Source: Candidatus Wallbacteria bacterium | GTDB lineage: Bacteria > Muiribacteriota > UBA9980 | NCBI GenBank assembly: GCA_041441465.1 | Contig: JASDSY010000010.1 | Location: 105,883 to 169,882 of the forward strand | Direction: 5' to 3' | DNA length: 64,000 bases | In this document: piece by piece, positions 1-64,000 of the stretch | Position numbering within the stretch: the stretch's first letter is position 1 | Layout of the letters: every line of letters begins with the position of its first letter | Program-made: the position numbers and the translations under genes | Notes under the pieces: model-generated | Told to the model about the DNA's origin: nothing | The model's input: only the letters and a program-made list of their open reading frames with translations | Database searches by the model: none

Positions 1-71
1 GCCATTAATCAATATTAAGCAAACAAAAAATTAAAAGAAGCGTAAAAAAATTTGACGAATAAAAGGTATTT

Positions 72-1235
72 ATGAAATTCAAGCATTTAAAAATAATATT
101 AATAGCCATGTTAATAAGCGTTTTCACTGAAACCGCATTTGCGGCAAATTTCAAGGACGCCTGCTTTTACATAAAAAGCAAATGGGAAAATGAAAGACTG
201 GCAGCGATAAACGATTTCATCGAACTTGATAATGAAAACGCCGTGCCGTTTCTTGCGCGGGCGGTATCGGATAAAACGCCGGCCGTAAGAAAACGCGCGG
301 CAGAGGCCCTTATAAAACTTGGAAACCTTCAGGATTCTATAACGGTGCCGGCGCTTTTGGAACAGATAAAAATCGAACCCGATATCCCGACTCTCGGAGT
401 TTTAATATTCGCGCTCGGCAACTTTTCAGGCGAAGAAAACACGGTTAAAACTTTTAAGGAAGAATTTAAAAGCTATGAAGCCGAGCAAAAATACAATGTC
501 CTTGACGCGTTGATCCCGCTTGCCGTCAACCATAAAGCAGCATATCTTAATTTTTTTGAAATTATTACTGAATCGCAAAATTCCGATGACGCCCTTTTGA
601 GGCTGCACGCGGTAATAAATATGGGCGAATTCGGCGACCGTGAATATGTTACGGCGCCTTTAATAAAGGCGCTCAGCGATAAATATGACGATATACGCGC
701 GATGTCATGCAAATATCTCGGGATCATAAAACCGCAGCAAGCAATAAGGCCGCTTGTAATGGTCGGCCTTAACGATAAATCGCCGATGGTGCGCCGAAAA
801 TCTGTAATTGCCGTAAGAAATTACGCTCATCCCGATACTTTTGATTTTTTCAAAAATATCCTCGAATTCGACCTCGACGGCGAAGTACGCGGCGAAGCCG
901 CTCTCGCGTTTATCGATTTAAAAGACCGGCGCGCTCTGCCTTATCTTAAAAACGCTCTTCTGGATTCCCCGAACGTCGTGCGTCTTAATTCGGCTTACGC
1001 GCTGGCTTTTTTCGATGACGATAAAGGCCAGGAGGAGCTCGTATGGTTCTTATGGGAACAAAACCTTCCGGCGTACAGGCAGCGCGCAATTAAAGGCCTG
1101 GCAATGCTTAACAACCGAAGCGTGATAGACGATCTTCAGCGCGCGCTTTCCGACTGGGATGATATAGTCCGGGAAACGGCATTCCAGGCGCTCAGGCATA
1201 AATGGAAACATGATGTCAGAACCGAACCAAGATAA
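72..1235 (+). CDS. HEAT-repeat (PBS-lyase-like) protein with N-terminal signal peptide
   Basis: 387-aa ORF; hydrophobic N-terminus MKFKHLKIILIAMLISVFTETAFA; repeated units of the form AVRKRAAEALIKLGN / MVRRKSVIAV typical of HEAT-like repeats. Confidence 0.6.
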   Translation: MKFKHLKIILIAMLISVFTETAFAANFKDACFYIKSKWENERLAAINDFIELDNENAVPFLARAVSDKTPAVRKRAAEALIKLGNLQDSITVPALLEQIKIEPDIPTLGVLIFALGNFSGEENTVKTFKEEFKSYEAEQKYNVLDALIPLAVNHKAAYLNFFEIITESQNSDDALLRLHAVINMGEFGDREYVTAPLIKALSDKYDDIRAMSCKYLGIIKPQQAIRPLVMVGLNDKSPMVRRKSVIAVRNYAHPDTFDFFKNILEFDLDGEVRGEAALAFIDLKDRRALPYLKNALLDSPNVVRLNSAYALAFFDDDKGQEELVWFLWEQNLPAYRQRAIKGLAMLNNRSVIDDLQRALSDWDDIVRETAFQALRHKWKHDVRTEPR

Positions 1236-1324
1236 GCTGATTCATAATTTATTCAATGTTTTTTTATAAATCTTAAGTATTTAAAATTTTTAGCCGAAAA
1301 ATAATGGATTAAATTTTATAATTG

Positions 1325-1333
1325 TGGTATAAT
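1325..1333 (+). promoter_or_regulatory. extended -10 promoter element TGgTATAAT upstream of the carbamoyltransferase gene
   Basis: tggtataat about 38 nt upstream of the ATG at 1371; RBS-like gagg at 1356-1359. Confidence 0.35.
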
Positions 1334-1370
1334 ATTCCCACATAAATAAAAACTATGAGGTGTTATAGTA

Positions 1371-2555
1371 ATGAAAAATGAGGTAATGAAGTTAATATCA
1401 AAACTCAACGAACTTGATCACAAAATGTACGGAACAGATTTTTTTCTCACATGGGAAAAAAACGACGACCAGATAAACGCTACGCTTTTAACGGCTAAAA
1501 TATTGAAATCATTATACGAAGAAAACTATAGCTGCAAGCTTTTCAAATCAGGTCTCGCCATTTCAAACTTCCGCGATAACTCGACCAGAACGAGATTTTC
1601 ATTCGCTTCTGCTTCGAACCTTTTAGGCCTTGCCGTTCAGGAATTGAACGAAAGCACATCGCAGATCGCGCACGGCGAAACGGTCCGTGAAACCGCTAAT
1701 ATGATTTCATTCCTTTCAGAAGTTATCGGTATCCGCGATGATATGTATCTCGGCGAAGGCAATAAATACATGCATGAAGTCGCTGACGCTCTCGACGACG
1801 GCTATAAAAACGGTGTATTGCACCAGCGCCCTACGATAGTCAACCTTCAGTGCGATATCGACCACCCGACACAGTCTATGGCCGACCTTGCGCACTTAAT
1901 CGATTACTACGGCGGAGTTGAAAACTTAAAAGGCAAAAAAATCGCTATGACATGGGCTTATTCGCCAAGTTACGGCAAGCCGCTTTCAGTACCGCAGGGC
2001 ATTATCGGCCTTATGACAAGATTCGGCATGGATGTTACGCTCGCTCATCCTGAAGGCTATAACCTCATACCGGACACATTGAAAGTAGCCGAAAAGAACG
2101 CTAAAAAATCAGGCGGTTCGTTCAAGCATGTAAACACAATGGAAGAAGCTTTCAAAAACGCCGATATCGTTTATCCTAAATCATGGGCGCCTTTCAGCGT
2201 TATGCAGGAACGCACAACATTATTGAAGAAAAAAGACCTCGACGGCTTAAAAAATCTCGAAAAACGCTGCCTCGAAAACAACGCTAAATATAAAAACTGG
2301 GAATGCAACGAAAAAATGATGAAACTCACCAAAGGCGGCAAAGCGCTTTATATGCACTGCCTGCCTGCCGACATTTCAGGCGTTTCAAGCAAAGAAGGCG
2401 AAGTTTCAGCTAAAGTATTCGAAAAATACAGGATTGAAACATACAAAGAAGCTGGTTACAAGCCTTTTGTAATAGCCGCAATGATAGCTCTCGCGAAAGT
2501 TAAAGACATCTCAAGAGTTCTCGGCAGCCTTCGCAAAAAAAGATTCGCCGAATAA
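1371..2555 (+). CDS. ygeW: YgeW-type (long, knotted-class) carbamoyltransferase
   Basis: 394 aa; carbamoyl-phosphate binding motif STRTR (FRDNSTRTRFSF), HPTQ and HCLP motifs; about 80 aa longer than OTC/ATC, matching the YgeW family size. Confidence 0.75.
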   Translation: MKNEVMKLISKLNELDHKMYGTDFFLTWEKNDDQINATLLTAKILKSLYEENYSCKLFKSGLAISNFRDNSTRTRFSFASASNLLGLAVQELNESTSQIAHGETVRETANMISFLSEVIGIRDDMYLGEGNKYMHEVADALDDGYKNGVLHQRPTIVNLQCDIDHPTQSMADLAHLIDYYGGVENLKGKKIAMTWAYSPSYGKPLSVPQGIIGLMTRFGMDVTLAHPEGYNLIPDTLKVAEKNAKKSGGSFKHVNTMEEAFKNADIVYPKSWAPFSVMQERTTLLKKKDLDGLKNLEKRCLENNAKYKNWECNEKMMKLTKGGKALYMHCLPADISGVSSKEGEVSAKVFEKYRIETYKEAGYKPFVIAAMIALAKVKDISRVLGSLRKKRFAE

Positions 2556-2655
2556 TTAATTATAAAAAATCAGCTTAAATTTTTAAGCGAAGTTAACATA
2601 TCATAAAGTATTTAAACTTCACTTAAAAATGAAAATAAAAATTACGGGTTTTAAA

Positions 2656-2679
2656 GGGCACGCGCTAAGCGCGTGCCCC
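2656..2679. other. perfect GC-rich hairpin (gggcacgcgc-taa-gcgcgtgccc) downstream of the carbamoyltransferase gene
   Basis: 10-bp perfect inverted repeat; no clear U-run afterwards, so terminator versus regulatory hairpin is unresolved. Confidence 0.4.
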
Positions 2680-2725
2680 TGAATATTATTAAAAGTACCA
2701 AAAAAATAAAAGGGGATGGGGATTA

Positions 2726-3940
2726 ATGGACACACAGAAAATATTACAGGAAGCCAAAAATTATGAAAAAGACCTTATAAAATTTATGAGGGATTTGATA
2801 GCAATACCTGGTGAATCATGCCAGGAAGGCCCGGTAGTCAAACGCATCGAAGAGGAAATGAAAAAAGTCGGATTCGACGAAGTTAAAATAGACAAAATGG
2901 GCAATATTATAGGCCGCATCGGTAAAGGCAAGACCAAAATAATGATGGACGCTCATATCGACACAGTCGGAATAGGCGATCGCAGCGCATGGAAAATCGA
3001 TCCTTATAAAGGCGACATGAAAGACGGCATAATTTACGGACGCGGCGCTACCGATCAGCGCGGCGGCATGGTTTCAATGGTTTACGCCGGCGCTATAATC
3101 AAAAAACTCCAACTCGAAGACGATTACACTTTATACGTAACCGGCACATGCCAGGAAGAAGACTGCGACGGTCTCCCGCTTTTACATATGATCCGCGACA
3201 CTAAAGAAGTCGTTCCTGATTTCGTTGTAATCACCGAGCCTACAAACCTCGGCGTATATCGCGGCCACCGCGGCAGAATGGAAATGAAAGTCGTAACTAA
3301 AGGCGTTTCATGCCACGGTTCCGCTCCTGACCGCGGCGTCAACGCGGTTTACAAAATGATGCCTATCATTAAAGGCATTGAAAAATTAAACGAAGGCGGC
3401 TTAAAAGACGATAAATTCCTGGGCAAAGGCACAATCACGGTATCTAAAATCGAATGCCAGACACCGTCGCTCTGCGCCGTCCCTGACGAATGCACGATCT
3501 ACATCGACCGCAGAATGACCGTAGGCGAAACCGCAGAATCGTCAGTCGCCGAAATCCAGAAAATCATCGATGACAATAAAATAAAGGACGCAAAAGTTGA
3601 AATACTTCAGTACGAGGTAAAATCATGGACAGGACTCACAGTCGGCCAGGAAAAATTCTATCCGACATGGGTATTGCCTGAGGATCATAACCTTACCAAA
3701 GCCGCAGTTAAATCAGCTGAAATAGCGCTCGGCGAAAAACCGCGCGTCGACAAATGGACATTCTCGACAAACGGCGTGGCCTCAATGGGAAGACTTAACA
3801 TCCCGACCATAGGTTTCGGCCCGGCAAACGAAATATACGCTCACTCTATAAACGACCAGGTGCCTGTCGATCATCTTGTAAAAGCAGCTGCATTTTATGC
3901 TTGCTTCCCTAAAAATCTCCTTAACGAACTTAAAAAATAA
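2726..3940 (+). CDS. ygeY: M20 family peptidase/amidohydrolase, YgeY-like
   Basis: 404 aa; metal-ligand regions MMDAHIDTVG and GRGATDQRGGM typical of M20/DapE/ArgE-type hydrolases; same size as E. coli YgeY; RBS aggggatgggga. Confidence 0.7.
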   Translation: MDTQKILQEAKNYEKDLIKFMRDLIAIPGESCQEGPVVKRIEEEMKKVGFDEVKIDKMGNIIGRIGKGKTKIMMDAHIDTVGIGDRSAWKIDPYKGDMKDGIIYGRGATDQRGGMVSMVYAGAIIKKLQLEDDYTLYVTGTCQEEDCDGLPLLHMIRDTKEVVPDFVVITEPTNLGVYRGHRGRMEMKVVTKGVSCHGSAPDRGVNAVYKMMPIIKGIEKLNEGGLKDDKFLGKGTITVSKIECQTPSLCAVPDECTIYIDRRMTVGETAESSVAEIQKIIDDNKIKDAKVEILQYEVKSWTGLTVGQEKFYPTWVLPEDHNLTKAAVKSAEIALGEKPRVDKWTFSTNGVASMGRLNIPTIGFGPANEIYAHSINDQVPVDHLVKAAAFYACFPKNLLNELKK

Positions 3941-4076
3941 ATAATATCCAAACGCTATCAATAAATTCAGGAATTCGGAAGAATATTCCGGTTCCTGAAT
4001 TTATCGGGCATAATAAAATTAATTGTAAACATTAAAACATAGTAAAATTAATTATAATAACGGAGGAAATAGTCAC

Positions 4077-5015
4077 ATGAAAAAGGCAGTAATTGCGGTA
4101 GGCGGAAATTCACTTATAAAAGATAAAAATCACCAGAGCGTTCCTGACCAGTACGCTGCGGTATGCGAAACCGTAAAACACGTTACCGGCATGATCGAAA
4201 AAGGCTATAACGTCGTCATGACGCACGGCAACGGCCCGCAGGTCGGCTTCATATTAAGGCGCTCCGAAATCTCTTCAACGGAACTTCACGAAGTTCCTCT
4301 CGATTCCTGCGGCGCCGACACCCAGGGCGCAATCGGCTATCAAATTCAGCAGGCTTTTTATAACGAATTTAAAAAACGCAACATCCAAAAAAAAGCTGCA
4401 ACCGTAGTAACTCAAGTTTTAGTTGACCGCGAAGACCCGGCGTTCAAAACTCCTACCAAACCTATCGGCTCATTCATGCAAAAAGAGGAAGCCGACAAGA
4501 AAGTAAAAGAAGAAGGCTGGAACATAAAAGAAGACGCGGGCAGGGGTTACCGCCGCGTTGTGGCATCGCCTATGCCTAAAGAAATTATTGAAATCGACGC
4601 CATAAAAAAACTTATCGATTCAGACTTCATCGTAATCGCTGTCGGCGGCGGCGGCATTCCAGTACTCAAAAAAGAAAACGGCGATTTGGTCGGCACAGCC
4701 GCAGTTATCGACAAAGATTTCGCATCAGCGCTTCTTGCGGCAAATGTTAAAGCCGATGTTTTCATGATAACAACCGGCGTCGAAAAAGTCTGCATCAACT
4801 ACAATAAGCCTGACCAGAAAACAATCGATAAAATGACAATGGCCGAAGCTGAAAAATACCTTGCAGAAGGCCAGTTCCCGGCAGGCTCGATGGGCCCAAA
4901 AATCCAGGCTGCTATTATGTTTTTGAAAAACGGGGGAGAAAAAGTAATAATCACCTCGCCTGAATTCATCGAAAAAGCGATAAACGGCGAGACTGGAACC
5001 GTTATCACAAAATAA
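4077..5015 (+). CDS. yqeA: carbamate kinase family protein
   Basis: 312 aa; N-terminal AVIAVGGNSL and VVMTHGNGPQVG, and IVIAVGGGGIP, are characteristic carbamate kinase motifs; RBS ggagg. Confidence 0.75.
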   Translation: MKKAVIAVGGNSLIKDKNHQSVPDQYAAVCETVKHVTGMIEKGYNVVMTHGNGPQVGFILRRSEISSTELHEVPLDSCGADTQGAIGYQIQQAFYNEFKKRNIQKKAATVVTQVLVDREDPAFKTPTKPIGSFMQKEEADKKVKEEGWNIKEDAGRGYRRVVASPMPKEIIEIDAIKKLIDSDFIVIAVGGGGIPVLKKENGDLVGTAAVIDKDFASALLAANVKADVFMITTGVEKVCINYNKPDQKTIDKMTMAEAEKYLAEGQFPAGSMGPKIQAAIMFLKNGGEKVIITSPEFIEKAINGETGTVITK

Positions 5016-5054
5016 TTTTTCACGTTTCATAAATAATCACAATTTTAACACTAA

Positions 5055-5082
5055 ACGGCCTTTTAACAGGCCGTTTTTTTTA
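5055..5082 (+). terminator. intrinsic terminator after the carbamate kinase gene
   Basis: stem acggcct / aggccgt with loop tttaac, followed by an 8-T run. Confidence 0.7.
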
Positions 5083-5123
5083 TTTATAGATACACCATTA
5101 ATAGTTTGATCATTTTCTATGAT

Positions 5124-5411
5124 GGGGGAGTCAAAGGGCCAATGGCCCTCTAACTCCCCCTATTCCCCCCATAACTCCCGGCTATTTTTTCTTTGTTTAT
5201 TTTTAATTACCGCAAAGCGCGGACACTGTCCGCTTACTTTGCGGTAATTAAGCATTCGCGCAAAAATTTGCGCGATATGAAAATATAAGATAATATAACG
5301 AGCAGGCGCGGAGGCCTGCCGATAGACAGCAGTAAAGGTTCACGCTTATTTTATTTGATTGCCAGATACACGCAAAGCAAGTGGATACAATCCACGCTTT
5401 ACGTGTATATC
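5124..5411. repeat. cluster of five independent GC-rich hairpin palindromes in an otherwise AT-rich intergenic region
   Basis: hairpins at 5124-5160 (gggggagt...actccccc with inner agggcc/ggccct), 5203-5251 (ttaattaccgcaaag...ctttgcggtaattaa with inner gcggaca/tgtccgc), 5257-5274 (cgcgcaaa/tttgcgcg), 5302-5319 (gcaggc/gcctgc), 5365-5411 (gatacacgcaaagc...gctttacgtgtat with inner gtggat/atccac). Confidence 0.6.
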
Positions 5412-5444
5412 AGGATGGGTGGGGGTTTCAAGGAATTGTCAAAA

Positions 5445-5520
5445 AAGATTTTTTCGGGACCGCGTTCGAAAATCCTTCCGGGATTTTCGCCGCTTCCGAG
5501 ATGTCCCTGCAAAAATCTTT
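5445..5520 (+). repeat. structured intergenic element, copy A (second copy at 59611-59730)
   Basis: shares with copy B the blocks ttttttc-(g/a)ggg, hairpin aaaatcc-(t/a)tccg-ggatttt, ccgct and ccctgcaaaaat; closing helix gggac/gtccc. Confidence 0.5.
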
Positions 5521-5626
5521 TTTGACTCTAATATACATTCAATTTTTTAAAAGGTGTTTTATGAAATAAACTTTTTGATTAGCCTCTGACAAAAAAATTA
5601 AAAATGCGATGTTTTTTTTAAATATA

Positions 5627-5635
5627 TGTTATAAT
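5627..5635 (+). promoter_or_regulatory. extended -10 promoter element TGtTATAAT upstream of the 5674 gene
   Basis: tgttataat about 39 nt upstream of the ATG; RBS aaggag at 5661-5666. Confidence 0.35.
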
Positions 5636-5673
5636 TTACCTGGAAAACATTTTAAATTTAAGGAGCATTTTTA

Positions 5674-6324
5674 ATGAGAAGTAAAATAGTTTTATTTTTT
5701 ATGATTTTGACGATATTAATTTCATCAATCCCGGCTAATGCAGCAAGATTGGCCGAAGATAAAGGAAAAGAAGTGAAGCTTGACGCAGGGCAGAAGAAAA
5801 AACTGAACACTTTTTTCAGTAATTTTGCCGAAACATATCTCGAATTTTTCGCTGAAGGCAAAATTAAAAATGAAGAACTGATAAGGTTTGGAATACTGCA
5901 CAATTCAATTAATAAACCGGCTAATATAAAAAAAGTTGATAATTATTACGGTGTTCTGGCTGAAAAAGACGTCGAAACCGCCGCTAAAAAATATTTCGGC
6001 GAAATAAAAATAACAAATAAGTCAATTCAGGATTATGAATATTCGAAAGGCAATTATAAAATTCCTTATGCGGACGGCGAGGCATATAATTTTTCGCAGA
6101 TAGAAAAATTAATCGATATAAGTGATAATTATTATATCGCCTATTTAAATAACTACATTGCTTCTCCAGGTTTTACAGGCGATCCGCATGCTGCAATCGA
6201 TAAATTAAAAAAAGGCGAAGACACTCCGGAATTAAAAGATAAAATAAAAGCCGTAATAAAAAAGGTTGAAGACGGCGGCCAAAGCCGTTATATCTTAATC
6301 GAATATTTAAAAAATCAACTATAA
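5674..6324 (+). CDS. hypothetical secreted protein
   Basis: 216 aa; signal-peptide-like N-terminus MRSKIVLFFMILTILISSIPANAA; strong RBS; no family recognised. Confidence 0.55.
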   Translation: MRSKIVLFFMILTILISSIPANAARLAEDKGKEVKLDAGQKKKLNTFFSNFAETYLEFFAEGKIKNEELIRFGILHNSINKPANIKKVDNYYGVLAEKDVETAAKKYFGEIKITNKSIQDYEYSKGNYKIPYADGEAYNFSQIEKLIDISDNYYIAYLNNYIASPGFTGDPHAAIDKLKKGEDTPELKDKIKAVIKKVEDGGQSRYILIEYLKNQL

Positions 6325-6436
6325 ATTCCGCTCCGTGAATTTATAGTTACTTCATAATCACAGCAAAATAGCATAATTTCGAAATATAAAAACGATATTA
6401 TCTTAAAATAATTTAAGCATTATAAGAGGTAATAAT

Positions 6437-7288
6437 ATGGACGAAAATGATAATATAAACGCCAGCCAGAAGGAAATCGAAGGCCAGGAACATCAAAATT
6501 CAACACTCCGGCAAGAAGTGAAATTTTATATTCCGGAAATTACGAAAAATTGTGAACTTCCTGAAAATATAAAAATCGAGCTGGACACCTTTCTGGAAAC
6601 ATTGCTTAAATATTTATATGGCGGCTGTTTTCTTATAAGCTGTTATTTATTTTATGTAAGTAAATTCGGGCATTATACCGGACGCGGCAATTCAAGACAT
6701 TATATCCCTCCGGACCCGTCAGCTTTTCCTGACGCGCTATGGTTTATGGCCGGAGCTTTTTTATTTTTCATAATCGCATTAAACACCGATAATTATTACA
6801 TTTTAAACACCAAGCGAAAAACAATATATTATCACTTTAAATGCCTTTTCTGGAAATATATAAAACCGAGCCTGACTAACGATAAAATATTTGCAATCGC
6901 GGTAGACTGCAGGGAAAAACATCAAAAAAGCTCAAAATGGTGGGAATATGGAATATGCGCCGTTTCGAACGACGGAAAATTTACCGAATTAAGCGATTTT
7001 AAAAAAGATATTGAAAATCCGAACTGCCTTTCAGAACTGAATCACCAGGCAATGATAATGGCGATGGCGATGCAGTGCAAATTTGCCGAATGCCCTGAAA
7101 AACATTCGCTGCAAGCCGCAATGAACAATAATTCATTAGACCTGAAATATTTCGTGCCGCCGAAAGAAGAACCGCCGCCGCCGGCTCGACCTAAATATGA
7201 CTTCCTGCGGCTGATATTTACCGCTTTCCTGCTGATAACATTAGTCTCGGTAACGTTAATGGGATTAATGCTTTTACTTTGCAAATAG
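6437..7288 (+). CDS. hypothetical membrane protein, Cys-containing
   Basis: 283 aa; hydrophobic segments (CFLISCYLFYV, WFMAGAFLFFIIAL, C-terminal LIFTAFLLITLVSVTLMGLMLLL); RBS agagg; stop codon abuts the stop of the convergent radical SAM gene. Confidence 0.45.
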   Translation: MDENDNINASQKEIEGQEHQNSTLRQEVKFYIPEITKNCELPENIKIELDTFLETLLKYLYGGCFLISCYLFYVSKFGHYTGRGNSRHYIPPDPSAFPDALWFMAGAFLFFIIALNTDNYYILNTKRKTIYYHFKCLFWKYIKPSLTNDKIFAIAVDCREKHQKSSKWWEYGICAVSNDGKFTELSDFKKDIENPNCLSELNHQAMIMAMAMQCKFAECPEKHSLQAAMNNNSLDLKYFVPPKEEPPPPARPKYDFLRLIFTAFLLITLVSVTLMGLMLLLCK

Positions 7289-8365
7289 TTATTTCAGCAT
7301 ATCATACTGGCAATAAAGCAATTCACCGGTTTTTTCATCCCGAAGATGAAGACCGTTACCCTCGCACCAATCGAATACATCGCATTTAGCGCATTTTCCG
7401 GTTTTCATCCATGCGCGGTCGCGCATAACCTGAAATTTATTGTTCCAGCATTCTAAAAAATCGTCTTTATATATATTCCCCTGTATATAATCGGCGCGCA
7501 GGCTCGGACAGGCCGATATGGACCCGTCGGCCAGAACGGACCCTACATTTATGCCGGCGCGGCAGAACATATATCCTTTACGCGCGATATTTTCCATTCT
7601 TCCCAAAAAGCCGTCACAGGCATATTGAAGATCGATCTTGCCCTCGCGCCTGGTGTCGGCGATAAAGTCTATTATATACTTGAGCTGGTTCGACGTGACG
7701 CGCAAAAGGTCGTTCGTCAAAGCGCGGCCTTTCATAAATATATCGAAAAGACGCCATTTTTTTATCCCGATGCCTATCAAAAATTTTTTAATTTCATTAA
7801 GTTCGGTTATATTTTTCTGGGTAACGCATGTAATAGCTTCGCACACAATTTTGGGAAATTTAGACGAATGGGCAAGCGCGTTCGCAGCCGCATCGAATGA
7901 ACGTTCATTCTGCCGCAGCCAGTTATGGCTTTCGCGCAGTCCGTCAAGGCTTATCGAAACGGAATGCATCCCTGAATTCGCGAGCGAATCAAAACGCTCA
8001 TTCGTCAAAAGCATCGCGTTAGTAACAATTCCCCAGGGATAGCCGCGTTTAAAAAGCTCGAAACCGCATTCCTCGAGATCGCTTCGAAGCAGGGCCTCGC
8101 CGCCGGTAATGGCTATAAAAACATTATTCGGATTATACTGCTTTGAAATTATATCCGTTACTTTCAAAAAATCCTGATAAGGCATATCAGGCACCGTGCC
8201 GAGTTTCTGGCAATCGCTCCCGCAGTGACGGCAATTCAGCATACACCGCGAAGTGCATTCCCAGAATAAATAATTCAACTGATGTTTTCTAGTTTCCATC
8301 TTTTTGGCATAACGGAACATTTCAAGCGATATTTTCTTTTGAAAAGGAATATCAGTATAATTCAT
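7289..8365 (-). CDS. radical SAM enzyme with C-terminal SPASM-like Cys cluster
   Basis: 358 aa; CxxxCxxC motif (CMLNCRHC); glycine-rich ITGGEALL; C-terminal CAKCDVFDWCEGNG cluster; RBS gaggt. Confidence 0.7.
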   Translation of the reverse strand: MNYTDIPFQKKISLEMFRYAKKMETRKHQLNYLFWECTSRCMLNCRHCGSDCQKLGTVPDMPYQDFLKVTDIISKQYNPNNVFIAITGGEALLRSDLEECGFELFKRGYPWGIVTNAMLLTNERFDSLANSGMHSVSISLDGLRESHNWLRQNERSFDAAANALAHSSKFPKIVCEAITCVTQKNITELNEIKKFLIGIGIKKWRLFDIFMKGRALTNDLLRVTSNQLKYIIDFIADTRREGKIDLQYACDGFLGRMENIARKGYMFCRAGINVGSVLADGSISACPSLRADYIQGNIYKDDFLECWNNKFQVMRDRAWMKTGKCAKCDVFDWCEGNGLHLRDEKTGELLYCQYDMLK

Positions 8366-8615
8366 ATTATTAACCTCATTTTTACGGACGTGATTACAAA
8401 TATTATTTTATAAACTTTAATATATTATAAAACATCTTTTTATTTTTTTATACTCTTTTTTTGTTTTTTTATTTTTCGAACTTAATCGTAATTTAAGCAG
8501 TCAATATACTGAAAAAATTCATAAATATTTTTTCTGCCCCCGAAACTGCATATTCATTTTAAAATAATTAAAAGCCTACAATTTAAATTAAAGTTGACGC
8601 CATATATCAAATATA

Positions 8616-8644
8616 TTGACGAACATTGTCATTTTTTATATAAT
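8616..8644 (+). promoter_or_regulatory. consensus sigma70-type promoter TTGACG-N17-TATAAT for paralog 1
   Basis: -35 ttgacg 8616-8621, 17-nt spacer, -10 tataat 8639-8644; ggagg RBS at 8663-8667, ATG at 8677. Confidence 0.6.
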
Positions 8645-8676
8645 AGATGCAATTTAAAAATCTGGAGGCATAATCA

Positions 8677-9177
8677 ATGGATTTTATAAAAAAAAGAACT
8701 AAAAATATATTAATAAGCATCATTGCGTTTTTACTTGTAAGTCCGGGTTTTATCGCCGATTATTTGTTTGCGCAAAATAATTTAGTCAATGAAAAAACGG
8801 AAGAAGTAAAGGCAAATAAAATGCCGCTGCCGGAACCGCCGGTTTACGGAATGCCGCCGACGCGTTTTGATCATAACATGCCGGGCCGCAATATTTCGGT
8901 TATAAGCGCCAGGCCGAAAGTCAAAAAGAGCTTTTCAGGAATAATAGTATCCGCCGGCTCAGAAACACCTCTTCCAGGAATGATATTAGAAATACAACAG
9001 CTCAACTCCAGGACAATTACGAGTAAAACCGGAGCTTTCAAATTTCAGGAGCTTTACGCCGAAAAAGATTCGGATAAATTTATCATGACAATAACCAACT
9101 CAGAAGACAGAAGCATTTGCCGGACGATGGAAATAGAGTTAACTAAAAGCGGCAGTACTATTGAAGTTTCATTATAA
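8677..9177 (+). CDS. small secreted protein, paralog 1, with C-terminal carboxypeptidase-regulatory-like beta-sandwich motif
   Basis: 166 aa; signal peptide KNILISIIAFLLVSPGF; C-terminal GIIVSAGSETPLPGMILEI...TGAFKF pattern; ends KSGSTIEVSL. Confidence 0.6.
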   Translation: MDFIKKRTKNILISIIAFLLVSPGFIADYLFAQNNLVNEKTEEVKANKMPLPEPPVYGMPPTRFDHNMPGRNISVISARPKVKKSFSGIIVSAGSETPLPGMILEIQQLNSRTITSKTGAFKFQELYAEKDSDKFIMTITNSEDRSICRTMEIELTKSGSTIEVSL

Positions 9178-9223
9178 TATCAGAATTCAAGTATTTTTAA
9201 TTAAATTGAAAACAATAAAAATA

Positions 9224-9252
9224 TTGACTGACACCGATAATTGTAATATAAT
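9224..9252 (+). promoter_or_regulatory. consensus sigma70-type promoter TTGACT-N17-TATAAT for paralog 2
   Basis: -35 ttgact 9224-9229, 17-nt spacer, -10 tataat 9247-9252; ggagg RBS at 9284-9288. Confidence 0.6.
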
Positions 9253-9293
9253 GATTTTTAAAACAAAGCATTATGAAAAATTCGGAGGAAATC

Positions 9294-9749
9294 ATGATAG
9301 AATTTATAAAGATAAAAGCTAAAAATATGTTAATAAGCATTATAGCGTTTTTACTTGTAAGCCCGTGTTTACTGACCGATTATTTATTCGCCGGCGATTC
9401 GGCTTTAAAGGAAAAAGTAAATATGGCAAACGAAGATATGGCAGCCACTAAATATGGCGGCCCGGCAATGAATTTTGACGAAGATATAATATTGGAAAAA
9501 CTTGTAGAATTATTCGGCGTGGTTACATCAAAGGAAACGAAAAAACCTGTCGAAGGCATTATTATAAAAATCCAGGATTCAAAAGCAAAAGCTGTAACCG
9601 GTAAAGACGGCATGTTTAAATTCCCTCCATGCCCGCCCAGATTAAAAAAAGTTACACTGGAAGTAAAAGACGCCAAAGACGAAAAACTTCTGCAGACCAA
9701 AGAAGTGGAGCTTAAAAATGCCGGCTCTACAATCGAAATTTCACTTTAA
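9294..9749 (+). CDS. small secreted protein, paralog 2 (start moved to RBS-supported ATG)
   Basis: ORF track starts at 9273, but ggagg sits 6 nt upstream of the ATG at 9294, giving MIEFIKIKAKNMLISIIAFLLVSP parallel to paralog 1; ends NAGSTIEISL. Confidence 0.6.
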   Translation: MIEFIKIKAKNMLISIIAFLLVSPCLLTDYLFAGDSALKEKVNMANEDMAATKYGGPAMNFDEDIILEKLVELFGVVTSKETKKPVEGIIIKIQDSKAKAVTGKDGMFKFPPCPPRLKKVTLEVKDAKDEKLLQTKEVELKNAGSTIEISL

Positions 9750-9887
9750 TCCCAAATAATTAAATAAATAATAATACTTCATAAAAGTTATTTTTTAATA
9801 AATATTCCACATTATCAAAATTAATGAAAATTTAAAAACGGCTGTTTCATTACAAAAAATTTATAAATACAAACATCATAATAAAAT

Positions 9888-9924
9888 AAAAATCCGCCCG
9901 GTAAAAATTTCGAGCGGATTTTTA
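9888..9924. terminator. bidirectional terminator hairpin between convergent genes
   Basis: 10-bp stem aaaaatccgc / gcggattttt with A-run before and T-run after. Confidence 0.55.
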
Positions 9925-10002
9925 TTTTTATTCAACCCTAAAATATAACAGACGAATAAGGTATTTTCAGGTTAATACAGAAATATTTTTATTTCCTATT
10001 TC

Positions 10003-11418
10003 CTATTTCTTATTTTCTATAATGCCGTATGCCGCTTTTATAATATCATTGAGCCTGTCCGGAAATACTTTATATAGTTTTTTAGGCTCGTCGCATTTGA
10101 CATAATTAGCTTTATCGAAATCCCGCGGAATAATGAACATCGCTTCGTCTGTGCCGCCTGAAAACGTGCCAAGCCTTATTTCCATTGTCGCAGGAGAAAA
10201 TTTAGAGAGCAATTCGGCATTAGTGGTGTCGCGGTCTATAGACTGCAGCATGCAATTAGCTATAAGCTGAGTCAAATTTTCAACTTTCGCCTTATCTATT
10301 ACCGCCTCTAAAGTCGAATCGCCGACACGAGTTATTTTCCAGTCGCTATTCGTCTTTTTTACCTCGACCGATACGGTGCCGGCCGGAATAAGTCTGACGC
10401 TGTTAACTTCCGAAGCCGCAAAATCATTAGTCAACTTAGGCATAAAATCCATGGCCGATTTTTTTAATTCGGCCTTAAAATCCCTGTCAAGCATAAGGAT
10501 TTCTTTTTTATAATTGGATTTAACCGCTATGAGGTTTTCAGACGTGCTGTCACGGCCGACATTAATTACCGTCATTACCTCGGCGGTTGCGCCGGTACTG
10601 AGTTTTAATATTATTTCAGCCGATGTTTCGCTTACCAGATTATTTTTATACGAAGCATCGGTCTCGTCTATAATTTTTTTTGCGGAAGCGGCCTGTATTT
10701 TATTAATGATCTCGTTAATCATCTTAGTATCGCAGCGGCCGTTCTCCGGCGATTCCATGCTCCATATCCCGGCTTTATTCGTAAAAGAATATTTTTCTTC
10801 GGCCGTCGTGCCGGGATATGAAATTTCAAAATGCTTTATGTTTGCCGGAATAAAAGAAGCGATTTTTTTATCGCGGAATTCAAAAAGGTTTTTATTCGCG
10901 TCATTGTAAAGCCCCGACTCAACCAGAAATATATCTTTGCTTTCAGGAAATTTCACGTAGCATAATTCGCCGGACGGATTTTTGTTTCCATAACAAAAAG
11001 TAATTTCGGCGCTTTCAGCCTTCAAAGTAACCTTTATCTCATTGGTCCCAAAGCCGAAATCCGCCATGTTAGATATCTGATCGGCCGTAATTTTAGAATC
11101 GATTCTGGCGAGCTTGATTTTATTCGTCATTTCATTGACAGCGCTCTGATCTAAAAGCGCATCAAGCGGTTTTTCAAGCATCCATTCTTTCTTTTCGTTT
11201 TTCTTTGAAAAAACAATTTCAGTCAAAGCGCCGCCGGATTTTGTATAATCAGGCTTCTGGATTTTCAGATGAGTCAGTCCTTCAAAGTTAAAGTTAGCCG
11301 CCAATTGTGCTTTCTTGCTTTCCTCGGTTTCAACCGGCGCCTGCCTGAGATTATTCGCGTAGAACCCGAGCGCGATAAGAACAATAAGAGCGACAATAGT
11401 TTTTATATATTGATTCAT
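10003..11418 (-). CDS. DUF4340-like protein (GldG-associated)
   Basis: 471 aa; N-terminal membrane anchor IVALIVLIALGFYA; last gene of the ABC/GldG operon, the usual position for this family. Confidence 0.5.
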   Translation of the reverse strand: MNQYIKTIVALIVLIALGFYANNLRQAPVETEESKKAQLAANFNFEGLTHLKIQKPDYTKSGGALTEIVFSKKNEKKEWMLEKPLDALLDQSAVNEMTNKIKLARIDSKITADQISNMADFGFGTNEIKVTLKAESAEITFCYGNKNPSGELCYVKFPESKDIFLVESGLYNDANKNLFEFRDKKIASFIPANIKHFEISYPGTTAEEKYSFTNKAGIWSMESPENGRCDTKMINEIINKIQAASAKKIIDETDASYKNNLVSETSAEIILKLSTGATAEVMTVINVGRDSTSENLIAVKSNYKKEILMLDRDFKAELKKSAMDFMPKLTNDFAASEVNSVRLIPAGTVSVEVKKTNSDWKITRVGDSTLEAVIDKAKVENLTQLIANCMLQSIDRDTTNAELLSKFSPATMEIRLGTFSGGTDEAMFIIPRDFDKANYVKCDEPKKLYKVFPDRLNDIIKAAYGIIENKK

Positions 11419-11440
11419 AAAGTATCACTCCCGTAAAAAT

Positions 11441-13090
11441 TTATGACCTGTAATACCACACGGTAAATCCTGTCAATATAACGATACCAGGCACCAAGAG
11501 TATAACTATAAACCATACGTTATTGGCCGCTTTCTGATTGAAATCGAGCGTAAACGGCACCGGCGCCTTAGGCGTAACCGCTATGAGATCTTCGATATCG
11601 GCCAGGTAACTGAACATATTCAGCGCAAGATTAAAATTTCCCTGTAATCCTATAAATTCGTTACGCATAAAATTCGAAGTGCCGGCCGCAATAATGCGCA
11701 TTTCTTTTTGTTTGGAACGACGGCCGTTAGCGTCGGATACGATCGCGTTTTCACCGGTGCCTGAATGTATTTCAGCGTTAGCGACAGTTTTTGAAACCGC
11801 TGTTACGACAGTTATCGGCCCTTTTATATCGCGGTCAGAATCAAATTTCACGTTTTTATCGGTCAGATAAGTCGTATCAGCAAACGAGTCAGGGCTGGTC
11901 TGAACAAGCGCAGCCGCAGTCATGCCCGGCGGCATATTTTTAACGGAATTCACGGCCCTGGCAAGCGGATAAAAAGTAGCCATATTAAAACCTTTTACCA
12001 CAGGATGGTCACTGTTATAAATCATTCCGAGCGGCATGGTATAATCGCCGAGTCCGAGCATCTTCAATGCCGGTTTCATATCTATTATAATGTTTTTACC
12101 GGGCTCGATTCCGTATTTTGAAAGCAGCCTTTCCATGCTGGCCGAAGGCGCCTGCGGCGGGAAATTCACGTCAACTAAAAAGAGCGCATGACCGCCGTTA
12201 TCAAGATATTTAGAGATCATCGCTTCCTCAGTTTCCATAAGCTCAATCTGCGGTCCTGCAATTACGAGCGCGCTGCAATTGCCCGGCACTTCCTGGCGCT
12301 GAAGCAGGTTGAGTTTTTGCAGCTCGAAATTCTTGTTAGCCAATTCCTGCTTCATAAGGCTCATGCCGCGTTTATCATCCGAATTAATGTCGGCTTCGTT
12401 ATGCCCCTCAAGAAAATATATGACGTTTTTTTCCTTCGAAGTAGCCCTTATTATAGCGTTAGTCAATTCCTGCTCGCCGAAAAAATTCTCGAGTTTTTCC
12501 GTTTTGCCTTCATATTTAACGACAGTGATGCCGTCGCGAGTTATGTTAAATTCCTTGGCGAGAAGCGGTTTTTTGTTCATATCCACAAATTCATACTTGA
12601 ACTTCGGGTTGTTATATGAATACTGCTTCATAAGATCGGAAAAATGCCTTCTGACTTCAGGAATATCACGATAGAAAAGATAAACGTTGATATCGCTTTT
12701 AAGCCTCGCTATCGCCTTGACCGACTGCTCGGCCAGCGAATATCTTTTATTCGACGTCATATCCCACTGCTTCGTATCGCGCCCCGCAATAAAATTAAGA
12801 AGCACGACTATAGCTATTATAATAGCGCCATAAATCAACGCGTTAGTCGAATATTTAAATGAACGTGTCCTCATTTTATTAGCGATATAATTGAAATTAT
12901 AAATCGTGATACCGAGCGCCATGATAAGGCCGGCTGCAGCCAGGGCCGCCGGAACCGTTGTCGATTCAGCCATAAAATATCCGAAGAAACCTGAAAAAAT
13001 AAGCAGCGCGGTTAATATTTTCAAAGTTGCCATTAATTTAGTGTTGTTATCGCCGTTAGAGTTTTTTATTTCACGAATATCGTTATTCAT
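11441..13090 (-). CDS. GldG-like ABC transporter auxiliary component
   Basis: 549 aa; N- and C-terminal TM segments (C-terminal VWFIVILLVPGIVILTGF); sits between an ABC-2 permease and the DUF4340-like gene. Confidence 0.55.
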   Translation of the reverse strand: MNNDIREIKNSNGDNNTKLMATLKILTALLIFSGFFGYFMAESTTVPAALAAAGLIMALGITIYNFNYIANKMRTRSFKYSTNALIYGAIIIAIVVLLNFIAGRDTKQWDMTSNKRYSLAEQSVKAIARLKSDINVYLFYRDIPEVRRHFSDLMKQYSYNNPKFKYEFVDMNKKPLLAKEFNITRDGITVVKYEGKTEKLENFFGEQELTNAIIRATSKEKNVIYFLEGHNEADINSDDKRGMSLMKQELANKNFELQKLNLLQRQEVPGNCSALVIAGPQIELMETEEAMISKYLDNGGHALFLVDVNFPPQAPSASMERLLSKYGIEPGKNIIIDMKPALKMLGLGDYTMPLGMIYNSDHPVVKGFNMATFYPLARAVNSVKNMPPGMTAAALVQTSPDSFADTTYLTDKNVKFDSDRDIKGPITVVTAVSKTVANAEIHSGTGENAIVSDANGRRSKQKEMRIIAAGTSNFMRNEFIGLQGNFNLALNMFSYLADIEDLIAVTPKAPVPFTLDFNQKAANNVWFIVILLVPGIVILTGFTVWYYRS

Positions 13091-13093
13091 TTA

Positions 13094-13879
13094 TTACAGC
13101 CTCCATTTCGTCGATTCTAATGAAAGTGAGGTTAAGAAAAGCCCTATAAAGGTAAAACTTAAATAATACATCATATCTTTCGAGTCAATTACGCCTTTCG
13201 CGAATGTCTCAAAATGTTCCATAATCGAAATCGACTTTAAAAATTCGCCAAGAACGCCTTCTGCGCTATACGATGCCCAGCCTATCACCCAGAATAAAAG
13301 CAGTACGCCGAAGCCAAGGACTGCCGAAACCACCTGATTTTTGCTTAATGTAGAGGTGAAATTTCCGACTGCGGCAAAAGCCATACCTATAAGAAACAAT
13401 CCGAAGTATGACGTAAATAGCGGCCCTGTTTCGACATTTCCATATACGTATAAAATCGCCGGATAGGTAAAGGTAAGAGCCAGCATCAACGCAAAAACGC
13501 CGACCGACGCGAAAAATTTTCCAAGCACGATAGAAATATGAGAAACCGGAGAAGTGAGCAAAAGCTCGATAGTTCCGGTCTTAAACTCTTCCGAATATAA
13601 CCGCATTGTAAGAAGCGGCATTATAAGAAGTATGACGACGCTGGCGTTATATACAAGCGGCCTCAAAACGGCGTCGGCGATATTGATTTTCGATAATTGC
13701 TCCATCGCCTGCGGATTGCCGGATGTCTTCATGTAATTGACGTAATTTGCGAATGAAACAATGCCCATATAGAAAAAATAACCTGTCAGTATCAAATATA
13801 CGGCTATTATCATATAAGCGATTGGCGAAGTGAAAAAAAGCGACATTTCTTTTTTAAAAATCGACCATGTATTACGCAT
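13094..13879 (-). CDS. ABC-2 family permease (GldF-like)
   Basis: 261 aa polytopic membrane protein; overlaps the ATPase gene by 8 nt. Confidence 0.6.
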   Translation of the reverse strand: MRNTWSIFKKEMSLFFTSPIAYMIIAVYLILTGYFFYMGIVSFANYVNYMKTSGNPQAMEQLSKINIADAVLRPLVYNASVVILLIMPLLTMRLYSEEFKTGTIELLLTSPVSHISIVLGKFFASVGVFALMLALTFTYPAILYVYGNVETGPLFTSYFGLFLIGMAFAAVGNFTSTLSKNQVVSAVLGFGVLLLFWVIGWASYSAEGVLGEFLKSISIMEHFETFAKGVIDSKDMMYYLSFTFIGLFLTSLSLESTKWRL

Positions 13880-14831
13880 TTACCGATTCCTCCTTGGTTA
13901 TAAGCTTAAGGAAAATATCCTCGAGGGAAGTTTCCTGCGTGCGGAGCTCGTGTATGTTAAGCTTTATTTCCAAGAGCCTTGCTGCCGCAAGCGGAGCGAT
14001 TTCAAAATTAGCGGAAGTTTCAATCAATATTTTTCTGGCGTTTTTATGAATCTCATCGTTTATTATATTAACGGATTTTATTCCGGTGATAGGTTCGAGC
14101 GAAGTTTTGATTTGTTCACCTGTCGCCTCACCCGTTATCGTTATTTCCATACGTTCATCTTTCGAAACGGCTTTCGTAAGGTTTGCGGTAGCGTCTTCGG
14201 CAATTATCCGGCCGTGATTTATTATGACGACACGCGAGCATGTTATAGACACCTCAGGCAGAATATGTGTCGAAAGTATAACGGTATGGGCGTCCTTTAA
14301 ATTTTTAATAAGCGTCCTGACCTCGTTTATCTGGAGCGGATCGAGGCCTACCGTCGGTTCGTCAAGTATCAGAAGTTTTGGATTATGAACCAGCGCCTGC
14401 GCCAGTCCAACCCTTTGCTGATACCCTTTCGAAAGATGCCCTATCAACTTGCCGGCCACATTAGAAATATTTGTTTTTTCCATGGCAAGTTCAACAGCCT
14501 TATTAATTTCACGAACAGGAATGCCCTTAATTTCTCCGACGAATTTCAGGTACGAACGCACGCTCATCTCCGGATAGACCGGCGGTTTTTCCGGTAGATA
14601 ACCTATAAGGCGTTTGGCATTTATGGCGTCATCGTAAATATCGTGGCCGTCAACTTTGACAGTGCCGGCCGTCGCCGAAAGAAAACCGGTAATAATGCGC
14701 ATCGTAGTAGTTTTACCGGCGGCATTCGGCCCAAGAAAACCCATGATTTCACCCTGTTTGACATTAAACGTAACATTCGAAATCGCAGTGAAATCGCCAT
14801 AGTTTTTCGTAAGATTTTGAACTTCGATCAA
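13872..14831 (-). CDS. ABC transporter ATP-binding protein (GldA-like)
   Basis: 319 aa; Walker A GPNAAGKTT, ABC signature LSKGYQQR, Walker B LLILDEPTVGLD. Confidence 0.8.
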   Translation of the reverse strand: MIEVQNLTKNYGDFTAISNVTFNVKQGEIMGFLGPNAAGKTTTMRIITGFLSATAGTVKVDGHDIYDDAINAKRLIGYLPEKPPVYPEMSVRSYLKFVGEIKGIPVREINKAVELAMEKTNISNVAGKLIGHLSKGYQQRVGLAQALVHNPKLLILDEPTVGLDPLQINEVRTLIKNLKDAHTVILSTHILPEVSITCSRVVIINHGRIIAEDATANLTKAVSKDERMEITITGEATGEQIKTSLEPITGIKSVNIINDEIHKNARKILIETSANFEIAPLAAARLLEIKLNIHELRTQETSLEDIFLKLITKEESVNA

Positions 14832-15188
14832 TTGCGGTTCCTCCCCGTTATTAAAATTAAAAATTAAATGTAAAAATCCGGACTTTTTTCAGCCCGGCTG
14901 ACCTTATAACATACCCAGGATTAACCAAGCGCATTAAGTAACTCAATTTTCAAACTTAGTCGCACCTGAATATTTTTTTAATTGAAACTTTAACAAATAT
15001 AAGACCTTAAAGAGCCAATAAGTTTATAAAAAGATTTTGCATGGAATAATTTTATATCATAATTTTTTTTTGTTGTCAAATATTTCATTGTTAAATTTAT
15101 AGTCTTGAATATTTTCCTTTTATTTGATAGAATAGACATTTTATAACTTAACGGCAATATGACTTTATAAGGAAAATTTGCAGAAATT

Positions 15189-17588
15189 ATGCGCAATTTT
15201 ATTAACGAACTTCTAAGAATAATAGAATCGAACAAGTTAAATGTTAACTCAGAAGAGCTGTCAACCCAGCTCAAGCTTGTTATAAGCGAATACAACAAAA
15301 GCATTGAGTACTTAAAATTCTATGAAAGTATTATCCATTCACAAACGGAGATGATCTGCCGTTATCTGCCGGACCTCACACTTACGTTCGTAAATGACGC
15401 TTACTGTCACGCTCGCTGCCAGAAACGCGAGCAGCTTTTGGGCAAGAAAATAACGGACTTTATAGATGAAGACTGCCGCGAAAAATTTATCGAATATGTC
15501 GAGCATTTCGGGAAATTCAGAATTTCTAATTCCATAGAGCAAAAAATAACATTAGATAACGGCGTTACTAAATGGGAACTCTGGGGAGACAACGCGGTAT
15601 TTGACGAATATGGGCGCATAGTGGAATTTCAGGCCGTCGGGCGCGACATAACCGAGCAGAAAAACACTGAAATCGAACTTGAAAAATCCAGGGCCCGCCT
15701 CAACTCAATCTTTAACAACAATTTTTTATCGATAATACTCATTAACAAAGATTTAAAAATTTGTGAATTCAACAGAATCGCTGAAGAAAGAATTAAAAGG
15801 TTATACGGCCTTTCGATAAAAATGGAAAGCAATTTTTACGATTATGTGCCGGCCGAGCTTGTAAATTTTTATGATGAAGTTTTAAAAAACGTATTTAAAG
15901 GCGATAATGTCATATTTGAAATGCATATAAACGATACCGCCGGAAATAAAACATACTGGTTTACCAATAACATTCCAATCCATAATGCCGACGGCACGAT
16001 ATTCGGAGCATGCCTGACATCCATCGAAACCACTAAATTTAAAGAATTCGAAAGCCAGTATAAATTATTCGAAGAAAACGTTAAACAAATGTTGAGTAAC
16101 TCCAACCAGGCTTTTATTGTCGTCGGGTTAGACAATAAAATAAAAGTGTTCAACGAATCGGCAAACGACATATCGCTCAAGGTAATCGGCCGGTCGCTTC
16201 AAACCGAAACGCTGCTTATCGAGCTCATACCGGAAAAAAAGATAAAAATAATAACCGAAATGCTGTTAAACGTTAAAGACGGCAAATTTAAAAGCGCCGA
16301 AGCCGAATTCAAAGACTTGTCCGGCCAAAAATATTGGTGGAACTTTAATTTTTCGCCTATCTTCGATTCGGAAGGTAAAATAAACAGCATCTTTATTTCA
16401 ATAATAGACATAACTGAAAAAAAAATGCTTGAGCAGGAGCTTGTCAAATTAAACTCCGAGCTTGAACTAAGGGTTACAGAACGCACCGCCGAACTTGAAA
16501 ATGCCAATAAAAAGCTGCGCGCCGAAATCATGCTCCGCGAAAAAGCCGAAAAAGAAGTTGTAGCCGTTAAGAATGAACTAATTAAAAAATATTCATTTTA
16601 TGACCTTGTAGGAAAAAGCCCGCAAATGCAAGGCATAATGGATATGCTTAACGTAATATCTGAAAATGACTGCAACATTTTAATTGAAGGGCCGTCCGGC
16701 ACCGGAAAGAGCCTTATCGCTAAAATAATTCATAATTTATACGACCCGGATAATAAAAAACCTTTTATAGTTTTAAACTGCGGAGCTTTTCCTGAAACGC
16801 TCCTCGAATCAGAATTATTCGGCTATGTCAAAGGCGCATTCACAGGCGCTAATCGTGATAAAGCCGGAAAATTCGAGGCCGCTAACGGCGGTACAATATT
16901 TTTGGATGAAATAGCCGAAATGCCGATTCAGCTTCAGGTAAAATTATTACGCGTTATCGAAGATAAATGCTTCGAACCGCTCGGATCGAACGTTACCTGC
17001 CGCGTAAACGCCAAAATAATAGCAGCCACCAATAAAGACATTCCGGAACTTATAAAACAGAATAAATTCCGGCTCGACTTATATTACCGGCTGAAAGTGG
17101 CAAATATAAAAATACCTTCGTTATCTGAAAGACGCGAAGATATTGATCTTTTAATCGATTACTTTATCGTAAAATTTAACGATAAATATAAAAAAAATAT
17201 AAAGGGCCTTTCAAAAGAAGTATATGAGTTTTTTATGATATATGATTTTCCCGGCAATATCAGGGAACTTGAAAATATTTTCAACGCGTCCTTTATATTT
17301 TGTAACGGCGATTACATTAACTCCAGACACATTCCAGCGGAATACAGGCAAATTATCGATGAAAAAATGCTCGAAGATAAAAATTATCATGCAGGCGGCA
17401 TTGAAACTATATCAGTCGACGAATCGCCTTTCAATTACGAAAATATCACTACAATTGACCTTAGCGAAAAACAATGCATTTTAGAAACCCTGAAACAATT
17501 TAACTTCAACCGCACGCTCGCAGCGCAGCGACTAAAAATCGACCGAACAACATTATGGCGAAAAATGAAAAAATATAATCTTCTATAA
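15189..17588 (+). CDS. sigma54-dependent transcriptional activator with N-terminal PAS-type sensor region, no receiver domain
   Basis: 799 aa; AAA+ Walker A GPSGTGKS, GAFTGA motif (YVKGAFTGANRDK), C-terminal Fis-type HTH (AAQRLKIDRTTLWRKM). Confidence 0.8.
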   Translation: MRNFINELLRIIESNKLNVNSEELSTQLKLVISEYNKSIEYLKFYESIIHSQTEMICRYLPDLTLTFVNDAYCHARCQKREQLLGKKITDFIDEDCREKFIEYVEHFGKFRISNSIEQKITLDNGVTKWELWGDNAVFDEYGRIVEFQAVGRDITEQKNTEIELEKSRARLNSIFNNNFLSIILINKDLKICEFNRIAEERIKRLYGLSIKMESNFYDYVPAELVNFYDEVLKNVFKGDNVIFEMHINDTAGNKTYWFTNNIPIHNADGTIFGACLTSIETTKFKEFESQYKLFEENVKQMLSNSNQAFIVVGLDNKIKVFNESANDISLKVIGRSLQTETLLIELIPEKKIKIITEMLLNVKDGKFKSAEAEFKDLSGQKYWWNFNFSPIFDSEGKINSIFISIIDITEKKMLEQELVKLNSELELRVTERTAELENANKKLRAEIMLREKAEKEVVAVKNELIKKYSFYDLVGKSPQMQGIMDMLNVISENDCNILIEGPSGTGKSLIAKIIHNLYDPDNKKPFIVLNCGAFPETLLESELFGYVKGAFTGANRDKAGKFEAANGGTIFLDEIAEMPIQLQVKLLRVIEDKCFEPLGSNVTCRVNAKIIAATNKDIPELIKQNKFRLDLYYRLKVANIKIPSLSERREDIDLLIDYFIVKFNDKYKKNIKGLSKEVYEFFMIYDFPGNIRELENIFNASFIFCNGDYINSRHIPAEYRQIIDEKMLEDKNYHAGGIETISVDESPFNYENITTIDLSEKQCILETLKQFNFNRTLAAQRLKIDRTTLWRKMKKYNLL

Positions 17589-17632
17589 TTTATTTAGTTT
17601 TAAGAATTTCAGGCATAAACTAAATACATTTC

Positions 17633-17663
17633 ATGTTGCAATATGTTGCATTTTAAATGTTGC
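17633..17663 (+). promoter_or_regulatory. three direct repeats of ATGTTGC, candidate activator binding site
   Basis: atgttgc at 17633, 17643 and 17657, lying 60-90 nt upstream of a sigma54-like element. Confidence 0.3.
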
Positions 17664-17724
17664 TTTTAAAAAAAAGCGACATTTTTTTTATTTTAAAAGC
17701 ATATTTTATAACCCTTTTTAAACA

Positions 17725-17740
17725 TGGCACAAAAATTGTC
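17725..17740 (+). promoter_or_regulatory. sigma54-like -24/-12 element TGGCAC-N5-TTGTC (non-canonical -12)
   Basis: tggcacaaaaattgtc; -24 GG present, -12 reads GT instead of GC; about 40 nt upstream of the proposed cheA start. Confidence 0.25.
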
Positions 17741-17779
17741 CTTATATTTCTTACGAAAAGAAAAGGTCTGGTGATAAAT

Positions 17780-20020
17780 ATGGTAAAAAATTTAAGCAAT
17801 AACACCAATGAAAAAAAAGTTCCAAGAAAAATAAAAATAAGTTCAGCTGACCAGGCTGCTGCCATGCTTATTAACGCAGACGCTCCAGACTATATCGGCG
17901 TCAGTGAGGTAGCCGACTACATTCAAAATGTTATAGCTGAATATAATCCTTCAGGCGAAATAGGAGCGCTTGTATTTAATATATTTACAGAAGCTCTCAA
18001 TAAATTAAAAGAAGCCATAAAATTAAAAGATGAATCTCCCATAAATACAAAAGCAATAGAAGAATTACTCGGGGCTGCCGGCAGGCTTTTCGAAGCCGGA
18101 AAATCATATTATGAGTCAGACTCGCCTAAATTAAAAAGCGAAATTAAAACACCAGACAGTAAACCAAACCTTGACACTGAAAATAATGCCGGTATGACTA
18201 TGAATTTATCTAATAATCCCATAAGCTCACAAAATTCCGACACCAATCCCGCCGCGCAAAATAATGTTGCAAATTCGCAACCTTCCGTTAACTTAAACAA
18301 TGAATTACTGCCGGAATTTGTGAATGAAAGTCTTGAACATGTCGAAAAAGCTGAAGCCGCTCTTTTAACTCTCGAAAATTCGCCGGACGACCGCGACTCG
18401 ATCGATACCGTTTTCAGGGCATTTCATACGATAAAAGGGTCGGCTGCCTTTTTAGGCCTTGATTATATAGTAAAACTAGCGCATCAGGCCGAAAGCATGC
18501 TTTCAAAAATAAGGGAAGGCACACTGCAATATTCGGCATTTATATCAGACAGCGCACTTTCGGCTATCGACATGCTTTCTTTAATGATAAAAGGCGCGCA
18601 ATCAGGAAAATTATATAAGCCGGAAAACTTTGACGATCTGTTAAAAAAAATAGAATCTCCCGAATTAAATATAAATATTGCCAGCGGTAACAGCAATAGT
18701 AATAATGATATTGACAACAATATTAATAAAACAGAAAATAACGCGGCGGCTGCAATAACTCCAGCCGGCAATCCAGCCGAATCCCAAACCGGCCAGACAT
18801 CATCAACCAAAAATTCACAGCCTTCAATATCGGACGAAGAATCGATGCTGAGAATAAAAACGGATAGGGTTGACAAGTTAATAGACATGATAGGTGAATT
18901 GGTCATAGCGCATTCGATGGTAATGCAGGATAGTTTTGTTAAAACCGGCATAAATCATAATTTACAAAAAAAAGTAATGCGCACTTCTAAAATTATACGC
19001 GAGCTGCAGGATTTAAGCATGCTTATGCGCATGGTGCAATTCAAATCGCTGTTCCAGAAAATGGCGCGTTTAGTGCGCGACACTTCAAAAAAAACCGGCA
19101 AGGCTATTGAATTTATAACTTCGGGACATGAGACCGAAGTTGACCGCAACATCGTAGATACTTTAAATGACGCCCTGATTCATATGATCAGAAATTCCAT
19201 AGACCACGGCATCGAGCCTGCCGGGCAAAGGAGCGCTCAAAACAAACCTGCGCGCGGCGCAATTACGCTTTCTGCATTCCACGAAGGCGGTAACATAGTA
19301 TTAAAACTAAGCGATGACGGCCAGGGCTTGGACCGCGATAAAATATTAAATAAAGCGCTTGAAAAAGGAATAATAAAATCCGCACAGGGATTAAACGAAA
19401 ACGATGTTTTTAACTTAATATTTTTGCCGGGCTTTTCGACGAATGATAAGGTGACATCTCTTTCAGGACGCGGAGTCGGCATGGACGTAGTAAAAAAGGC
19501 CGTTGAAAAACTGCACGGCAAAATTGAGATATCATCAATAAAAAATAAAGGGACCACATTCACAATAAGGCTTCCGCTTACAATGGCAATAACGGACGGC
19601 ATGCTGATAAGAGTCGGAACTCAAAAGTTTATTATTCCGACGATCAATATAAAAATGACAATAAAGCCGCAAAAAGAACAAATTTCAATAATATCAGGCA
19701 GCGGCGAGCTTATAGCATTCAGGGGAAAAATGCTTCCGATATTCAGATTGAAAAAAGTATTTGAAATCAACGAGGGCGAAGACCTTATTGAAAACGGAAT
19801 AATTATAATACTAGAAGACAATCAAACTACATGCGCATTCTTTGTAGATGAGTTGCTGGGACAATACCAGGTTGTAGTCAAGCCTTTAGGCGCCGGCATC
19901 GGCAAGATCGACGGCATTTCAGGCGGGGCAATACTTGGCGACGGACGTGTCGGCCTCATAATCGAACCTTCTGAGTTAATAGAACAGGCAAAGCTTTTAG
20001 CCGTGCCGGTCGCAGCTTAA
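17780..20020 (+). CDS. cheA: chemotaxis histidine kinase CheA
   Basis: Hpt motif FRAFHTIKGSAAFLGL, HATPase region GRGVGMDVV, C-terminal CheW-like domain; ORF track starts at 17657 but that start would overlap the upstream repeat/promoter region, so the ATG at 17780 (MVKNL) is preferred. Confidence 0.8.
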   Translation: MVKNLSNNTNEKKVPRKIKISSADQAAAMLINADAPDYIGVSEVADYIQNVIAEYNPSGEIGALVFNIFTEALNKLKEAIKLKDESPINTKAIEELLGAAGRLFEAGKSYYESDSPKLKSEIKTPDSKPNLDTENNAGMTMNLSNNPISSQNSDTNPAAQNNVANSQPSVNLNNELLPEFVNESLEHVEKAEAALLTLENSPDDRDSIDTVFRAFHTIKGSAAFLGLDYIVKLAHQAESMLSKIREGTLQYSAFISDSALSAIDMLSLMIKGAQSGKLYKPENFDDLLKKIESPELNINIASGNSNSNNDIDNNINKTENNAAAAITPAGNPAESQTGQTSSTKNSQPSISDEESMLRIKTDRVDKLIDMIGELVIAHSMVMQDSFVKTGINHNLQKKVMRTSKIIRELQDLSMLMRMVQFKSLFQKMARLVRDTSKKTGKAIEFITSGHETEVDRNIVDTLNDALIHMIRNSIDHGIEPAGQRSAQNKPARGAITLSAFHEGGNIVLKLSDDGQGLDRDKILNKALEKGIIKSAQGLNENDVFNLIFLPGFSTNDKVTSLSGRGVGMDVVKKAVEKLHGKIEISSIKNKGTTFTIRLPLTMAITDGMLIRVGTQKFIIPTINIKMTIKPQKEQISIISGSGELIAFRGKMLPIFRLKKVFEINEGEDLIENGIIIILEDNQTTCAFFVDELLGQYQVVVKPLGAGIGKIDGISGGAILGDGRVGLIIEPSELIEQAKLLAVPVAA

Positions 20021-20024
20021 TATA

Positions 20025-20549
20025 ATGGCGGTGAGTATAATGACTATGGAAAACGCTCAAATTTATAACCATCCAACACAGGAAGCCGTTCAAATCAAAC
20101 CTGAACTGATTAAGCTGCTGACATTCATATTGAACGGAGAAGAATATGCGGTTGATATATTAAAAGTTCAGGAAATAATAGGCATCATTGAAATAACGCC
20201 GGTGCCTAAAACTAAGCCTTATATTAAAGGCGTTATAAATCTCAGGGGTTATATAATACCGGTAATAGACCTCAGAAAATTATTTGAGATGGCGGAAATA
20301 AAGTACACTGATTTAACCTGCATAGTAATAATTAAATCAGGCGGAATAACAATGGGGCTTATCGTCGATATGGTTTCTGACGTAATCGACGCCGGCACCG
20401 CTAATCTCCAAAAAACTCCCGATTTCGGCATTTCAGTTAAAACAGCATTCATTAATTCAATCGTAAAATCCGAACATAAGCCAAAATACTTAATAAATCT
20501 TGAAAAAATAATTGGAAGCGATGAAAATGCCGTAAATGGAAATACTTAA
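20025..20549 (+). CDS. cheW: chemotaxis coupling protein CheW
   Basis: 174 aa; CheW-like domain (FILNGEEYAVDILKVQEII...INLRGYIIPVIDLR). Confidence 0.8.
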   Translation: MAVSIMTMENAQIYNHPTQEAVQIKPELIKLLTFILNGEEYAVDILKVQEIIGIIEITPVPKTKPYIKGVINLRGYIIPVIDLRKLFEMAEIKYTDLTCIVIIKSGGITMGLIVDMVSDVIDAGTANLQKTPDFGISVKTAFINSIVKSEHKPKYLINLEKIIGSDENAVNGNT

Positions 20550-20620
20550 AATTTAAAATTAAATAACCAATACATGATAATAAAAATATAATAAAGTTAA
20601 CTATATAAGGGGGACTAAAC

Positions 20621-22525
20621 ATGAAAATTAAAATAAGCACAAAATTGATATCGAGCTTTATAGTGATCGCTCTAATAGCGGGATTAATAGGTATAATAAG
20701 CCGGAATAATCTTTTAGAAATCGATGGGAATTATACAAATCTCATCGAAAAATATATGCGCCCGCTTGTTAAAATCGAGAAAATCGACACCAACTTTCAG
20801 CATATAAGGGTATATTTAAGAGATTTGATAATGGAAACAAACAAGGACAAAATATCGAAAATCAAAGATAATATCACCGCATTAGACGAAGAAAATCAAA
20901 AACAGATAAAAGAAGTCGATCAAACTCTTTCTGATAATTCGAATATAAAAACAATAAATGAAATTTATGATTCATTTGTCAGCGAATACAATAGTTATAT
21001 GAGTGATGCAAATAAAATTAAAAATATTGTTAACGCCGGTCAGGAGAGCGAAGCGATAGCCATTTTAAACAGCAGCGCATTTATCGAAAAAGTAAATAAA
21101 GCTGACGAATATTTAAATAACTTGAACAAACTAGCTAACGCTGAAATTACCAGAATAGAAAATATAAACGAAGCGGAAGTTCATTCGACCCTCAGTACGA
21201 TCCTCTGGATCATCGTATCCGGAATAATTTTGGCGGTCATATTGGGGTTATTTATTTCAAGAGGCATCTCAAAAATAATATTGAATTTGAATAACGAAGT
21301 AAGGGCGATAATAAATTCGATTTTAGAAGGCAATCTTAAATTCAGGGGCGACTACCAAAAAATTAATTTTGAATTCCAGGACATAATAAAAGGCATTAAC
21401 GATATAATGGACGCTTATGATAAGCCTGTAAATGAAGCGCTCGCAACACTCGAAAAGATTTCAGAAAATGATTTAACGGTAAGAATGACAGGCAACTACA
21501 AAGGCGATTTCTTAAAAATTAAAGAATCGATCAATAAGGCTTTTGAAACGCTTGACAAGACGCTCCAAAATATACTCGCCAGCTCGGAACAGGTATCTGC
21601 ATCAGCGGTTCAAATCAGCGACGGCAGTCAGTCACTGGCAGCAGGCGCATCTGAGCAGGCAAGTTCTCTCGAAGAAATTTCAAGCAGCCTCCATGAAATG
21701 AACTCAATGGCTAAGCAAAATGCGGCAAATTCCAAAGAAGGCCAGAACCTTGCATTAATTACAAGAAAAAGCTCGGACCACGAAGTTGAAAGCATGAAAG
21801 AGCTTTCGAAAGCTATCGAAAAAATTAAAGAATCAGCCAGCAACACGGCGAAAATAACGAAAACGATAGAAGAAATAGCGTTCCAGACGAACCTTCTGGC
21901 CCTTAACGCGGCCGTAGAAGCGGCAAGAGCTGGAGACGCCGGCAAAGGATTCGCCGTTGTAGCCGAAGAAGTAAGGAATCTTGCAATGAGGAGCGCGGAA
22001 GCTGCTAAAAACACCGCGCAGCTTATAGAAGAATCGGTTAAAGACACTGTTTATGTAGTAAATATAAGCAATGACGCATTAAAAGGCCTGGCAGAAATCA
22101 GCTCGCATATAAATAAAGTCAACGAATTCATGTCCGAAATCGCCGCCGCATCTGAACAGCAGAGCCAGGGAATCGACCAGATCAACGCGGGCGTTTCTCA
22201 GTTAAATCAGGTTACGCAACAAAATGCAGCATTTTCTGAAGAATCAGCAGGATCGGCCGAAGAGTTGAATTCACTATCACGCGAAATGTTTTCAATGATA
22301 TTGAACTTCAAATTAACAGGAAGCGGCCAGATCAACTCAAAAAATTACGTAAACGCAATAGCCAGGCAAGATAAAAAAACAAGCGGAGTCAATGAAAAAA
22401 GACCGATAATAGACGCAGTACACAATATAAAAAAACTCGATAAATTTAAATCGAACACTATAAAAAAATCTCCTGAATCAATAATTCCATTTGATGATGA
22501 CAATGACATACTGAAGCAATTTTAA
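20621..22525 (+). CDS. methyl-accepting chemotaxis protein
   Basis: 634 aa; N-terminal TM, HAMP-like region, conserved signalling motif [34 protein letters not shown]; RBS aaggggg. Confidence 0.85.
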
Positions 22526-22561
22526 TTGTTTAAAGATATAATTCAAAGAAAGGAGGCTAGT

Positions 22562-23395
22562 ATGCCTTCGAAACTTTCCACAATTGAATTAAAAAATGCA
22601 GATTTTTTGAAGATAAGCGATCTGTTATATACATCATGCGGAATAGATCTGGACGACAATAAACAGGAACTTGTAAAATCAAGGCTTATAAAAAGGATCA
22701 GCGACCTTGAATTTAACAGCTTCGAACAGTATCTGGCCTTTATAAAACAGGATTATTCAAAAAAAGAATTGGCCTCTATGATCGATATGCTAACCACCAA
22801 TGTTACATATTTTTTCAGGGAACAAAGGCACTTTGATTTTATGGCCGCGTCGCTGAAAGCAAAAAAGGATACAAGAAAAGTAAGATTATGGAGCGCCGGG
22901 TGCTCATCCGGCGAAGAACCGTATTCAATCATAATGACTCTCAATGAAGAGTTGAGCAAATTTAACGAGTATGACATAAAAGTCCTGAGTACGGATATTT
23001 CGTCTAAAATGATAAATAAGGCACGTACCGGAATATACGACTCTATATCCTTGAAAGGCCTTAATAATTATATAATAGACAAGTATTTCATCAAGCAGGC
23101 TGAACTGCCTGAGTATAAAAACAACATAAAATACGACATAAAAAATAATATCAAGCGGCATATAAGTTTCGCGCGGCTGAATCTTATGGATGACTGGCCT
23201 ATGCACGGCCCTTTCGACTATATATTCTGCCGCAACGTCATGATATATTTTGATAAATTGACGCAGAATAAATTAATTAACAGATTTTATTCGCTTTTAG
23301 CAGACGGAGGTTATCTTTTTATAGGTCATTCAGAAAGCCTCTCCGCGTTAAAACATAATTTTAAATATATAGAACCAGCTATTTATTTAAAATAA
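22562..23395 (+). CDS. cheR: chemotaxis methyltransferase CheR
   Basis: SAM-binding region LWSAGCSSGEEPYSIIM; start set at the ATG 6 nt after aggagg (ORF track 22526). Confidence 0.8.
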   Translation: MPSKLSTIELKNADFLKISDLLYTSCGIDLDDNKQELVKSRLIKRISDLEFNSFEQYLAFIKQDYSKKELASMIDMLTTNVTYFFREQRHFDFMAASLKAKKDTRKVRLWSAGCSSGEEPYSIIMTLNEELSKFNEYDIKVLSTDISSKMINKARTGIYDSISLKGLNNYIIDKYFIKQAELPEYKNNIKYDIKNNIKRHISFARLNLMDDWPMHGPFDYIFCRNVMIYFDKLTQNKLINRFYSLLADGGYLFIGHSESLSALKHNFKYIEPAIYLK

Positions 23396-23418
23396 TTAAG
23401 TATATTGGAGGCGCCAGG

Positions 23419-24525
23419 ATGATTCGCGTTTTAATTGTTGATGATTCGGCGTTCGTAAGGAAAATCTTAAAAAATGAACTTTTAAAATATGACGACATCG
23501 AAGTGATCGGCGAGGCGGCCGACCCTTATGCCGCCCGTGAAATAATAGCGGAAAATAAACCGGACGTTATCACTCTTGACATTGAAATGCCAAGAATGGA
23601 CGGTATTACTTTTCTTGAAAAATTAATGAAATATTACCCGATTCCCGTTATAATAGTAAGCTCAGTTACCGCTCAAAACCGTGATTTAATACTAAAAGCG
23701 ATGAATTTGGGAGCAATCGAAGTAATAAATAAGGCAGGATCGCAATATTCTCTTCCAGATACTATAAGATTAATTAAAGCCATTAAAAACGCATCGTTGA
23801 TCAATATCGAAAAAATGAACTATACGGCTGAAATAAACCATGACTCAAATATAATCAAAGTAAAAAATACGGGTTTACAAGATAAAACCAATAATTATCA
23901 GGCTTCATTACAAAATGTTCCGGCGCTTCAGACGACGGATAAGTTAATAGCGATAGGCGCCTCAACTGGCGGGACGAAAGCGCTTGAAATAGTTCTTGCC
24001 GGCTTACCGGCCGACGTTCCGGCCGTCCTTATCGTCCAGCATATGCCTGAAGGATTTACCGAATCATTCGCCAAACGCCTCGACAGCATATGCAGCTTGC
24101 ATGTTAAAGAAGCAGCCGACGGCGATTATCTCGTTTCAGGTACGGCATTTATCGCACCGGGCAATAAACACATGGTACTTGCCAGAAGCGGCGCGCGATA
24201 TTATATAAAAATAAAGGACGGCCCTCATGTTCATCACCAAAAACCAAGCGTCGATGTGCTTTTTCATTCAGTATCCAGAAACGCCGGCCCGAACGCTGTA
24301 GGAGTCATATTAACCGGAATGGGCGCTGACGGCGCGTCTGGTATGCTTGAAATGCACGAATCAGGCTCCTATAATATAGCTCAGGACGAACAAAGTTCAG
24401 TCGTATTCGGAATGCCCAAAGAAGCCATAAAACTCGGCGCGGCCGATGAAGTCGCCGCTCTTGATAAAATCGCGGGTAAGATTGTCACGGCCGTCGAAAA
24501 GATAAAAAAACAGTCTGATAATTAA
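23419..24525 (+). CDS. cheB: chemotaxis methylesterase/response regulator CheB
   Basis: 368 aa; N-terminal receiver domain (VLIVDDSAFVRK...ITLDIEMPRMDG) and C-terminal methylesterase (IAIGASTGGTKALE). Confidence 0.85.
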   Translation: MIRVLIVDDSAFVRKILKNELLKYDDIEVIGEAADPYAAREIIAENKPDVITLDIEMPRMDGITFLEKLMKYYPIPVIIVSSVTAQNRDLILKAMNLGAIEVINKAGSQYSLPDTIRLIKAIKNASLINIEKMNYTAEINHDSNIIKVKNTGLQDKTNNYQASLQNVPALQTTDKLIAIGASTGGTKALEIVLAGLPADVPAVLIVQHMPEGFTESFAKRLDSICSLHVKEAADGDYLVSGTAFIAPGNKHMVLARSGARYYIKIKDGPHVHHQKPSVDVLFHSVSRNAGPNAVGVILTGMGADGASGMLEMHESGSYNIAQDEQSSVVFGMPKEAIKLGAADEVAALDKIAGKIVTAVEKIKKQSDN

Positions 24526-24620
24526 ATTATTTCCGAAAAAAAATTTGCAGAATACTTCAGAACCATTAGTTTTAACAGCAAATCAGAAATCATCAAAAAA
24601 ACAAGCCGATAATCTAAAAA

Positions 24621-24657
24621 AACGGTAAGGCTAATTAAAGCTTTACCGTTTTTTTTA
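24621..24657. terminator. bidirectional intrinsic terminator between cheB and the convergent peptidase gene
   Basis: stem aacggtaagg / ctttaccgtt (one G-U) with loop ctaattaaag, A-run before and 8-T run after. Confidence 0.65.
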
Positions 24658-24695
24658 AATTAATTTAATTTTTATTTATCTTAATTCTTGTGCAA

Positions 24696-26084
24696 TTAGT
24701 TAGTTTTCATCATAGGCGGCATATCCATTCCGTGCATGAACGGATTGCTGTTAGGCATCGGCGACGCTGACGGCGCTGCTGATTCGTTAGCTTCGTCTTT
24801 TTTGGAATAAACCGCTTTGATCATTTCATCCCATCTCAAAGCTGCAAACTTTGTCGTGTCGTATTTAGCGTTAAAACCATATGTCGGAATGTAAATAGCC
24901 ATGCCTGTCGCGTTAGAAACCGAACCGCCGGTCTGGGAATTCTGCATAACAGCTTTTTCATAAGCCATTAAAACTTTAACGGCGGCATCTTTAATTTTAG
25001 CGTTAACTGCTGATTCCTGTAAGTTTTTCATTAAATTTCCAATATCCACGTTATCGGCTTCGTCAAATTTTTGTGATTTTGATACAGCCCATTTGAAGGC
25101 TTTTACATCGGCGGCATTGCCGGCGCTTTCGATTACCGAAGCTGCAAAAGCGTCCAATGCGTTAGCCAGATCGTCAAGTTTCGAGCAGTCAACCGCTGAC
25201 TGTGTAGCACCGGTTTCATTTTTATAACTTTCACCGAAAGCGCTTACAACAATATTTACAAATTCTTTGCCGTTTAATTTAGGGTTTTGAACAAGAGGCG
25301 GACAAACGAGATCGTAAGGCCAGCCTGCGCCCGGTTCAACTTCTTCTGAAGCTGATATGAATTTTACGTTATCTTTTACTTCGTATGCAACTTCCATCAT
25401 CTGCATCAGGCATGCGTCCATACCGAAAACATCAAGCGGTTTACCAAGTATCTGCTGGATTTTTTCCATAGCGATGCCAAGATCTTTTGTTGTAATATGA
25501 TTGCCTGACTGGTCGTCATAAGAAATCCCGCGGAAAGCTTTCTGAGCTTTTTTCTTCCAGCCTGAACCGTGGTTTTCAATTACAAGCATATATTTTGAAG
25601 CAGGATAATTTTCTTTTGTCCACTTAACGAATTCAACAAGCTGCTTATAGTCGCCCATGTCAACTTCGCCAATTTCCATAACTTTATTGCCGGTCAATCC
25701 CCAATCGTCGGCTTTGGCGCCGGCCTTGCGATCGGTAAGAGAATAACGGCGCGCCGGTTTATTTTCACGGTCAAGCTGTACTATAATATTTACGTCATTG
25801 CTTAATCCGGCTTTTTCCATTTCCTGAGCGTCACGAACTAAATCCGAATCAAGGTTGTTATCGCCGTTTGAAAATACCATGAATGTCCATTTTTTAGAAG
25901 CCGCCGCCTGAGTTTGAGCCATTTCAGGCTGAGGAGTTTCCTGAGTTTGAGTTACGGCAGGAGTATTATCCGCTGCCGGATTTTGATTTTCTTGAGCTGA
26001 TAAATTCGAAGCAGGATTAGCTAGCATAAGACAACAAATTGCAAATGAAACTGCCAATAATGTTTTCTTCATGACCGTTACCAC
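24696..26084 (-). CDS. clostripain-like (C11 family) cysteine peptidase, secreted
   Basis: 462 aa; signal peptide; candidate His (VIENHGSGW) and Cys (FGMDACLMQ) dyad contexts; Met-rich C-terminal tail. Confidence 0.6.
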   Translation of the reverse strand: MVTVMKKTLLAVSFAICCLMLANPASNLSAQENQNPAADNTPAVTQTQETPQPEMAQTQAAASKKWTFMVFSNGDNNLDSDLVRDAQEMEKAGLSNDVNIIVQLDRENKPARRYSLTDRKAGAKADDWGLTGNKVMEIGEVDMGDYKQLVEFVKWTKENYPASKYMLVIENHGSGWKKKAQKAFRGISYDDQSGNHITTKDLGIAMEKIQQILGKPLDVFGMDACLMQMMEVAYEVKDNVKFISASEEVEPGAGWPYDLVCPPLVQNPKLNGKEFVNIVVSAFGESYKNETGATQSAVDCSKLDDLANALDAFAASVIESAGNAADVKAFKWAVSKSQKFDEADNVDIGNLMKNLQESAVNAKIKDAAVKVLMAYEKAVMQNSQTGGSVSNATGMAIYIPTYGFNAKYDTTKFAALRWDEMIKAVYSKKDEANESAAPSASPMPNSNPFMHGMDMPPMMKTN

Positions 26085-26456
26085 CTTAACTTTTTTTATT
26101 TTTACAAATTATACAATAAAATTAATTCATTGTAAAGAATCGAATAAAAGTTTTTTTATTTTTATTTATTTTTGTTGACAGCAGGACATAAAAAATATTA
26201 AAATCAAAAAATTCATTTTTTAATTTAACTTTGAATTTTATTAAATTATGTAAATAAAAAAGTCAACATACCTGCATAGTTAATAATTAAGATTTATAAA
26301 ACATAAAAAACGGTTCTGAAATAAAGGTTATATCGAAAAATATTAAAATTTTGCAGCTAATAATTTCTAAAATAAAAAAACTTATCATTATGTCAGGAAT
26401 AAGCAAGGTATAGAAATAAGCAAAAACAAAAAAATAACGCATGGGTGGTATGAAAA

Positions 26457-28094
26457 ATGATTAAAGGCAAACTAATCGACTTATTTGCAAGGAAAATATT
26501 TCCGGCCGAAGTTATAATCTCAGAAAACAAAATCGGTAAAATTAATGATTTAACCGGAAAAATTACAGATGAAGAAACAAAAAAATTACCGTATATTATG
26601 CCTGGATTTGTTGATGCCCACATCCACATAGAAAGCTCTATGCTCACCCCGTCGAATTTCGCAGTAGCGGCAGTACCGCACGGCACAATAGCTACAGTTT
26701 CCGATCCTCATGAAATAGCCAACGTAATAGGCGCCGCCGGAATTGATTTCATGCTCAATGATGCAGCTAAAGTACCTTTAAAATTTTACTTCAGCGTTCC
26801 GTCATGCGTGCCGTTCGAAAAATTCGGCGGCATAATTAACGATTCCGAATTCGAAAAATTCATGGCGCATGAAAAAATAAAATGCCTCGGTGAAGTAATG
26901 GATTTTCCAGGTGTAATAAATGATCACGACGGGATAATGAAAAAAATAGAACTGGCTAAAAAATATAACAAAATCTCCGACGGCCATGCCCCCGGCTTAT
27001 CAGGCGACGCGGCAAAAAAATATTTCGGCGCCGGCATAACAACGGACCATGAATGTATGACATTCGAAGAGGCCGTCGAAAAAGCCAACCTCGGAGTCAT
27101 GGTGCAAATTCGCGAAGGGTCAGCCGCCAAAAATTTCAATGATATAATAAAACTCATCGAGATAAAACCGCAAAATTGTATGTTTTGCAGCGACGACCGT
27201 CACCCTGACGATTTATTGCACGGCCATATCAATTTATTAGTAAAAAAAGCGTTAAAATCAGGTTATGATCTGTTTGACGTTTTAAACGCCGCATCGACAA
27301 ATGCGATCAGGCATTACAAACTTGATTGCGGCCTTTTAAGAAAAGGCGATTTTGCGGATTTCATAATAGTAGACGATCTCGACAATTTCAACATCGAACG
27401 AGTATTCATAAACGGCGCCGAAATTGCCGCGCACGGCAAGGCTTTATTTAATGCCGCCGGATTGAGCCACATCAACCGTTTTAAAACACATGAAAAAACC
27501 GTCGATGATTTTAAAATTTTATATAACGGCCAAAAGCCAGTAAAAGTAAAAGTTATCGAAGCGATCGACGGCCAGCTCGTCACCGGCAAAACCAGTTTTA
27601 TTCCGCAAATAGAAAATAATTGCGTTCTGGCGGATGTTAAAAACGACATTTTAAAAATAGCGATAGTCAATAGATACTGCGATTCTCCAATTTCGGTCGG
27701 GTTCATAAAAAATTTCGGCATGAAAAACGGCGCCCTGGCGTCAAGCGTAATGCACGACTCGCATAATATAATCGCAGTAGGCGTTTCCGATGAGGCTATA
27801 TGCCGCGCTGTCAACGTTATAATAAAAAATAAGGGCGGCATATGCGTGGCGGCTGATTCAGGCGAGATGAGCCTGCCGCTTCCGATTGCCGGAATAATAT
27901 CAGACCTCGGCTGCCTCGAACTCGCACATAAGTACGAAGAAATACAAAACTTTGCCGCGCAGACCGGCACGACTCTTAAATCGCCTTTTATGACACTTTC
28001 ATTTATGGCGTTAACGGTCATTCCCGAATTAAAAATCAGCGCCGAAGGCTTATTCGATGTCACAAACTTTAAAGTCACGAGCCTGTTTGAGTAA
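26457..28094 (+). CDS. ade: adenine deaminase
   Basis: 545 aa; amidohydrolase metal-binding start GFVDAHIHIESS and overall Ade-like layout. Confidence 0.7.
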   Translation: MIKGKLIDLFARKIFPAEVIISENKIGKINDLTGKITDEETKKLPYIMPGFVDAHIHIESSMLTPSNFAVAAVPHGTIATVSDPHEIANVIGAAGIDFMLNDAAKVPLKFYFSVPSCVPFEKFGGIINDSEFEKFMAHEKIKCLGEVMDFPGVINDHDGIMKKIELAKKYNKISDGHAPGLSGDAAKKYFGAGITTDHECMTFEEAVEKANLGVMVQIREGSAAKNFNDIIKLIEIKPQNCMFCSDDRHPDDLLHGHINLLVKKALKSGYDLFDVLNAASTNAIRHYKLDCGLLRKGDFADFIIVDDLDNFNIERVFINGAEIAAHGKALFNAAGLSHINRFKTHEKTVDDFKILYNGQKPVKVKVIEAIDGQLVTGKTSFIPQIENNCVLADVKNDILKIAIVNRYCDSPISVGFIKNFGMKNGALASSVMHDSHNIIAVGVSDEAICRAVNVIIKNKGGICVAADSGEMSLPLPIAGIISDLGCLELAHKYEEIQNFAAQTGTTLKSPFMTLSFMALTVIPELKISAEGLFDVTNFKVTSLFE

Positions 28095-28135
28095 TACGGC
28101 CTCCGCTAATACTACAATCACGAGCAGTAAATATT

Positions 28136-28165
28136 TTGACAAAGCGTTAATTCGTGTGGTAAAAT
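28136..28165 (+). promoter_or_regulatory. sigma70-type promoter TTGACA-N18-TAAAAT with TGg extended -10
   Basis: ttgaca 28136-28141, gtggtaaaat ending at 28165; about 40 nt upstream of the ATG at 28207. Confidence 0.45.
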
Positions 28166-28206
28166 ATATATGCAATTATAATAATTTAAGATGAGGCTTT
28201 ATATTT

Positions 28207-29916
28207 ATGAAAATAAAAGATATTAAAATAAATGCTCTGTTTTTTAAAATATGTCTTTTAGCCGGCGTATTTTTGTACATCTTTGCGGGTTTATTCCATG
28301 GCAATTGTGAAGCCCGACAATTAAGGCTTGGCGCTTATAAATACCTGTCAGACGCCGATATGAAAAAAGTTCTCGACCCGTTCACGAACTATCTGTCAAA
28401 ATCGTTAAAAATACAGGTTAAGTTATATATTACTTCGACCTATACGGAGCTTGCGCAGCGTTTTATTTCGGGCGAAATGGATATGGCCATGATTCCGCCA
28501 TATGCTTATGTCAAGCTTGCCGACAAGATAAAAATGCAGCTTGCGGCTTCAATGAAACTTGACGGCTCATATTTTTATAACGGCGTAATAGTCGTCAAAG
28601 CCGATTCGGGCATCAACTCGATCGCTGATCTTACGAAAAAGCAATTCGCTTACGTATCGCCGGACAGCGCATCGGGTTACCTTTATCCAAGAATTTTAAT
28701 AAAAAAACAGGGCCTCGATCCGGATAATATGTTCTCTAAAGTCATATTTTCTGGCTCTCACGCCGAGTCAATAAAATCACTCGCGTCAGGAATGGTAGAC
28801 GGCATTTCTGTTTTCAAAACCGCCCTTGATTATTCCAACAACCAGGGTATCGATACATCTAAACTAAAAATAATAGCGGAAACGGAAAAAATACCGCACG
28901 AAGCTTTTATAGTTCAAAACAATATGGACCCCGCGCTTCTGTCATCCCTGAAACAGGCGTTGATCACTTTTAAATATTCGCCTCAGGAGATGGCCGAATT
29001 AGAAAAAAATTCCAAACAGGGCGTATTTAAGGTCGAAGGCTGGGTAGTGGGCCTTGACTCGCTTTATGACACGGTACGCGAGGCGCATAAATATTTTCCG
29101 GTAAAAGAACTCGAGAATACATCGAAAGATACAAACGCCGTAACAATCGGATATTATCCGCGCACCGATATAGACTCGACATTAAAATCGTTCGCGCCAC
29201 TTATCGAATATCTGTCAAAAGAAACAGGCTATAAATTTAAGCTGGCTTTCTCGCCGAATTATATCGACGTCGGCAACCAGCTGATAGAAGGCAATTATGA
29301 CATCGGCATAGTCACCCCGATTGCATTTGTAATGGCCAAAGAAAAATCCAAAACACCTATTAATGCACTAATTCAGCGTTCGACTGCCGGATTGACAACT
29401 TATAAAGGGATTCTGGTCAGCAAAAACGACGGCAAAATAAACAAGATAGAAGATTTAAAAGGCAAAATTTTCGCTTTTACAGAACCTGATTCAATTTCAG
29501 GAAGATTATACCCGCTTTCTATTTTTAAAAAGAACGGCATTTCAATAAAGACTTTTTTTGCAAAAACGTATTATGCAGGCTGTCCCAAAAAAGCACTTGA
29601 AGATGTCGCCGCGGGTTCGGCTGACGCATGCGCCTGCAATGACGCTGAGTTCAAGCTTTTAACCGAAGCCGATCCAAAACTTTTAAATTCGTTGAAAGTT
29701 TTTTATGTTACGCCGGAAATACCATATGAGTATTGGACGGTTATGGAAAATTCAAATCCGCTCATACGCGACAAATTCCAGGCCGCCGTTTTAAAAATTA
29801 ACTCAAATCCTCAATTAAAAAAAGAACTTCTTGAAAAAATTTTTTATGACGGTTTTTCAGCGCCTGACGAAAAAGGGCTGAATGAAATAATGGAAATGCT
29901 CAAAATTATTTTATGA
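28207..29916 (+). CDS. tandem PhnD-like periplasmic binding protein (two phosphonate-binding-type domains)
   Basis: 569 aa; N-terminal membrane anchor; internal duplication (FAYVSPDSASGYLYPRILIKKQGLDPD versus FAFTEPDSISGRLYPLSIFKKNGI). Confidence 0.6.
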   Translation: MKIKDIKINALFFKICLLAGVFLYIFAGLFHGNCEARQLRLGAYKYLSDADMKKVLDPFTNYLSKSLKIQVKLYITSTYTELAQRFISGEMDMAMIPPYAYVKLADKIKMQLAASMKLDGSYFYNGVIVVKADSGINSIADLTKKQFAYVSPDSASGYLYPRILIKKQGLDPDNMFSKVIFSGSHAESIKSLASGMVDGISVFKTALDYSNNQGIDTSKLKIIAETEKIPHEAFIVQNNMDPALLSSLKQALITFKYSPQEMAELEKNSKQGVFKVEGWVVGLDSLYDTVREAHKYFPVKELENTSKDTNAVTIGYYPRTDIDSTLKSFAPLIEYLSKETGYKFKLAFSPNYIDVGNQLIEGNYDIGIVTPIAFVMAKEKSKTPINALIQRSTAGLTTYKGILVSKNDGKINKIEDLKGKIFAFTEPDSISGRLYPLSIFKKNGISIKTFFAKTYYAGCPKKALEDVAAGSADACACNDAEFKLLTEADPKLLNSLKVFYVTPEIPYEYWTVMENSNPLIRDKFQAAVLKINSNPQLKKELLEKIFYDGFSAPDEKGLNEIMEMLKIIL

Positions 29917-29958
29917 TTGCGGTATGTTATAAATACCGGCCTTATAATGGAGGAATTT

Positions 29959-31197
29959 ATGAACAGGAATTTTTTAAAAATTTCAGTTATTACGTTTTTT
30001 ATCTTATCATTTTCATTCGTACTCTATGCCGACGAGGATAACATGCTGGCAATCGCCACAAAGGTAAAAGGAAACGCCGTCCGTCTTACTCTCAAAGGCG
30101 ATTCAGCCGCACTGCAAACCGGCGACAAGGTATATAAAGGCGAAAGCATAAAAACCGGAGCCGACGGCAGGGTCACATTAATATTCACCGACGGCGAAAT
30201 GCGCATAATAACATCGAATTCCGAATTAAAATTCGAAAATAGCGAAAAAAAGGAAAATCTTGCGGCAACCGACAAATTAAGCCAGACAATAGCATTTGCG
30301 GCTAACGTAAAAAATATCGAAGCCGCGGCGCAAAGCCTTACAGGCATAAAAACAAGCATGGCGCCGCCAAGCGTATCGGCGCCCAAGCCCGCAATGCCGC
30401 CAAGCGAATATGACAAATCCAATAATATCGAACCGGCCATGCCGGAAATCGAAGTTCCGCAAAAAGAAGCTTCAGCCATGCCAAATAAAAGCGGCATAAA
30501 GTCAAATCTTTACGATATCGATCTGGCGGAGCAAAAACATGAACACGTCCAGAGAGAGGACATGAAAAAAACAAGTAAAACCGATACAGCCAGAACCGGC
30601 GGCGGAAACTTAAAAAGTAAGACTGATTATTGGGACAGCTCAAAACTATTTAAAGAAAATGTAACAAAGTACAACCTGGGCTTGTGGTATGCCGATTCAG
30701 AATCAGTGACGCTTCAGGAAATTCTTCCTGGATTCGAAGCCGGCCCGCAAGCTGTTTTATGCATTACTGATTCGAGAAATTCAATAACGACAGCAGAAAT
30801 TAAATTTGCCGACACTTTAAAAATCGACAAAGTTATAGCGCAAAAAGAATCAGCCTGCGTATTAATCGCCCAAACACATGATTTCAAGCCGATAGTTCTT
30901 AATTTTGAATCGCCGAACGCCGATTATGAAATAAATTTAGTAAAAAGCGGAATGATATTTTTAGAAAAAATAAAAAATGACGATCCTGAAACTTATTTAT
31001 ATTTAAAAGCTTCGTTATTTTTTAACAACAAGTTTTATACGGCCGCATTAAAAAGCATATTCGAATTCGAAAAGCTGACCGGCAGCTGTCCTATGCACAT
31101 AATGAATTTGAAAGCGCTCATATATTCGAGCATGGGCCTGACGGAACATGCCAAAACAATATTAAAAAACAAGTTCAATAAAGAGCGTGAAAGATAA
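29959..31197 (+). CDS. FecR-domain protein with signal peptide/TM
   Basis: FecR-like motif GDKVYKGESIKTGADGRVTLIFTDGEMRIITSNSELKF; start set at the ATG 6 nt after ggagg (ORF track 29917); Pro/Ala-rich linker. Confidence 0.55.
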   Translation: MNRNFLKISVITFFILSFSFVLYADEDNMLAIATKVKGNAVRLTLKGDSAALQTGDKVYKGESIKTGADGRVTLIFTDGEMRIITSNSELKFENSEKKENLAATDKLSQTIAFAANVKNIEAAAQSLTGIKTSMAPPSVSAPKPAMPPSEYDKSNNIEPAMPEIEVPQKEASAMPNKSGIKSNLYDIDLAEQKHEHVQREDMKKTSKTDTARTGGGNLKSKTDYWDSSKLFKENVTKYNLGLWYADSESVTLQEILPGFEAGPQAVLCITDSRNSITTAEIKFADTLKIDKVIAQKESACVLIAQTHDFKPIVLNFESPNADYEINLVKSGMIFLEKIKNDDPETYLYLKASLFFNNKFYTAALKSIFEFEKLTGSCPMHIMNLKALIYSSMGLTEHAKTILKNKFNKERER

Positions 31198-31199
31198 AA

Positions 31200-33152
31200 A
31201 TGACCTCAGGGTTTAAACATAAGCGGCTGTTCCTTTATTTCCTTCTCACAGCCGCGGCTTTTTTGCTATTTTTTACGGACGGCAACGTTTTCGGCAGCTT
31301 CGTCGATTACAGGTGGCGCGACCTGCTTTTCTGGATGCGCGGTCCTGAACCGGTTGACGAAAGGATAATTATTTGCACAATAGACGAGGACTCGTTCGAG
31401 GCGCTTGAAAAAGACCTGCCGTTCGACCAGAAAATTTATATCAATTTCTTTGATAACTTAAAAAAACTTGAAGCCGGCGTTATCGGACTCGACTTCATAA
31501 TTTCGGAATCATATAAAAACGAATTCAGCACCGACGATGTCGCATTGAAAAAGAGCATTCAAAACCTAAATTCAATAGTATTCGCCGCGAAATTCGAAAA
31601 TTATTTTAAAAACGAAAAATTAGGCGGACAGGAAATAAGCTCGATCGGCATTAAATATAAAATGTCAAACCGTTTTTTCTCAGAATCAGGCAGGACAGGG
31701 TTAATAAACGCCGCTCTCGATCAGGACGGCACGATGAGAAATTCCAGGTTATTTTTCAAAAGCCCGATTGACGGCGAGACTAAAGAAACTTTTATATTCA
31801 AGCTTTACGAGGCGTTTTTCGACAGACTGAAAGACAGCGAGAAGAAAAACTATATGGCGCCCTCAAAATTAGCCCTCGAACGCAATAACTTCATAATCAA
31901 TTATGCCGGCGGGCCGAAACACTTTAACGAAGTGCCTTTTTATTCTTTTGCAATGATGCCGCCAGAGTCGATTGAAAAGTTAAAATCAAGATACAAAGAT
32001 AAAATTATAATAGTAGGCCCTTCTTATTATGAAAGCCACGATTTTTTCAGCGTGCCGTTTTCCAATTCGCAGTATGTGAAGGGCTACAACTTAATGGCCG
32101 GTGTCGAAGTCATCGCTAACGCGCTGAACACCATCATAAAGAATAAATTCATAACCGCAGCGCAGCGCAATGAATTTATATTCATTTATACGAGTTTTGC
32201 GGTTTTATCGATTATTATCTTCGGATTGTTTTCGAATTTTTTCGTTAACTTGTTTTTTTATGCTGCACAGGTATTATCGATATTATATATTTCGTATCAT
32301 TATTTCATAAATAAGCTTTCATTCATGGATATTTCAACTTTAATTTCGATGATAACCATAATTTATTTTATATCGGCCGCGTATAAAATATTTGTGATAG
32401 AAAGCGAAAAAAAAGCCATCAAATCGACCCTTGAACGATATGTCAGCCAGAACATAGTCGATACGATTTTAAATCACGGTGAAAGTATAAACATGGCCGG
32501 AAGCGATATCGATGCCGCGATTTTATTCGCTGACATAAGAAGTTTCACTTCGCTTTCGGAAAAATTGCCGGCCGAAAATATAGTGAAGATTTTAAATCTA
32601 GTTTTCAAAAAAATGGTTGACGTAATATTCGCCAATAACGGCACTCTCGACAAATTCATAGGCGACTGTGTCATGGTGATCTTCGGCGCTCCGCAAAAAA
32701 GCAAAATGCCGATAAAACAGGCTATAACATGCGCGCTTGAAATGCAGAAAGCGGCCCGTGAATTTAACAGGGAATATGCCGAAGAATTGTCAAAATTATG
32801 CGCGCCGGCTTTTAATGACCATAATAATAAAGGCGAAATAAAAATTTCTGAAATCTCGATAGGAATAGGTATAAATTTCGGCCGCTGCGCCGTAGGCAAT
32901 ATAGGTTCTGAAAAGCGTCTCGAATACACAGCGATCGGCGATACGGTGAACATAGCTTCAAGAATACAGAGCCTGGCAGGCGGCGGTGAGATTATCATAA
33001 CCGAAGATTTATACGAAGCGCTTTATAAAAATGAAAACGAATATTTCAACGCAATAAAAAATGATATTATAAAGTTAGAGCCTGTCCACCTCAAAGGCCG
33101 CGAAACGCCGGTTCTGATTTATAAGCTGCAAAACCGGCCGCTGATCAGCTGA
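31200..33152 (+). CDS. CHASE2 sensor domain-containing class III adenylate/guanylate cyclase
   Basis: 650 aa; CHASE2-like N-terminus (LLFWMRGPEP...IIICTIDEDS...GVIGLDFIISE), three TM helices, cyclase core AAILFADIRSFTSL...GDCVMVIFGAP. Confidence 0.75.
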   Translation: MTSGFKHKRLFLYFLLTAAAFLLFFTDGNVFGSFVDYRWRDLLFWMRGPEPVDERIIICTIDEDSFEALEKDLPFDQKIYINFFDNLKKLEAGVIGLDFIISESYKNEFSTDDVALKKSIQNLNSIVFAAKFENYFKNEKLGGQEISSIGIKYKMSNRFFSESGRTGLINAALDQDGTMRNSRLFFKSPIDGETKETFIFKLYEAFFDRLKDSEKKNYMAPSKLALERNNFIINYAGGPKHFNEVPFYSFAMMPPESIEKLKSRYKDKIIIVGPSYYESHDFFSVPFSNSQYVKGYNLMAGVEVIANALNTIIKNKFITAAQRNEFIFIYTSFAVLSIIIFGLFSNFFVNLFFYAAQVLSILYISYHYFINKLSFMDISTLISMITIIYFISAAYKIFVIESEKKAIKSTLERYVSQNIVDTILNHGESINMAGSDIDAAILFADIRSFTSLSEKLPAENIVKILNLVFKKMVDVIFANNGTLDKFIGDCVMVIFGAPQKSKMPIKQAITCALEMQKAAREFNREYAEELSKLCAPAFNDHNNKGEIKISEISIGIGINFGRCAVGNIGSEKRLEYTAIGDTVNIASRIQSLAGGGEIIITEDLYEALYKNENEYFNAIKNDIIKLEPVHLKGRETPVLIYKLQNRPLIS

Positions 33153-33388
33153 CAATAATATTCGCCGGCATAAAGTATAAAAAAAGCAGCAATACTAAGT
33201 TATAAAACTATAAAACTATAAAACGGCTTTAGTTTATGCAATTCAGGTCAATTTTTTTAAATTAATTAAAATCAAATATGACAACAAATGCCGGAGCACC
33301 GGCTGCATACATAAACCCGGAAACAATATTTTAAAGAATATTAAATAAAATATCCAGAACAAATAAAAATACAGGGGGAGGATAAAAT

Positions 33389-34210
33389 TTGAGTTTAAAA
33401 CACGATGAACTTAAAGTACACGCAAAATCAATCAGGAAAAACATTGTAAAAATGATTTATGAGGCAAATTCGGGGCATCCGGGCGGTTCGCTGTCGGCTG
33501 CCGACCTTATCACATCGCTTTATTTCAATCATTTGAAGCATGATCCGCGCATGCCTGAAATGGAAAACCGCGACCGCGTAATTTTTTCGAAAGGTCACGC
33601 TTCTCCGCTTCTTTACGCTACACTTGCCGAATGCGGTTATATCAAACAGGACGAACTTCAGACATTTCGTAAAATCAACTCGAGGCTTCAGGGCCATCCG
33701 GTTTACCACAAAGTCGAAGGTGTCGAAGCCACAGGCGGCCCGCTCGGACAGGGTTTCAGTTTCGGCGTAGGCGTGGCGCTCGCCTCAAGAGTAAATAAAA
33801 TAGATTACCGCGTTTATGTGCTTTTAGGCGACGGCGAACTGCAGGAAGGCCTTGTATGGGAAGCCGCAATGGCGGCCGGCCACTACAAACTTTCGAATAT
33901 GTGCTGTATGCTCGACTATAACGGCCTGCAAATCGACGGCAGCGTCGAAAAAGTAATGGGCGTCTCACCGGTAGCCGATAAATTCAGGGCATTTAACTTC
34001 AATGTTATTGAAATCGACGGTCACGACTATAATCAGATCGATGCGGCATTCAGACTCGCTAAGGCGAAAACCGATAAACCTACAATCATAATAGCTCATA
34101 CTGTAAAGGGAAAAGGCGTATCGTTCATGGAAAACGATTACACATGGCACGGCAAAGCCCCTAATAAAGAGCAGACAGAAAAAGCGTTAAGCGACATCGA
34201 CAAAATGTAA
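33389..34210 (+). CDS. transketolase, N-terminal (TPP-binding) subunit
   Basis: 273 aa; SGHPGGSLSAADL and GDGELQEG motifs. Confidence 0.8.
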   Translation: MSLKHDELKVHAKSIRKNIVKMIYEANSGHPGGSLSAADLITSLYFNHLKHDPRMPEMENRDRVIFSKGHASPLLYATLAECGYIKQDELQTFRKINSRLQGHPVYHKVEGVEATGGPLGQGFSFGVGVALASRVNKIDYRVYVLLGDGELQEGLVWEAAMAAGHYKLSNMCCMLDYNGLQIDGSVEKVMGVSPVADKFRAFNFNVIEIDGHDYNQIDAAFRLAKAKTDKPTIIIAHTVKGKGVSFMENDYTWHGKAPNKEQTEKALSDIDKM

Positions 34211-34281
34211 AATATGGTTACAAAGTAAATTCGATTAATTAACAAATCATTTTTAATAATTATTATTGGAGGTTATTATAG

Positions 34282-35268
34282 ATGGCTGAAATGAAAGCTA
34301 CAAGACAGGGATACGGCGAAGCGCTTGTGGAGCTCGGCGCCGCAAATCCTAAAGTCGTCGTATTAGACGCGGATCTTTCCAAATCGACAATGACATATAT
34401 GTTCGCCGAAAAATACCCGGAACGGTTCTTTAACATGGGTATCGCCGAACAAAATTTAATGTGTACCGCAGGCGGATTATCATCATGCGGCTTAATCCCG
34501 TTCGCTTCGACCTTCGGCGTTTTCGCGTCAGGCAGGGCTTATGAGCAAATCCGCAATACGATCTGTTACGCAAAATTGAATGTCAAAATAGGCGGCACGC
34601 ACGGCGGAATCACGGTAGGCGAAGACGGCGCGACGCACCAGGGGCTCGAAGAAATTGCCTTAATGCGCGCAATACCTAACATGACAGTAATCGTTCCGGC
34701 AGACGCGCATGAAGCCAAAATGGCTACTATTGCGGCTGCAAATTATCAGGGTCCGGTTTATCTGAGACTCGGCCGCGATAAAGTCGAAACAGTGACAGAT
34801 TACACTAAAACTCCTTTTGAAATAGGCAAAGGCTATCTTTTAGAGGACGGCACCGATGTCACGATAATCGCAACAGGCGTTATGACGCCGATCGCCCTTG
34901 CTGCAGCAAAAGAGCTGAAAGCCAAAGGTATTTCGGCGGCAGTAGTGAATTTACCGACGATAAAACCGCTCGACCGTGCAATAATACATGAAATGGCGCA
35001 CAAAACAGGCGCGATCGTGACCTGCGAAGAGCATCAAATTCACTGCGGCATGGGATCGGCCGTTTGCGAATACCTCGCGCAGCATATTCCGACTCCGGTA
35101 AAAATGGTTGCAATAGAGGATAAATTCGGCGAAAGCGGTAAGCCACTGGAACTTCTCGAAGCATACGGACTTAACGCTAAAAACATAATAAATAAAGTCA
35201 ACGAAGTATTAAAATTAAAAAACAGCAAGTGCCCGGCGAGCGCCCAGCCTGTAAGCGCTGATTTATAA
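34282..35268 (+). CDS. transketolase, C-terminal subunit
   Basis: 328 aa; pyrimidine-binding and C-terminal domains (FNMGIAEQNL...). Confidence 0.8.
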   Translation: MAEMKATRQGYGEALVELGAANPKVVVLDADLSKSTMTYMFAEKYPERFFNMGIAEQNLMCTAGGLSSCGLIPFASTFGVFASGRAYEQIRNTICYAKLNVKIGGTHGGITVGEDGATHQGLEEIALMRAIPNMTVIVPADAHEAKMATIAAANYQGPVYLRLGRDKVETVTDYTKTPFEIGKGYLLEDGTDVTIIATGVMTPIALAAAKELKAKGISAAVVNLPTIKPLDRAIIHEMAHKTGAIVTCEEHQIHCGMGSAVCEYLAQHIPTPVKMVAIEDKFGESGKPLELLEAYGLNAKNIINKVNEVLKLKNSKCPASAQPVSADL

Positions 35269-35398
35269 TAATTTAGGATCATAATCGTTTCTTAAAAAAA
35301 TACAAAAAAATACCGATATAAATAACAAGCTGATAATAAGCGAAAGCGAGGCTAAATGTCTCGCTTTTGCTATATGCCGATTCGGAGGTAATAACAAA

Positions 35399-35728
35399 AT
35401 GAAAGCCATCGCGCTGCTAACATTATCTAATATTTTCATGACATTCGCCTGGTACGGCCATTTAAAATATAAAAGTTCGCCGTTATGGGTCGCCATAATC
35501 GCCAGCTGGTCGATAGCGTTTATCGAATACTGTTTCCAGGTCCCGGCCAACCGCATAGGAAGTAATGATTTCACAACGGCGCAGCTGAAAGTAATTCAGG
35601 AAATAATTACTCTGATAGTATTCGCCGGATTTTCAGTATTATATTTAAAAGAAGATTTCCGCTGGAACTACCTTGTAGGTTTTGCATTTATGGTCATAGC
35701 CGTATTTTTTATATTTAAAAAATGGTAA
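35399..35728 (+). CDS. small DMT-like membrane protein (DUF486-type)
   Basis: 109 aa with about 4 hydrophobic helices. Confidence 0.4.
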   Translation: MKAIALLTLSNIFMTFAWYGHLKYKSSPLWVAIIASWSIAFIEYCFQVPANRIGSNDFTTAQLKVIQEIITLIVFAGFSVLYLKEDFRWNYLVGFAFMVIAVFFIFKKW

Positions 35729-35856
35729 TATAATCCACAAGTCAAAGTTAATATAAAAAAATAATAAAAATAACTTGATTTTAACTAAGCTTTATGTTAA
35801 AATAAAATGAATTTTTATAGGACATTTTAATTATAAATATATGGGAGGACACTTAA

Positions 35857-36117
35857 ATGCAAGAAAAAATTCATCCAAAGTATTATCCGGAAGCGGTAGT
35901 AACATGCGCTTGCGGCGAAACATTCAAAACTGGCTCGACATTGCCGACAATCAAAATTGAAATTTGCTCAAAATGCCATCCTTTCTTTACCGGTAAGGTA
36001 AAAGTTATGGATACTGCAGGCAGAATCGAGAAATTCCAGAAGAAGCACGCAAACGTTGAGATCGGCGCTGCTCCTAAGAAAAAAGCTCCAAAAGCAAGAA
36101 AAGAAAAAGCTGAATAA
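35857..36117 (+). CDS. rpmE: 50S ribosomal protein L31
   Basis: 86 aa; HPKYY, CxCG...[10 protein letters not shown] zinc-ribbon pattern typical of L31. Confidence 0.85.
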
Positions 36118-36161
36118 TAAGATATTTCAGGAATATATTTTTTTAATATTTGCAAGAAATC

Positions 36162-36190
36162 GGGCGTTTTTTTGAGCGCCCTTTTTCTTT
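36162..36190 (+). terminator. putative intrinsic terminator after rpmE
   Basis: short stem gggcg / cgccc followed by a T-run. Confidence 0.4.
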
Positions 36191-36230
36191 ATCCGTATTT
36201 TATTGATTTTAATTTCAGGAGATTATTAAA

Positions 36231-36956
36231 ATGCCAGAAGTCAAATTAAATGTCATGTTAGTCGAACACACGCCAGATCCCGAAAAACTTGTTGCCCTCG
36301 CGGCTAAGATGTGCTACTCGAAGCTTTCGGTAGGCGAATTAAAAAATAAAGTATCAGCCAAAGACCAGAAAGATTTCATAAAAAAAATAATGGAAATGCA
36401 GCATTTTACGCCAATCGAACATGTATCGTTCACGTTCGGAGTCGAAGGGGTAAGCCGCGCGCTGCTTGCGCAAATCACAAGGCACCGTATAGCTACGTTT
36501 TGCGTTAAGTCGCAAAGATACGTAGACGAACGCAGCAATGACGGCAAAGCGTCGTTTAATTTCATAATCCCGCCGTCGATAAAAAAACTCGGCAAAAAAT
36601 ATGTCAAAATATATGAAGAGCAATTACAAACCATACAGGGTTTTTATGATTTCTGGTTCGACGCTCTGGACAAAAATCCAGAAACAAAAGATTTCAGAAA
36701 CGAAGACTCGCGTTTTGTGCTGCCGAACGCGGCCGAAACAAAATTCGTATTTACGATGAACGCGAGAGAGCTTTTGCATTTTTTCAGGCTGCGCCTCTGC
36801 GCAAGGGCGCAATGGGAAATAAGGACGCTCGCGGCTAAAATGTATTACGAAGTCAAAAAAGCCGCTCCGACACTTTTCGCCTACGCCGGACCGGCATGTA
36901 AATTCGGAGAATGCAAGGAAGGTACTTTAAAATGCAAAAAAGACAGGATACTATAA
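36231..36956 (+). CDS. thyX: flavin-dependent thymidylate synthase ThyX
   Basis: 241 aa; ThyX signature RHRIATFCVKSQRY. Confidence 0.8.
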   Translation: MPEVKLNVMLVEHTPDPEKLVALAAKMCYSKLSVGELKNKVSAKDQKDFIKKIMEMQHFTPIEHVSFTFGVEGVSRALLAQITRHRIATFCVKSQRYVDERSNDGKASFNFIIPPSIKKLGKKYVKIYEEQLQTIQGFYDFWFDALDKNPETKDFRNEDSRFVLPNAAETKFVFTMNARELLHFFRLRLCARAQWEIRTLAAKMYYEVKKAAPTLFAYAGPACKFGECKEGTLKCKKDRIL

Positions 36957-37618
36957 TAGATCCTGACATAAAAATCATTCAAACAGAAGATTCGTTTTGC
37001 TATTCAACAGACACCCTGCTTTTATACGAATTCATTTCAGAGGTTTTCGATTTTTCGAAGCCGGCTAAAGTCCTTGAATTAGGGGCCGGCACCGGCGGGC
37101 TGTGCATAGTATTAGCGAAGAAGTACCCGGATTCCAAAGTCTTCGGAATTGAAATACAGCCGCATCTTATCGAACTCGCCAATGAAAGCGCCTCATTGAA
37201 CCGCATCGATAACGTCAATTTCATGTGCGGCGATATAAGAAAGGTAAAGGGCAATTATTATCCTGAATATTATAATTTAATCGTGACGAATCCGCCTTAT
37301 TTTAAACTCGGCACCGGCAGGATAAATAAAAACTCAAAAAAAGCGCAGGCAAAACATGAAATAAAATGCACGCTTTCCGACATATTCGAAGCAGCATCTT
37401 TTTCCATAAAAAAAACCGGCACATTCTGCCTGATTCAACACTATTCCAGATTTTATGACGTCATAAACGAAGCCGCCAAAAACGGATTCGAACTTATATG
37501 CATGCGGCCGGTTTACCTGACTCAAAATCAGCCTGCAAACGCGACACACTGCCTCTTCGCATTCGGCAAAAATCACAAAAAAGAGCCGCAGATAATGCCG
37601 CCAAAGTATATACGCTAA
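36932..37618 (+). CDS. N6-adenine-type methyltransferase, TrmN6/YfiC-like
   Basis: SAM-binding LELGAGTGG and NPPY motif (TNPPYFK); start set at the RBS-supported ATG (ORF track 36911); overlaps the thyX 3' end. Confidence 0.6.
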   Translation: MQKRQDTIIDPDIKIIQTEDSFCYSTDTLLLYEFISEVFDFSKPAKVLELGAGTGGLCIVLAKKYPDSKVFGIEIQPHLIELANESASLNRIDNVNFMCGDIRKVKGNYYPEYYNLIVTNPPYFKLGTGRINKNSKKAQAKHEIKCTLSDIFEAASFSIKKTGTFCLIQHYSRFYDVINEAAKNGFELICMRPVYLTQNQPANATHCLFAFGKNHKKEPQIMPPKYIR

Positions 37619-37649
37619 TTCAAACCCAACCCATATTTAATCAACCAAA

Positions 37650-37697
37650 AAACGCAATGCCGCGAGCTGCCTTTATGGCCTCTGCGGCATTGCGTTT
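37650..37697. terminator. bidirectional hairpin with perfect 14-bp stem between convergent genes
   Basis: aaacgcaatgccgc ... gcggcattgcgttt with a 20-nt loop. Confidence 0.5.
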
Positions 37698-37749
37698 ACG
37701 CTTAAAAATTTTAATAATGATAATATTTTTATAAAACCCTAATATTAAA

Positions 37750-39363
37750 TTAATTGTTAGGATATTCTGATTTTCTGCCGAGCAAGGCATTTTTTATGGC
37801 TTCCCAGCGTTTTTTATCGTCGCTGTTAGCCATCGCTTTTTCAAAATACTCAATTATAAAACTTAAGAATATCAGTATGAAAAAAACGGCGAATGACGCG
37901 ATCAAAATTGTCATGGTGCGCTTGGGGCCTGATTTTATTTCAGGCGGAATGGCTTTATCGAGTATTGTAATATTTTGTGATTCTTTAGCTTCGTCAATTT
38001 TAGCCAGCTCATATTGCTCGGTTATAACCTTGAATAATGTTTCCTGGACAACCTGTTCACGGTAAAGCCTCGCCAATTCTACCGAAAGATTCGGCACCCT
38101 TTTCAGCACTATATAAGAAGATGTAAATTTATTGTCATTCAAAATATTAAACGGGTCGCCCGACGCTTTTTCAATAACGTTTTCAACTGGTTTTTCAATA
38201 TTTCTCACAGCGTCCTGGTCAATGAATAACCCTGTTTTATTTTGCTGCGCCTGGCTGCCTGCGTTCGAGCTATTTGCAGTTTCTGGCTGCGCAGTATTAT
38301 TCGAATTCGAAGCTGAACCGTTATTCATTTTTTCAGAACTTGTAGCCACCGAGCTTACAGGCAAATTTGTCGGATTGTTAGCGACCGTGACGCCCGATTG
38401 CGAAGCGGACTGCGCCAGGCGCAGATCGTTTACTACAACGTATGATATCTCGCTCGTGCCCGGGCCATTTTCAATGACCGATAATTTTTTCTTTAGTTCC
38501 TCTATATATTTTTTAGCGGCGATAACCTGCGGATGCGATTCGTTGTTCGAAAGCATTGCAACTTTTAATTCTATTTCTTTAGCGGTTATCTGACCCTGCA
38601 ATGCGCCGATAGCCGAAATTGTGGCAGAAGCCTGCGCGTCGATCTGGTAGATATTATTTTTCATTTTGAATTGAGTTATCGAATCCTCGCATTTAGCAAG
38701 GGTTTCTTTAATTTCTTTAAGCCTCGTCTCAAGAAATATTCTTCTCTGACGGGTATTCGAAAGGCTCATTTCATTTATCATCTTATCGAGGCGTTCGACA
38801 AGCGTATTAGCCATATCTGCCGCTAAAACCGCGTTAGTATCGCTGACGCTAAGTTCGATTATGCCTTCTTTAGTAAGAATTTTAGTTTCAATTTTTTTTT
38901 CAAACAATTGTCTGATATTTTCCATTTTGGCACTAGCCGGGGCGTCCTGTCTGATTTTATATTTATCGATCATGAAATCAATCATCTGCCTTGATTTAAA
39001 AAGGCTGACATAAAAATCATTCGAGCTTGCGACTCCCAGGTAATCGCCCGCAAGCGAGGAAAGGCTGCCGAGTTTTGCTGCAAGCATTGCGCTTGCGTTA
39101 CCGGAAGAGCTTTTCGGCGGCACAAATGAAACTTTGGCCGTATACACATTCGGCTGTAAAAACATGTAAATTGCCATAATAATACCGGCGGCAACAGTAT
39201 AAGAAACTATCATTCTCGCTCTTTTAGCTATGACATATAAAAGGTCCAGAAGGTTAATTTCATCTTCATCCGCCCCGGCATTATTCAAACCGGTACATTT
39301 ATCGGGATCATTCGAAAAAATTTGCTCAAGTTCCTTTTTTGTTTTATCTTCGTTATTTTTCAA
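37750..39363 (-). CDS. polysaccharide chain-length determinant (Wzz/GumC-like) protein
   Basis: 537 aa; N-terminal TM after LLDLLYVIAKRARMI, long coiled-coil-like periplasmic region with a low-complexity Ser/Asn/Gln stretch, C-terminal TM. Confidence 0.55.
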   Translation of the reverse strand: MKNNEDKTKKELEQIFSNDPDKCTGLNNAGADEDEINLLDLLYVIAKRARMIVSYTVAAGIIMAIYMFLQPNVYTAKVSFVPPKSSSGNASAMLAAKLGSLSSLAGDYLGVASSNDFYVSLFKSRQMIDFMIDKYKIRQDAPASAKMENIRQLFEKKIETKILTKEGIIELSVSDTNAVLAADMANTLVERLDKMINEMSLSNTRQRRIFLETRLKEIKETLAKCEDSITQFKMKNNIYQIDAQASATISAIGALQGQITAKEIELKVAMLSNNESHPQVIAAKKYIEELKKKLSVIENGPGTSEISYVVVNDLRLAQSASQSGVTVANNPTNLPVSSVATSSEKMNNGSASNSNNTAQPETANSSNAGSQAQQNKTGLFIDQDAVRNIEKPVENVIEKASGDPFNILNDNKFTSSYIVLKRVPNLSVELARLYREQVVQETLFKVITEQYELAKIDEAKESQNITILDKAIPPEIKSGPKRTMTILIASFAVFFILIFLSFIIEYFEKAMANSDDKKRWEAIKNALLGRKSEYPNN

Positions 39364-39499
39364 TTTTTTTCATTCTCCATTTTTTATTAAATTATTGCCG
39401 CTTACGCGTCTGTAAGTTATAAATTCATTAAGGCCGCCATTTTATCAAACAAAGGTATCCGTGTCAAGCGGGCAGCAAATTTTATTTAAAAATCATAAA

Positions 39500-41344
39500 C
39501 TAAACCCTGAATTCAATTGCGAGTTCGTCCAATTTTTTATTCGAAGGAACGCCAAATTCATTCCAGCCCCTTAATTTATAGTAATCTGAAATTATGGCGC
39601 CGACATCTGGAAGATTATCAGCTGCAATGCCGCCGCCCCTTTTTTTACAGTAAAGGCGGGCAGGCAAAATATCGTCTTTTCTTGATATTCCAAGTTTCAC
39701 ATTTAAAAGCCTTTTCTCGTTAAAAACTCTTTCGCTTATATGCAGCAGTTCATCATTTGACATATTAATATCGGTAATATATTTCAGCCATTTGGCAATA
39801 TCAAAAATAGTCACGCCTCCGCGCGCCATGAACTTGCAAATTCCAAGCGGATTAAATATCCCGAAAAAATTTTGAGTTAAAACAGAAAGCAGCGCCGCGC
39901 TCTGCGAATCATTAGAAACCGTGTCGGGCAAGCCGATACCGTCGTAATATCTTCCGATTCCAAGAGTATATGAAAGTCCTTCGAGATGGCAGGCGCCGCG
40001 GTTGGCGGTCATATAATCAGCTGCCATACTGTAAAACGCCCGAGGATCATGCATCGCAACTTCGAGCCCCTTGACGTGCACCGCAAATTCCGATGAATTT
40101 TTCCCGATCGTCTCGGCGGCCTTTTTTACTCCGCCGGTGAGTATCGCCCCGATACCGGCGCCTTTAGCCATTTGTTCCAAAACGGCCATTACCGCATCCG
40201 CATTTCCCCACTCGAGCTTGATTCCCTGTAAATCGATACCGCTTAATATTCCGTATTCATAACATTCCATGGCAAAGGCAACAGCTGAAGAGGCTGAAAT
40301 AGCATCGAGCCCCATACGGTCGCAATATTCGCTCGCCGCACAAACTAAGTAAGGGTCATCGTTCATTATTAAAGCGGAAAAACCTTCTACAGCCTCAAGT
40401 TCCGGCGAATGTGAGTGAAGGTTGCCATATTTAGGATGAATGAAATTCATTATTTTTCCGCAGCCCACCGGACATGCAAAACATGAATAATCCTTTTCGA
40501 ATGTAAGTTTTTTTATCTCCTGGCCGGAAACTTTTTCGACTTTTTCCTTAAAACTACCGTCACGCCAGTTTTTTACAGGCAAATCGCCGCGCGCCTCAGC
40601 GTTGATAATTCCTCCGGAAGTCCCGAATTCATGCAATGACATGGTGTTTTCTTTTATAACGGGTATTTTTTCTTTAACTTCATTTAAAAGCAAATCCTGC
40701 GAAAACAGTTCGGACTTGATATCGCCGCAAGCCGCTATGGCCTTGAGTTTCTTCGAGCCCATAACCGCTCCCATCCCGCCGCGGCCGGCGCTGCGCGCAT
40801 TACGGCCCTCGCATATTATCGAAGCGATCGAAGCAGACCTTTCGCCCGCCGGACCAATGCACATCACCTTTAATTTTTCGCCTTCATCAGCTATTATTTT
40901 ATCGTTAGTAAAAAAAGTATCTTTGCCCCATAAATGGCCGGCATCTTTAAACTCGACATCCTGGTTCTTTATAACCAGATAAATAGGATTAGCCGACCGG
41001 CCTTTTATCAGGAGACCGTCATAACCCGTGCTTTTTAATGCGGCCGGAAAATAACCGCCGACCGTGGATTCATTCCATATTCCGGTAAGCGGCGACAAAC
41101 CGCAAACCGACATCTTACAGGAAGCCGGAAATGGCGTACCGGTAAGTAATCCCGTAAATATAAGAAGCGGAGCTTCAGGCGACAAAGGATTAACGTGGAT
41201 GTTAAAATATTTAAGCATATAATAAATGCCATAACCTGACCCTAACAGATGCGATTTTATAATTTTCGGATCTATCAGGATCTCCTTATACGACTGAAAC
41301 CCGAGATCTATTTCCAGGAATTTACCGTTATAGCCATAAGGCAT
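39500..41344 (-). CDS. aor: aldehyde:ferredoxin oxidoreductase family (tungstopterin-type)
   Basis: 614 aa; N-terminus MPYGYNGKFLEIDL and overall AOR family layout. Confidence 0.7.
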   Translation of the reverse strand: MPYGYNGKFLEIDLGFQSYKEILIDPKIIKSHLLGSGYGIYYMLKYFNIHVNPLSPEAPLLIFTGLLTGTPFPASCKMSVCGLSPLTGIWNESTVGGYFPAALKSTGYDGLLIKGRSANPIYLVIKNQDVEFKDAGHLWGKDTFFTNDKIIADEGEKLKVMCIGPAGERSASIASIICEGRNARSAGRGGMGAVMGSKKLKAIAACGDIKSELFSQDLLLNEVKEKIPVIKENTMSLHEFGTSGGIINAEARGDLPVKNWRDGSFKEKVEKVSGQEIKKLTFEKDYSCFACPVGCGKIMNFIHPKYGNLHSHSPELEAVEGFSALIMNDDPYLVCAASEYCDRMGLDAISASSAVAFAMECYEYGILSGIDLQGIKLEWGNADAVMAVLEQMAKGAGIGAILTGGVKKAAETIGKNSSEFAVHVKGLEVAMHDPRAFYSMAADYMTANRGACHLEGLSYTLGIGRYYDGIGLPDTVSNDSQSAALLSVLTQNFFGIFNPLGICKFMARGGVTIFDIAKWLKYITDINMSNDELLHISERVFNEKRLLNVKLGISRKDDILPARLYCKKRGGGIAADNLPDVGAIISDYYKLRGWNEFGVPSNKKLDELAIEFRV

Positions 41345-41384
41345 TATATGGAACGCTCCTTTACGATTCTCGCTTATTTAATTT

Positions 41385-43550
41385 CTAATTATTGTTTTTA
41401 TTCTGTGTTTTAACGGTGTTGCTGCCGCCCATGCTTCTGGATTCAACCTTTTTATTCGAAAGTTTAAATTCGAGAACGATAGCGCGCCTGTTGCCGGGCG
41501 ACTTGGAAGCGCCAGTCGACGGCCTGTTCGGATTGTAAAACGGCGAAAAATCATCCACAAAAAAAGCTACATTATAGGTTTTAGAAGCGTCAGGGTTTCT
41601 GAAAATATAATCAGGATAAGTAAAAACATTATTGTCTTTATTTTCGTATTTCAAATTATCGACTCCGGTAGGGTCCTGAATAATCCATGTGCAGTAGCGT
41701 AAAAGCGAATCATCGTTCTTCTCGAACCCGTCCATCGGAGTTGAAATGCCATACTGGCCGATTTTATTTCCCTGGTTTTTCACTTCAACGTTACGGTTAA
41801 TGTTATCATAAGCGGCCATATCGAATATCAGCCTCACGTCTTCGTTTATCTGAAGCGCCTCGGTATATTCCTTATAACGGTCTGGATCATTTGCTTCGAG
41901 CCATTTCATTGTTTCGGTCGAATTGTCATATTTAAAATGCCACAAATCCCCGAGGTCCTTATTATACGGCGAATAAGGCGCTGAGCATAAATCGGAATTA
42001 GGCAGAGTGAATATAGTAGTTTTATTAGTTTCGGTATTTGTCATCGAAAGCATCGGATTTGGCGATATATCGTCATAAGGAACGATCGCCATGCATTCCA
42101 TCTGGCCGGCCGCCATATAATTCGGCGTGGTGCCGTAACGGGTCTTTATATCGTTAATAAATACATTGGAACCGGCAGCAAGATAAGGCAGCCTGAAATT
42201 CATCGAAGTATCGCATGCGCTGACGATTATTCTTGTGCAGCATTCGGTAACGCCGGAGCTTGATTGTATGCTGTGGCTTTCCTTAACCGCGTTATCGGTG
42301 AACGCTATGCCGGATCTGGAAGCGTAATGCGGATTCATTATCGACGAACCCGGACGGAGTTTTTCCATGGCGTTTTCAAGATCGGTTATCGGCCCCTCGA
42401 ATACTATGACGGAGCACAACTTGCTCTTATCGGCAACAGGCGAATTCGTCGGATGACCGTCGGCTACAACCTGTCCGTTATTAACTTCAGCAGAAACAAT
42501 CTGATATTTCCAGTTAGGCATATCGTCAGCCCATATCGGCCCGACCCATTCAAACGCGCCGTCCGGAGTAGCCTTGCCTTTTGAAGTATTAAGAGCGTTT
42601 TCATCCACACGTTCGCCGGTAATCCTTTCGATTTTATTCTGGCTGCTGCTGGCATCAGGCAATTTCCCATAATAAGTCTTAAAAACTTCAACATAAAAGG
42701 CAATATTAGGGCTGCCTTTCTGGTTATATTTATGAAGTACGCCATTTTTCTTGGCGCTTGCGAAATAATTATTATCCTTAACGGCAACCCTTATTATGTC
42801 AGGGTTTTCATCCGCCTTAAAATTCCAGGCTTTCGCTTTTTTATTAAAGTTAGATATCTTATCGTTGGTTGTCGCGAGCAATACCGGAGTATCGAAATAG
42901 ATTTCATGCGGCGGTATATTATCGACGGTCAGAACCTGGCCCAATATTTTTTGGACAAAAAACCAGTGAGGCTTGCCGCCAGCATCGTATGTGAATATAG
43001 CGGTAACGCCGACACGGCATGATTCATTCGGATCCGTAGCGTAATTAAAAGTGTATTTAATGTTGCTGCCGCCGTTTGGAGGGGTAAGGGTCAGCATTGT
43101 TTTATCCCAGTTTAATATGGTATAATGAACTGAATGCAAAGCAATATTACTGTAATTGCCGGCACCGATAGATTTTTTAAAAACATCTGTTTCCATTTGA
43201 TTAATATAGCTGGAGCTGTTAAATTGAAACTCGCATTCCTGGCCCTGTAATACATTAAAAACATTCCCGCTTTGCTCGGAATTTGTTATTTTCATATAAT
43301 TACTGACTTCAGGGTAAGTATACGACGATGGATTACCTGGGAAATCCATAGTTCCAAGTTTTCCGCTGGTCAAACTGTCGTCTTTTATAAACTCCGACAG
43401 CTGCTCATCGAGCTTCGTTTCGTCCGCCGCGTAAAGATTATTACGCAGAGCGATGCCTGAACATGCCAGCACCAGTAAACAAATAACAGAACATATTAAA
43501 AATTTTCCGCTAAAAAATGAACTGCCGTTACAATTAAATTTCTTTTTCAT
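41385..43550 (-). CDS. large hypothetical secreted protein
   Basis: 721 aa; signal-peptide-like N-terminus with Cys; no family recognised; directly upstream of aor on the same strand. Confidence 0.5.
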   Translation of the reverse strand: MKKKFNCNGSSFFSGKFLICSVICLLVLACSGIALRNNLYAADETKLDEQLSEFIKDDSLTSGKLGTMDFPGNPSSYTYPEVSNYMKITNSEQSGNVFNVLQGQECEFQFNSSSYINQMETDVFKKSIGAGNYSNIALHSVHYTILNWDKTMLTLTPPNGGSNIKYTFNYATDPNESCRVGVTAIFTYDAGGKPHWFFVQKILGQVLTVDNIPPHEIYFDTPVLLATTNDKISNFNKKAKAWNFKADENPDIIRVAVKDNNYFASAKKNGVLHKYNQKGSPNIAFYVEVFKTYYGKLPDASSSQNKIERITGERVDENALNTSKGKATPDGAFEWVGPIWADDMPNWKYQIVSAEVNNGQVVADGHPTNSPVADKSKLCSVIVFEGPITDLENAMEKLRPGSSIMNPHYASRSGIAFTDNAVKESHSIQSSSGVTECCTRIIVSACDTSMNFRLPYLAAGSNVFINDIKTRYGTTPNYMAAGQMECMAIVPYDDISPNPMLSMTNTETNKTTIFTLPNSDLCSAPYSPYNKDLGDLWHFKYDNSTETMKWLEANDPDRYKEYTEALQINEDVRLIFDMAAYDNINRNVEVKNQGNKIGQYGISTPMDGFEKNDDSLLRYCTWIIQDPTGVDNLKYENKDNNVFTYPDYIFRNPDASKTYNVAFFVDDFSPFYNPNRPSTGASKSPGNRRAIVLEFKLSNKKVESRSMGGSNTVKTQNKNNN

Positions 43551-43801
43551 TACCCGCCTCCGTATATGTATATATTGAAAAAAATTTTCCTTCGGTTTTC
43601 TAAAATAATCACGATAAAATTAAATAGATAAATATTTTTAATTTTATCAGAAATAATTTTTAATTGCAAATAATTTATTATTCAGGCGAATAACCGCTTC
43701 AGGGACATTATCCGGCAAAGCAGGAAATATTACAAAATTACTCTGATTTATTTTTAACAATTGACTTAATAGGCTTATTTATGGTATAAGAGAAAAATAT
43801 A

Positions 43802-44773
43802 ATGGAAAATTTTTTTAAATACTTAAGAATTTCAATTACCGACAAATGCAACCTGAAATGCAAGTATTGCGATACCGGCAAATATTGCAAGCTGCCGCCT
43901 GCGTCGATTCTTTCATTTGAAAACATATGCCGTATCGTCCGCTGCGCGGCCGAATGCGGTGCTGAAAAGATAAGAATAACCGGCGGCGAGCCTTTAATGC
44001 GCAATAATTTTCTTGAGTTATTTAAAATGATAAAGTCTATAAGCGGAATAAATGAACTTACATTCACAACGAACGGCATATTGCTCGACAGATGGGCCGA
44101 TAAATTATTCGATATCGGCATCCGCCGTTTTAACGTGTCGCTTGACACGCTCTGCCGTGAAAATTTTAAAAAAATTAACGGGTCCGACAATTTGGACAGA
44201 GTTCTCAAGAACCTTGAAGATTGTAAAAAAATAGGCTTCGCGCCTATTAAAATCAACACGGTATTACTGAAAGGCATAAACGACAGCGAGATTCCGGAAC
44301 TCATAAAATACGCCGCAAATAATGGTTTTTTAATAAGGTTTATAGAACTGATGGATATTTCACATTCAAAAGGCTTTTTTGAAAAACATTTTATAAGCTC
44401 CGACTGTGTTATAAAAAAATTAAAAGAATCTTACGTTATCGAAAAAATAACAAATCATGACGGCGCCCTCGAAGGCCCTGCTGTTTATTATAAAATAAAA
44501 GGCGAAGGCATCGACGGCAGGATAGGTTTTATAACGCCCGTAAGCCATCATTTCTGCAAACATTGCAACAGGCTGCGCCTTACGGTTGACGGCAAACTCA
44601 AACCGTGCCTTTTAAGAGCTGACGAAATAAATCTTAATGAGCTTTTAAATAATAATATAAGCGATAACGAGTTAAAGGAAATTTTTAAAAATACATTTAA
44701 AGACAAAAATAAAGCTTCAGGAAAACATTTATTTAACAATAATTTTAGAAATATGTCTGAAATAGGCGGTTAA
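43802..44773 (+). CDS. moaA: GTP 3',8-cyclase MoaA (molybdopterin/tungstopterin cofactor biosynthesis)
   Basis: 323 aa; radical SAM CxxxCxxC (CNLKCKYC) and C-terminal Cys triad context. Confidence 0.75.
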   Translation: MENFFKYLRISITDKCNLKCKYCDTGKYCKLPPASILSFENICRIVRCAAECGAEKIRITGGEPLMRNNFLELFKMIKSISGINELTFTTNGILLDRWADKLFDIGIRRFNVSLDTLCRENFKKINGSDNLDRVLKNLEDCKKIGFAPIKINTVLLKGINDSEIPELIKYAANNGFLIRFIELMDISHSKGFFEKHFISSDCVIKKLKESYVIEKITNHDGALEGPAVYYKIKGEGIDGRIGFITPVSHHFCKHCNRLRLTVDGKLKPCLLRADEINLNELLNNNISDNELKEIFKNTFKDKNKASGKHLFNNNFRNMSEIGG

Positions 44774-44794
44774 CGCCAAAAGGAGCAGTATTTT

Positions 44795-45724
44795 ATGAAA
44801 ATATTAGTTACCGGCGGAGCGGGATTTATCGGGTCGCACGTAGTTGACAAGTATATCGCTGCCGGCCATGAAGTCCATGTTCTCGACAATCTTTCAACAG
44901 GTAAAAAGAGCAATTTAAATCATGCCGCGAAACTGCATGTTGCCGATATCGGAAGCGAAGAAGCGCGCGAATTGATAACTGCAGAAAAATTTGACGTAAT
45001 CAATCATCACGCAGCGCAGATTTCGGTAACCGCATCCGTGGCCGATCCACAAAAAGACGCAAGAATCAACATTGAAGGCCTGATAAATATAATAACCGCT
45101 GCAATAAAATCGCAAAGCGTTAAAAAGATAATTTTTATTTCTTCCGGCGGAGCGGTTTACGGCGAAAAACAAAACTTTCCGATACCTGAAACTGAATTGC
45201 CCGAGCCGATGTCGCCATACGCGGTATCTAAACTCGCGGGCGAACATTATTTAAAATGTCTTTTAAACGGCACCGGAATAAATTACACAATTTTAAGATA
45301 TTCCAACGTATTCGGACCGCGCCAGGATCCGCACGGCGAAGCCGGAGTCGTAGCCATATTTTCGAAACTCATGATTTCCGGAAAACCGGTTAATATATAC
45401 GGCGACGGTTCGGCTATAAGAGATTATGTATACGTTAAAGATGTAGCGGAAGTAAATCTTATGGCGCTCGATAAAGTCAATAACCAGACAATCAATGTTT
45501 CGACCGCGGTCGGCACTTCAGTAAACAGGCTTTTTGCTATGATGGCCGAAATTTTAGGCTTCGATAAAAAGCCGAACCACCTCGCCAAACGTTCCGGTGA
45601 ACTTGAAAAATCAGTCATTGACAATCAAAAATGCCAGGAACTATTGAGTTTTAAACCTGTTTATAGTTTCATGGAAGGACTGCGCGAAACTATTCATTAT
45701 TTTAAAATGGAGTCGAACCAATGA
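44795..45724 (+). CDS. NAD-dependent sugar epimerase/dehydratase (GalE-like SDR)
   Basis: 309 aa; Rossmann motif VTGGAGFIGSH, catalytic YxxxK context (YAVSK). Confidence 0.75.
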   Translation: MKILVTGGAGFIGSHVVDKYIAAGHEVHVLDNLSTGKKSNLNHAAKLHVADIGSEEARELITAEKFDVINHHAAQISVTASVADPQKDARINIEGLINIITAAIKSQSVKKIIFISSGGAVYGEKQNFPIPETELPEPMSPYAVSKLAGEHYLKCLLNGTGINYTILRYSNVFGPRQDPHGEAGVVAIFSKLMISGKPVNIYGDGSAIRDYVYVKDVAEVNLMALDKVNNQTINVSTAVGTSVNRLFAMMAEILGFDKKPNHLAKRSGELEKSVIDNQKCQELLSFKPVYSFMEGLRETIHYFKMESNQ

Positions 45725-45882
45725 AAAAAAGTAACGATATCTTCATAATAAAACTCGTTATCATAATAAACTTTTTTTCTATATTTATAGCATTCGGCGC
45801 CGGCTGCCAGGGTAACAAAGTCACCGACGCGAACATTATCAAACCAGTCCAGGCAAATGAATCAGCTTTCAGTTCAAAATAA
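45721..45882 (+). CDS. small hydrophobic protein (53 aa), candidate translationally coupled ORF
   Basis: ATG overlaps the epimerase stop (ATGA); encodes MKKSNDIFIIKLVIIINFFSIFIAFGAGCQ...; immediately followed by a terminator; below the ORF-track length cutoff. Confidence 0.3.
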   Translation: MKKSNDIFIIKLVIIINFFSIFIAFGAGCQGNKVTDANIIKPVQANESAFSSK

Positions 45883-45892
45883 AAATAAAAAA

Positions 45893-45923
45893 ACGGGCTA
45901 AATAAAAATAGCCCGTTTTTTTT
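45893..45923 (+). terminator. intrinsic terminator
   Basis: stem acgggcta / tagcccgt with loop aataaaaa, followed by an 8-T run. Confidence 0.7.
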
Positions 45924-46092
45924 GCGCATTTTTTAAAATTTACTTATTAATCCAAAAACAAATGGCAATATAAACTCTGTCTTTTTTATAAAATCAACAT
46001 TTACTTTATTTGTTCACAAGAAGAATGAGGACACATTTTTTTATTTCTTATTTTTATTTCTGATAAATTTCGAACTTATTACGATTTAATAT

Positions 46093-47424
46093 TTAATATG
46101 CCTCATACTGTGTTCCCAGCACTAAAATTCTCATAGGCACCGGAGTTGACGATTTGAAAACATGCAGCTGCGGAGCGGTCAGGCCGACACCGCCGGCGGC
46201 GATAATATCGAGGCGGCCGTCGCCGTCAAGATCGCAGATAGTTACCGGAGTCACAGATTTACCGATATATTTTGGAAAACCCTGAAGCGGTTCGCCCTTA
46301 ATATTTAAAACATTTACAAGCCCGGCTTTTTCACGCGCATCATTAGTCCACGCGGTAAAAATTATGTCAGGTGACCCGTCACCGTCGACATCGGCAATCT
46401 GAGGAATACCATTTATGTATTTTCCGACTTTCCTCGGCCAGCCCGGCAAAGACTCGCCTTTTTGCGTTCTTATATCTATATAGGCACCTTTATCGTCCGG
46501 ATATGTATAAGTCACTATCATATCTAACTCGCCGTCTTTATTAATATCGGCGCAGCGTATTTGCGAATGCGATTCGGCAGGCAGATCCTGTTTAAATTTT
46601 ACAGTCCCTTTCAAATCATAAGCTTTTATTGAAAAAGGCTCCGGCGTCTGGCCTATAATTTCAGACTTGCCGTCCCTGTCAGTATCCGCCACCTCGAGTT
46701 CGAAAGGCCAATAACCCGTATTGCCGCCGATATTCTGCGGGAACCCTGACCGCACCTTGCCTTCGTCATAAACGGTAATTTTACCGCTGTTATCGCGAAT
46801 AATGATGTCTTTTTTACCGTTACCTTCGAGATCGGCTATCTTTACGGGCGAGGTAACAGCCGTTCCCGCATTAGTCTGCCACTCTACATCGCCGTTTTCA
46901 TTTAATTTTACGACACGTCCCGATGTGGAGCCAACCACTATCTTCAGCTTCTGGCTGCCGTCAGGATCGTATAACTGCGGATTGGAAAAAGTAATACTGC
47001 CTTTGGTATCATACGCCCATTCGGTTTTGCCGTATTTATCTATGCAGTAAACCTTACCGTCAAGACTGCCGACCACGACCCTTAATTTTCCGTCATTTTT
47101 AATATCGCCGATCGCAACCGACGATAAAATAGGGCCGCCCGTTTGTTTCGGCCATAAGCCAAATCTTTTTTCCTTGCCGTCCACGCCAACGATATGAACC
47201 ATGCCGTCAGTTGCGCCAAATACCATTTCATTTTTGCCGTCGCCGTCAACATCGGCTACTTTTACCTGGCCGTATACGTCGCCGGTGACTGCCGCCGGAA
47301 ACCCGTCGCGATAAGTAGCGGCATCGGAACCGTCAGCGCAAAGAGCCGGCTCTAAAACCATAAAAGCAAATAATAACTGACAGGCAATTGAAAATAAAAT
47401 ATATAAATTAACACGATTTTTCAA
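46093..47424 (-). CDS. FG-GAP/VCBS repeat secreted protein
   Basis: 443 aa; signal peptide; repeated DxDGDG motifs (DVDGDGKNEMVFG, DINKDGELDMIVT, CDLDGDGRLDIIAAG). Confidence 0.65.
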   Translation of the reverse strand: MKNRVNLYILFSIACQLLFAFMVLEPALCADGSDAATYRDGFPAAVTGDVYGQVKVADVDGDGKNEMVFGATDGMVHIVGVDGKEKRFGLWPKQTGGPILSSVAIGDIKNDGKLRVVVGSLDGKVYCIDKYGKTEWAYDTKGSITFSNPQLYDPDGSQKLKIVVGSTSGRVVKLNENGDVEWQTNAGTAVTSPVKIADLEGNGKKDIIIRDNSGKITVYDEGKVRSGFPQNIGGNTGYWPFELEVADTDRDGKSEIIGQTPEPFSIKAYDLKGTVKFKQDLPAESHSQIRCADINKDGELDMIVTYTYPDDKGAYIDIRTQKGESLPGWPRKVGKYINGIPQIADVDGDGSPDIIFTAWTNDAREKAGLVNVLNIKGEPLQGFPKYIGKSVTPVTICDLDGDGRLDIIAAGGVGLTAPQLHVFKSSTPVPMRILVLGTQYEAY

Positions 47425-47466
47425 TGTAAGCCCTCCTATTTAGTAAAACTTGCAACCATTTTCCGT

Positions 47467-48039
47467 TTAATATCTTATTTTTTCCCTTATTATCTTAACG
47501 AGTGAAGTCATTTTTACCCTTGTATTAGAAGCTGGAATTTCGCCCATGGTGGTTATCCTGTATATGTCATAATTGCCGTAATCATTGCTTCCGATAACAT
47601 ATTTCGCATTCTGAAAATTCTTTGTTATGGTCTCGACGGGAGTTTTGAGATTTTTCACTATTTCTACCTTCAAAACCTTGTAAGCTCCGTCACCGAGCTG
47701 TCTTTCAAATTGATCTCCGGAGCCTAACTTTTGTTCAGGATAAGACCAGTTCATATTTCCGGCCACATATTGATTTTTTATCGTCAAAAGCGCCTTCTGA
47801 TATGCGGCATAAGCGAGATTACGCGCCTTTATCCTATGTGCCTGAAGCAATATGCTGTCAACCGACTGCATCGAATATTTGAAAAAAATAGTTCCGACCG
47901 CGAGCGCCACCGCCAGAAGCATTATAACTACAACTTCCACAATCGCCCTGTCGCCGGTATCAAACCGCAAATTTCTAATACCGCCGGCTTTTCTTTTGGA
48001 ATCGTTGTTCATTAAAATCATTCGAAAAATATTCGGCAT
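47467..48039 (-). CDS. hypothetical membrane-anchored protein (possibly PilX-like, unconfirmed)
   Basis: 190 aa; single N-terminal hydrophobic helix AIVEVVVIMLLAVALAVGTIFF. Confidence 0.4.
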   Translation of the reverse strand: MPNIFRMILMNNDSKRKAGGIRNLRFDTGDRAIVEVVVIMLLAVALAVGTIFFKYSMQSVDSILLQAHRIKARNLAYAAYQKALLTIKNQYVAGNMNWSYPEQKLGSGDQFERQLGDGAYKVLKVEIVKNLKTPVETITKNFQNAKYVIGSNDYGNYDIYRITTMGEIPASNTRVKMTSLVKIIREKIRY

Positions 48040-48071
48040 CCTTATTTATCCTCAACCTTTTTACTTATTTT

Positions 48072-48992
48072 TTATTCAGGCACTTTGAAGCGTAAAATCT
48101 TTTCGTCGTTAGATACATTTGAAATTTCGATTTCATAAGCGTTGGAATCAAGTTTTACGACATTGCCGCGGCCTGCTATGAATTTATCAAGCGTATCGAT
48201 TATTATGTTGCCGGCGGTTTTTTCAGTTTTATAATGCATCGGAATTATTATTTTAGGCGAGATAAGCCTTATTACTTCCCAGGCGTCAAACGCATCGATA
48301 GTAAAATAACCGCCGACCGGCACCATCAGCACATCAACCCGCCCGATTTTCGAAAGCTGCTGATCATTTAAAACATGGCCGAGATCACCAAGGTGCGCGA
48401 TCCTGAAATTATTAAATGAAATTATGCTTACAAGGTTTTCTCCGCGTTTTTTGCCGTTTTCTTTATCATGATATGTAAGTACCTGCTCAATATTCACCGC
48501 GCCGCAGCTATATGTTCCGGCATTTTTAAATTCCTGGTAAGCGCCGGTTAAACGGCCCGTATAATTATGATCAAAATGCGAATGAGAAATTACGCAGCCG
48601 TCGCATCTTAAAGCTTTCGGCACTGTATAACCGCTGTCCTCGTTGAATGGATCGATTACGATTTTCTGTCCGCCGATTTCAACTAAAAACATGGAATGCC
48701 CAAACCATGTAATCGTCACGCTGTCTGTTTTATTTTTCTTAGCTTCATTTTTAGCGCTTGTTTCCATAGTATCCGAACCGGAATGATCTTTTTCAGGCGA
48801 ATTTTCTTCCGCGCTCGAAGCCGGATCAGGTTTATTTTTGCCGGCCGAATCCGCCGCTTCCGCATTTTTATAATTCATAAAAATTACTCCGCAAAAGAAC
48901 AATATAAAAAACATAACCATAAAAGTTTTTAAACTCCGCATAATTAATATATTAAATTCAATCATATACATAAAGCCCCTTGTTTTATTCAA
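48072..48992 (-). CDS. MBL-fold metallo-hydrolase, secreted/membrane-anchored
   Basis: 306 aa; HxHxDH motif (ISHSHFDHN); N-terminal hydrophobic segment. Confidence 0.65.
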   Translation of the reverse strand: MNKTRGFMYMIEFNILIMRSLKTFMVMFFILFFCGVIFMNYKNAEAADSAGKNKPDPASSAEENSPEKDHSGSDTMETSAKNEAKKNKTDSVTITWFGHSMFLVEIGGQKIVIDPFNEDSGYTVPKALRCDGCVISHSHFDHNYTGRLTGAYQEFKNAGTYSCGAVNIEQVLTYHDKENGKKRGENLVSIISFNNFRIAHLGDLGHVLNDQQLSKIGRVDVLMVPVGGYFTIDAFDAWEVIRLISPKIIIPMHYKTEKTAGNIIIDTLDKFIAGRGNVVKLDSNAYEIEISNVSNDEKILRFKVPE

Positions 48993-49004
48993 TAATTTAT
49001 AATT

Positions 49005-49748
49005 TTACTTTTTTTCCGTCCCTTCATCTTTTTTATCATCAGTTTTTATTTTTTCTTCCTTGCCGCTATCATTATCTTTGGCATTATTTTCGGATTTTTT
49101 AGAGCCCGACGGCTTTTTAAAAAGCTCTTCATTCTGAATTCCGAAGTTATAATCATTAAAATCAGCTTCAGCCAATAACTTGCCGGTTTCGTTATATACC
49201 CTTTCCTGAATGATCAAGTTCTCTTTAGTATCGATGGTTAATTCGCACTTTATCTTCAAATCTTTATTCAAATATGAATATATCATATTTTCGCCGCTTA
49301 CAGATTCGTTAAACCCATATTTTTTAAATTTCTCAAGCTCGTTTTCAGGCACGGCAGAGTCTACCGTCATTTCCTTCGATTCATCATATATCCATGCTTT
49401 CTCTTCATTTACAACGGTAATCGTTCTTTTTCCTTTATTATCCGAATCGATTCTATAAACGCCGGGATTTTTGTAATAAACTTTTATGCGGCCCAGTTCT
49501 TTGCTTTCGAGCGTATACGAAACATTACCAGTCGAACGGGCATAAGCTTTTTTCAAATACTCGGGAATGGTTTTACCGTCATAACTCTTGACTTCAGCAG
49601 TATCAGAAGCGGCTGCATTTATTTTATCTTCAGTTTTCACTTCTTTTTTTATATCGTGTTCCTCGCCGAAACATAGAGCGGCACGCGAAAATAACAACAA
49701 TAAAATAATAATAAACAAAGTTATCCTATTTTTTTTCATAAAAAGCAA
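49005..49748 (-). CDS. hypothetical secreted protein with Lys/Glu-rich C-terminal tail
   Basis: 247 aa; signal peptide; first gene of a 4-gene minus-strand block. Confidence 0.45.
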   Translation of the reverse strand: MLFMKKNRITLFIIILLLLFSRAALCFGEEHDIKKEVKTEDKINAAASDTAEVKSYDGKTIPEYLKKAYARSTGNVSYTLESKELGRIKVYYKNPGVYRIDSDNKGKRTITVVNEEKAWIYDESKEMTVDSAVPENELEKFKKYGFNESVSGENMIYSYLNKDLKIKCELTIDTKENLIIQERVYNETGKLLAEADFNDYNFGIQNEELFKKPSGSKKSENNAKDNDSGKEEKIKTDDKKDEGTEKK

Positions 49749-49822
49749 TACACTCCATATTTTATATCTCGCTTATCTCAAGTAAAAAAAGCACATACCA
49801 ATTTTGCTTGTAATTTTTTAGG

Positions 49823-50485
49823 CTAATAAAATAAAAATAAAAATATCGTTTTTAACACATTATAAACTAAAACCAGCCCGAATCCCGTAAAAATAGAAGC
49901 ACATAAAAATGATATCAACTCAAAGACAGAATTATTTATATATTTTTTCCCTTTATGGATAATATGGCTTAAAATATAAAACCATAACAGCGACCCGGCA
50001 AGAACCCCAAGCGTAAAATACCATATTCCGCCGTAAACTTTTATAAAGGACGATTGCACGGTTCCCAGAAAAACTATCCAGAACCCTAAAACCATCGGAT
50101 TAGAAGTATTAATCATAAATCCCATGAGAACCGGATCACGCTTCGAACCTGAATAATTCAATTTTTGCATTATATCTTCTTTATTTTTCGAAAAAACACT
50201 TTTAAACCCGCTGATTCCAAGATTGATCATTATAATTGAACAAATAATCCACAAAAAAAACGTTATGACTTTAGAACCGAGAAATAATTTAGCGATTCCG
50301 AAATAAACAACAAGGCACAGCAATGCATCAGAAAGTCCGACTCCCAGACCGACTTTCATTCCAGCCTCAAACCCTTCACGAAGGCCGCGGCGCAATAGCT
50401 CAATATTTCCGGGTCCTATCGGAAGCGCGATCATCGCACCGTATATAGTTCCGACCATTATTACCTTTAAAATCGCTAATATCAT
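49823..50485 (-). CDS. LysE/RhtB-type amino-acid exporter family protein
   Basis: 220 aa polytopic membrane protein; N-terminal IALPIGPGNIELL region. Confidence 0.5.
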   Translation of the reverse strand: MILAILKVIMVGTIYGAMIALPIGPGNIELLRRGLREGFEAGMKVGLGVGLSDALLCLVVYFGIAKLFLGSKVITFFLWIICSIIMINLGISGFKSVFSKNKEDIMQKLNYSGSKRDPVLMGFMINTSNPMVLGFWIVFLGTVQSSFIKVYGGIWYFTLGVLAGSLLWFYILSHIIHKGKKYINNSVFELISFLCASIFTGFGLVLVYNVLKTIFLFLFY

Positions 50486-50676
50486 CAGTTTAATTTTATC
50501 ATTTTTTAAGCTTTTTTACAATAAAAAACTTTTAAGGTCATGTTTTAAAACTAAACAAAAAAATACGCATATTGGAATTTATCCAATGCGTATTTTTTAT
50601 GTGCTTTTTTATTTTAATAAATGTATTAAATTTTTATATTAGCAGAAAATATATTCGAGAGCTTTTTTATCACTGT

Positions 50677-53600
50677 TTATTCAGTCTTAAACTGCCACTT
50701 TAACGGCATCAATGACTGCCCTGTCGTGTTCTTTATTCCCGCATTAAGGGTTACTTCATAGCGGGTGCCGTAATTTAAAGGCTGCGCCGGCCTGAATATT
50801 AATTTTTTCATGCGCTGATTGTACAGGATTTTGCCATTAACGGTGCCTTCAGCGCCTGTTACTATAAAATTAACCCCGTTCAGCGTAGCTACATCGGCAT
50901 CCTGGCTGAACACTACAGTAATAGTGCTGTTCAACTTTATCTTTTCGGAGTTTTTATTAGGATAGATCGCCGTAATATAAAACTGCGAAGCGCTCTGTTC
51001 ATTGCCGTATGAAGTCGAAAGCTGAGGCTCGAAAGTATTGAATGTAGTCAGCTCTTTCTGTTTTCTAGCTTTTTGGATATTTTCCGGCGTTATTACTTCG
51101 TTTCTGTTGTTCTTTATAAGTCCTTCCTTTTGAGCCTGAATTATCGGATTATCCGAATTATCAGCCATTATTTCATCCACTGCCATGCCGTTTATTGTTC
51201 CTTTAGGGCCGGACGCCGGATTGGTTTCTGAAGCCGCCGCGACCATGTTGCCGTTAGCTAATCCGGAGGCAGGTTTCACAAAAGCCGCCGGTGACGCATC
51301 GGACGCTGTGGCGACGTTATCAGGAACCGCGCGGGCCACCATATTTTTTAAAGCCGCATTTTCAGCCTGTGCGTCAGGTCCGAATGCCTCATACTCGCCT
51401 GCCTGAGGCGCCGCAGAAACTGACTGGACCTGAGGCTGATCATTATTAGCCGCAACCGGTTTTACAAAATTACCGGAATCATTATTGCCTGTTCCGGCTA
51501 AAACTATGTTTTGACCCGAGGCCGTGACATTTACCAAATCCTGTTTTAAAATCGGCCCGGCCGGATTTTCTGAAAGATATGGAGCTTTAATACCAGGCTG
51601 TGCCTGAACCGCCGCAATATTAGCATCTGTTTTGGCTTGATAAGCATTTCCGGCCTGGACCGCTATATCATCTTTCAACGGCGATTCAATTAAACTGTCA
51701 ATAGAATTATTACCGGCGTATAATCCGGCCGGCTGGACTGCCGCTGAAACCTGCGCTGCCTGCGGCCTGCCGTCAATGCGGCCGCCGTTCATCGAAATCG
51801 GTTTTTTATACTGCATCGGAGTATTTTTTAACTGATCAGGCTGGCTGTTATCGCCATCCTGGATTTTTTTATCCTCGCTGCCGTATTGCTCCACTTTTTC
51901 AAGATTTATCAAATCGGCGTCATCGCCTATTAATTTAGGCTGCTGAGGTTTTTGCATCGTTTCAACCGGATTATCCGAATTAATCGAGTTTTCTTTTGAA
52001 GGCGGTTCCGACATCTGTACAAAAACCGATTTAGGGTTCCTGTATTCCTGTGCCTGCATTATACCGTCTTCTCTTGTATATTTCACATTCTGGCCGTTAA
52101 ATTTTGTCGCGACATCCTGTCTTATTTTTTCAGCTGCAGGCGATCTCTTTTCTTCTTCACTTCCTGCAATCGGAATCTTCGGAGTCATTTCTTCGGGACG
52201 CATCATTTCACGGTCAGGGTTAGGCGTAATATTATTTCCCATACCGTTGGCATAGGCATCAGCTACAGGTTCGCTGTTCGAAGGCAAAGCATCGATAGCT
52301 GCACCCATTTTAGCCTGCGCTTTGGAATCATCGGATAAAAATTTAGCTATCTGGTCCTTTAACGTTTCGGCCGCCGCGTCATCAATAACGTCCGTCTGGT
52401 CAACCGTATCTTTTATTCTTTTCGCATTCACTTTTCCATAAGCGCCCTTATCCGAAACTGAATGACGCAGTGCCATTTCATCCGGCGGAGTATCGTCAAC
52501 TATTTCAGAATTATCTATAGTGTCTTTTACGCTTTTAGCCGTGACTTTACCGTATGCGCCCTTGTCAGAAGCAGAAAGTCTGTCTTTGACATCTGCGATA
52601 GGAACTATTTGCCTTAATTTTGTTTCTTTAGGATAATTAACATTCATCTGCTGACCAATTTCACTCATAGCTTCGGCGCTTGCCGCGGTCTTCTCGCCCA
52701 TCGGCGCGATGGCCTCCGAACCCATAGCTTTTTGAACCTTAATCTGCATGCTGGCGTCTTCGCCGGCCGCTACCGATGTCACGTTTCCCTTAGTCATACC
52801 GGCAGTTTTCAAACCGCTTCCCGTTTTAAATTTCCACATCTGCGGTTCTGAAAGAGTCATGCCTTCCTTATCTTCGACAGTTTTTGCAATTGTCACATTA
52901 TAAAGCGTATTCGGCGACAATGTATTCCATGGGGTAAACGATGCCGTCGTCGTGGCGTCATCGTATGTAACCCGCCCCTGGACAGCTCTTGTTCCATCCG
53001 TCACGAAAAATGAAAAAGGCGTTATTGTACTGCCTTTCATCCTGCGGTCGAAAGTAACCGAAATCACAGGCGATAATTCTATATCGAACCCGTCTCTATC
53101 GGGTTTGAGACCTATAATCGCCGGACCTCTTCCCGACCAGCTTTTGCCTACCAGAAATTTCCATTTCTTTTCACGCTGCATATAATTACTCGATAAATCC
53201 ATTACGCCTTTTGTAACAACCGCGGTATAAGCCGCGCCCTCTTCGAGAGGCTGACGCGGAGTGAATATAGCTTTTTTCTGGGCTGAATCGTAATAAATTT
53301 TTCCGGGCACTTCCGCTTCGCTGTTTAAGACCCTGAACGTAAACGAGTTGAGTGAAAAATCTTTTATAGCTTCATCAAACGATGCGGTTATCTGCGAAGA
53401 GGCAGGCACATTGTCAGAATTATCGCGAGGCGCGACACTAATAACATTCGGGCCGGTAATATCTTTACTCATGCTCTTCGGTTCATCGAACATTTTTTTC
53501 ATGTTAGCGGAAGCGATTTGTTTCAATGTCGAAAACTCCCAGCTGTTTGGCTGGCCAAGTCTGCTGCCCTGTATGTCCTCGATTTTTTCCGAAAGCGTAA

Positions 53601-54954
53601 CCCTGTATTTACGGTTGACCTTAAGCGCCCCCGAAGGCGTATAGACCGCGGTTTTGGTTTTCTGGTTATATTCGACTTTGCCGAATATATATTCATCGCC
53701 GTCCTGCAGAGAAAAATTGAAAATATTAAATGAGGCTGGATTCATTTTTTTATTAAATTTAACTATTATTTTTTCGTCGAGATTTATCATATCAGCGCCG
53801 GGAGCAGGAAACATCTCGATAATTTCAAACTTGCCTGCTTTTCCGTCACCGGCAATTTCATCTTCCGCGACGACAGGTTCATCTTCGTCCGCGCCTGATT
53901 CACCCTTGTCTTTTTTTATTTTAGCCATTAATTTCTGTATTTTAGGATTAGCCGAAAGGCGTTCTGAAGTTTTACTAACCGCGGGTTCGTCTTCTTCAGC
54001 AGCGTTTTCATTTTCAACTGCCGCTGCAATCTTTCCTCTGGCAGCAGGATTTTTTATCTTCGAAGAAGTTTTCGCACTTTTTTTAACGCTTTCAGCGCCA
54101 CCGTCGGCCGAAATCACAGTCCCGGCAATACGGGCACTGCCGGTTTTAAAAGTATAAACATAATCACGTGACATTTTATTTTTAGAGGCATCGCATATTT
54201 CAGAGGATATTTTTACTTCATGAACCGCGTTAGGTTTCAAATTATTAAGCGGTGAAAATATAGCTTTATTTACGTCATCAAAATAGCGGATAGCGCCCGC
54301 AATTTTTTCGCGGCCGCATTTCACTGTAATAGTATTTTCATTTATAGAAGCCTCATACATTTTCTTGTTGAATATGACTTCGAGTTTAGTGTCAACCGGC
54401 ACGCCTGATGCCGAAACAGTCGGCGACACATCGGCTACGACCGGCGGATTGGAATCGACTTTTTTTACGGTCCTGAATTTCCACACTTTATCGGATGTCA
54501 TTGTCTTGCCGTTAAGGTCCCTTATGGTCCTGCTTATCGTTAAGAAATATCCGTGATCGGGCTGCAAATTTTCAAGAGGCGATACGGTCACTTTCATAAG
54601 TTCGCTGTTATAACGCACGGTAGTCGATATATCAGAAACTCCGTCATTCAACGTAACAGTAAACTCATTAATATCTTCATCCTGCATTTTTTTATTGAAT
54701 ATCGCCATGATTTTAACATCGAGCGCTACATCTTCGTCGTTATCTTCAGGCAGCGTTCTCACGACAGAAGGCGCCGCACCGCCTTCATTCGTTTCTTTTT
54801 CAGCCTGCTTTGCCTTTGCGGCAGCAAAAGCGGCACCGGTATTTAAAATATAAAAAACGAAAAAAACGGCTATAATCAAAAACACGCAGCCTGATGGCCG
54901 AAGTTTTTTTCTAACCGATGTACCGCCTTTTTCTTTTAATAATTCTGATCTCAT
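50677..54954 (-). CDS. giant secreted surface protein with multiple Ig-like (SbsA/Big-type) repeats
   Basis: 1425 aa; signal peptide; at least six recurrent repeat units of about 90-100 aa; long low-complexity Ala/Gln/Asn-rich central region. Confidence 0.6.
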   Translation of the reverse strand: MRSELLKEKGGTSVRKKLRPSGCVFLIIAVFFVFYILNTGAAFAAAKAKQAEKETNEGGAAPSVVRTLPEDNDEDVALDVKIMAIFNKKMQDEDINEFTVTLNDGVSDISTTVRYNSELMKVTVSPLENLQPDHGYFLTISRTIRDLNGKTMTSDKVWKFRTVKKVDSNPPVVADVSPTVSASGVPVDTKLEVIFNKKMYEASINENTITVKCGREKIAGAIRYFDDVNKAIFSPLNNLKPNAVHEVKISSEICDASKNKMSRDYVYTFKTGSARIAGTVISADGGAESVKKSAKTSSKIKNPAARGKIAAAVENENAAEEDEPAVSKTSERLSANPKIQKLMAKIKKDKGESGADEDEPVVAEDEIAGDGKAGKFEIIEMFPAPGADMINLDEKIIVKFNKKMNPASFNIFNFSLQDGDEYIFGKVEYNQKTKTAVYTPSGALKVNRKYRVTLSEKIEDIQGSRLGQPNSWEFSTLKQIASANMKKMFDEPKSMSKDITGPNVISVAPRDNSDNVPASSQITASFDEAIKDFSLNSFTFRVLNSEAEVPGKIYYDSAQKKAIFTPRQPLEEGAAYTAVVTKGVMDLSSNYMQREKKWKFLVGKSWSGRGPAIIGLKPDRDGFDIELSPVISVTFDRRMKGSTITPFSFFVTDGTRAVQGRVTYDDATTTASFTPWNTLSPNTLYNVTIAKTVEDKEGMTLSEPQMWKFKTGSGLKTAGMTKGNVTSVAAGEDASMQIKVQKAMGSEAIAPMGEKTAASAEAMSEIGQQMNVNYPKETKLRQIVPIADVKDRLSASDKGAYGKVTAKSVKDTIDNSEIVDDTPPDEMALRHSVSDKGAYGKVNAKRIKDTVDQTDVIDDAAAETLKDQIAKFLSDDSKAQAKMGAAIDALPSNSEPVADAYANGMGNNITPNPDREMMRPEEMTPKIPIAGSEEEKRSPAAEKIRQDVATKFNGQNVKYTREDGIMQAQEYRNPKSVFVQMSEPPSKENSINSDNPVETMQKPQQPKLIGDDADLINLEKVEQYGSEDKKIQDGDNSQPDQLKNTPMQYKKPISMNGGRIDGRPQAAQVSAAVQPAGLYAGNNSIDSLIESPLKDDIAVQAGNAYQAKTDANIAAVQAQPGIKAPYLSENPAGPILKQDLVNVTASGQNIVLAGTGNNDSGNFVKPVAANNDQPQVQSVSAAPQAGEYEAFGPDAQAENAALKNMVARAVPDNVATASDASPAAFVKPASGLANGNMVAAASETNPASGPKGTINGMAVDEIMADNSDNPIIQAQKEGLIKNNRNEVITPENIQKARKQKELTTFNTFEPQLSTSYGNEQSASQFYITAIYPNKNSEKIKLNSTITVVFSQDADVATLNGVNFIVTGAEGTVNGKILYNQRMKKLIFRPAQPLNYGTRYEVTLNAGIKNTTGQSLMPLKWQFKTE

Positions 54955-55203
54955 TATTTCTTACGCCTCTTTTATTTTATTGTTTTTATAAAATAAAAAA
55001 TGAAAATTAAAAATATAATTACACTTATATCTTCATATATTTCGTAATAATAATGAAAAAGTTTAGCTTTTTTTCAAGATAAAGCGGCCAGGACTTTGTC
55101 AGATGATTCGATGAGCCTGCCCGAGTCTGAAATAAGTATCTTTGCTTTCGGCACATGAAATGTAATAATAAAAAAATAGCAGTATGGGTGGAGGATTATA
55201 AAG

Positions 55204-55264
55204 GGGCGGTAAGGAATAATTCCTTACCGCCCACTTATCAAAAAAACAATGACTCATTGTTTTT
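55204..55264 (-). terminator. tandem hairpins downstream of the 55302-55856 gene
   Basis: perfect 13-bp palindrome gggcggtaaggaa-taa-ttccttaccgccc (55204-55232) plus an A/T-flanked hairpin aacaatg/cattgtt (55241-55264). Confidence 0.5.
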
Positions 55265-55301
55265 ATATTCATTTTAAAATGAGGTAATGAAATAGTATTT
55301 A

Positions 55302-55856
55302 TTAATAAAACCTAATAAACATGCTTACCGCGTATTCAGCAATTCTAAAAGCCAGGTAAGAAATAACAACGGTTGCGACTATATTTTTAGGATCCCTCAT
55401 ATCATGCGCCTCTGCGCAGGCCACATATTCAACGAGTATCGTCAGCACCTGCATCGGATAATACAGAATGCCAAAAAATCTTATTAATGAACGGAAAAGC
55501 GCCAGCGGAAAAGAAATCAAGCCGAAAGCCACGGCTATATTTTGCGGAGTGCCGCGGCCGCCGAACGTCTGGCCTACAAAGTAAAAAGCAAGCATATTTA
55601 TGATCACGTTCAAATTAAAAGTTAAAAGAACGCCGGGAAGAATTTTATATGGTGAAATATAAACAAACTTATTATTGAGGTTAAAAGAATTAAACGCGCC
55701 GATAAAGCCCAGGGCTATGATGATATTTGCCAGGATAACTGAAGCCAGCGAATCAGCCAGAGCGTTTTCATCGACGGCTTTTTTTATGGCGCGCGGCAGT
55801 GATATGAACATTTCGATAAACCGGCCTATAAATTTATTTATATCAAAGTTTCCCAT
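55302..55856 (-). CDS. Yip1-like polytopic membrane protein (tentative)
   Basis: 184 aa with about 5 hydrophobic helices. Confidence 0.4.
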   Translation of the reverse strand: MGNFDINKFIGRFIEMFISLPRAIKKAVDENALADSLASVILANIIIALGFIGAFNSFNLNNKFVYISPYKILPGVLLTFNLNVIINMLAFYFVGQTFGGRGTPQNIAVAFGLISFPLALFRSLIRFFGILYYPMQVLTILVEYVACAEAHDMRDPKNIVATVVISYLAFRIAEYAVSMFIRFY

Positions 55857-55990
55857 GGGGCCTCCAGAATAAGTAATAAAAAAATATATCAGGTATATAC
55901 TTTAAATTTTAATAATTAAACTCCTGAGATAAAAACAAAAAAGTTATTTATGAATTTAGTTCAAATATTTTTAAAGTTAAGGCATTATTT

Positions 55991-57016
55991 TTAGCTGACG
56001 CTTTTAGAAATGCCTGTCAGCGTCTCAAACACGATTTTACGGAGTTTTGAGTTCTGGTAATTAATGCTGAAATCGACGGTGCCGTTTTCTACGAGGCTCT
56101 CCAATTCAACATTTTCACCAAGCAGTTCATTCAAGCGCTCTTCTGTAAAATCCTTAATAAAACTGAAATACTGCTCGCGCAGGCGTTTTTTTCTGATATC
56201 GGCGAATAATCCGCTTTTTTTCATATACCGGTCGTGCGCTTTTATTTTTTCGATAACTTCGCTCACGCCGTCGCCCGATATGCAGTTTGTTTTGACAATA
56301 GGAACGCTCCATTCGGAAACGATTCCGTCTTCACGGTTCTTATCTTCGCGAAGTTTCAGCATGTAATTAATTTCAGTGTAAACTTTTTCGACGCCGGTCC
56401 GGTCGCTTTTATTAATAACAAATATATCACCGATTTCAAAAAGTCCGGCTTTTATGGCCTGCACTTCATCGCCGAGTCCCGGCACTTCAGTCACAATAGT
56501 AGTATCTGTCATTTTAGCGACTTCGATCTCCAGTTGACCGACACCGACCGTTTCGACAATAATATAATTAAATCCGAATAATTCATAAATTCTCAAAACA
56601 TAAGGAATGCAGCGTGACATTCCACCCAGAGCGCCGCGCGTGCCCATGCTTCGAAAATAAAGATTAGGCGAAGTGAAATTAGACATTCTCACACGGTCGC
56701 CGAGTATCGCGCCGCCGGTGAACGGGCTTGAAGGATCGAAAGCTATAATTGCGATTTTCGCTTCCGGTTCTTTATTTAAAATCTCGCGCGATATTTTATC
56801 GACAAGCGTGCTTTTTCCAGCGCCCGGCGGCCCGGTAATGCCTATTATAGCCTGGTCAGGCGCGAGATAACTGGCAGGATTGCCGTTTTTATTCCTGAAA
56901 TGTTCTTCGAGTTTTGTCAATATCTCAAAGCCGTCATCGTCAAAATTTTCAACCGCCGTTATAAGTTTCGCCAGAGCGCGGTGATTGCCGTTCAAAAACT
57001 CATTATATATGTCCAT
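55991..57016 (-). CDS. meaB: MeaB/ArgK-type G-protein (methylmalonyl-CoA mutase-associated GTPase family)
   Basis: 341 aa; P-loop GITGPPGAGKST, VETVGVGQ and NKSD GTPase motifs. Confidence 0.7.
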   Translation of the reverse strand: MDIYNEFLNGNHRALAKLITAVENFDDDGFEILTKLEEHFRNKNGNPASYLAPDQAIIGITGPPGAGKSTLVDKISREILNKEPEAKIAIIAFDPSSPFTGGAILGDRVRMSNFTSPNLYFRSMGTRGALGGMSRCIPYVLRIYELFGFNYIIVETVGVGQLEIEVAKMTDTTIVTEVPGLGDEVQAIKAGLFEIGDIFVINKSDRTGVEKVYTEINYMLKLREDKNREDGIVSEWSVPIVKTNCISGDGVSEVIEKIKAHDRYMKKSGLFADIRKKRLREQYFSFIKDFTEERLNELLGENVELESLVENGTVDFSINYQNSKLRKIVFETLTGISKSVS

Positions 57017-57102
57017 TGTATCTGAAACTTCCTTTATTATTTTCTGTTGATGCCTTATCGATAATTATCATGCCAATTATTATTTTAATTTATTTCATGC
57101 AA

Positions 57103-57366
57103 TTATTTTCCGAATTTATAATGCTTTCTTACCTTTTCAATTACTGTCCATTCGCAGCTAAGCCCTTCGGGAAATACAACATAATCTCCGGCAGCGAATT
57201 CAACATTTTCTTTACCGGTTTTTATTTTTACTTTGCCGTCAAGAATAAGGCATATTTCCTGTTCGTCATAATGCCATGGAAATGTTTTAGGTTCGCATTC
57301 CCATATCGGCTCTTTTTTCATTTGATCAATTTCAGACTGTGAAGGTTTTTTTACTATTATCCGCAT
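57103..57366 (-). CDS. small single-domain cupin protein (cupin_3/DUF861-like)
   Basis: 87 aa; WECEP...DEQEICLILDGKVKI...GDYVVFPEG pattern. Confidence 0.55.
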   Translation of the reverse strand: MRIIVKKPSQSEIDQMKKEPIWECEPKTFPWHYDEQEICLILDGKVKIKTGKENVEFAAGDYVVFPEGLSCEWTVIEKVRKHYKFGK

Positions 57367-57760
57367 CGTTATAACCCTCCGATTGATTATTTTTTAGTAT
57401 ATTAGCATAAAAACAATATAAATACAATATGAGAATATAACATGTGATTGTGATAATGTAATATCAAAAATATCTAAATACATAAAACTAATATTTACAG
57501 TCATACATAAAATCTAACTTCTTCAGTCAGCGCTTCCATCAACTTCTTCTTGTATGAATCTATGTTTTATGATAAACTTTATTTTTAAATTTATCTTTAC
57601 CAAAATAATAAAATATCTAAACAGTAAAGAATAATTTTTTATAACTAAAACTATAAGCCTTCTATTAAATCCTGAACAAAATTTAATGTTATAACGCCAA
57701 AATAAACCGTTCTTTTCGAATTAATAATTAAAAAGCTAAATAAAAATTGGAGATTTAAAT

Positions 57761-59602
57761 ATGTATGAAGACCCGCATAAAATCCTGCAGCAGCATTTCG
57801 GCTATTCTAAATTCAGGGATGGCCAGCAGGAAATAATTTCGGCGATTATTTCAGGGCGCGACGCTCTGGGAATAATGCCGACAGGCGCAGGAAAATCACT
57901 ATGTTTTCAAATTCCTGCGCTTATGTTCAAAGGAACCGTCATTGTTATTTCACCGCTTATTTCTCTTATGAAAGACCAGGTTGAAGCTCTCCGGCAGGCC
58001 GGGTTGCCGGCGGCATTCATTAACAGCACGCTCACGGGACGCGAACGCAAAGAAATAGAAAATGACGCTCTGGAAGGCAAGTACAAGTTAATTTACATGG
58101 CGCCGGAGCGGCTTGAAAATCCTGAATTTTTGAAATTCTTAAACGATATTTCGGTTTCAATGGTAACAGTCGATGAGGCGCACTGCGTATCGCAATGGGG
58201 CCATGATTTCCGCCCGAGTTATCTCAAAATACCCAATATGATTGAAATGTTAGCCCAAAAACCTATCATTTCAGCATTTACGGCAACCGCGACGCCTATA
58301 GTAAAAAATGATATCATGCAGCTGCTTAAGTTAAATAATCCCGTCACGGTAGTAACAGGTTTTGACCGAAAAAATTTATATTTCGAAGTGAACAAGCCTT
58401 CAAGCAAATCTGAATTCACGCTCGACTACGTCCGGAAGAATTCCGGCAAAAGCGGCATAATTTACTGCATTACGCGTAAATTAGTCGAAAGCGTATGCGA
58501 CATTTTAAATTCCAACGGCATCCCCGCCGTACGGTATCACGCAGGATTATCTCAGAAAGAAAGAAGCGAGGCGCAGGAAAAGTTCATTTTTGAAGACGCC
58601 GGAATAATCGTCGCCACTAATGCTTTCGGCATGGGTATCGATAAATCAAACGTCAGGTTCGTATTGCACTATAACATGCCTAAAAACATAGAAAGTTATT
58701 ATCAGGAAGCCGGCAGGGCCGGGCGCGACGGCGAAAAAGCAGAGTGCATATTGCTCTTTTCAGGCCAGGACATCATCATGAATAAATTTTTAATTGAAAA
58801 CAGCGACAGGGACAAAGAAAAAAGCGGAGGCGAGCGTTCCGATAAGAGCGGCGAACTGCGAAAACTTTCTCAAATGGTAGATTATTGTTCCACGACATCA
58901 TGCATAAGACGCTACGTACTGAATTATTTCGGCGAAAATCATACTTATGAAAGCTGCGGCAACTGCGGAAGCTGTTTAAGCGCCCCGGCGGAACTTACCG
59001 ACATGACCGAATGCTGCCGGAAAATACTTTCGTGCATAAAACTTATGGGCGAGCGTTTCGGCCGCACTTTCGTATCAGAGGTTTTGCGCGGCTCAAATCC
59101 CGAACGCTCCAGTGAATTCGGATTTAATAGACTTTCGGTATACGGCGCTTTAAAAGAATATTCACAGGATTTTATAAAAGACACCATCTCGGCGCTTGCG
59201 GATGCCGGATATATAAAAGTTGACAGCAGCCAGTATCAAACGCTTTCATTATCATTTAAAGCCCTTAACTCATTAAACACAGGCGAAAAAATATTAATAA
59301 AAGCCGCTGAAATTAAAAGTAAATCCAAAGCAAAGGCCAAAACTAAAACCGCGCCTCAAAGTGCCGGAGACAGCAATTTATTTGACAGGTTAAGGGCATT
59401 GCGACGCGATCTGGCTCTTAAGCAGCGAGTACCGCCTTATCTGATATTTTCAGATGCCGCATTAAACAGCATGTGCCAATTACTGCCTTCGACCGATGAA
59501 GATTTTTTAGAAGTCAACGGCGTGGGCAGGCGGAAGCTTGAACAATACGGCGAGATTTTTATGGATGAAATTAAGCAGTTTCAGGATTCAAAAAGAGGTT
59601 AG
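57761..59602 (+). CDS. recQ: ATP-dependent DNA helicase RecQ
   Basis: 613 aa; FGYSKFRDGQQEII start, Walker A MPTGAGKS, DEAH box VDEAHCVSQWGHDFRP, Zn-binding Cys cluster, C-terminal HRDC-like region. Confidence 0.85.
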   Translation: MYEDPHKILQQHFGYSKFRDGQQEIISAIISGRDALGIMPTGAGKSLCFQIPALMFKGTVIVISPLISLMKDQVEALRQAGLPAAFINSTLTGRERKEIENDALEGKYKLIYMAPERLENPEFLKFLNDISVSMVTVDEAHCVSQWGHDFRPSYLKIPNMIEMLAQKPIISAFTATATPIVKNDIMQLLKLNNPVTVVTGFDRKNLYFEVNKPSSKSEFTLDYVRKNSGKSGIIYCITRKLVESVCDILNSNGIPAVRYHAGLSQKERSEAQEKFIFEDAGIIVATNAFGMGIDKSNVRFVLHYNMPKNIESYYQEAGRAGRDGEKAECILLFSGQDIIMNKFLIENSDRDKEKSGGERSDKSGELRKLSQMVDYCSTTSCIRRYVLNYFGENHTYESCGNCGSCLSAPAELTDMTECCRKILSCIKLMGERFGRTFVSEVLRGSNPERSSEFGFNRLSVYGALKEYSQDFIKDTISALADAGYIKVDSSQYQTLSLSFKALNSLNTGEKILIKAAEIKSKSKAKAKTKTAPQSAGDSNLFDRLRALRRDLALKQRVPPYLIFSDAALNSMCQLLPSTDEDFLEVNGVGRRKLEQYGEIFMDEIKQFQDSKRG

Positions 59603-59610
59603 TGTGCCAG

Positions 59611-59730
59611 ATAATTTTTTCAGGGGACGCTGCTAAAAATCCATCCGGGATTTTTAACCGCTCGGTGCTCCGGCGCCTCTCACCCATCCATGGGTTCCGG
59701 CGCCTTCGCAACACCCCTGCAAAAATTTCT
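59611..59730 (+). repeat. structured intergenic element, copy B (copy A at 5445-5520)
   Basis: same blocks as copy A; closing helix cagggg/cccctg; extra nested hairpin ggcgcc-[cccat-cc-atggg]-ggcgcc inserted relative to copy A; begins 9 nt after the recQ stop. Confidence 0.5.
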
Positions 59731-60075
59731 GTCACACTGTTAAATATTCCGAAAAATAATTCACTTATCATCACTATTTCCACCTAAAGAATAAACTTTG
59801 TCTATCGTTATAATTTTTATCCCTAAAACGAACTTGTGAAAAATGTGGGTTCGCAATTGTTCCAGATTTAGAATGATAAATAAATTTATGCTAATATGAA
59901 GGATTAAGCAAAAGCCCCGCTGCCCGTTCTATTTCAATACTCTCTTATTCTCATCTCGCCGGGCGTTCGCAGAGCTTCGAAAAATAACATTAAATTATCA
60001 TAAACAATATAAACGCTACCATATCAACATTTTTTAAAAATCGATATTTTTTTATTTCAAATTTTAAAAAAATTG

Positions 60076-60084
60076 TGATATAAT
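60076..60084 (+). promoter_or_regulatory. extended -10 promoter element TGaTATAAT upstream of the PLD-SNF2 gene
   Basis: tgatataat 25 nt upstream of the ATG at 60109; RBS aaggag. Confidence 0.35.
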
Positions 60085-60108
60085 TTTTTTCAAGAAAAAG
60101 GAGCCTAT

Positions 60109-63100
60109 ATGCCTAAAATCTATGACAATATAGAAAATCAACTAACACGCGGATTAAACGAAACGCTTGAATTATCCAATAGAGCGGACTTTTGCGTTGG
60201 TTACTTCAATCTTAGAGGCTGGAAAGAAGTCGCAGAAAAGATTGAAAAACTTACCGGTTCTGAAATTCTTGAAGGAAAAAATGATGTTCACCGAATTTGT
60301 CGATTATTGGTCGGCATGCAAAAATTACCCGTTGATATACTACGTGAACATTTCGGCCAGGACGAAAATTACATAATTGACAACGCAGAAGCGGTTAAAA
60401 TCAGGAAACGATTAGCGCAAGAATTCAAAGATCAATTAACGATAGGCACACCTTCCGAATCTGATGAAAAAGCGTTACGTCTTCTAAGCAAACAAATGAA
60501 AGAAAACAAAGTAACCGTTAAGTTACACTTGCGTTATACGCTTCATGCTAAACTATATCTGGCTTACAGCGACGATAAACGCGTTCCCATAGTTGGTTTC
60601 CTTGGAAGCAGTAATCTTACGTTGGCCGGACTTGCCAGACAGGGTGAGCTAAATATTGATGTTATGGATCAGGACGCCGCCGGAAAGCTTGCCAAATGGT
60701 TTGACGACCGCTGGAGTGATCGGTGGTGTCTCGATATTACACAGGAACTTATTGAAATTATCGATAACAGTTGGGCCGCTGATAGGATTGTATCTCCGTA
60801 TCATATTTATCTGAAAATAGCATATCATCTTTCACGAGAAGCACGTGCAGGCATTAATGAATTTAAATTGCCTAAAGTTTTTCAAAGAGAATTACTTGAA
60901 TTTCAACAAAAAGCCGTTCTTGTTGCGGCACATCACCTTCATAAAAGGGGCGGCGTATTAATTGGCGATGTGGTTGGACTTGGAAAAACAATAACAGCTA
61001 CCGCGCTTGCAAAATTATTCGAAGATGATTTTTTTCTTGAAACGCTTATAATTTGTCCCAAAAATCTCGTTCCGATGTGGGAAGAATATGCTCACAAATA
61101 TCAAATTAGGGCTAAAATAATATCACAAAGTAAAGTTCAGAGTCTGCTTCCTAACATGAGACGATACAGACTTGTAATTATAGATGAAAGCCATAATCTT
61201 AGAAATGACGAAGGAAGTCGCTATCGCGCAATCAAATCATACCTTGAAGAAAATGAAAGCAAGGTTATTTTGCTATCTGCAACGCCATATAACAAATCAT
61301 ACCTTGATTTATCAAATCAACTGCGTCTTTTCATATCAGATGACAAAGATTTAGGAATAAGTCCTGAAAGATATATTGATGAAATTGGAGGACAGATTCA
61401 ATTTGGCGCAAAGCACACTGAAACGTTTATACGAAGCATTAAAGCATTTGAGAAAAGTCATTTTTCAGATGATTGGCGCGAACTTATGCGTTTATATTTA
61501 GTTAGACGTACAAGAAGCTTTATAAAAAACAACTACGCCGCAACCGATCCAGAAAATAATAGAAAGTATTTAACTTTCGCCGATGGCACTAAATCATATT
61601 TTCCCGACAGGCTTCCTCGAAGGGTTGAATATGCTTTTAATCCAGATGATCCCAAAGATCAATATGCCAAATTATATTCGCCTGAAATAGTTGACATAGT
61701 TAATTCACTAGAATTACCAAGATATGGATTGGGTAACTTTTTAACTCCCAATCCGATTATAAAACCTGACAAAAACGAAGAAGTAATAATTGAAAATCTT
61801 TCGCGAGCCGGAAAACGATTAATGGGTTTTTGTCGTACAAATCTTTTTAAAAGACTTGAAAGCAGCGGATATTCATTTCTTGTTTCACTTTGCCGTCATA
61901 TTTTACGCAATTATATTTTTATATTCGCGCTTCAGAATAAACTGCCAATTCCAATTGGAAATAATATATCGCAAAATTTAGATGAATTTCTCGAAGACAG
62001 CGATACTGACAACGACACCAGAGAAGAAAGGCAATTTAATTTTATACTTGACGAAAATGAATATTTAAAAAAAGCGGAAAATGTATATTACTCTATGTTA
62101 AATGAAAAGAACCGTTATGACTGGATAAAAAGTGAACTATTTATTTCATCACTTCAAAAAAAGCTAATTGACGATAGCCGTGAAATAATTAAAATATTAA
62201 AAAAGGGCTATAATTGGGCCCCTGAAGAAGACAGACAATTAAACGCGCTTCATCAACTTATTGCTAATACTCATGGCAATGAAAAGGTCCTTGTTTTCAC
62301 TCAGTTTGCCGATACCGCAAATTATCTTACAGACAATTTGAAAAAAAGAGGCGTCAAAAAAATCGAATGTGTAACCGGCGATTGTGAAAATCCAACACAT
62401 TTAGCGCATCGTTTCAGCCCAAGAAGCAATGGCAATAATGAAATAGCCAACACTTCCGACGAATTAAAAGTGCTTATTACAACTGATGTATTGAGCGAAG
62501 GGCAAAACTTGCAAGACGGCCACATAATTTTAAATTACGACCTTCCGTGGGCAATTATTCGTTTAATACAACGTGCGGGGCGTGTTGACCGAATAGGCCA
62601 GAAATCAGATAAAATAATTTGCTATTCATTTTTTCCAGAAGACGGCATCGAGCAAATAATTAACCTCAGAAGCAGGCTAAGAACACGCATTGAACAAAAC
62701 GCCGAAGTTGTCGGCTCGGATGAAACATTTTTCGACGGCGATCCTGTCAATCTTGAAGATTTATATAACGAACGTTCAGGAATTTTAGACGATGATGATG
62801 ACGACGGCGAAGTTGACCTTGCATCTTACGCTTATCAAATCTGGAAAAACGCTACCGACGCCGATCCATCGTTAAACAAAAAAATACCGGATTTGCCGAA
62901 TGTTATTTATTCAACTAAACAGAACAACAATAAGCCTGAAACCGAAGGTGTTATTTTATATACGCGAACTACGGATGAAAATGATGTATTGACATGGATT
63001 GATAAAAATGGAAAAATCATAACACAATCACAGCTGACTATTTTAAAAGCCGCTCAATGTCCTCCGGATGTGAAGGCTTTTTATAAAATAGAAAATCACC

Positions 63101-63474
63101 ACGACCTTGTAAAAAAAGGAATTGACTACATTCGCGAAGAAGAAAAAAATACTGGAACGTCATTGGGCAAAAAGACGGGTGTAAAGTATAGAGTTTATAT
63201 GCGTCTGGACAGATATTGCAAAGAAAACGAAGATACGCTATTCGTAACCGAGGAACTAAAGAAAGCCATTAATGACATTTATAAATTTCCGATGAAAGAA
63301 TTTGCGCGTGATACACTTAACAGACAATTGAAAGCCGGAATTTCTGATGAAATGCTTGCCGGGCTCGTTGTTTCACTGCGCGAAGATGATAAGCTGGTAA
63401 TAGTTAATGAAGATGAGATGCCAAACAGGCTTCCTCAAATTATTTGTTCACTTGGACTTAAAAATGGAGAATGA
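60109..63474 (+). CDS. PLD-like (HKD-type) nuclease domain fused to SNF2/DEXH-family helicase
   Basis: 1121 aa; N-terminal HKD-like segment HAKLYLAYSDD...GSSNLT; helicase motif I GDVVGLGKTITA, motif II LVIIDESHNLRN, helicase C motifs TDVLSEGQNLQD and QRAGRVDRIGQ. Confidence 0.8.
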   Translation: MPKIYDNIENQLTRGLNETLELSNRADFCVGYFNLRGWKEVAEKIEKLTGSEILEGKNDVHRICRLLVGMQKLPVDILREHFGQDENYIIDNAEAVKIRKRLAQEFKDQLTIGTPSESDEKALRLLSKQMKENKVTVKLHLRYTLHAKLYLAYSDDKRVPIVGFLGSSNLTLAGLARQGELNIDVMDQDAAGKLAKWFDDRWSDRWCLDITQELIEIIDNSWAADRIVSPYHIYLKIAYHLSREARAGINEFKLPKVFQRELLEFQQKAVLVAAHHLHKRGGVLIGDVVGLGKTITATALAKLFEDDFFLETLIICPKNLVPMWEEYAHKYQIRAKIISQSKVQSLLPNMRRYRLVIIDESHNLRNDEGSRYRAIKSYLEENESKVILLSATPYNKSYLDLSNQLRLFISDDKDLGISPERYIDEIGGQIQFGAKHTETFIRSIKAFEKSHFSDDWRELMRLYLVRRTRSFIKNNYAATDPENNRKYLTFADGTKSYFPDRLPRRVEYAFNPDDPKDQYAKLYSPEIVDIVNSLELPRYGLGNFLTPNPIIKPDKNEEVIIENLSRAGKRLMGFCRTNLFKRLESSGYSFLVSLCRHILRNYIFIFALQNKLPIPIGNNISQNLDEFLEDSDTDNDTREERQFNFILDENEYLKKAENVYYSMLNEKNRYDWIKSELFISSLQKKLIDDSREIIKILKKGYNWAPEEDRQLNALHQLIANTHGNEKVLVFTQFADTANYLTDNLKKRGVKKIECVTGDCENPTHLAHRFSPRSNGNNEIANTSDELKVLITTDVLSEGQNLQDGHIILNYDLPWAIIRLIQRAGRVDRIGQKSDKIICYSFFPEDGIEQIINLRSRLRTRIEQNAEVVGSDETFFDGDPVNLEDLYNERSGILDDDDDDGEVDLASYAYQIWKNATDADPSLNKKIPDLPNVIYSTKQNNNKPETEGVILYTRTTDENDVLTWIDKNGKIITQSQLTILKAAQCPPDVKAFYKIENHHDLVKKGIDYIREEEKNTGTSLGKKTGVKYRVYMRLDRYCKENEDTLFVTEELKKAINDIYKFPMKEFARDTLNRQLKAGISDEMLAGLVVSLREDDKLVIVNEDEMPNRLPQIICSLGLKNGE

Positions 63475-63476
63475 TA

Positions 63477-64000
63477 ATGGCAATTTCTAAAAATGAATTT
63501 TCACAATATATAAAAAAATTTGATTTTCGCGGATTATTCAACGAAATGGGATGGAATAACGACGATAAAAAATTTGCAATATCTTTACCCAAGAAAAATA
63601 CGTTTGTTTTATATACTGTAGGTGAAAAAAGCGGATTTAAAATATTCGTATGCAGCCCCACATCGGAAGGGAAAATCCCGGACTTTTCAATAAGAAGAAA
63701 AATCGAAACTGAAGTTACAAAACTTTTTCAAGAGCATCTTATTATTTTTCACGACACTAAAAAGCATGAGCAAGTGTGGCAATTGGTTGTCAGACAATCA
63801 GGCCAGCCGGCGAAAGTTACTGAAACACGCTACAACGTCAAACAGGACCCGGAACTTTTATATCAAAGAGCATCAGGCATTTTCTTCGAACTCGATGAAG
63901 AGGAAAAAATAACTATTGTTGATGTTACAAAAAGAGTCGCCGAAAATTTCAATCAAAATAATGAAAAAGTAACAAAACAATTTTATGACAAATTTAAAAA
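63477..64000 (+). CDS. 5'-partial ORF running off the window end; function unassigned
   Basis: ATG 3 nt after the helicase stop with ggag RBS; open for at least 174 codons (MAISKNEFSQYIKKFDFRGLFNEMGWNN...) with no stop before position 64000. Confidence 0.55.
   Translation, partial: MAISKNEFSQYIKKFDFRGLFNEMGWNNDDKKFAISLPKKNTFVLYTVGEKSGFKIFVCSPTSEGKIPDFSIRRKIETEVTKLFQEHLIIFHDTKKHEQVWQLVVRQSGQPAKVTETRYNVKQDPELLYQRASGIFFELDEEEKITIVDVTKRVAENFNQNNEKVTKQFYDKFK

What the first reader, a model, noticed from the sequence alone, without database searches (positions are those of the whole stretch)
28207..33152. Three-gene sensory module: tandem PhnD-like binding protein, FecR-domain protein, CHASE2 nucleotide cyclase
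Seen: three co-directional, tightly spaced genes (stop-start distances of 1-45 nt) encode a membrane-anchored protein with two PhnD-like binding domains, a FecR-domain protein with signal peptide, and a CHASE2-TM-class III cyclase. Established knowledge: CHASE2 is an extracytoplasmic sensor domain, and FecR-type domains often accompany it. Inference: the binding protein may capture a phosphonate- or oxyanion-like ligand and pass the signal to cAMP/cGMP synthesis. The ligand is unknown.
Basis: partly seen in the sequence, partly recalled or inferred. Interest (0 to 1): 0.42.

Follow-up and report, generated by a model that had tools for sequence, protein, structure and literature searches.

The report
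Binding-protein-linked CHASE2 adenylate cyclase operon
Three tightly packed genes in an uncultured Wallbacteria-type bacterium encode a secreted two-domain phosphonate-type binding protein, an MtxA-like periplasmic adaptor and a membrane CHASE2 adenylate cyclase, which probably form one sensor that turns an unknown oxyanion signal into cAMP: a modest new variant of a known but unexplained module.

Summary
The three genes exist at the stated coordinates. g1 has two PhnD-type binding domains. g3 is 1TM-CHASE2-3TM plus a class III cyclase with all six catalytic residues (Lys485/Thr577, class IIIb), so the predicted product is cAMP.

g1 most likely has a cleavable signal peptide (AxA|R in relatives), not a membrane anchor. 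g2 fails the Pfam FecR cut-off (13 bits against 24). It is better described as MtxA-like: signal peptide, FecR-superfamily beta domain, disordered linker, then an Ig-like plus TPR domain that matches the MtxA crystal structure.

The triad is intact and in the same order in all ten distinct related loci recovered. All are from one Wallbacteria-type lineage, and both flanks vary.

Pairing of a FecR/MtxA-type protein with a CHASE2 cyclase is widespread and already noted in the literature. The PhnD-type partner is not: 0 of 61 sampled CHASE2 cyclase loci have one. More distant two-domain PhnD proteins sit directly before sCache histidine kinases, as AioX does before AioS.

Best reading: a binding-protein-dependent CHASE2 cyclase. 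The ligand and the protein contacts are inferred, not shown. It is a new variant of a known kind, of moderate interest.

The parts
28136..28165 (+). Sigma-70-like promoter candidate (TTGACA, 18 nt, tgTAAAAT) in the adenine deaminase-g1 gap
   Evidence: Best match in the region, 11 of 12 with an extended -10 TG, 42 nt before the g1 ATG. This is a consensus match only.
28207..29916 (+). g1: secreted protein with two PhnD/PtxB/AioX-type binding domains (569 aa)
   Evidence: Pfam Phosphonate-bd x2, 357 bits; TIGR01098 283 bits. Closest solved relatives are PtxB, ArrX, AioX, HtxB and PhnD.
28207..28314 (+). g1 signal peptide (aa 1-36), predicted cleavage CEA|RQ
   Evidence: Hydrophobic segment at aa 5-34. 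AxA|RELRLGAY is conserved in relatives.
28315..29106 (+). g1 domain 1 (aa 37-300), canonical oxyanion pocket
   Evidence: Y79, Y124, S154, S156 and H185 are invariant in 15 sequences. They map to AioX Y88/Y131/S161/S163/H192 and PhnD Y47/Y93/S127/S129/H157. Cap position E232 is acidic in 15/15.
29119..29913 (+). g1 domain 2 (aa 305-569), divergent pocket
   Evidence: Y352, Y399, S429 and S431 are kept. The pocket His is replaced by C459-P460 in the cyclase-linked clade but retained in the 33-35% clade. E508 sits at the cap position.
29959..31197 (+). g2: MtxA-like periplasmic protein (412 aa from ATG 29959; the longest ORF starts at TTG 29917)
   Evidence: GGAGGA lies before ATG 29959. Orthologues occupy the same position in all related loci.
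29959..30030 (+). g2 signal peptide (aa 1-24, ...VLYA|DED)
   Evidence: Hydropathy. The N-terminus is conserved in alignment A4.
30043..30243 (+). g2 N-terminal beta domain (aa 29-95), FecR/MtxA_N/LapA-retention-like
   Evidence: - Direct Pfam hits are sub-threshold: DUF7354/MtxA_N 22.9 bits, FecR 13.2 bits.
- NCBIfam LapA retention module, E 1.9e-9.
- Family profile against PDB entry 5ix9, E 8.9e-8.
- Foldseek against 5ix9, target-normalised TM-score 0.81.
- 33 of 46 remote hits are Pfam FecR proteins.
30244..30630 (+). g2 disordered Pro/Ala/Ser/Lys-rich linker (aa 96-224)
   Evidence: pLDDT about 30. Not alignable between orthologues.
30664..31191 (+). g2 C-terminal beta (Ig-like) plus five-helix TPR-like domain (aa 236-411)
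   Evidence: AlphaFold2 pLDDT 60-95. Foldseek match to the MtxA C-terminal domain, PDB 4z29: E 2.6e-3, probability 1.00, target-normalised TM-score 0.54 over 193 columns. The last ~65 aa are 44-50% identical among orthologues.
31200..33152 (+). g3: CHASE2 receptor-type class IIIb adenylate cyclase (650 aa)
31251..32213 (+). g3 periplasmic CHASE2 domain (aa 18-338), between TM1 (aa 8-28) and a block of about 3 TM (aa 324-400)
   Evidence: Pfam CHASE2, 119.5 bits against a cut-off of 26.3. Hydropathy.
32514..33080 (+). g3 cyclase catalytic domain (aa 439-627)
   Evidence: Pfam Guanylate_cyc, 99.7 bits. D445, K485, D489, N584 and R588 are invariant and T577 nearly invariant in 18 CHASE2 cyclases. 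Best solved relatives are Cya2 (2w01/6fht) and P. aeruginosa CyaB (3r5g).

Best explanation
The three genes form one transcription unit that encodes a periplasmic three-part sensor driving cAMP synthesis.

Proposed mechanism:
1. g1 is exported and its signal peptide is cleaved.
2. Its first PhnD-type domain keeps the full Tyr/Tyr/Ser-x-Ser/His oxyanion pocket and binds a small phosph(on)ate-like anion. An acidic residue sits where E. coli PhnD contacts the amine of 2-aminoethylphosphonate. Phosphite-specific PtxB has a capping Tyr at that position. The ligand is therefore unlikely to be phosphite, and an aminoalkylphosphonate-like compound is possible.
3. The second domain has lost the pocket His. 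It either binds a different ligand or serves as the docking domain.
4. Ligand-induced closure of g1 is read by the periplasmic CHASE2 domain of g3, directly or through g2.
5. g2 is an MtxA-like adaptor: a FecR-type beta domain, a flexible linker, then an Ig-like plus TPR protein-interaction domain.
6. The signal crosses the membrane through the three-helix block. It changes the activity of the homodimeric class IIIb (Lys/Thr) cyclase and so changes cellular cAMP.

Shown here:
- the domain content of all three proteins;
- intact catalytic and pocket residues;
- tight gene packing;
- conservation of the triad while both flanks vary.

Inferred:
- export and signal-peptide cleavage;
- the ligand class;
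- all protein-protein contacts;
- whether the signal activates or inhibits the cyclase;
- the downstream cAMP receptor, which is not encoded in the window.
For: Gene organisation and conservation:
- Gaps of 42 and 2 nt, with the best promoter-like site in the region just upstream of g1.
- The triad is intact and in the same order in all ten distinct related loci. These are the 8 species representatives L009-L016 (L010 overlaps L001) plus L002 and L003. Identities are 56-62% for g1 and 49-51% for g3; g2 is 28-42% identical over its conserved segments.
- Both flanks vary. Upstream is adenine deaminase in the window and an ABC_tran_2 + ABC_tran pair in the relatives. Downstream is a split transketolase in most loci but a Cache/HAMP gene in L001/L009/L010.

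Component properties:
- All six cyclase catalytic residues are present.
- The domain 1 pocket keeps 5 of 5 residues, invariant across 15 sequences.
- No SBP-dependent importer permease lies next to g1, in the window or in relatives.

Evidence that g1's relatives act in sensing:
- The closest solved relatives include the sensor binding proteins AioX and ArrX (PMC5908839).
- The closest single-domain relatives found are PhnD-like domains fused to MCP signalling domains and to Ser/Thr kinases.
- Five distant two-domain PhnD proteins are each followed by an sCache-HAMP histidine kinase.

Evidence that g2 and g3 are partners:
- FecR/MtxA-type genes accompany CHASE2 cyclases in 18 of 33 well-flanked metagenome loci.
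- The same pairing is reported in magnetotactic bacteria, Campylobacterota and Burkholderia (PMC4439547, PMC9239204, PMC5192318).
Against: - Co-conservation is confined to one lineage (Wallbacteria-type MAGs). Neighbouring genes there are also largely syntenic, so shared ancestry could explain part of it.
- No PhnD-like gene accompanies any of 61 other CHASE2 cyclases sampled. The link therefore has no independent second origin to support it.
- The nearest outgroup of g1 (33-35% identity; L004, L100) sits beside a sugar-acid-kinase-like gene, not a sensor.
- No interaction, ligand or expression data exist.
- Deleting mtxA in Magnetospirillum gave no phenotype (PMC4439547), so even the better-known pair has no demonstrated function.
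- The g2 model is only of moderate confidence (mean pLDDT 62).
- The homologue search for g1 scored only 8000 word-sharing candidates. The ranking of sensor fusions above transporter binding proteins is therefore not exhaustive.
Confidence: 0.55

Rival explanations
1. g1 is an ordinary transport binding protein for an ABC importer encoded elsewhere. Its position next to g2-g3 would then be inherited gene order within one lineage, with no signalling link. Only g2-g3 would be the functional MtxA-like/CHASE2 cyclase pair.
For: - g1 passes the phosphate/phosphite/phosphonate ABC substrate-binding subfamily model TIGR01098 (283 bits against 112) and nearly reaches the PhnD equivalog cut-off (260.4 against 261.1).
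- All relatives carry an ABC ATPase and a membrane protein directly upstream.
- The triad is known from one lineage only, where the transketolase neighbour is also mostly conserved.
- PhnD-like genes are absent from 61 other CHASE2 cyclase loci.
Against: - The upstream membrane protein matches ABC_tran_2 (PF16949), not a binding-protein-dependent importer permease. The pair is missing from the window while the triad stays intact.
- No phnC/phnE, C-P lyase, phosphonatase or ptxD genes were found among the window ORFs scanned. Two large ORFs were not scanned.
- The 42-nt and 2-nt gaps and a single upstream promoter-like site argue for co-transcription.
- Rearrangement breakpoints fall on both sides of the triad but never inside it.
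Confidence: 0.25
2. g1 is a sensor binding protein, but its true partner is another membrane receptor, such as a chemoreceptor or histidine kinase elsewhere in the genome. The CHASE2 cyclase with g2 would then sense something unrelated, such as an envelope or protein signal.
For: - Binding proteins are documented partners of chemoreceptors and kinases (PMC8050422).
- A chemotaxis cluster (CheA, CheW, MCP, CheR, CheB) lies 4-10 kb upstream in the window.
- The closest single-domain relatives of g1 are fused to MCP and kinase modules.
Against: - The chemotaxis cluster is not next to the triad in any related locus.
- No kinase or MCP gene is adjacent to g1 in the triad loci, whereas g2 and g3 always are.
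Confidence: 0.1
3. The module acts mainly as a scaffold or retention device in the cell envelope rather than as a small-molecule sensor. g2's N-domain resembles the retention plug of LapA-type adhesins. CHASE2 would then report on an envelope protein state, with g1 in a structural role.
For: The g2 N-domain matches the LapA/MpIBP retention module (NCBIfam E 1.9e-9; PDB 5ix9 E 8.9e-8, target-normalised TM-score 0.81). In S. meliloti the signal for the CHASE2 cyclases is thought to be proteinaceous (abstract of PMC13001267).
Against: - g2 has no adhesin repeats, RTX domain or type I secretion signal. It carries a Sec-type signal peptide.
- Domain 1 of g1 keeps an invariant small-anion pocket, which implies ligand binding under selection.
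Confidence: 0.1

Closest known systems
mtxA / CHASE2 adenylate cyclase gene pair of magnetotactic bacteria (MtxA, MGR_0208; PDB 4Z29)
   Same: - Same gene order: a secreted protein gene immediately followed by a CHASE2 class III cyclase gene.
- Same domain order in the secreted protein: signal peptide, beta domain, Ig-like domain, TPR domain.
- The g2 model matches the 4Z29 structure, with weak Pfam MtxA_N hits.
- Function is unknown in both.
   Different: - There is no detectable sequence similarity to the MtxA C-terminal domain.
- g2 carries a ~130-aa disordered insert.
- The organism shows no link to magnetotaxis.
- The reference describes no binding-protein gene upstream of mtxA.
FecR-domain / TPR / CHASE2 cyclase clusters (Campylobacterota, PMC9239204) and the LysM-FecR / CHASE2 histidine kinase 'BiofilmReg' operon (Burkholderia, P. 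aeruginosa; PMC5192318)
   Same: A periplasmic FecR-superfamily protein is encoded next to a CHASE2 receptor. The same pairing occurs in 18 of 33 well-flanked CHASE2 cyclase loci sampled here.
   Different: - In those systems the FecR and TPR parts are separate proteins or are fused to LysM, and the output may be a kinase.
- A phosphodiesterase or response regulator is part of those clusters.
- None contains a PhnD-type binding protein.
AioX-AioS-AioR and ArrX-ArrS-ArrR three-component systems (PhnD-family sensor binding proteins; PMC5908839, PMC8050422)
   Same: A PhnD-fold periplasmic protein with no adjacent importer is encoded directly upstream of a membrane sensor and acts as its ligand-binding subunit. 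AioX and ArrX are among g1's closest solved relatives, and the shared pocket residues are conserved.
   Different: - g1 has two domains instead of one.
- The arsenite-binding Cys106 position is Ile/Pro or Thr/Pro.
- The partner is a CHASE2 cyclase, not an sCache histidine kinase.
- There is no sigma-54 regulator or molybdoenzyme operon.
- An extra MtxA-like protein is present.
Transport binding proteins PhnD, PtxB and HtxB of phosphonate, phosphite and hypophosphite ABC importers (PMC5700983)
   Same: Same Pfam and TIGRFAM family, with the Ser-x-Ser...His motif and the two Tyr ligands present in domain 1.
   Different: - g1 is a tandem duplication.
- No PhnC/PhnE partners are adjacent.
- The PtxB capping Tyr is replaced by Glu.
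- Domain 2 lacks the His, a change that recalls HtxB His-to-Phe.
- g1 falls just below the PhnD equivalog cut-off.
Receptor cyclases with a fused binding-protein-fold ectodomain (natriuretic peptide receptor guanylate cyclases; trypanosome receptor adenylate cyclases). This comparison rests on general knowledge and was not tested here.
   Same: A periplasmic-binding-protein-fold ligand module controls a class III cyclase across a membrane.
   Different: In those receptors the module is fused to the cyclase and has a different binding-protein type. Here it is a separate secreted protein, and the receptor ectodomain is CHASE2.

Membership tests
PhnD/PtxB/AioX binding-protein family (Pfam PF12974, TIGR01098) | Sequence match above the curated cut-offs | tested here: met
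   PF12974 scores 357 bits against 27, with two domains. TIGR01098 scores 283.5 against 112.
PhnD/PtxB/AioX binding-protein family (Pfam PF12974, TIGR01098) | Conserved oxyanion ligands (two Tyr, Ser-x-Ser, His) | tested here: met
   Domain 1 keeps 5 of 5, invariant in 15 sequences. Domain 2 keeps 4 of 5, with the His lost.
PhnD phosphonate transporter binding protein (TIGR03431 equivalog) | Equivalog score cut-off and an adjacent phnC/phnE importer | tested here: not met
   Scores 260.4 bits against a cut-off of 261.1, summed over two domains. No importer permease or ATPase lies next to g1 in the window. The upstream pair in relatives is ABC_tran_2 type.
AioX/ArrX/ArxX sensor binding proteins | Pocket Cys (AioX Cys106) conserved in the subfamily | tested here: not met
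   The aligned positions are I96/P97 in domain 1 and T370/P371 in domain 2.
AioX/ArrX/ArxX sensor binding proteins | Encoded with a histidine kinase, a response regulator and a molybdoenzyme operon | tested here: not met
   The following genes are g2 and a cyclase, and no kinase or regulator is adjacent. Distant two-domain relatives do show this arrangement.
CHASE2 receptor-type class III adenylate cyclase | CHASE2 domain above the cut-off, flanked by one N-terminal TM and a C-terminal TM block | tested here: met
   119.5 bits against 26.3. Hydrophobic segments lie at aa 8-28 and 324-400.
CHASE2 receptor-type class III adenylate cyclase | Two metal Asp, substrate Lys plus Asp/Thr, and transition-state Asn and Arg | tested here: met
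   D445, D489, K485, T577, N584 and R588 are present. Lys aligns with the engineered Lys of the Cya2-derived cyclase 6fht, where wild-type Cya2 has Glu. Assigning these residues to roles and to class IIIb rests on established knowledge of class III cyclases.
MtxA family (Pfam PF24045 MtxA_N; PDB 4Z29) | N-terminal domain match above the Pfam cut-off | tested here: not met
   22.9 bits against 31.4. The orthologue P0054 carries a precomputed PF24045 hit and the L001 orthologue a weak one.
MtxA family (Pfam PF24045 MtxA_N; PDB 4Z29) | Architecture of signal peptide, beta domain, Ig-like domain and TPR, with a C-terminal fold like 4Z29 | tested here: inconclusive
   Foldseek gives E 2.6e-3, probability 1.00, target-normalised TM-score 0.54 and rmsd 5.8 over 193 columns. 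The model is of moderate confidence. A sequence profile finds no match to 4Z29.
MtxA family (Pfam PF24045 MtxA_N; PDB 4Z29) | Gene immediately followed by a CHASE2 adenylate cyclase gene | tested here: met
   A 2-nt gap separates g2 from g3. The reference arrangement is described in PMC4439547.
FecR (Pfam PF04773; FecR anti-sigma factors) | FecR domain above the Pfam cut-off | tested here: not met
   13.2 bits, E 0.12, cut-off 24. Support is transitive only: 33 of 46 remote hits of the g2 profile are Pfam FecR proteins.
FecR (Pfam PF04773; FecR anti-sigma factors) | Cytoplasmic anti-sigma domain plus TM, with an adjacent ECF sigma factor and TonB-dependent receptor | tested here: not met
   g2 has only an N-terminal signal peptide. 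No sigma-70 family or TonB-receptor genes were found among the scanned genes of the window.

The most novel reading that the evidence does not exclude
CHASE2 has had no known ligand since it was defined in 2003. In this reading it is a docking platform for secreted partner proteins rather than a small-molecule binding domain. This operon would then be the first case where the primary ligand receptor of a CHASE2 protein can be named: a two-domain PhnD-type binding protein, with the MtxA-like protein as adaptor. It would also be the first binding-protein-dependent bacterial adenylate cyclase.
Probability: 0.3. Interest if true: 0.65.

Novelty: new variant of a known kind. Interest (0 to 1): 0.45.

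Why it matters
CHASE2 is among the commonest extracytoplasmic sensor domains of bacterial cyclases, kinases and diguanylate cyclases, yet no input signal is known for it. The function of the FecR/MtxA-type proteins encoded beside CHASE2 receptors is also unknown.

A version of the module that carries a PhnD-type binding protein offers an experimental handle. Binding proteins are soluble and easy to purify, and they can be screened against anion and phosphonate libraries. The system could then be rebuilt in a cya-deficient E. coli to ask how a CHASE2 receptor is switched.

The finding would also add adenylate cyclases to the list of receptor classes served by solute-binding proteins. A 2021 review lists kinases, chemoreceptors, c-di-GMP enzymes and Ser/Thr kinases (PMC8050422). 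A term search of that review turned up no cyclase example.

The reach is limited, because the arrangement is known only from one uncultured lineage.

Tried and rejected
- **First g2 structure model.** AlphaFold2 with a 3-sequence alignment was useless (mean pLDDT 38). It was repeated with 11 sequences (pLDDT 62).
- **AFDB fold search.** The afdb50 library was not available, so only the PDB was searched.
- **Word-indexed search for g2.** It found only 2 proteins. The exhaustive profile search was needed, and it showed that the full-length family is tiny, about 10 representatives.
- **RNA elements.** An Rfam scan of 26-36 kb found nothing, so no riboswitch or leader RNA is involved.
- **Terminators.** No convincing intrinsic terminator was found inside or after the triad.
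- **cAMP receptor or ligand metabolism genes.** The window's ORFs of 90 aa or more were scanned with Pfam, except the two largest and two short ones. No cNMP-binding or CRP protein, phosphodiesterase, phnCE, C-P lyase or ptxD gene was found.
- **g1 as the binding protein of the upstream ABC pair seen in relatives.** Rejected. The membrane protein is of ABC_tran_2 type, and the pair is absent from the window.
- **An arsenic-sensing AioX/ArrX role.** Rejected as membership, because the pocket Cys and the kinase/regulator/molybdoenzyme context are missing.
- **A true FecR anti-sigma role for g2.** Rejected, because there is no anti-sigma domain, ECF sigma factor or TonB receptor.
- **A link to the chemotaxis cluster upstream.** Rejected, because that cluster is not syntenic with the triad in any relative.

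Full report
**What is in the sequence**

Three co-directional ORFs occupy 28207-29916 (g1, 569 aa), 29917-31197 (g2) and 31200-33152 (g3, 650 aa). The longest g2 ORF starts at TTG 29917. An ATG at 29959 preceded by GGAGGA is the more likely start, giving 412 aa and a 42-nt gap after g1. g3 starts 2 nt after the g2 stop. The best sigma-70-like site in the region (TTGACA, 18 nt, tgTAAAAT, 11 of 12) lies 42 nt upstream of g1, in the 112-nt gap after an adenine deaminase gene. No Rfam family matches between 26 and 36 kb. The anatomy is that of one small operon.

**g1: the binding protein**

- Pfam finds two Phosphonate-bd domains (357 bits). NCBIfam places g1 in the phosphate/phosphite/phosphonate binding-protein subfamily but just under the PhnD equivalog cut-off.
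- Each domain's closest solved relatives are PtxB, ArrX, AioX, HtxB and PhnD.
- I mapped the pocket residues published for AioX/PhnD (PMC5908839) and PtxB/HtxB (PMC5700983) onto a 15-sequence alignment.
  - Domain 1 keeps Y79, Y124, S154, S156 and H185, all invariant.
  - Domain 2 keeps the two Tyr and Ser-x-Ser but has Cys-Pro in place of the His. The more distant 33-35% clade still has that His.
  - The AioX arsenite-binding Cys is absent from both domains.
  - The position of the PtxB capping Tyr, which is also E. coli PhnD Asp205, is Glu or Asp in both domains of all 15 sequences.
- The N-terminal hydrophobic segment ends in AxA|RELRLGAY in relatives and CEA|RQLRLGAY in the window, with no conserved lipobox. 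No predictor was available to test this.

**g3: the cyclase**

- g3 has a CHASE2 domain (119.5 bits) and a class III cyclase domain (99.7 bits). Hydropathy gives one TM, then the CHASE2 ectodomain, then a block of about three TM helices.
- In an alignment of 18 CHASE2 cyclases, D445, K485, D489, N584 and R588 are invariant and T577 nearly so.
- By established knowledge of class III cyclases, these are the two metal-binding Asp, the substrate-specifying Lys and Thr (the class IIIb signature) and the transition-state Asn and Arg. The enzyme should therefore be active and make cAMP.
- The Lys aligns with the engineered Lys of the Cya2-derived adenylate cyclase 6fht, where wild-type Cya2 has Glu.

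**g2: the middle protein**

Pfam FecR reaches only 13 bits (cut-off 24). The best Pfam hit is DUF7354, renamed MtxA_N in the newer release, at 22.9 bits and also below its cut-off. NCBIfam gives a sub-threshold match to the LapA retention module.
- An exhaustive profile search of 1.84 billion representatives found only about ten full-length relatives. The remote hits cover only residues ~30-100, and 33 of 46 of them are Pfam FecR proteins while 16 match MtxA_N. The N-domain therefore belongs to the FecR superfamily only by transitive evidence.
- An AlphaFold2 model from an 11-sequence alignment (mean pLDDT 62) shows a signal peptide helix, a beta domain (aa 29-91), a disordered segment (aa 96-224), a second beta domain (aa 236-317) and five helices (aa 322-411).
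- Against the PDB, the top match is the N-terminal retention domain of the Marinomonas ice-binding adhesin (5ix9, target-normalised TM-score 0.81). The second is the MtxA C-terminal Ig-like plus TPR domain (4z29, E 2.6e-3, probability 1.0, target-normalised TM-score 0.54).
- MtxA of Magnetospirillum has the same domain order, and its gene is followed by a CHASE2 adenylate cyclase gene. Its deletion gave no phenotype (PMC4439547). g2 is best described as a divergent MtxA-like protein with a long flexible insert.

**Conservation of the triad**

- The related species-representative genomes are labelled Candidatus Wallbacteria, UBP16 or simply 'bacterium'.
- All eight carry g1-g2-g3 in the same order with short gaps. 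So do two further metagenome contigs, L002 and L003 (L001 overlaps L010).
- g1 is 56-62% identical and g3 49-51%. g2 is only 28-42% identical, and that only in its N-domain and last ~65 residues.
- The flanks vary. Upstream the relatives have an ABC_tran_2 membrane protein and an ABC ATPase, which the window lacks. Downstream most loci have the split transketolase also seen in the window, but three have a Cache/HAMP gene instead.
- Breakpoints therefore bracket the triad without entering it.
- This supports a functional unit, but weakly. All examples come from one lineage whose gene order is generally conserved.

**How unusual the combination is**

- I sampled 80 metagenome loci with a CHASE2-cyclase alignment, and 61 encode CHASE2 plus a cyclase domain. 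A FecR-like gene lies within three genes in 23 of them, and in 18 of the 33 that have at least two genes on each side. Every FecR-like neighbour that I then checked passes the Pfam FecR cut-off.
- None of the 61 has a PhnD-like gene, although the same models detect every g1 relative.
- The literature already records FecR/TPR/CHASE2 cyclase clusters in Campylobacterota (PMC9239204) and LysM-FecR/CHASE2 kinase operons in Burkholderiales (PMC5192318).
- The g2-g3 pair is therefore a known, unexplained kind. The PhnD-type partner is the new element.

**Evidence that g1-type proteins serve sensors**

- The closest single-domain relatives of domain 1 found are PhnD-like domains fused to MCP signalling modules and to Ser/Thr kinases. 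They rank above stand-alone binding proteins, but the search scored only word-sharing candidates.
- Five distant two-domain PhnD proteins (L005, L006/7, L008, L101, L102) are each followed directly by an sCache_3_2/HAMP histidine kinase. In three of these loci a sigma-54 regulator follows the kinase, and in L006/L007 an Fe-S/molybdopterin oxidoreductase follows as well. This is the AioX-AioS-AioR arrangement.
- Against this, the nearest outgroup of g1 (33-35% identity) sits next to a sugar-acid-kinase-like gene.

**Mechanism and rivals**

My preferred reading has confidence about 0.55.
- g1 is a secreted ligand receptor whose domain 1 binds a phosph(on)ate-like anion.
- Its closure is sensed by the CHASE2 ectodomain, directly or through the MtxA-like adaptor.
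- This modulates a class IIIb adenylate cyclase.

The main rival (0.25) is that g1 is a transport binding protein whose adjacency is inherited gene order. Two further rivals score about 0.1 each: that g1 serves a different receptor, and that the module reports an envelope or protein state rather than a small molecule.

No cAMP receptor, phosphodiesterase or phosphonate/phosphite metabolism gene was found among the window ORFs scanned. The window therefore gives no hint of the ligand or the output.

**Verdict**

The finding is a new variant of a known kind. Its value is as a tractable entry point to the unknown input of CHASE2 receptors.

Noticed in passing
L024 3436-5850; L025 3063-5777; L031 3283-5814; L049 2309-4879; L075 2646-5069: In five unrelated metagenome loci, an 800-900 aa ORF with no Pfam match sits between a Pfam FecR gene and a CHASE2 cyclase gene. 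It looks like a recurrent, uncharacterised third partner of such cyclases.
   Followed up: partly
L006 6502-15680 (also L005, L007, L008, L101, L102): Distant two-domain PhnD proteins are each followed by an sCache_3_2-HAMP histidine kinase. In three of the loci (L006/L007, L008, L101) a further gene follows, a sigma-54 regulator where identified. L006/L007 also has Fe-S and molybdopterin oxidoreductase genes downstream and a MOSC gene upstream. This is an AioXSR-like system built on a tandem binding protein.
   Followed up: partly
L100 378-3101; L004 6126-8153: The nearest outgroup of g1 (33-35% identity, two PhnD domains, pocket His kept in domain 2) is followed by a four-carbon-acid sugar kinase-like gene (SBD_N/NBD_C), not a sensor.
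   Followed up: partly
proteins P0019, P0020, P0023, P0026 (MCP) and P0022, P0025, P0027 (Ser/Thr kinase): These signalling proteins carry a PhnD-like domain at their C-terminus (for example aa 324-582 of the 584-aa P0019). That position is unusual for a sensor domain in a chemoreceptor. They are the closest single-domain relatives of g1 domain 1.
   Followed up: no
window 32778-32834 (g3 aa ~527-545): The window's cyclase has an insertion of about 17 aa (...ELSKLCAPAFNDHNNKG...) inside the catalytic domain. It is absent from its orthologues P0056 and P0068 and from other CHASE2 cyclases.
   Followed up: no
L012 5425-7749 and the equivalent positions in L001, L002 and L009-L016: An ABC_tran_2-type membrane protein and an ABC ATPase lie directly upstream of the triad in every relative. 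They are absent from the window, where adenine deaminase takes their place.
   Followed up: yes
window 30043-30243 (g2 aa 29-95): The g2 N-domain is closer to the retention plug of LapA/MpIBP-type giant adhesins (PDB 5ix9; E 8.9e-8, 30% identity, target-normalised TM-score 0.81) than to any solved FecR. This suggests that the retention module, MtxA_N and FecR domains form one superfamily.
   Followed up: partly
window 15189-24525: A PAS/sigma-54 activator is followed by a complete chemotaxis set (CheA, CheW, 4HB-MCP, CheR, CheB) on the + strand, 4-13 kb upstream of the triad. This cluster is not syntenic with the triad in relatives.
   Followed up: partly
window 39500-44773: An aldehyde:ferredoxin oxidoreductase gene (tungsten-type, - strand) and MoaA flank a 721-aa ORF (41385-43550, - strand) that has no Pfam match.
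   Followed up: no
window 50677-54954 (-) and 60109-63474 (+): Two very large ORFs (1425 and 1121 aa) were listed but not examined.
   Followed up: no

What the first reader, a model, noticed from the sequence alone, without database searches (positions are those of the whole stretch)
55991..57366. MeaB/ArgK-type GTPase with no mutase gene in view, next to a small cupin
Seen: a gene with GTPase motifs (GAGKST, VETVGVGQ, NKSD) lies downstream of an 87-aa single-domain cupin on the minus strand. No methylmalonyl-CoA mutase or other B12-dependent mutase gene lies within the surrounding 10 kb. Established knowledge: MeaB-family G-proteins act as chaperones for B12-dependent mutases and are normally adjacent to or fused with them. 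Inference: the client enzyme is elsewhere, or this GTPase serves a different partner.
Basis: partly seen in the sequence, partly recalled or inferred. Interest (0 to 1): 0.28.

Follow-up and report, generated by a model that had tools for sequence, protein, structure and literature searches.

The report
Ordinary MeaB chaperone; mutase lies nearby
This is a normal MeaB GTPase, the helper protein of vitamin-B12-dependent methylmalonyl-CoA mutase, in an uncultured Wallbacteria genome; its mutase sits 17 genes further along the same contig, just past the window, so the arrangement is ordinary.

Summary
Window 55991-57016 (-) encodes a 341-aa MeaB/ArgK GTPase with every G-motif intact. An 87-aa single-domain Cupin_3 protein lies 86 bp upstream. 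No mutase is present anywhere in the 64-kb window.

The puzzle has a simple answer. The exact proteins are in NCBI as a Candidatus Wallbacteria MAG, on one 462,262-bp contig. Their accessions run in gene order: MEZ7890917 is MeaB, ..918 the cupin and ..919 RecQ. MEZ7890934 is a methylmalonyl-CoA mutase large subunit. Next to it is a B12-binding subunit fused to an epimerase-like domain. The client is therefore 17 genes away on the same strand, more than 9 kb past the window's end.

Orthologues of this MeaB (57-61% identity) lie 2-3 kb from the same kind of mutase in two related genomes, and more than 10 kb away in two others. Across other phyla, only 17 of 51 mutase loci had a MeaB gene within 10 kb. 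Published work already reports about 40% of meaB genes as unlinked to the mutase.

The cupin-MeaB adjacency is not conserved. The cupin's closest homologues (79% and 64% identity) have no MeaB neighbour, and no MeaB relative examined has a cupin neighbour.

Verdict: an already-annotated, ordinary MeaB, of low interest.

The parts
55991..57016 (-). meaB: 341-aa G3E-family GTPase, the chaperone of B12-dependent methylmalonyl-CoA mutase (NCBI MEZ7890917.1)
   Evidence: Pfam PF03308 at E 3e-73 and TIGR00750 at 280 bits, above the 240.75-bit cut-off. It aligns with solved MeaB/MMAA structures 6cum, 2www and 2qm7. The exact sequence is in NCBI, named MeaB, from Candidatus Wallbacteria.
56807..56833 (-). 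G1 P-loop, GPPGAGKST (aa 62-70)
   Evidence: aligned to the P-loop of MMAA and 6cum
56684..56737 (-). Switch I region, DPSSPFTGGAILGDRVRM (aa 94-111)
   Evidence: nearly identical to the same stretch of MMAA (DPSSCTSGGSLLGDKTRM)
56534..56557 (-). Walker B / G3 / switch II, VETVGVGQ (aa 154-161)
56444..56473 (-). Switch III-type motif, GDEVQAIKAG (aa 182-191). In MeaB and MMAA this is the element that signals to the mutase.
   Evidence: it aligns with GDELQGIKRG of MMAA. The role of the motif comes from the literature (Lofgren et al. 2013, listed in the references of PMC9164220) and was not tested here.
56402..56413 (-). G4 guanine-specificity motif, NKSD (aa 202-205)
57103..57366 (-). 87-aa stand-alone Cupin_3 protein (NCBI MEZ7890918.1). 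It is a neighbour of MeaB in this species only and is probably functionally unrelated.
   Evidence: PF05899 at E 1.3e-24. It is not EutQ: NF012001 scores 25.9 bits against a 193-bit cut-off. Its homologues at 79% and 64% identity have no MeaB next to them.
55302..55856 (-). 184-aa multi-pass membrane protein (weak Yip1-like match) downstream of meaB; hypothetical protein QMC67_04135, MEZ7890916.1
   Evidence: PF04893 at E 1.2e-4, below the cut-off. It is absent from the MeaB neighbourhoods of relatives.
55204..55232 (-). Terminator-like hairpin (13 bp stem, 8 GC pairs) after the membrane-protein gene. It may mark the end of a cupin-meaB-membrane protein transcription unit.
   Evidence: Consensus scan only. 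No terminator-like site lies in either intergenic spacer (57017-57102, 55857-55990); the other minus-strand sites fall inside coding sequence.
57761..59602 (+). recQ (MEZ7890919.1), transcribed divergently from the cupin. It is the first of the genes separating meaB from the mutase.
   Evidence: DEAD, Helicase_C, RecQ_Zn_bind, RQC and HRDC domains
60109..63474 (+). PLD(HKD)-SNF2 helicase (MEZ7890920.1), the first gene of a restriction/defence cluster that continues beyond the window and lies between meaB and the mutase
   Evidence: Pfam and PADLOC 'HKD+Snf2' at E 8e-52. L019 extends the window and shows a Type IIG restriction-modification enzyme and a PDDEXK nuclease next.

Best explanation
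The gene is a canonical MeaB, the homodimeric G3E-family GTPase that chaperones adenosylcobalamin-dependent methylmalonyl-CoA mutase (MCM). Its client is a split MCM encoded on the same contig, 17 genes away on the same strand. The client consists of a 556-aa large subunit (MEZ7890934) followed by a small B12-binding subunit fused to a glyoxalase-type, methylmalonyl-CoA-epimerase-like domain. By analogy with M. extorquens MeaB and human MMAA, the protein would bind the mutase. It would use GTP binding and hydrolysis, relayed through switches I-III, to gate loading of adenosylcobalamin, to block or eject inactive cob(II)alamin, and to protect the radical enzyme. The pathway served is succinyl-CoA <-> methylmalonyl-CoA <-> propionyl-CoA. 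The upstream cupin and the downstream membrane protein are chance neighbours in this species. Shown here: family membership, intact motifs, the mutase on the same contig, and orthologues linked to the same mutase type in relatives. Inferred: the physical partnership and the GTP-gated mechanism.
For: - **Family:** PF03308 at E 3e-73 and the TIGR00750 equivalog at 280 bits, above the 240.75-bit cut-off. The protein aligns from end to end with MMAA 2www (E 6e-40), MeaB 2qm7, 6cum and the G-domain of IcmF.
- **Motifs:** the P-loop, switch I, switch II, switch III-type GDEVQAIKAG and NKSD are all intact.
- **Same contig:** NCBI accessions on one 462,262-bp contig run in gene order. MEZ7890916-925 match window and L019 genes one for one. 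MEZ7890934-939 match L016: mutase, DUF1848, CHASE kinase, thioredoxin, RND adaptor, RND permease. Locus tags QMC67_04135 (..916) and QMC67_04170 (..923) confirm there are no hidden genes in between.
- **Same organism:** L016 has a tetranucleotide correlation of 0.984 with the window and a GC fraction of 0.38.
- **B12 subunit:** the gene after the mutase carries B12-binding plus Glyoxalase domains.
- **Substrate:** the mutase has MCM-type residues MRQY87AGF, AR204GT and SGYH.
- **Relatives:** the MeaB orthologue P0005 (58% identity) lies 3 kb downstream of the mutase, the B12/epimerase fusion and transcarboxylase-type genes. P0003 (61%) lies 2.3 kb from the same pair.
- **Phylogeny:** the MeaB and mutase identities between these genomes are congruent, at 57-61% and 83-84% to the window.
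- **Separation is common:** 34 of 51 mutase loci from other phyla have no MeaB within 10 kb, and about 40% of meaB genes are unlinked in Haas 2009.
Against: - MeaB and the mutase are not in one operon here. At least 16 kb and 15 genes separate them, including a plus-strand recQ and a restriction/defence cluster.
- Seven intervening genes (MEZ7890926-932) could not be read. A second MeaB paralogue directly next to the mutase is therefore not formally excluded.
- The narrower MeaB equivalog NF006958 scores 202.9 bits, below its 329-bit cut-off.
- No biochemical data exist for this lineage.
Confidence: 0.9

Rival explanations
1. The GTPase has been recruited to a different partner. Together with the cupin and the downstream membrane protein it would form a new three-gene module, for example a metal or cofactor insertion or transport system.
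For: The three genes share a strand with short spacers of 86 and 134 bp. No terminator-like site lies in either spacer, and a strong hairpin follows the third gene. Haas 2009 mentions a MeaB homologue proposed to energise Fe uptake in Magnetospirillum.
Against: The adjacency is not conserved. The five MeaB-clade loci have DUF2225 and NUDIX neighbours and no cupin. The cupin's nearest homologues, at 79% and 64% identity, sit beside unrelated genes. No cupin homologue was found in 160 mutase loci, 43 of which contain MeaB. The protein's orthologues are linked to MCM. All mutase-signalling motifs are retained.
Confidence: 0.04
2. This is a redundant second MeaB paralogue. The working chaperone would sit next to the mutase among the unread genes MEZ7890926-932, and this copy would be drifting or specialised.
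For: In 20 of 20 genome loci where MeaB is near this type of mutase, it directly follows the B12 subunit. The seven genes next to the B12 subunit gene here were not seen.
Against: In the three related Wallbacteria-type loci (L007, L011, L017) the gene after the B12/epimerase fusion is not MeaB, and the only MeaB nearby is the orthologue of this one. Most genomes have a single meaB (Haas 2009). No second Wallbacteria-named MeaB appeared in the homologue search. The motifs are intact.
Confidence: 0.04
3. The protein is a 'LAO/AO transport system kinase' (ArgK), a kinase for amino-acid transport, as some databases still call it.
For: JGI names for homologues use this label, as do several PDB entries.
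Against: To my knowledge this is a historical misannotation of E. coli ArgK/YgfD, which lies in the sbm (MCM) operon. The family profile is the curated MeaB equivalog. No LAO transport genes lie nearby.
Confidence: 0.01

Closest known systems
MeaB of Methylobacterium extorquens (PDB 2qm7/4jyb) and human MMAA (PDB 2www, 8gju)
   Same: It has the same Pfam and TIGR family and a similar length (341 aa against 329-349 aa). The P-loop, switch I, switch II, switch III-type motif and NKxD are all conserved. It aligns over residues 3-305. A methylmalonyl-CoA mutase is present in the same genome.
   Different: The client here is a split, archaeal-type MCM: a 556-aa catalytic subunit and a separate B12 subunit fused to an epimerase-like domain. 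The known clients are the two-subunit MutAB or homodimeric MMUT, in which the B12 domain is part of the catalytic chain. The gene is 17 genes from the mutase rather than in its operon. No biochemistry exists.
E. coli ArgK/YgfD (PDB 2p67) in the sbm-ygfD-ygfG-ygfH operon
   Same: It is a stand-alone MeaB-family GTPase of a succinate-to-propionate pathway (E 3e-37).
   Different: In E. coli the gene is inside the mutase operon (from my own knowledge). Here it is separated by recQ, a restriction/defence cluster and other genes.
IcmF (fused isobutyryl-CoA mutase/MeaB, PDB 4xc6)
   Same: The G-domain is homologous (E 4e-31, residues 8-240).
   Different: The protein is not fused. NF045497 scores 138 bits against a 1500-bit cut-off. 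The genome's mutase has MCM-type Tyr/Arg residues rather than ICM-type residues (the residue rule is from my own knowledge).
Firmicutes/Fusobacteria-type operon: mutase large subunit - B12 small subunit - MeaB
   Same: It uses the same split mutase type (68-72% identity to the Wallbacteria mutase) and the same chaperone family (43-60% identity)..
   Different: In those genomes MeaB starts 421-585 bp after the mutase gene. In the window's genome it lies more than 16 kb away.
EutQ-like Cupin_3 proteins (PF05899)
   Same: The 87-aa neighbour matches Cupin_3 from end to end.
   Different: It is not EutQ: 25.9 bits against a 193-bit cut-off, and it lacks EutQ's N-terminal half. Homologues are stand-alone 86-89-aa proteins scattered across Wallbacteria, Bathyarchaeota, Marinimicrobia and Planctomycetota, in varied contexts.

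Membership tests
MeaB/ArgK subfamily of G3E (SIMIBI) GTPases | Scores above the curated cut-off of the family profile | tested here: met
   PF03308 scores 246.6 bits against a 23.1-bit cut-off. TIGR00750 scores 280 bits against 240.75. The narrower model NF006958 scores 202.9 against 329 and is not reached.
MeaB/ArgK subfamily of G3E (SIMIBI) GTPases | G1 P-loop GxxGxGKS[TS], G3 ExxGxGQ and G4 NKxD | tested here: met
   GPPGAGKST at 62-70, VETVGVGQ at 154-161 and NKSD at 202-205.
MeaB/ArgK subfamily of G3E (SIMIBI) GTPases | Switch I (DPSS..GG.LGD..RM) and the switch III-type motif (GDExQxIKxG) used to signal to the mutase | tested here: met
   DPSSPFTGGAILGDRVRM at 94-111 and GDEVQAIKAG at 182-191. 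Both align to the same motifs of MMAA and 6cum.
MeaB/ArgK subfamily of G3E (SIMIBI) GTPases | C-terminal helical extension used for dimerisation | tested here: inconclusive
   The sequence aligns with MMAA to residue 291 and with MeaB 2qm7 to residue 305. No structure was predicted, and dimerisation was not tested.
MeaB/ArgK subfamily of G3E (SIMIBI) GTPases | A B12-dependent acyl-CoA mutase encoded in the same genome | tested here: met
   MEZ7890934 is a 556-aa PF01642 protein with a B12-binding subunit next to it, on the same 462,262-bp contig.
MeaB/ArgK subfamily of G3E (SIMIBI) GTPases | Orthologues genomically linked to the mutase in related genomes | tested here: met
   L007 has the mutase 3 kb upstream and L011 has it 2.3 kb away. 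L012, L013 and L014 have none within 10 kb.
MeaB/ArgK subfamily of G3E (SIMIBI) GTPases | GTPase activity modulated by the mutase; gating of adenosylcobalamin loading | not testable with these tools
   This requires biochemistry.
IcmF-type fused mutase-GTPase | G-domain fused between B12-binding and mutase domains in one polypeptide of about 1100 aa | tested here: not met
   The ORF is 341 aa and bounded by stop codons. NF045497 scores 138 bits against a 1500-bit cut-off.
   None of the four other MeaB-clade relatives examined has it, and neither of the two closest cupin homologues has it. No cupin homologue lies within 160 mutase loci.
EutQ (ethanolamine-utilisation acetate kinase) | Scores above the NF012001 cut-off; full-length protein of about 230 aa | tested here: not met
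   25.9 bits against a 193-bit cut-off, and only 87 aa.
Methylmalonyl-CoA mutase (identity of the client) | Tyr and Arg that bind the substrate carboxylate (P. shermanii Y89/R207), and catalytic Tyr-His | tested here: met
   P0246 has MRQY87AGF, YIAR204GTY and SGY240H241. The residue rule is recalled from the literature and was not re-derived here. The best PDB hit by score is the split HcmA 4r3u. The fusion of the B12 subunit to an epimerase-like domain supports methylmalonyl-CoA as the substrate.

The most novel reading that the evidence does not exclude
In this Wallbacteria species, the cupin, MeaB and the Yip1-like membrane protein would form a newly assembled operon. MeaB would have gained a second role beyond chaperoning the mutase, for example coupling cobalamin or metal handling to a membrane component. 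This would be a lineage-specific innovation and would not show up in a conservation analysis.
Probability: 0.03. Interest if true: 0.45.

Novelty: already known. Interest (0 to 1): 0.07.

Why it matters
It matters little beyond correct annotation. The result shows that Candidatus Wallbacteria carry a complete-looking B12-dependent methylmalonyl-CoA mutase system: mutase, B12 subunit fused to an epimerase-like domain, and the MeaB chaperone. This is consistent with a succinate/propionate fermentation route. It also gives a caution for genome scans. The absence of a mutase within 10 kb of meaB is the majority condition for this split mutase type, at 34 of 51 loci, and is not a signal of a new function.

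Tried and rejected
- **Bridging the gap between L019 and L016.** L019 ends at window-equivalent 73,474 and L016 holds the mutase. A look-up of the NCBI mutase sequence P0246 found nothing on record. A look-up of the histidine kinase P0250 gave only contigs that end in or before the B12 subunit gene. The exact distance and genes MEZ7890926-932 therefore remain unread.
- **Collection scans.** I used the results only for linkage statistics.
- **RNA families.** An Rfam scan of the whole window, made to look for a cobalamin riboswitch near meaB, gave no hit at gathering thresholds.
- **Defence role.** A PADLOC scan gave only weak P-loop matches for MeaB and none for the cupin.
- **Literature.** A search for Wallbacteria plus methylmalonyl-CoA found only an unrelated review. 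A search for mutase specificity residues found nothing, so the Tyr/Arg rule rests on my own knowledge. The Lofgren 2013 paper (PMC3752380) is not held.
- **Rejected: a hidden mutase in the window.** The 721-aa ORF at 41385-43550 has no Pfam or NCBIfam match and no tblastn similarity to the mutase.

Full report
**1. Observation**

The minus-strand ORF at 55991-57016 encodes 341 aa. It matches Pfam MeaB (PF03308) at E 3.1e-73. It also matches the NCBIfam MeaB equivalog TIGR00750 at 280 bits, above the 240.75-bit cut-off.

| Motif | Sequence | Residues |
|---|---|---|
| P-loop | GPPGAGKST | 62-70 |
| Switch I | DPSSPFTGGAILGDRVRM | 94-111 |
| Switch II | VETVGVGQ | 154-161 |
| Switch III-type | GDEVQAIKAG | 182-191 |
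| G4 | NKSD | 202-205 |

The protein aligns nearly end to end with solved MeaB-family structures: 6cum (E 4e-49), human MMAA 2www (E 6e-40), M. extorquens MeaB 2qm7 (E 1e-37), E. coli ArgK 2p67 and the G-domain of IcmF.

An 87-aa ORF lies 86 bp upstream on the same strand, at 57103-57366. It is a single Cupin_3 domain (PF05899, E 1.3e-24). It falls far below the EutQ equivalog cut-off, at 25.9 bits against 193.

No mutase or B12-binding domain is present in the window. Pfam scans of all ORFs of at least 120 aa that are not overlapped by a longer annotated ORF on the other strand found none. A six-frame tblastn with the Wallbacteria mutase and B12 subunit gave nothing better than E 0.05.

**2. 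Source and location of the client**

The exact MeaB sequence is in NCBI as 'MAG: methylmalonyl Co-A mutase-associated GTPase MeaB [Candidatus Wallbacteria bacterium]', on a contig of 462,262 bp. Exact-sequence look-ups gave the accession of each neighbour:

| Accession | Product |
|---|---|
| MEZ7890916 | Yip1-like hypothetical protein, QMC67_04135 |
| ..917 | MeaB |
| ..918 | cupin |
| ..919 | RecQ |
| ..920 | PLD-SNF2 helicase |
| ..921 | Eco57I/Type IIG methylase |
| ..922 | PDDEXK nuclease |
| ..923 | hypothetical protein, QMC67_04170 |
| ..924 | SwmB-domain protein |
| ..925 | transglutaminase-like protein |
| ..934 | methylmalonyl-CoA mutase family protein, 556 aa |
| ..935 | DUF1848 |
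| ..936 | CHASE kinase |
| ..937 | thioredoxin |
| ..938 | RND adaptor |
| ..939 | RND permease |

Every one of these is reported on a contig of 462,262 bp. The order ..916-..925 matches the window plus its extension L019. L019 is 100% identical to window 59674-64000. The order ..934-..939 matches Logan contig L016. The locus-tag arithmetic, (04170-04135)/5 = 7, shows no hidden features in that stretch.

In L016 the gene after the mutase is a B12-binding domain fused to a glyoxalase/VOC domain. By order it must be ..933. The orientation implied by L016 puts the mutase and the B12 subunit on the window's minus strand, the same strand as meaB. L016 matches the window in composition, with a tetranucleotide correlation of 0.984 and a GC fraction of 0.38.

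The client therefore lies 17 protein-coding genes from meaB. The sequence I could read reaches window-equivalent 73,474 without meeting it. The distance is thus more than 16 kb plus seven unread genes, probably 20-30 kb.

**3. Is it the right client?**

The mutase P0246 has MRQY87AGF, YIAR204GTY and SGYH. These are the Tyr/Arg carboxylate-binding pair and the Tyr-His that characterise methylmalonyl-CoA mutase, as opposed to isobutyryl- or 2-hydroxyisobutyryl-CoA mutases. That residue rule comes from my own knowledge.

The best PDB hit by score is the split HcmA 4r3u, followed by human MMUT. I read this as reflecting the split architecture. Fusion of the B12 subunit to an epimerase-like domain points to methylmalonyl-CoA as the substrate.

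In the related locus L007, the same mutase and fusion pair sits beside a carboxyltransferase, a biotin carrier and an HMGL/PYC_OADA subunit. These are the enzymes of the methylmalonyl-CoA-to-propionyl-CoA step.

**4. Relatives**

The homologue search shows a tight clade of 14 proteins at 56-63% identity and 342-354 aa. It is followed by a drop to 47% or less for Clostridia-type MeaB of about 311 aa. I read the contexts of four of these relatives, plus the window's own species:

| Locus | MeaB protein | Context |
|---|---|---|
| L007 | P0005 | mutase, B12/epimerase, small ORF, DUF2225, MeaB, NUDIX |
| L011 | P0003 | MeaB, NUDIX, aldo-keto reductase, then B12/epimerase and mutase convergent, 2.3 kb away |
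| L012/L013 | P0009 | DUF2225, MeaB, NUDIX; no mutase within 10 kb |
| L014 | P0013 | DUF2225, MeaB, NUDIX; no mutase within 10 kb |

L011's mutase is 98% identical to P0129, which NCBI names as Wallbacteria. Identities between the window and these genomes are congruent, at 57-61% for MeaB and 83-84% for the mutase. The two genes therefore appear to have been inherited together. Loose and variable linkage is the norm within this lineage.

**5. How unusual is the separation in general?**

I used the mutase to pull 80 loci from species-representative genomes and 80 from metagenomes. I then looked for MeaB in each by tblastn.

- Among loci with at least 8 kb on both sides of the mutase, 10 of 36 genome loci and 7 of 15 metagenome loci contain MeaB.
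- Where MeaB is present in the genome loci, it follows the B12 subunit directly, 421-585 bp after the mutase.
- The remaining 34 of 51 loci have none within 10 kb. They include Ignavibacteria, Geobacteraceae, Chloroflexota and Anaeromyxobacter.

Haas et al. 2009 (PMC2770081) state that meaB genes cluster with MCM genes but that about 40% of homologues are not co-transcribed with one.

**6. The cupin**

Its closest homologues are stand-alone 86-89-aa proteins in Wallbacteria, Bathyarchaeota, Marinimicrobia and Planctomycetota.

- The 79%-identical Wallbacteria copy (P0262) sits between an SH3_3 protein and DUF4932/hyp genes in four assemblies.
- The 64%-identical copy (P0269) sits before a TPR protein and serS.
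- Neither has a MeaB neighbour.
- No relative of MeaB has a cupin neighbour.
- No homologue of this cupin occurs in the 160 mutase loci.

The pairing is specific to this species. Consensus scans show no terminator-like site in the cupin-meaB spacer or the meaB-membrane protein spacer, and a strong hairpin follows the membrane-protein gene (55204-55232). Co-transcription is therefore possible, but it is not evidence of shared function.

**7. Verdict**

This is an ordinary, already-annotated MeaB. Its mutase lies on the same contig just beyond the window.

The main caveat is that seven intervening genes were not read, so a second MeaB beside the mutase cannot be formally excluded. The three related loci argue against it. 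The mechanism is inferred by homology: a GTP-gated cofactor chaperone acting on MCM (PMC2770081; PMC10356863 for the human complex).

Interest is low. Novelty: already known.

Noticed in passing
L016 11603-12244 (partial); L007 6966-7790; L011 13304-14131 (-); L017 2112-2939: In the Wallbacteria clade the mutase's small B12-binding subunit is fused to a glyoxalase/VOC domain that resembles methylmalonyl-CoA epimerase, giving a protein of about 274 aa. None of the 58 B12-subunit hits in mutase loci from other phyla showed a single alignment spanning both domains. The fusion supports the substrate assignment. I did not check whether it has been described before.
   Followed up: partly
L007 8952-11533; L011 10001-11513; L012 8906-11604; L013 7064-9762; L014 8915-11551: In relatives of this MeaB the conserved neighbours are a DUF2225 protein directly upstream (3 of 4 genomes) and a NUDIX hydrolase directly downstream (4 of 4 genomes). 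Both are missing from the window's meaB locus. A recurring MeaB-NUDIX pair might have a functional meaning, for example in nucleotide or CoA housekeeping.
   Followed up: no
window 60109-63474 (+), continuing in L019 3804-8098: There is a restriction/defence cluster directly after recQ. It holds a PLD(HKD)-SNF2 helicase (PADLOC 'HKD+Snf2', E 8e-52), a 1086-aa Type IIG restriction-methyltransferase (E 2e-292) and a DUF1016/YhcG PDDEXK nuclease (PADLOC candidate PDC-S02). It lies between meaB and the mutase and may be an insertion that pushed them apart.
   Followed up: partly
window 59674-59702: Two Logan contigs from the same sample (L001 and L019, SRR24078314) end and begin here with a 29-bp overlap. 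Contigs from other runs break inside recQ (L002-L004, L006). This suggests strain-level variation at the edge of the defence cluster.
   Followed up: no
window 50677-54954 (-): A 1425-aa secreted-looking protein has six Big_5 bacterial Ig-like domains (E 3e-103) and a long low-complexity region rich in Ala, Gln and Asn in its C-terminal half. It is conserved in all assemblies of this species.
   Followed up: no
window 41385-43550 (-): A 721-aa ORF has no Pfam or NCBIfam match at all. It lies just upstream of an aldehyde:ferredoxin oxidoreductase gene (39500-41344) and near moaA (43802-44773).
   Followed up: no
L101 8557-9954 (-): In one assembly of the related Wallbacteria cupin locus, a group II intron reverse transcriptase (RVT_1 + GIIM) occupies the roughly 1.4-kb gap that follows the cupin gene in the other assemblies.
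   Followed up: no

What the first reader, a model, noticed from the sequence alone, without database searches (positions are those of the whole stretch)
59611..59730. Copy B of the structured element sits directly after recQ and carries an inserted nested hairpin
Seen: copy B begins 9 nt after the recQ stop. Relative to copy A it has about 45 extra nt forming a nested stem-loop (GGCGCC arms enclosing CCCAT-CC-ATGGG). This insertion lies between conserved blocks, as expected for a variable stem in an RNA family. The element ends in TGCAAAAAT followed by T-rich sequence, and lies about 380 nt upstream of the PLD-SNF2 gene. Inference: it may act as the recQ terminator, as a small RNA, or as a 5' regulatory element for the downstream defence-like gene; these cannot be separated from sequence alone.
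Basis: seen in the sequence. Interest (0 to 1): 0.5.

Follow-up and report, generated by a model that had tools for sequence, protein, structure and literature searches.

The report
Structured dispersed repeat after recQ
The hairpin-rich sequence after recQ is one copy of a repeat scattered through the genomes of the uncultured Wallbacteria; it probably moves or is copied as parasitic DNA and is not a dedicated recQ terminator or a switch for the next gene.

Summary
Copies A and B share one fold, and B has about 40-45 extra nt forming a nested hairpin.

Two details change:
- B spans about 59599-59740 and starts on the recQ stop codon, not 9 nt after it.
- B is the canonical form. A is a derivative that has lost the arm.

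B and A belong to a multi-copy family. Other copies lie in three further Wallbacteria-lineage MAGs, in digester metagenomes and on one phage-like contig.

Evidence that it is a dispersed repeat:
- Copies sit at contig ends and form tandem mosaics.
- They occur in both orientations relative to genes.
- Content differs between orthologous intergenic regions of close relatives.
- Four recQ orthologues (72-79% identity) have no copy after the gene.

The fold is a three-way junction: a long terminal stem, an invariant AAAAUCC-NUCCG-GGAUUUU hairpin and a variable arm. Covariation is strong: 14 of 38 pairs show compensatory changes, including 5 of 6 in the nested GGCGCC stem.

There is no Rfam match, no canonical terminator U-tract, and no cognate transposase or RAYT in about 1 Mb examined. 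A Clostridia repeat family shares the hairpin and junction blocks.

Verdict: a new family of a known kind (MITE/REPIN/BOX-like). How it is mobilised is unknown.

The parts
59599..59740 (+). Copy B: a full-length canonical member of the repeat family. It overlaps the recQ stop codon (59600-59602).
   Evidence: CM R1 scores 121.7 bits, E 2e-31, over model positions 1-139 on the + strand, against 16.7 bits on the - strand. An nhmmer HMM built without any window sequence gives E 4e-29. GC is 53%, against 40% for the window and 29% for the flanking intergenic DNA.
59600..59626 (+). 5' arm of the outer stem (TAGTGTGCCAGATAATTTTTTCAGGGG). It pairs with 59714-59740.
   Evidence: MFE fold. Inverted repeat I3. 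Covariation in helices 1-2 across the family.
59635..59655 (+). P2 hairpin AAAAATCC-ATCCG-GGATTTTT, the most conserved block of the family.
   Evidence: Exact pattern match. The stem and the UCC loop are invariant in all 27 aligned copies. The hairpin sequence is unchanged in 31 of 32 metagenome copies that were found without using P2 as the query. The closing pair covaries: A:T 13, G:C 10, T:A 5.
59666..59710 (+). Variable arm. Helix 4 is TGC (59666-59668) / GCA (59708-59710). Helix 5 is GGCGCC (59672-59677 / 59699-59704). Helix 6 is CCCAT / ATGGG (59683-59694). This is the 'inserted nested hairpin' of the finding.
   Evidence: helix 5 has compensatory changes in 5 of 6 pairs and helix 4 in 3 of 5. 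The arm is present in all 27 full-length copies. In copy A it is replaced by 7 nt.
59714..59740 (+). 3' arm of the outer stem (CCCCTGCAAAAATTTCTGTCACACTGT).
5433..5530 (+). Copy A: a derivative without the arm. It keeps the outer stem (5438-5458 / 5506-5526) and P2 (5469-5487). Helices 4-6 are deleted.
   Evidence: CM R1 scores 66.7 bits, E 3.5e-16, with a 47-position deletion. nhmmer gives E 1.5e-13. Fold -34 kcal/mol, z -4.5. Inverted repeat I2.
57761..59602 (+). recQ. It is the upstream gene, and its stop codon lies inside the first bases of copy B.
   Evidence: ORF. Pfam domains DEAD, Helicase_C, RecQ_Zn_bind, RQC and HRDC. 100% identical to a protein that NCBI names Candidatus Wallbacteria RecQ.
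60056..60084 (+). Promoter-like site (TTCAAA, 17-nt spacer, TG-TATAAT) directly upstream of the PLD-SNF2 gene. This argues that the gene has its own promoter.
   Evidence: 10 of 12 consensus matches with an extended -10 TG.
60109..63474 (+). HKD (PLD) + SNF2 helicase gene, a candidate defence gene. It is context only and not part of the element.
   Evidence: PADLOC C3a139 'HKD+Snf2', E 8e-52. Pfam PLDc_2, SNF2-rel_dom and Helicase_C.

Best explanation
Copy B is a full-length member of a previously undescribed family of small, non-coding, hairpin-forming dispersed repeats in Candidatus Wallbacteria. The family works like a MITE, REPIN or BOX element.

Anatomy. Each unit has a terminal stem of 20 to more than 28 bp formed by its two ends. 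Inside is an asymmetric three-way junction. One branch is an invariant hairpin (AAAAUCC-NUCCG-GGAUUUU). The other is an arm whose length varies by whole hairpin modules.

What is shown:
- the family has many copies;
- copies form mosaics of modules;
- they occur in both orientations;
- their content turns over quickly between close relatives;
- recQ orthologues lack a copy;
- the fold is kept by compensatory changes.

What is inferred. The unit is propagated in trans, by an enzyme not yet identified, probably acting on a folded single strand. That would explain why pairing is conserved rather than sequence. Alternatively it spreads by recombination between copies. The window holds one intact copy (B), which landed on or at the recQ stop codon, and one decayed copy (A) that lost the variable arm.

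Likely local consequence (inferred). B is transcribed as the 3' end of the recQ mRNA. There it forms a structure of about -50 kcal/mol over the 131-nt stretch folded. This structure could block exonucleases, pause or stop RNA polymerase, or attract RNase III. These are side-effects and not the reason the sequence exists.
For: Copy number and spread:
- nhmmer with the family HMM finds 30 hits in 141 kb of ADurb.Bin243 loci and 24 in 78 kb of JPNA_metabat.86 loci. It also finds copies in Wallbacteria GWC2_49_35, SRP192927_co10_55 and SRP302447_co1_224.
- A metagenome scan using a different block found 33 more loci with 44 hits.
- One copy lies on an IMG/VR contig, about 4 kb from a tail-fibre assembly chaperone gene.

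Assembly behaviour:
- By my count from the loci, about half of the copies in the two MAGs lie within about 250 nt of a contig end.
- The Logan contig that carries this recQ is 54,244 nt long. One end falls inside copy B. The other end, by arithmetic that assumes collinearity with the window, falls inside copy A.

Modularity:
- The distance from P2 to the 3' arm falls into size classes of 48, about 87 and about 142 nt, plus larger mosaics.
- The extra module of about 55 nt is inserted at model position 76, at the base of the arm.

Orientation: my tally of the rows gives 11 sense and 6 antisense copies between co-directional genes.

Turnover: orthologous intergenic regions of ADurb and JPNA have flanking genes 97-98% identical, yet differ in the number and module content of copies.

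Not conserved at this site: recQ orthologues of 79, 77, 73 and 72% identity have gaps of 18-87 nt after the stop and no copy. One has an ordinary GC-stem plus T-tract terminator instead.

Structure:
- 98.3% of cells are paired, against 31-60% in slid controls.
- 14 of 38 pairs show changes on both sides (97 cells). None of 500 shuffles reaches these values for four of the five measures, and 1 of 500 does for pair types.

No match to a known RNA: Rfam gives nothing at the gathering score, and nothing over either copy at E up to 10.
Against: - No mobilising enzyme was found.
  - No paralogous ORFs lie near copies.
  - 141 neighbouring ORFs are a mix of housekeeping genes.
  - The one IS next to a copy (IS5 family, L038) has unrelated ends, GAGCCTATCCGTAAATAA.
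  - E. coli RayT finds no relative in the loci held.
- No target-site duplication could be defined, because the palindrome and conserved flanks keep extending outward.
- No clean pair of occupied and empty sites was recovered.
- All six copies that lie within 50 nt of a stop codon are in the sense orientation. Covariation is as strong as in bona fide structured RNAs. An RNA-level role for some copies is therefore not excluded.
- Only 64 kb of the window's own genome was available, so its copy number is unknown.
Confidence: 0.75

Rival explanations
1. The element is a cis-acting RNA at the 3' end of recQ. It would act as an unusual intrinsic terminator or as an mRNA-stabilising 3' structure, and would be kept for that purpose. 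The family would then be a class of portable terminators, like the pneumococcal SPRITE.
For: - B abuts the recQ stop in the sense orientation.
- No other terminator-like site lies on the + strand between recQ and the next gene.
- An orthologue carries an ordinary terminator at the same place.
- All six copies within 50 nt of a stop codon are sense.
- The fold is very stable.
Against: - No U-tract follows the stem. The A5 and T6 runs pair with each other, and the scan did not call the site.
- By my tally, 6 of 17 copies between co-directional genes are antisense.
- Copies occur in tandem arrays and between divergent genes.
- The conserved three-way junction and invariant P2 loop are unnecessary for termination.
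Confidence: 0.1
2. The element is a multi-copy structured non-coding RNA gene, such as a trans-acting sRNA or a protein-binding RNA. It would be transcribed on its own.
For: - Strong covariation in a three-way junction with conserved loops.
- The CM scores far higher on the + strand than on the - strand.
- The core appears in two phyla.
Against: - No conserved promoter or terminator flanks the copies.
- There are dozens of copies per genome, with truncations, nested insertions and mosaics.
- G:U pairs number 13 and A:C mispairs 4, and 7 of the G:U pairs come from one pair column. This gives no clear strand signal.
- No Rfam family matches.
Confidence: 0.07
3. The element is a 5' leader, riboswitch or attenuator that controls the downstream PLD-SNF2 defence-like gene.
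For: It has the same orientation as the gene and lies about 370 nt upstream.
Against: - A strong promoter-like site with an extended -10 lies at 60056-60084, between the element and the start codon.
- Genes downstream of other copies are unrelated to each other.
- Copy A precedes an unrelated secreted-looking protein.
- No riboswitch family matches.
Confidence: 0.02
4. The element is a site for site-specific recombination, folded like an integron attC site or marking an island boundary. It would mark the junction between recQ and a variable defence region.
For: - It is an imperfect palindrome with a variable central part, placed right after a stop codon.
- The genes downstream of recQ differ in every relative examined.
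Against: - The ends carry no RYYYAAC / GTTRRRY core sites (read directly).
- Tandem copies 170-260 nt apart leave no room for cassettes.
- No integrase family appears among the 25 most frequent Pfam families of the 141 neighbouring ORFs, which is all the output shows.
- A and B are only about 75% identical, so they are not an attL/attR pair.
Confidence: 0.03

Closest known systems
BOX elements of Streptococcus pneumoniae (boxA-boxB(n)-boxC)
   Same: Both are small non-coding dispersed repeats whose two terminal modules pair with each other. Both have an internal module that folds on its own and can be absent or repeated. Both are often co-transcribed with neighbouring genes, and both vary between close strains (PMC3049150; here).
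   Different: I saw no resemblance to BOX sequences; this was not tested by alignment. The host is a different phylum. Here the core is an asymmetric three-way junction with an invariant hairpin, and the variable modules are nested hairpins rather than a tandem boxB array.
ERIC/IRU and Correia elements (bacterial MITEs)
   Same: Both are imperfect palindromes of about 100-160 nt in intergenic DNA. Both have shorter and longer variants caused by internal deletions and insertions at fixed positions. Both are often found at gene 3' ends and co-transcribed, with orientation-dependent effects on mRNA (review PMC3184786).
   Different: ERIC and Correia elements have defined terminal inverted repeats with TA target duplications. 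No duplication or cognate transposase could be shown here.
REP/REPIN elements mobilised by RAYT (Y1 HUH) transposases
   Same: Both are extragenic, have many copies and form hairpins. Both occur as clusters or mosaics like BIMEs. Pairing is kept by compensatory change, as expected if a folded single strand is the substrate. Several lineages have a GGTAG just outside the 5' arm, mirrored by CTAC at the 3' end.
   Different: No RAYT relative was found in the sequence held. The unit is larger, at 135-250 nt. It contains a single non-symmetrical core instead of two inverted REPs.
SPRITE and other terminator-like repeats
   Same: Both are repeats found close to gene 3' ends, and both can supply a stem-loop there (PMC3049150).
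   Different: SPRITE is a simple duplex followed by a U-rich tract. This element has no free U-tract and a far more elaborate fold.

Membership tests
MITE (non-autonomous derivative of a DDE transposon) | Small, non-coding, with many dispersed copies per genome | tested here: met
   Units are 100-250 nt. At least 30 and at least 24 hits were found in the partial sequence of two MAGs, and 44 more in metagenome contigs.
MITE (non-autonomous derivative of a DDE transposon) | Terminal inverted repeats | tested here: met
   The two ends pair over 20 to more than 28 bp in every copy. The arm sequences differ between lineages while pairing is kept.
MITE (non-autonomous derivative of a DDE transposon) | Target-site duplication flanking each copy | tested here: inconclusive
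   The flanks of 11 copies were inspected and flank alignments were made. The ends cannot be fixed, because pairing and conservation extend outward. No consistent duplication was seen.
MITE (non-autonomous derivative of a DDE transposon) | A cognate autonomous IS with the same termini in the same genomes | tested here: inconclusive
   None was found in about 1 Mb of loci held. The one adjacent IS (IS5 family, L038 about 5279-6203) has unrelated ends. Whole genomes could not be searched.
REP/REPIN-RAYT system | A RAYT (Y1 transposase) gene in the genome, typically flanked by the repeats | tested here: inconclusive
   jackhmmer with E. coli RayT against 3556 ORFs from all loci and the window gave one hit only, in an unrelated Cyclobacteriaceae locus. 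Whole genomes were not available.
REP/REPIN-RAYT system | A short GC-rich palindrome preceded by a conserved GTAG, arranged as inverted doublets | tested here: inconclusive
   GGTAG and CTAC lie outside the arms in ADurb, JPNA, co10 and GWC2 copies. The unit is not a doublet of one REP, and copy B has GGTTAG instead.
Rho-independent terminator | A GC-rich stem followed directly by a run of U | tested here: not met
   The scan of 57000-61000 reports no + strand site at the element. The stem is followed by TGTTAAATATTCC. The internal T and A runs are base-paired with each other.
Any Rfam 15 family (riboswitch, sRNA, ribozyme) | A score at or above the family's gathering threshold | tested here: not met
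   There are no matches at the gathering score in the window. Nothing overlaps either copy at E up to 10.
Integron attC site | R''/R' core sites (RYYYAAC ... GTTRRRY) at the ends, and a cassette ORF between successive sites | tested here: not met
   The ends read GCCAGAYAA ... TTRTCTGGC. Tandem copies are 170-260 nt apart with no ORF between them.

The most novel reading that the evidence does not exclude
The Wallbacteria repeats and the Clostridia repeats may form one cross-phylum superfamily. Its conserved part would be a three-way-junction core, not its ends. The core consists of the invariant AAAAUCC-NUCCG-GGAUUUU hairpin, the AGCUC ... UCCGCUWAC helix and a free-length arm. This core would be the recognition module of an undescribed machinery specific for single strands. 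Candidates are an HUH or Y1 enzyme, an integrase acting on folded DNA as at attC sites, or an RNA-level copying route. Phages could carry the element between phyla.
Probability: 0.15. Interest if true: 0.6.

Novelty: new member of a known kind. Interest (0 to 1): 0.33.

Why it matters
For annotation, this removes a false lead. The element is not a regulator specific to recQ or to the defence-like gene. Similar hits elsewhere in these genomes should be masked as repeats.

For biology, it documents the first repeat family that I could find for the uncultured phylum Wallbacteria. A full-text search returned 15 papers mentioning the phylum; judging from their titles and abstracts only, none concerns its repeats.

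The fold is unusually well supported, the modules are clear, and the core appears to recur in Clostridia from similar anaerobic-digester habitats.

The family breaks short-read assemblies of these MAGs. It also marks fast-evolving intergenic regions.

If its mobilising enzyme were found, it could reveal another system that acts on folded single strands.

Tried and rejected
- **Rfam.** Searched at gathering and permissive thresholds: nothing on either copy.
- **Terminator scan.** Not called.
- **attL/attR pair bounding a 54-kb island.** Rejected. A and B are only about 75% identical and belong to a genome-wide family.
- **attC site.** Rejected, because there are no core sites and no cassettes.
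- **Linked transposase.**
  - Paralogue search among ORFs near copies found none.
  - A Pfam scan of 141 neighbouring ORFs gave mostly housekeeping families and two DDE_Tnp_1 hits.
  - A separate search seeded with E. coli InsL and InsH then found two IS-type ORFs near copies; I take these to be the two DDE_Tnp_1 hits, but did not cross-check. One is an IS5-family IS with unrelated ends. The other is an IS186-type transposase scoring 660 bits against E. coli InsL on a metagenome contig, probably contamination or a chimera.
- **RAYT.** No relative in the loci held.
- **Shared downstream gene family.** Rejected, because the downstream genes are unrelated.
- **Strand of selection from G:U against A:C counts.** 13 against 4, but 7 of the 13 come from one pair column. 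Inconclusive.
- **Target-site duplication.** Could not be defined.
- **Annotated phages and plasmids.** No similarity.
- **Further copies in the window.** None. The next CM hit has E 0.13.
- **Other modules of the ADurb/JPNA composite repeat in the window.** Absent.

Full report
**What is at the coordinates**

- recQ is the ORF 57761-59602. It has DEAD, Helicase_C, RecQ_Zn_bind, RQC and HRDC domains. It is 100% identical to a protein that NCBI names RecQ of a Candidatus Wallbacteria MAG.
- A GC-rich stretch starts directly at the recQ TAG stop (53% GC, against 40% for the window and 29% for the rest of the intergenic region).
- This stretch folds into a long outer stem that encloses two inner hairpins. 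The 131-nt stretch folded gives -50.7 kcal/mol, z -5.3 against shuffles.
- Copy A at about 5433-5530 folds into the same outer stem and first hairpin (-34 kcal/mol, z -4.5).
- The two copies share AAAATCC-N-TCCGGGATTTT exactly. Only 0.24 matches are expected in the window even when three mismatches are allowed.

**It is a family, and B is the canonical form**

Dozens of these lie in five genomes:
- bacterium ADurb.Bin243;
- bacterium JPNA_metabat.86;
- Candidatus Wallbacteria GWC2_49_35;
- SRP192927_co10_55;
- SRP302447_co1_224, whose RecQ is 73% identical to the window's.

An HMM built from 24 copies of other genomes finds B at E 4e-29 and A at E 1.5e-13, and nothing else in the window. A covariance model gives:

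| Copy | + strand | - strand |
|---|---|---|
| B | 121.7 bits | 16.7 bits |
| A | 66.7 bits | 19.6 bits |

A is aligned over the whole model, with 47 positions replaced by 7 nt. All 27 full-length copies carry the GGCGCC/CCCAUCCAUGGG arm. So B did not gain a hairpin; A lost it.

The element also extends further than the finding says, to 59599-59740. The 'TGCAAAAAT plus T-rich' end is the 3' strand of the outer stem, not a tail.

**Behaviour of the family**

- *Size classes.* The distance from P2 to the 3' arm is 48 nt (A only), about 87 nt (canonical) or about 142 nt. The longest class carries an extra hairpin module of about 55 nt inserted at the base of the arm. Larger mosaics and half-copies also occur.
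- *Tandem copies.* Copies are often 170-260 nt apart.
- *Contig ends.* By my count, about half of the copies in the two MAGs lie within about 250 nt of a contig end. A Logan contig of the window's own genome has one end inside B. Its 54,244-nt length puts the other end inside A, assuming collinearity.
- *Orientation.* My tally gives 11 sense and 6 antisense copies between co-directional genes. Copies also lie between divergent and convergent genes. All six copies within 50 nt of a stop codon are sense.
- *Neighbours.* Flanking genes are unrelated housekeeping genes.
- *Turnover.* ADurb and JPNA have flanking proteins 97-98% identical. Their orthologous intergenic regions still differ in how many units they hold and which modules those carry.
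- *recQ orthologues.* Four loci (79, 77, 73 and 72% identity) have only 18-87 nt after the stop and no copy. One has a plain GC-stem plus T-tract terminator.
- *Phage-like contig.* One full copy lies on an IMG/VR contig about 4 kb from a tail-fibre assembly chaperone gene.
- *Independent scan.* A metagenome scan with a different block of the element found 33 more loci, from digester, activated-sludge and other metagenomes. P2 is unchanged in 31 of 32 copies, and its closing pair is A:T, G:C or T:A.

**The fold is real**

On 27 copies, RNAalifold predicts 38 pairs in six helices. These are the outer stem, GGGG/CCCC, P2 with two flanking pairs, a junction helix (YG.WGC with GCW.CR), the GGCGCC stem and the GCCC/GGGC stem.
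- 98.3% of cells are paired, against 31-60% when partners are slid by 1-3 columns.
- 14 pairs have changes on both sides (97 cells).
- No shuffle of 500 reaches these values for four of the five measures, and one of 500 does for pair types.
- The stem singled out by the finding has compensatory changes in 5 of 6 pairs, with up to four pair types at one position.
- Many copies are related by descent, so the shuffle counts overstate significance. The slid controls and the variety of pair types do not depend on that.

G:U pairs (13 cells, 7 of them in one pair column) against A:C mispairs (4) do not tell which strand, or whether RNA or DNA, is selected.

**What it is not**

- *A known RNA.* No Rfam family matches.
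- *A canonical terminator.* The scan calls nothing there, and no U-run follows the stem.
- *The leader of the PLD-SNF2 gene.* That gene is PADLOC 'HKD+Snf2'. A TTCAAA-17-TG-TATAAT site lies at 60056-60084, directly before its start. Other copies precede unrelated genes.
- *An attC site or an attL/attR pair.* There are no core sites and no cassettes, and A and B are only about 75% identical.

**Mechanism**

*Shown.* This is a multi-copy, modular repeat that turns over rapidly and whose pairing is maintained.

*Inferred.* It is a non-autonomous element, spread by a trans-acting enzyme that recognises a folded single strand, or by recombination among copies. At this site it is carried on the recQ transcript, where its stability could affect 3'-end formation.

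*The enzyme was not found.*
- There are no paralogous ORFs near copies.
- The one neighbouring IS (IS5 family) has unrelated ends and its own TAA duplication.
- E. coli RayT has no relative in the sequence held.
- No target duplication could be defined.

**An unexpected relative**

A repeat family in 'Clostridiales bacterium CTOTU40347' has 29 P2 hairpins in 199 kb. Related copies occur in two other Clostridia MAGs.
- It has the same P2 hairpin in the same place, a different but equally long outer stem, and the colinear blocks AGCTC ... TCCGCTWAC. Only 11 nt separate these blocks, where Wallbacteria have the arm.
- The Wallbacteria model aligns these copies end to end at 22-30 bits. P2 alone gives about 21 bits.
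- I take this as probable homology.
- The sampling was biased, because the search used P2 as its query. The link is therefore a lead and not a result.

**Verdict**

This is a real feature, well above chance, and its structure was described correctly. Its nature is a dispersed structured repeat: a new family of a known kind. It is of moderate interest, mainly for the strength of its fold and the possible cross-phylum core.

Noticed in passing
window 5016-5673: The 660-nt intergenic region that holds copy A is packed with other hairpins. 5053-5076 plus a T-run looks like the terminator of the upstream amino-acid-kinase gene. Others lie at 5124-5160, 5203-5251 (15-bp perfect arms) and 5366-5408. 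The hairpins at 5211-5243 and 5371-5403 are 76% complementary to each other, so they may be a second small repeat family.
   Followed up: partly
L002-L119 (DAIMRG01 contigs, e.g. L070 2560-2678; also L037, L090, L103): A repeat family of about 115 nt in 'Clostridiales bacterium CTOTU40347' and two other Clostridia MAGs. It has the identical P2 hairpin, the blocks AGCTC...TCCGCTWAC, and a different covarying outer stem with two arm subfamilies. It is possibly homologous to the Wallbacteria family.
   Followed up: partly
L010 about 640-760, L005, L026, L063, L079 (ADurb.Bin243 and JPNA_metabat.86): In these two MAGs the element is part of a composite repeat of 400-600 nt. The composite continues with a promoter-like TTGACT-N17-CATTAT, a perfect hairpin GCAGACGCGCGCGTGCGCGCGTCTGC, A-rich CAGAA repeats and a second hairpin (AAGGGAAGG...CCTTCCCTT). 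It usually lies about 500 nt upstream of unrelated co-oriented genes. It may be a portable promoter or leader cassette.
   Followed up: partly
L038 6236-6350 and L041 about 1470-1510: A 37-nt sequence, GTCGTAATCCCTTTTAAATCAGGTCTTTTCTTTGAAT, is repeated with a spacer of about 37 nt at the end of a JPNA contig. It appears once in ADurb. It looks like the start of a CRISPR array.
   Followed up: no
L147 1435-2598: A digester metagenome contig with a Wallbacteria element also encodes a transposase that scores 660 bits against E. coli IS186 InsL (370 aa). This is probably contamination or a chimeric assembly.
   Followed up: no
L121 4749-4883 (IMGVR_UViG_3300037047_000294): A full-length copy of the element lies on a contig classed as viral. 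It is in an AT-rich intergenic region about 4 kb from a phage tail-fibre assembly chaperone gene. This is a possible route for transfer between hosts.
   Followed up: partly
window 59603-63474 compared with L122-L125: The genes downstream of recQ differ in every relative examined. In the window the slot holds an HKD+Snf2 defence-candidate gene (PADLOC C3a139). Copy B therefore sits at the junction of conserved and variable DNA.
   Followed up: partly
L038 about 5279-6203: An IS5-family insertion sequence with two overlapping ORFs of 170 and 131 aa, ends GAGCCTATCCGTAAATAA and flanking TAA on both sides. It is inserted 30 nt from a repeat copy, and its ends are unrelated to the repeat.
   Followed up: yes
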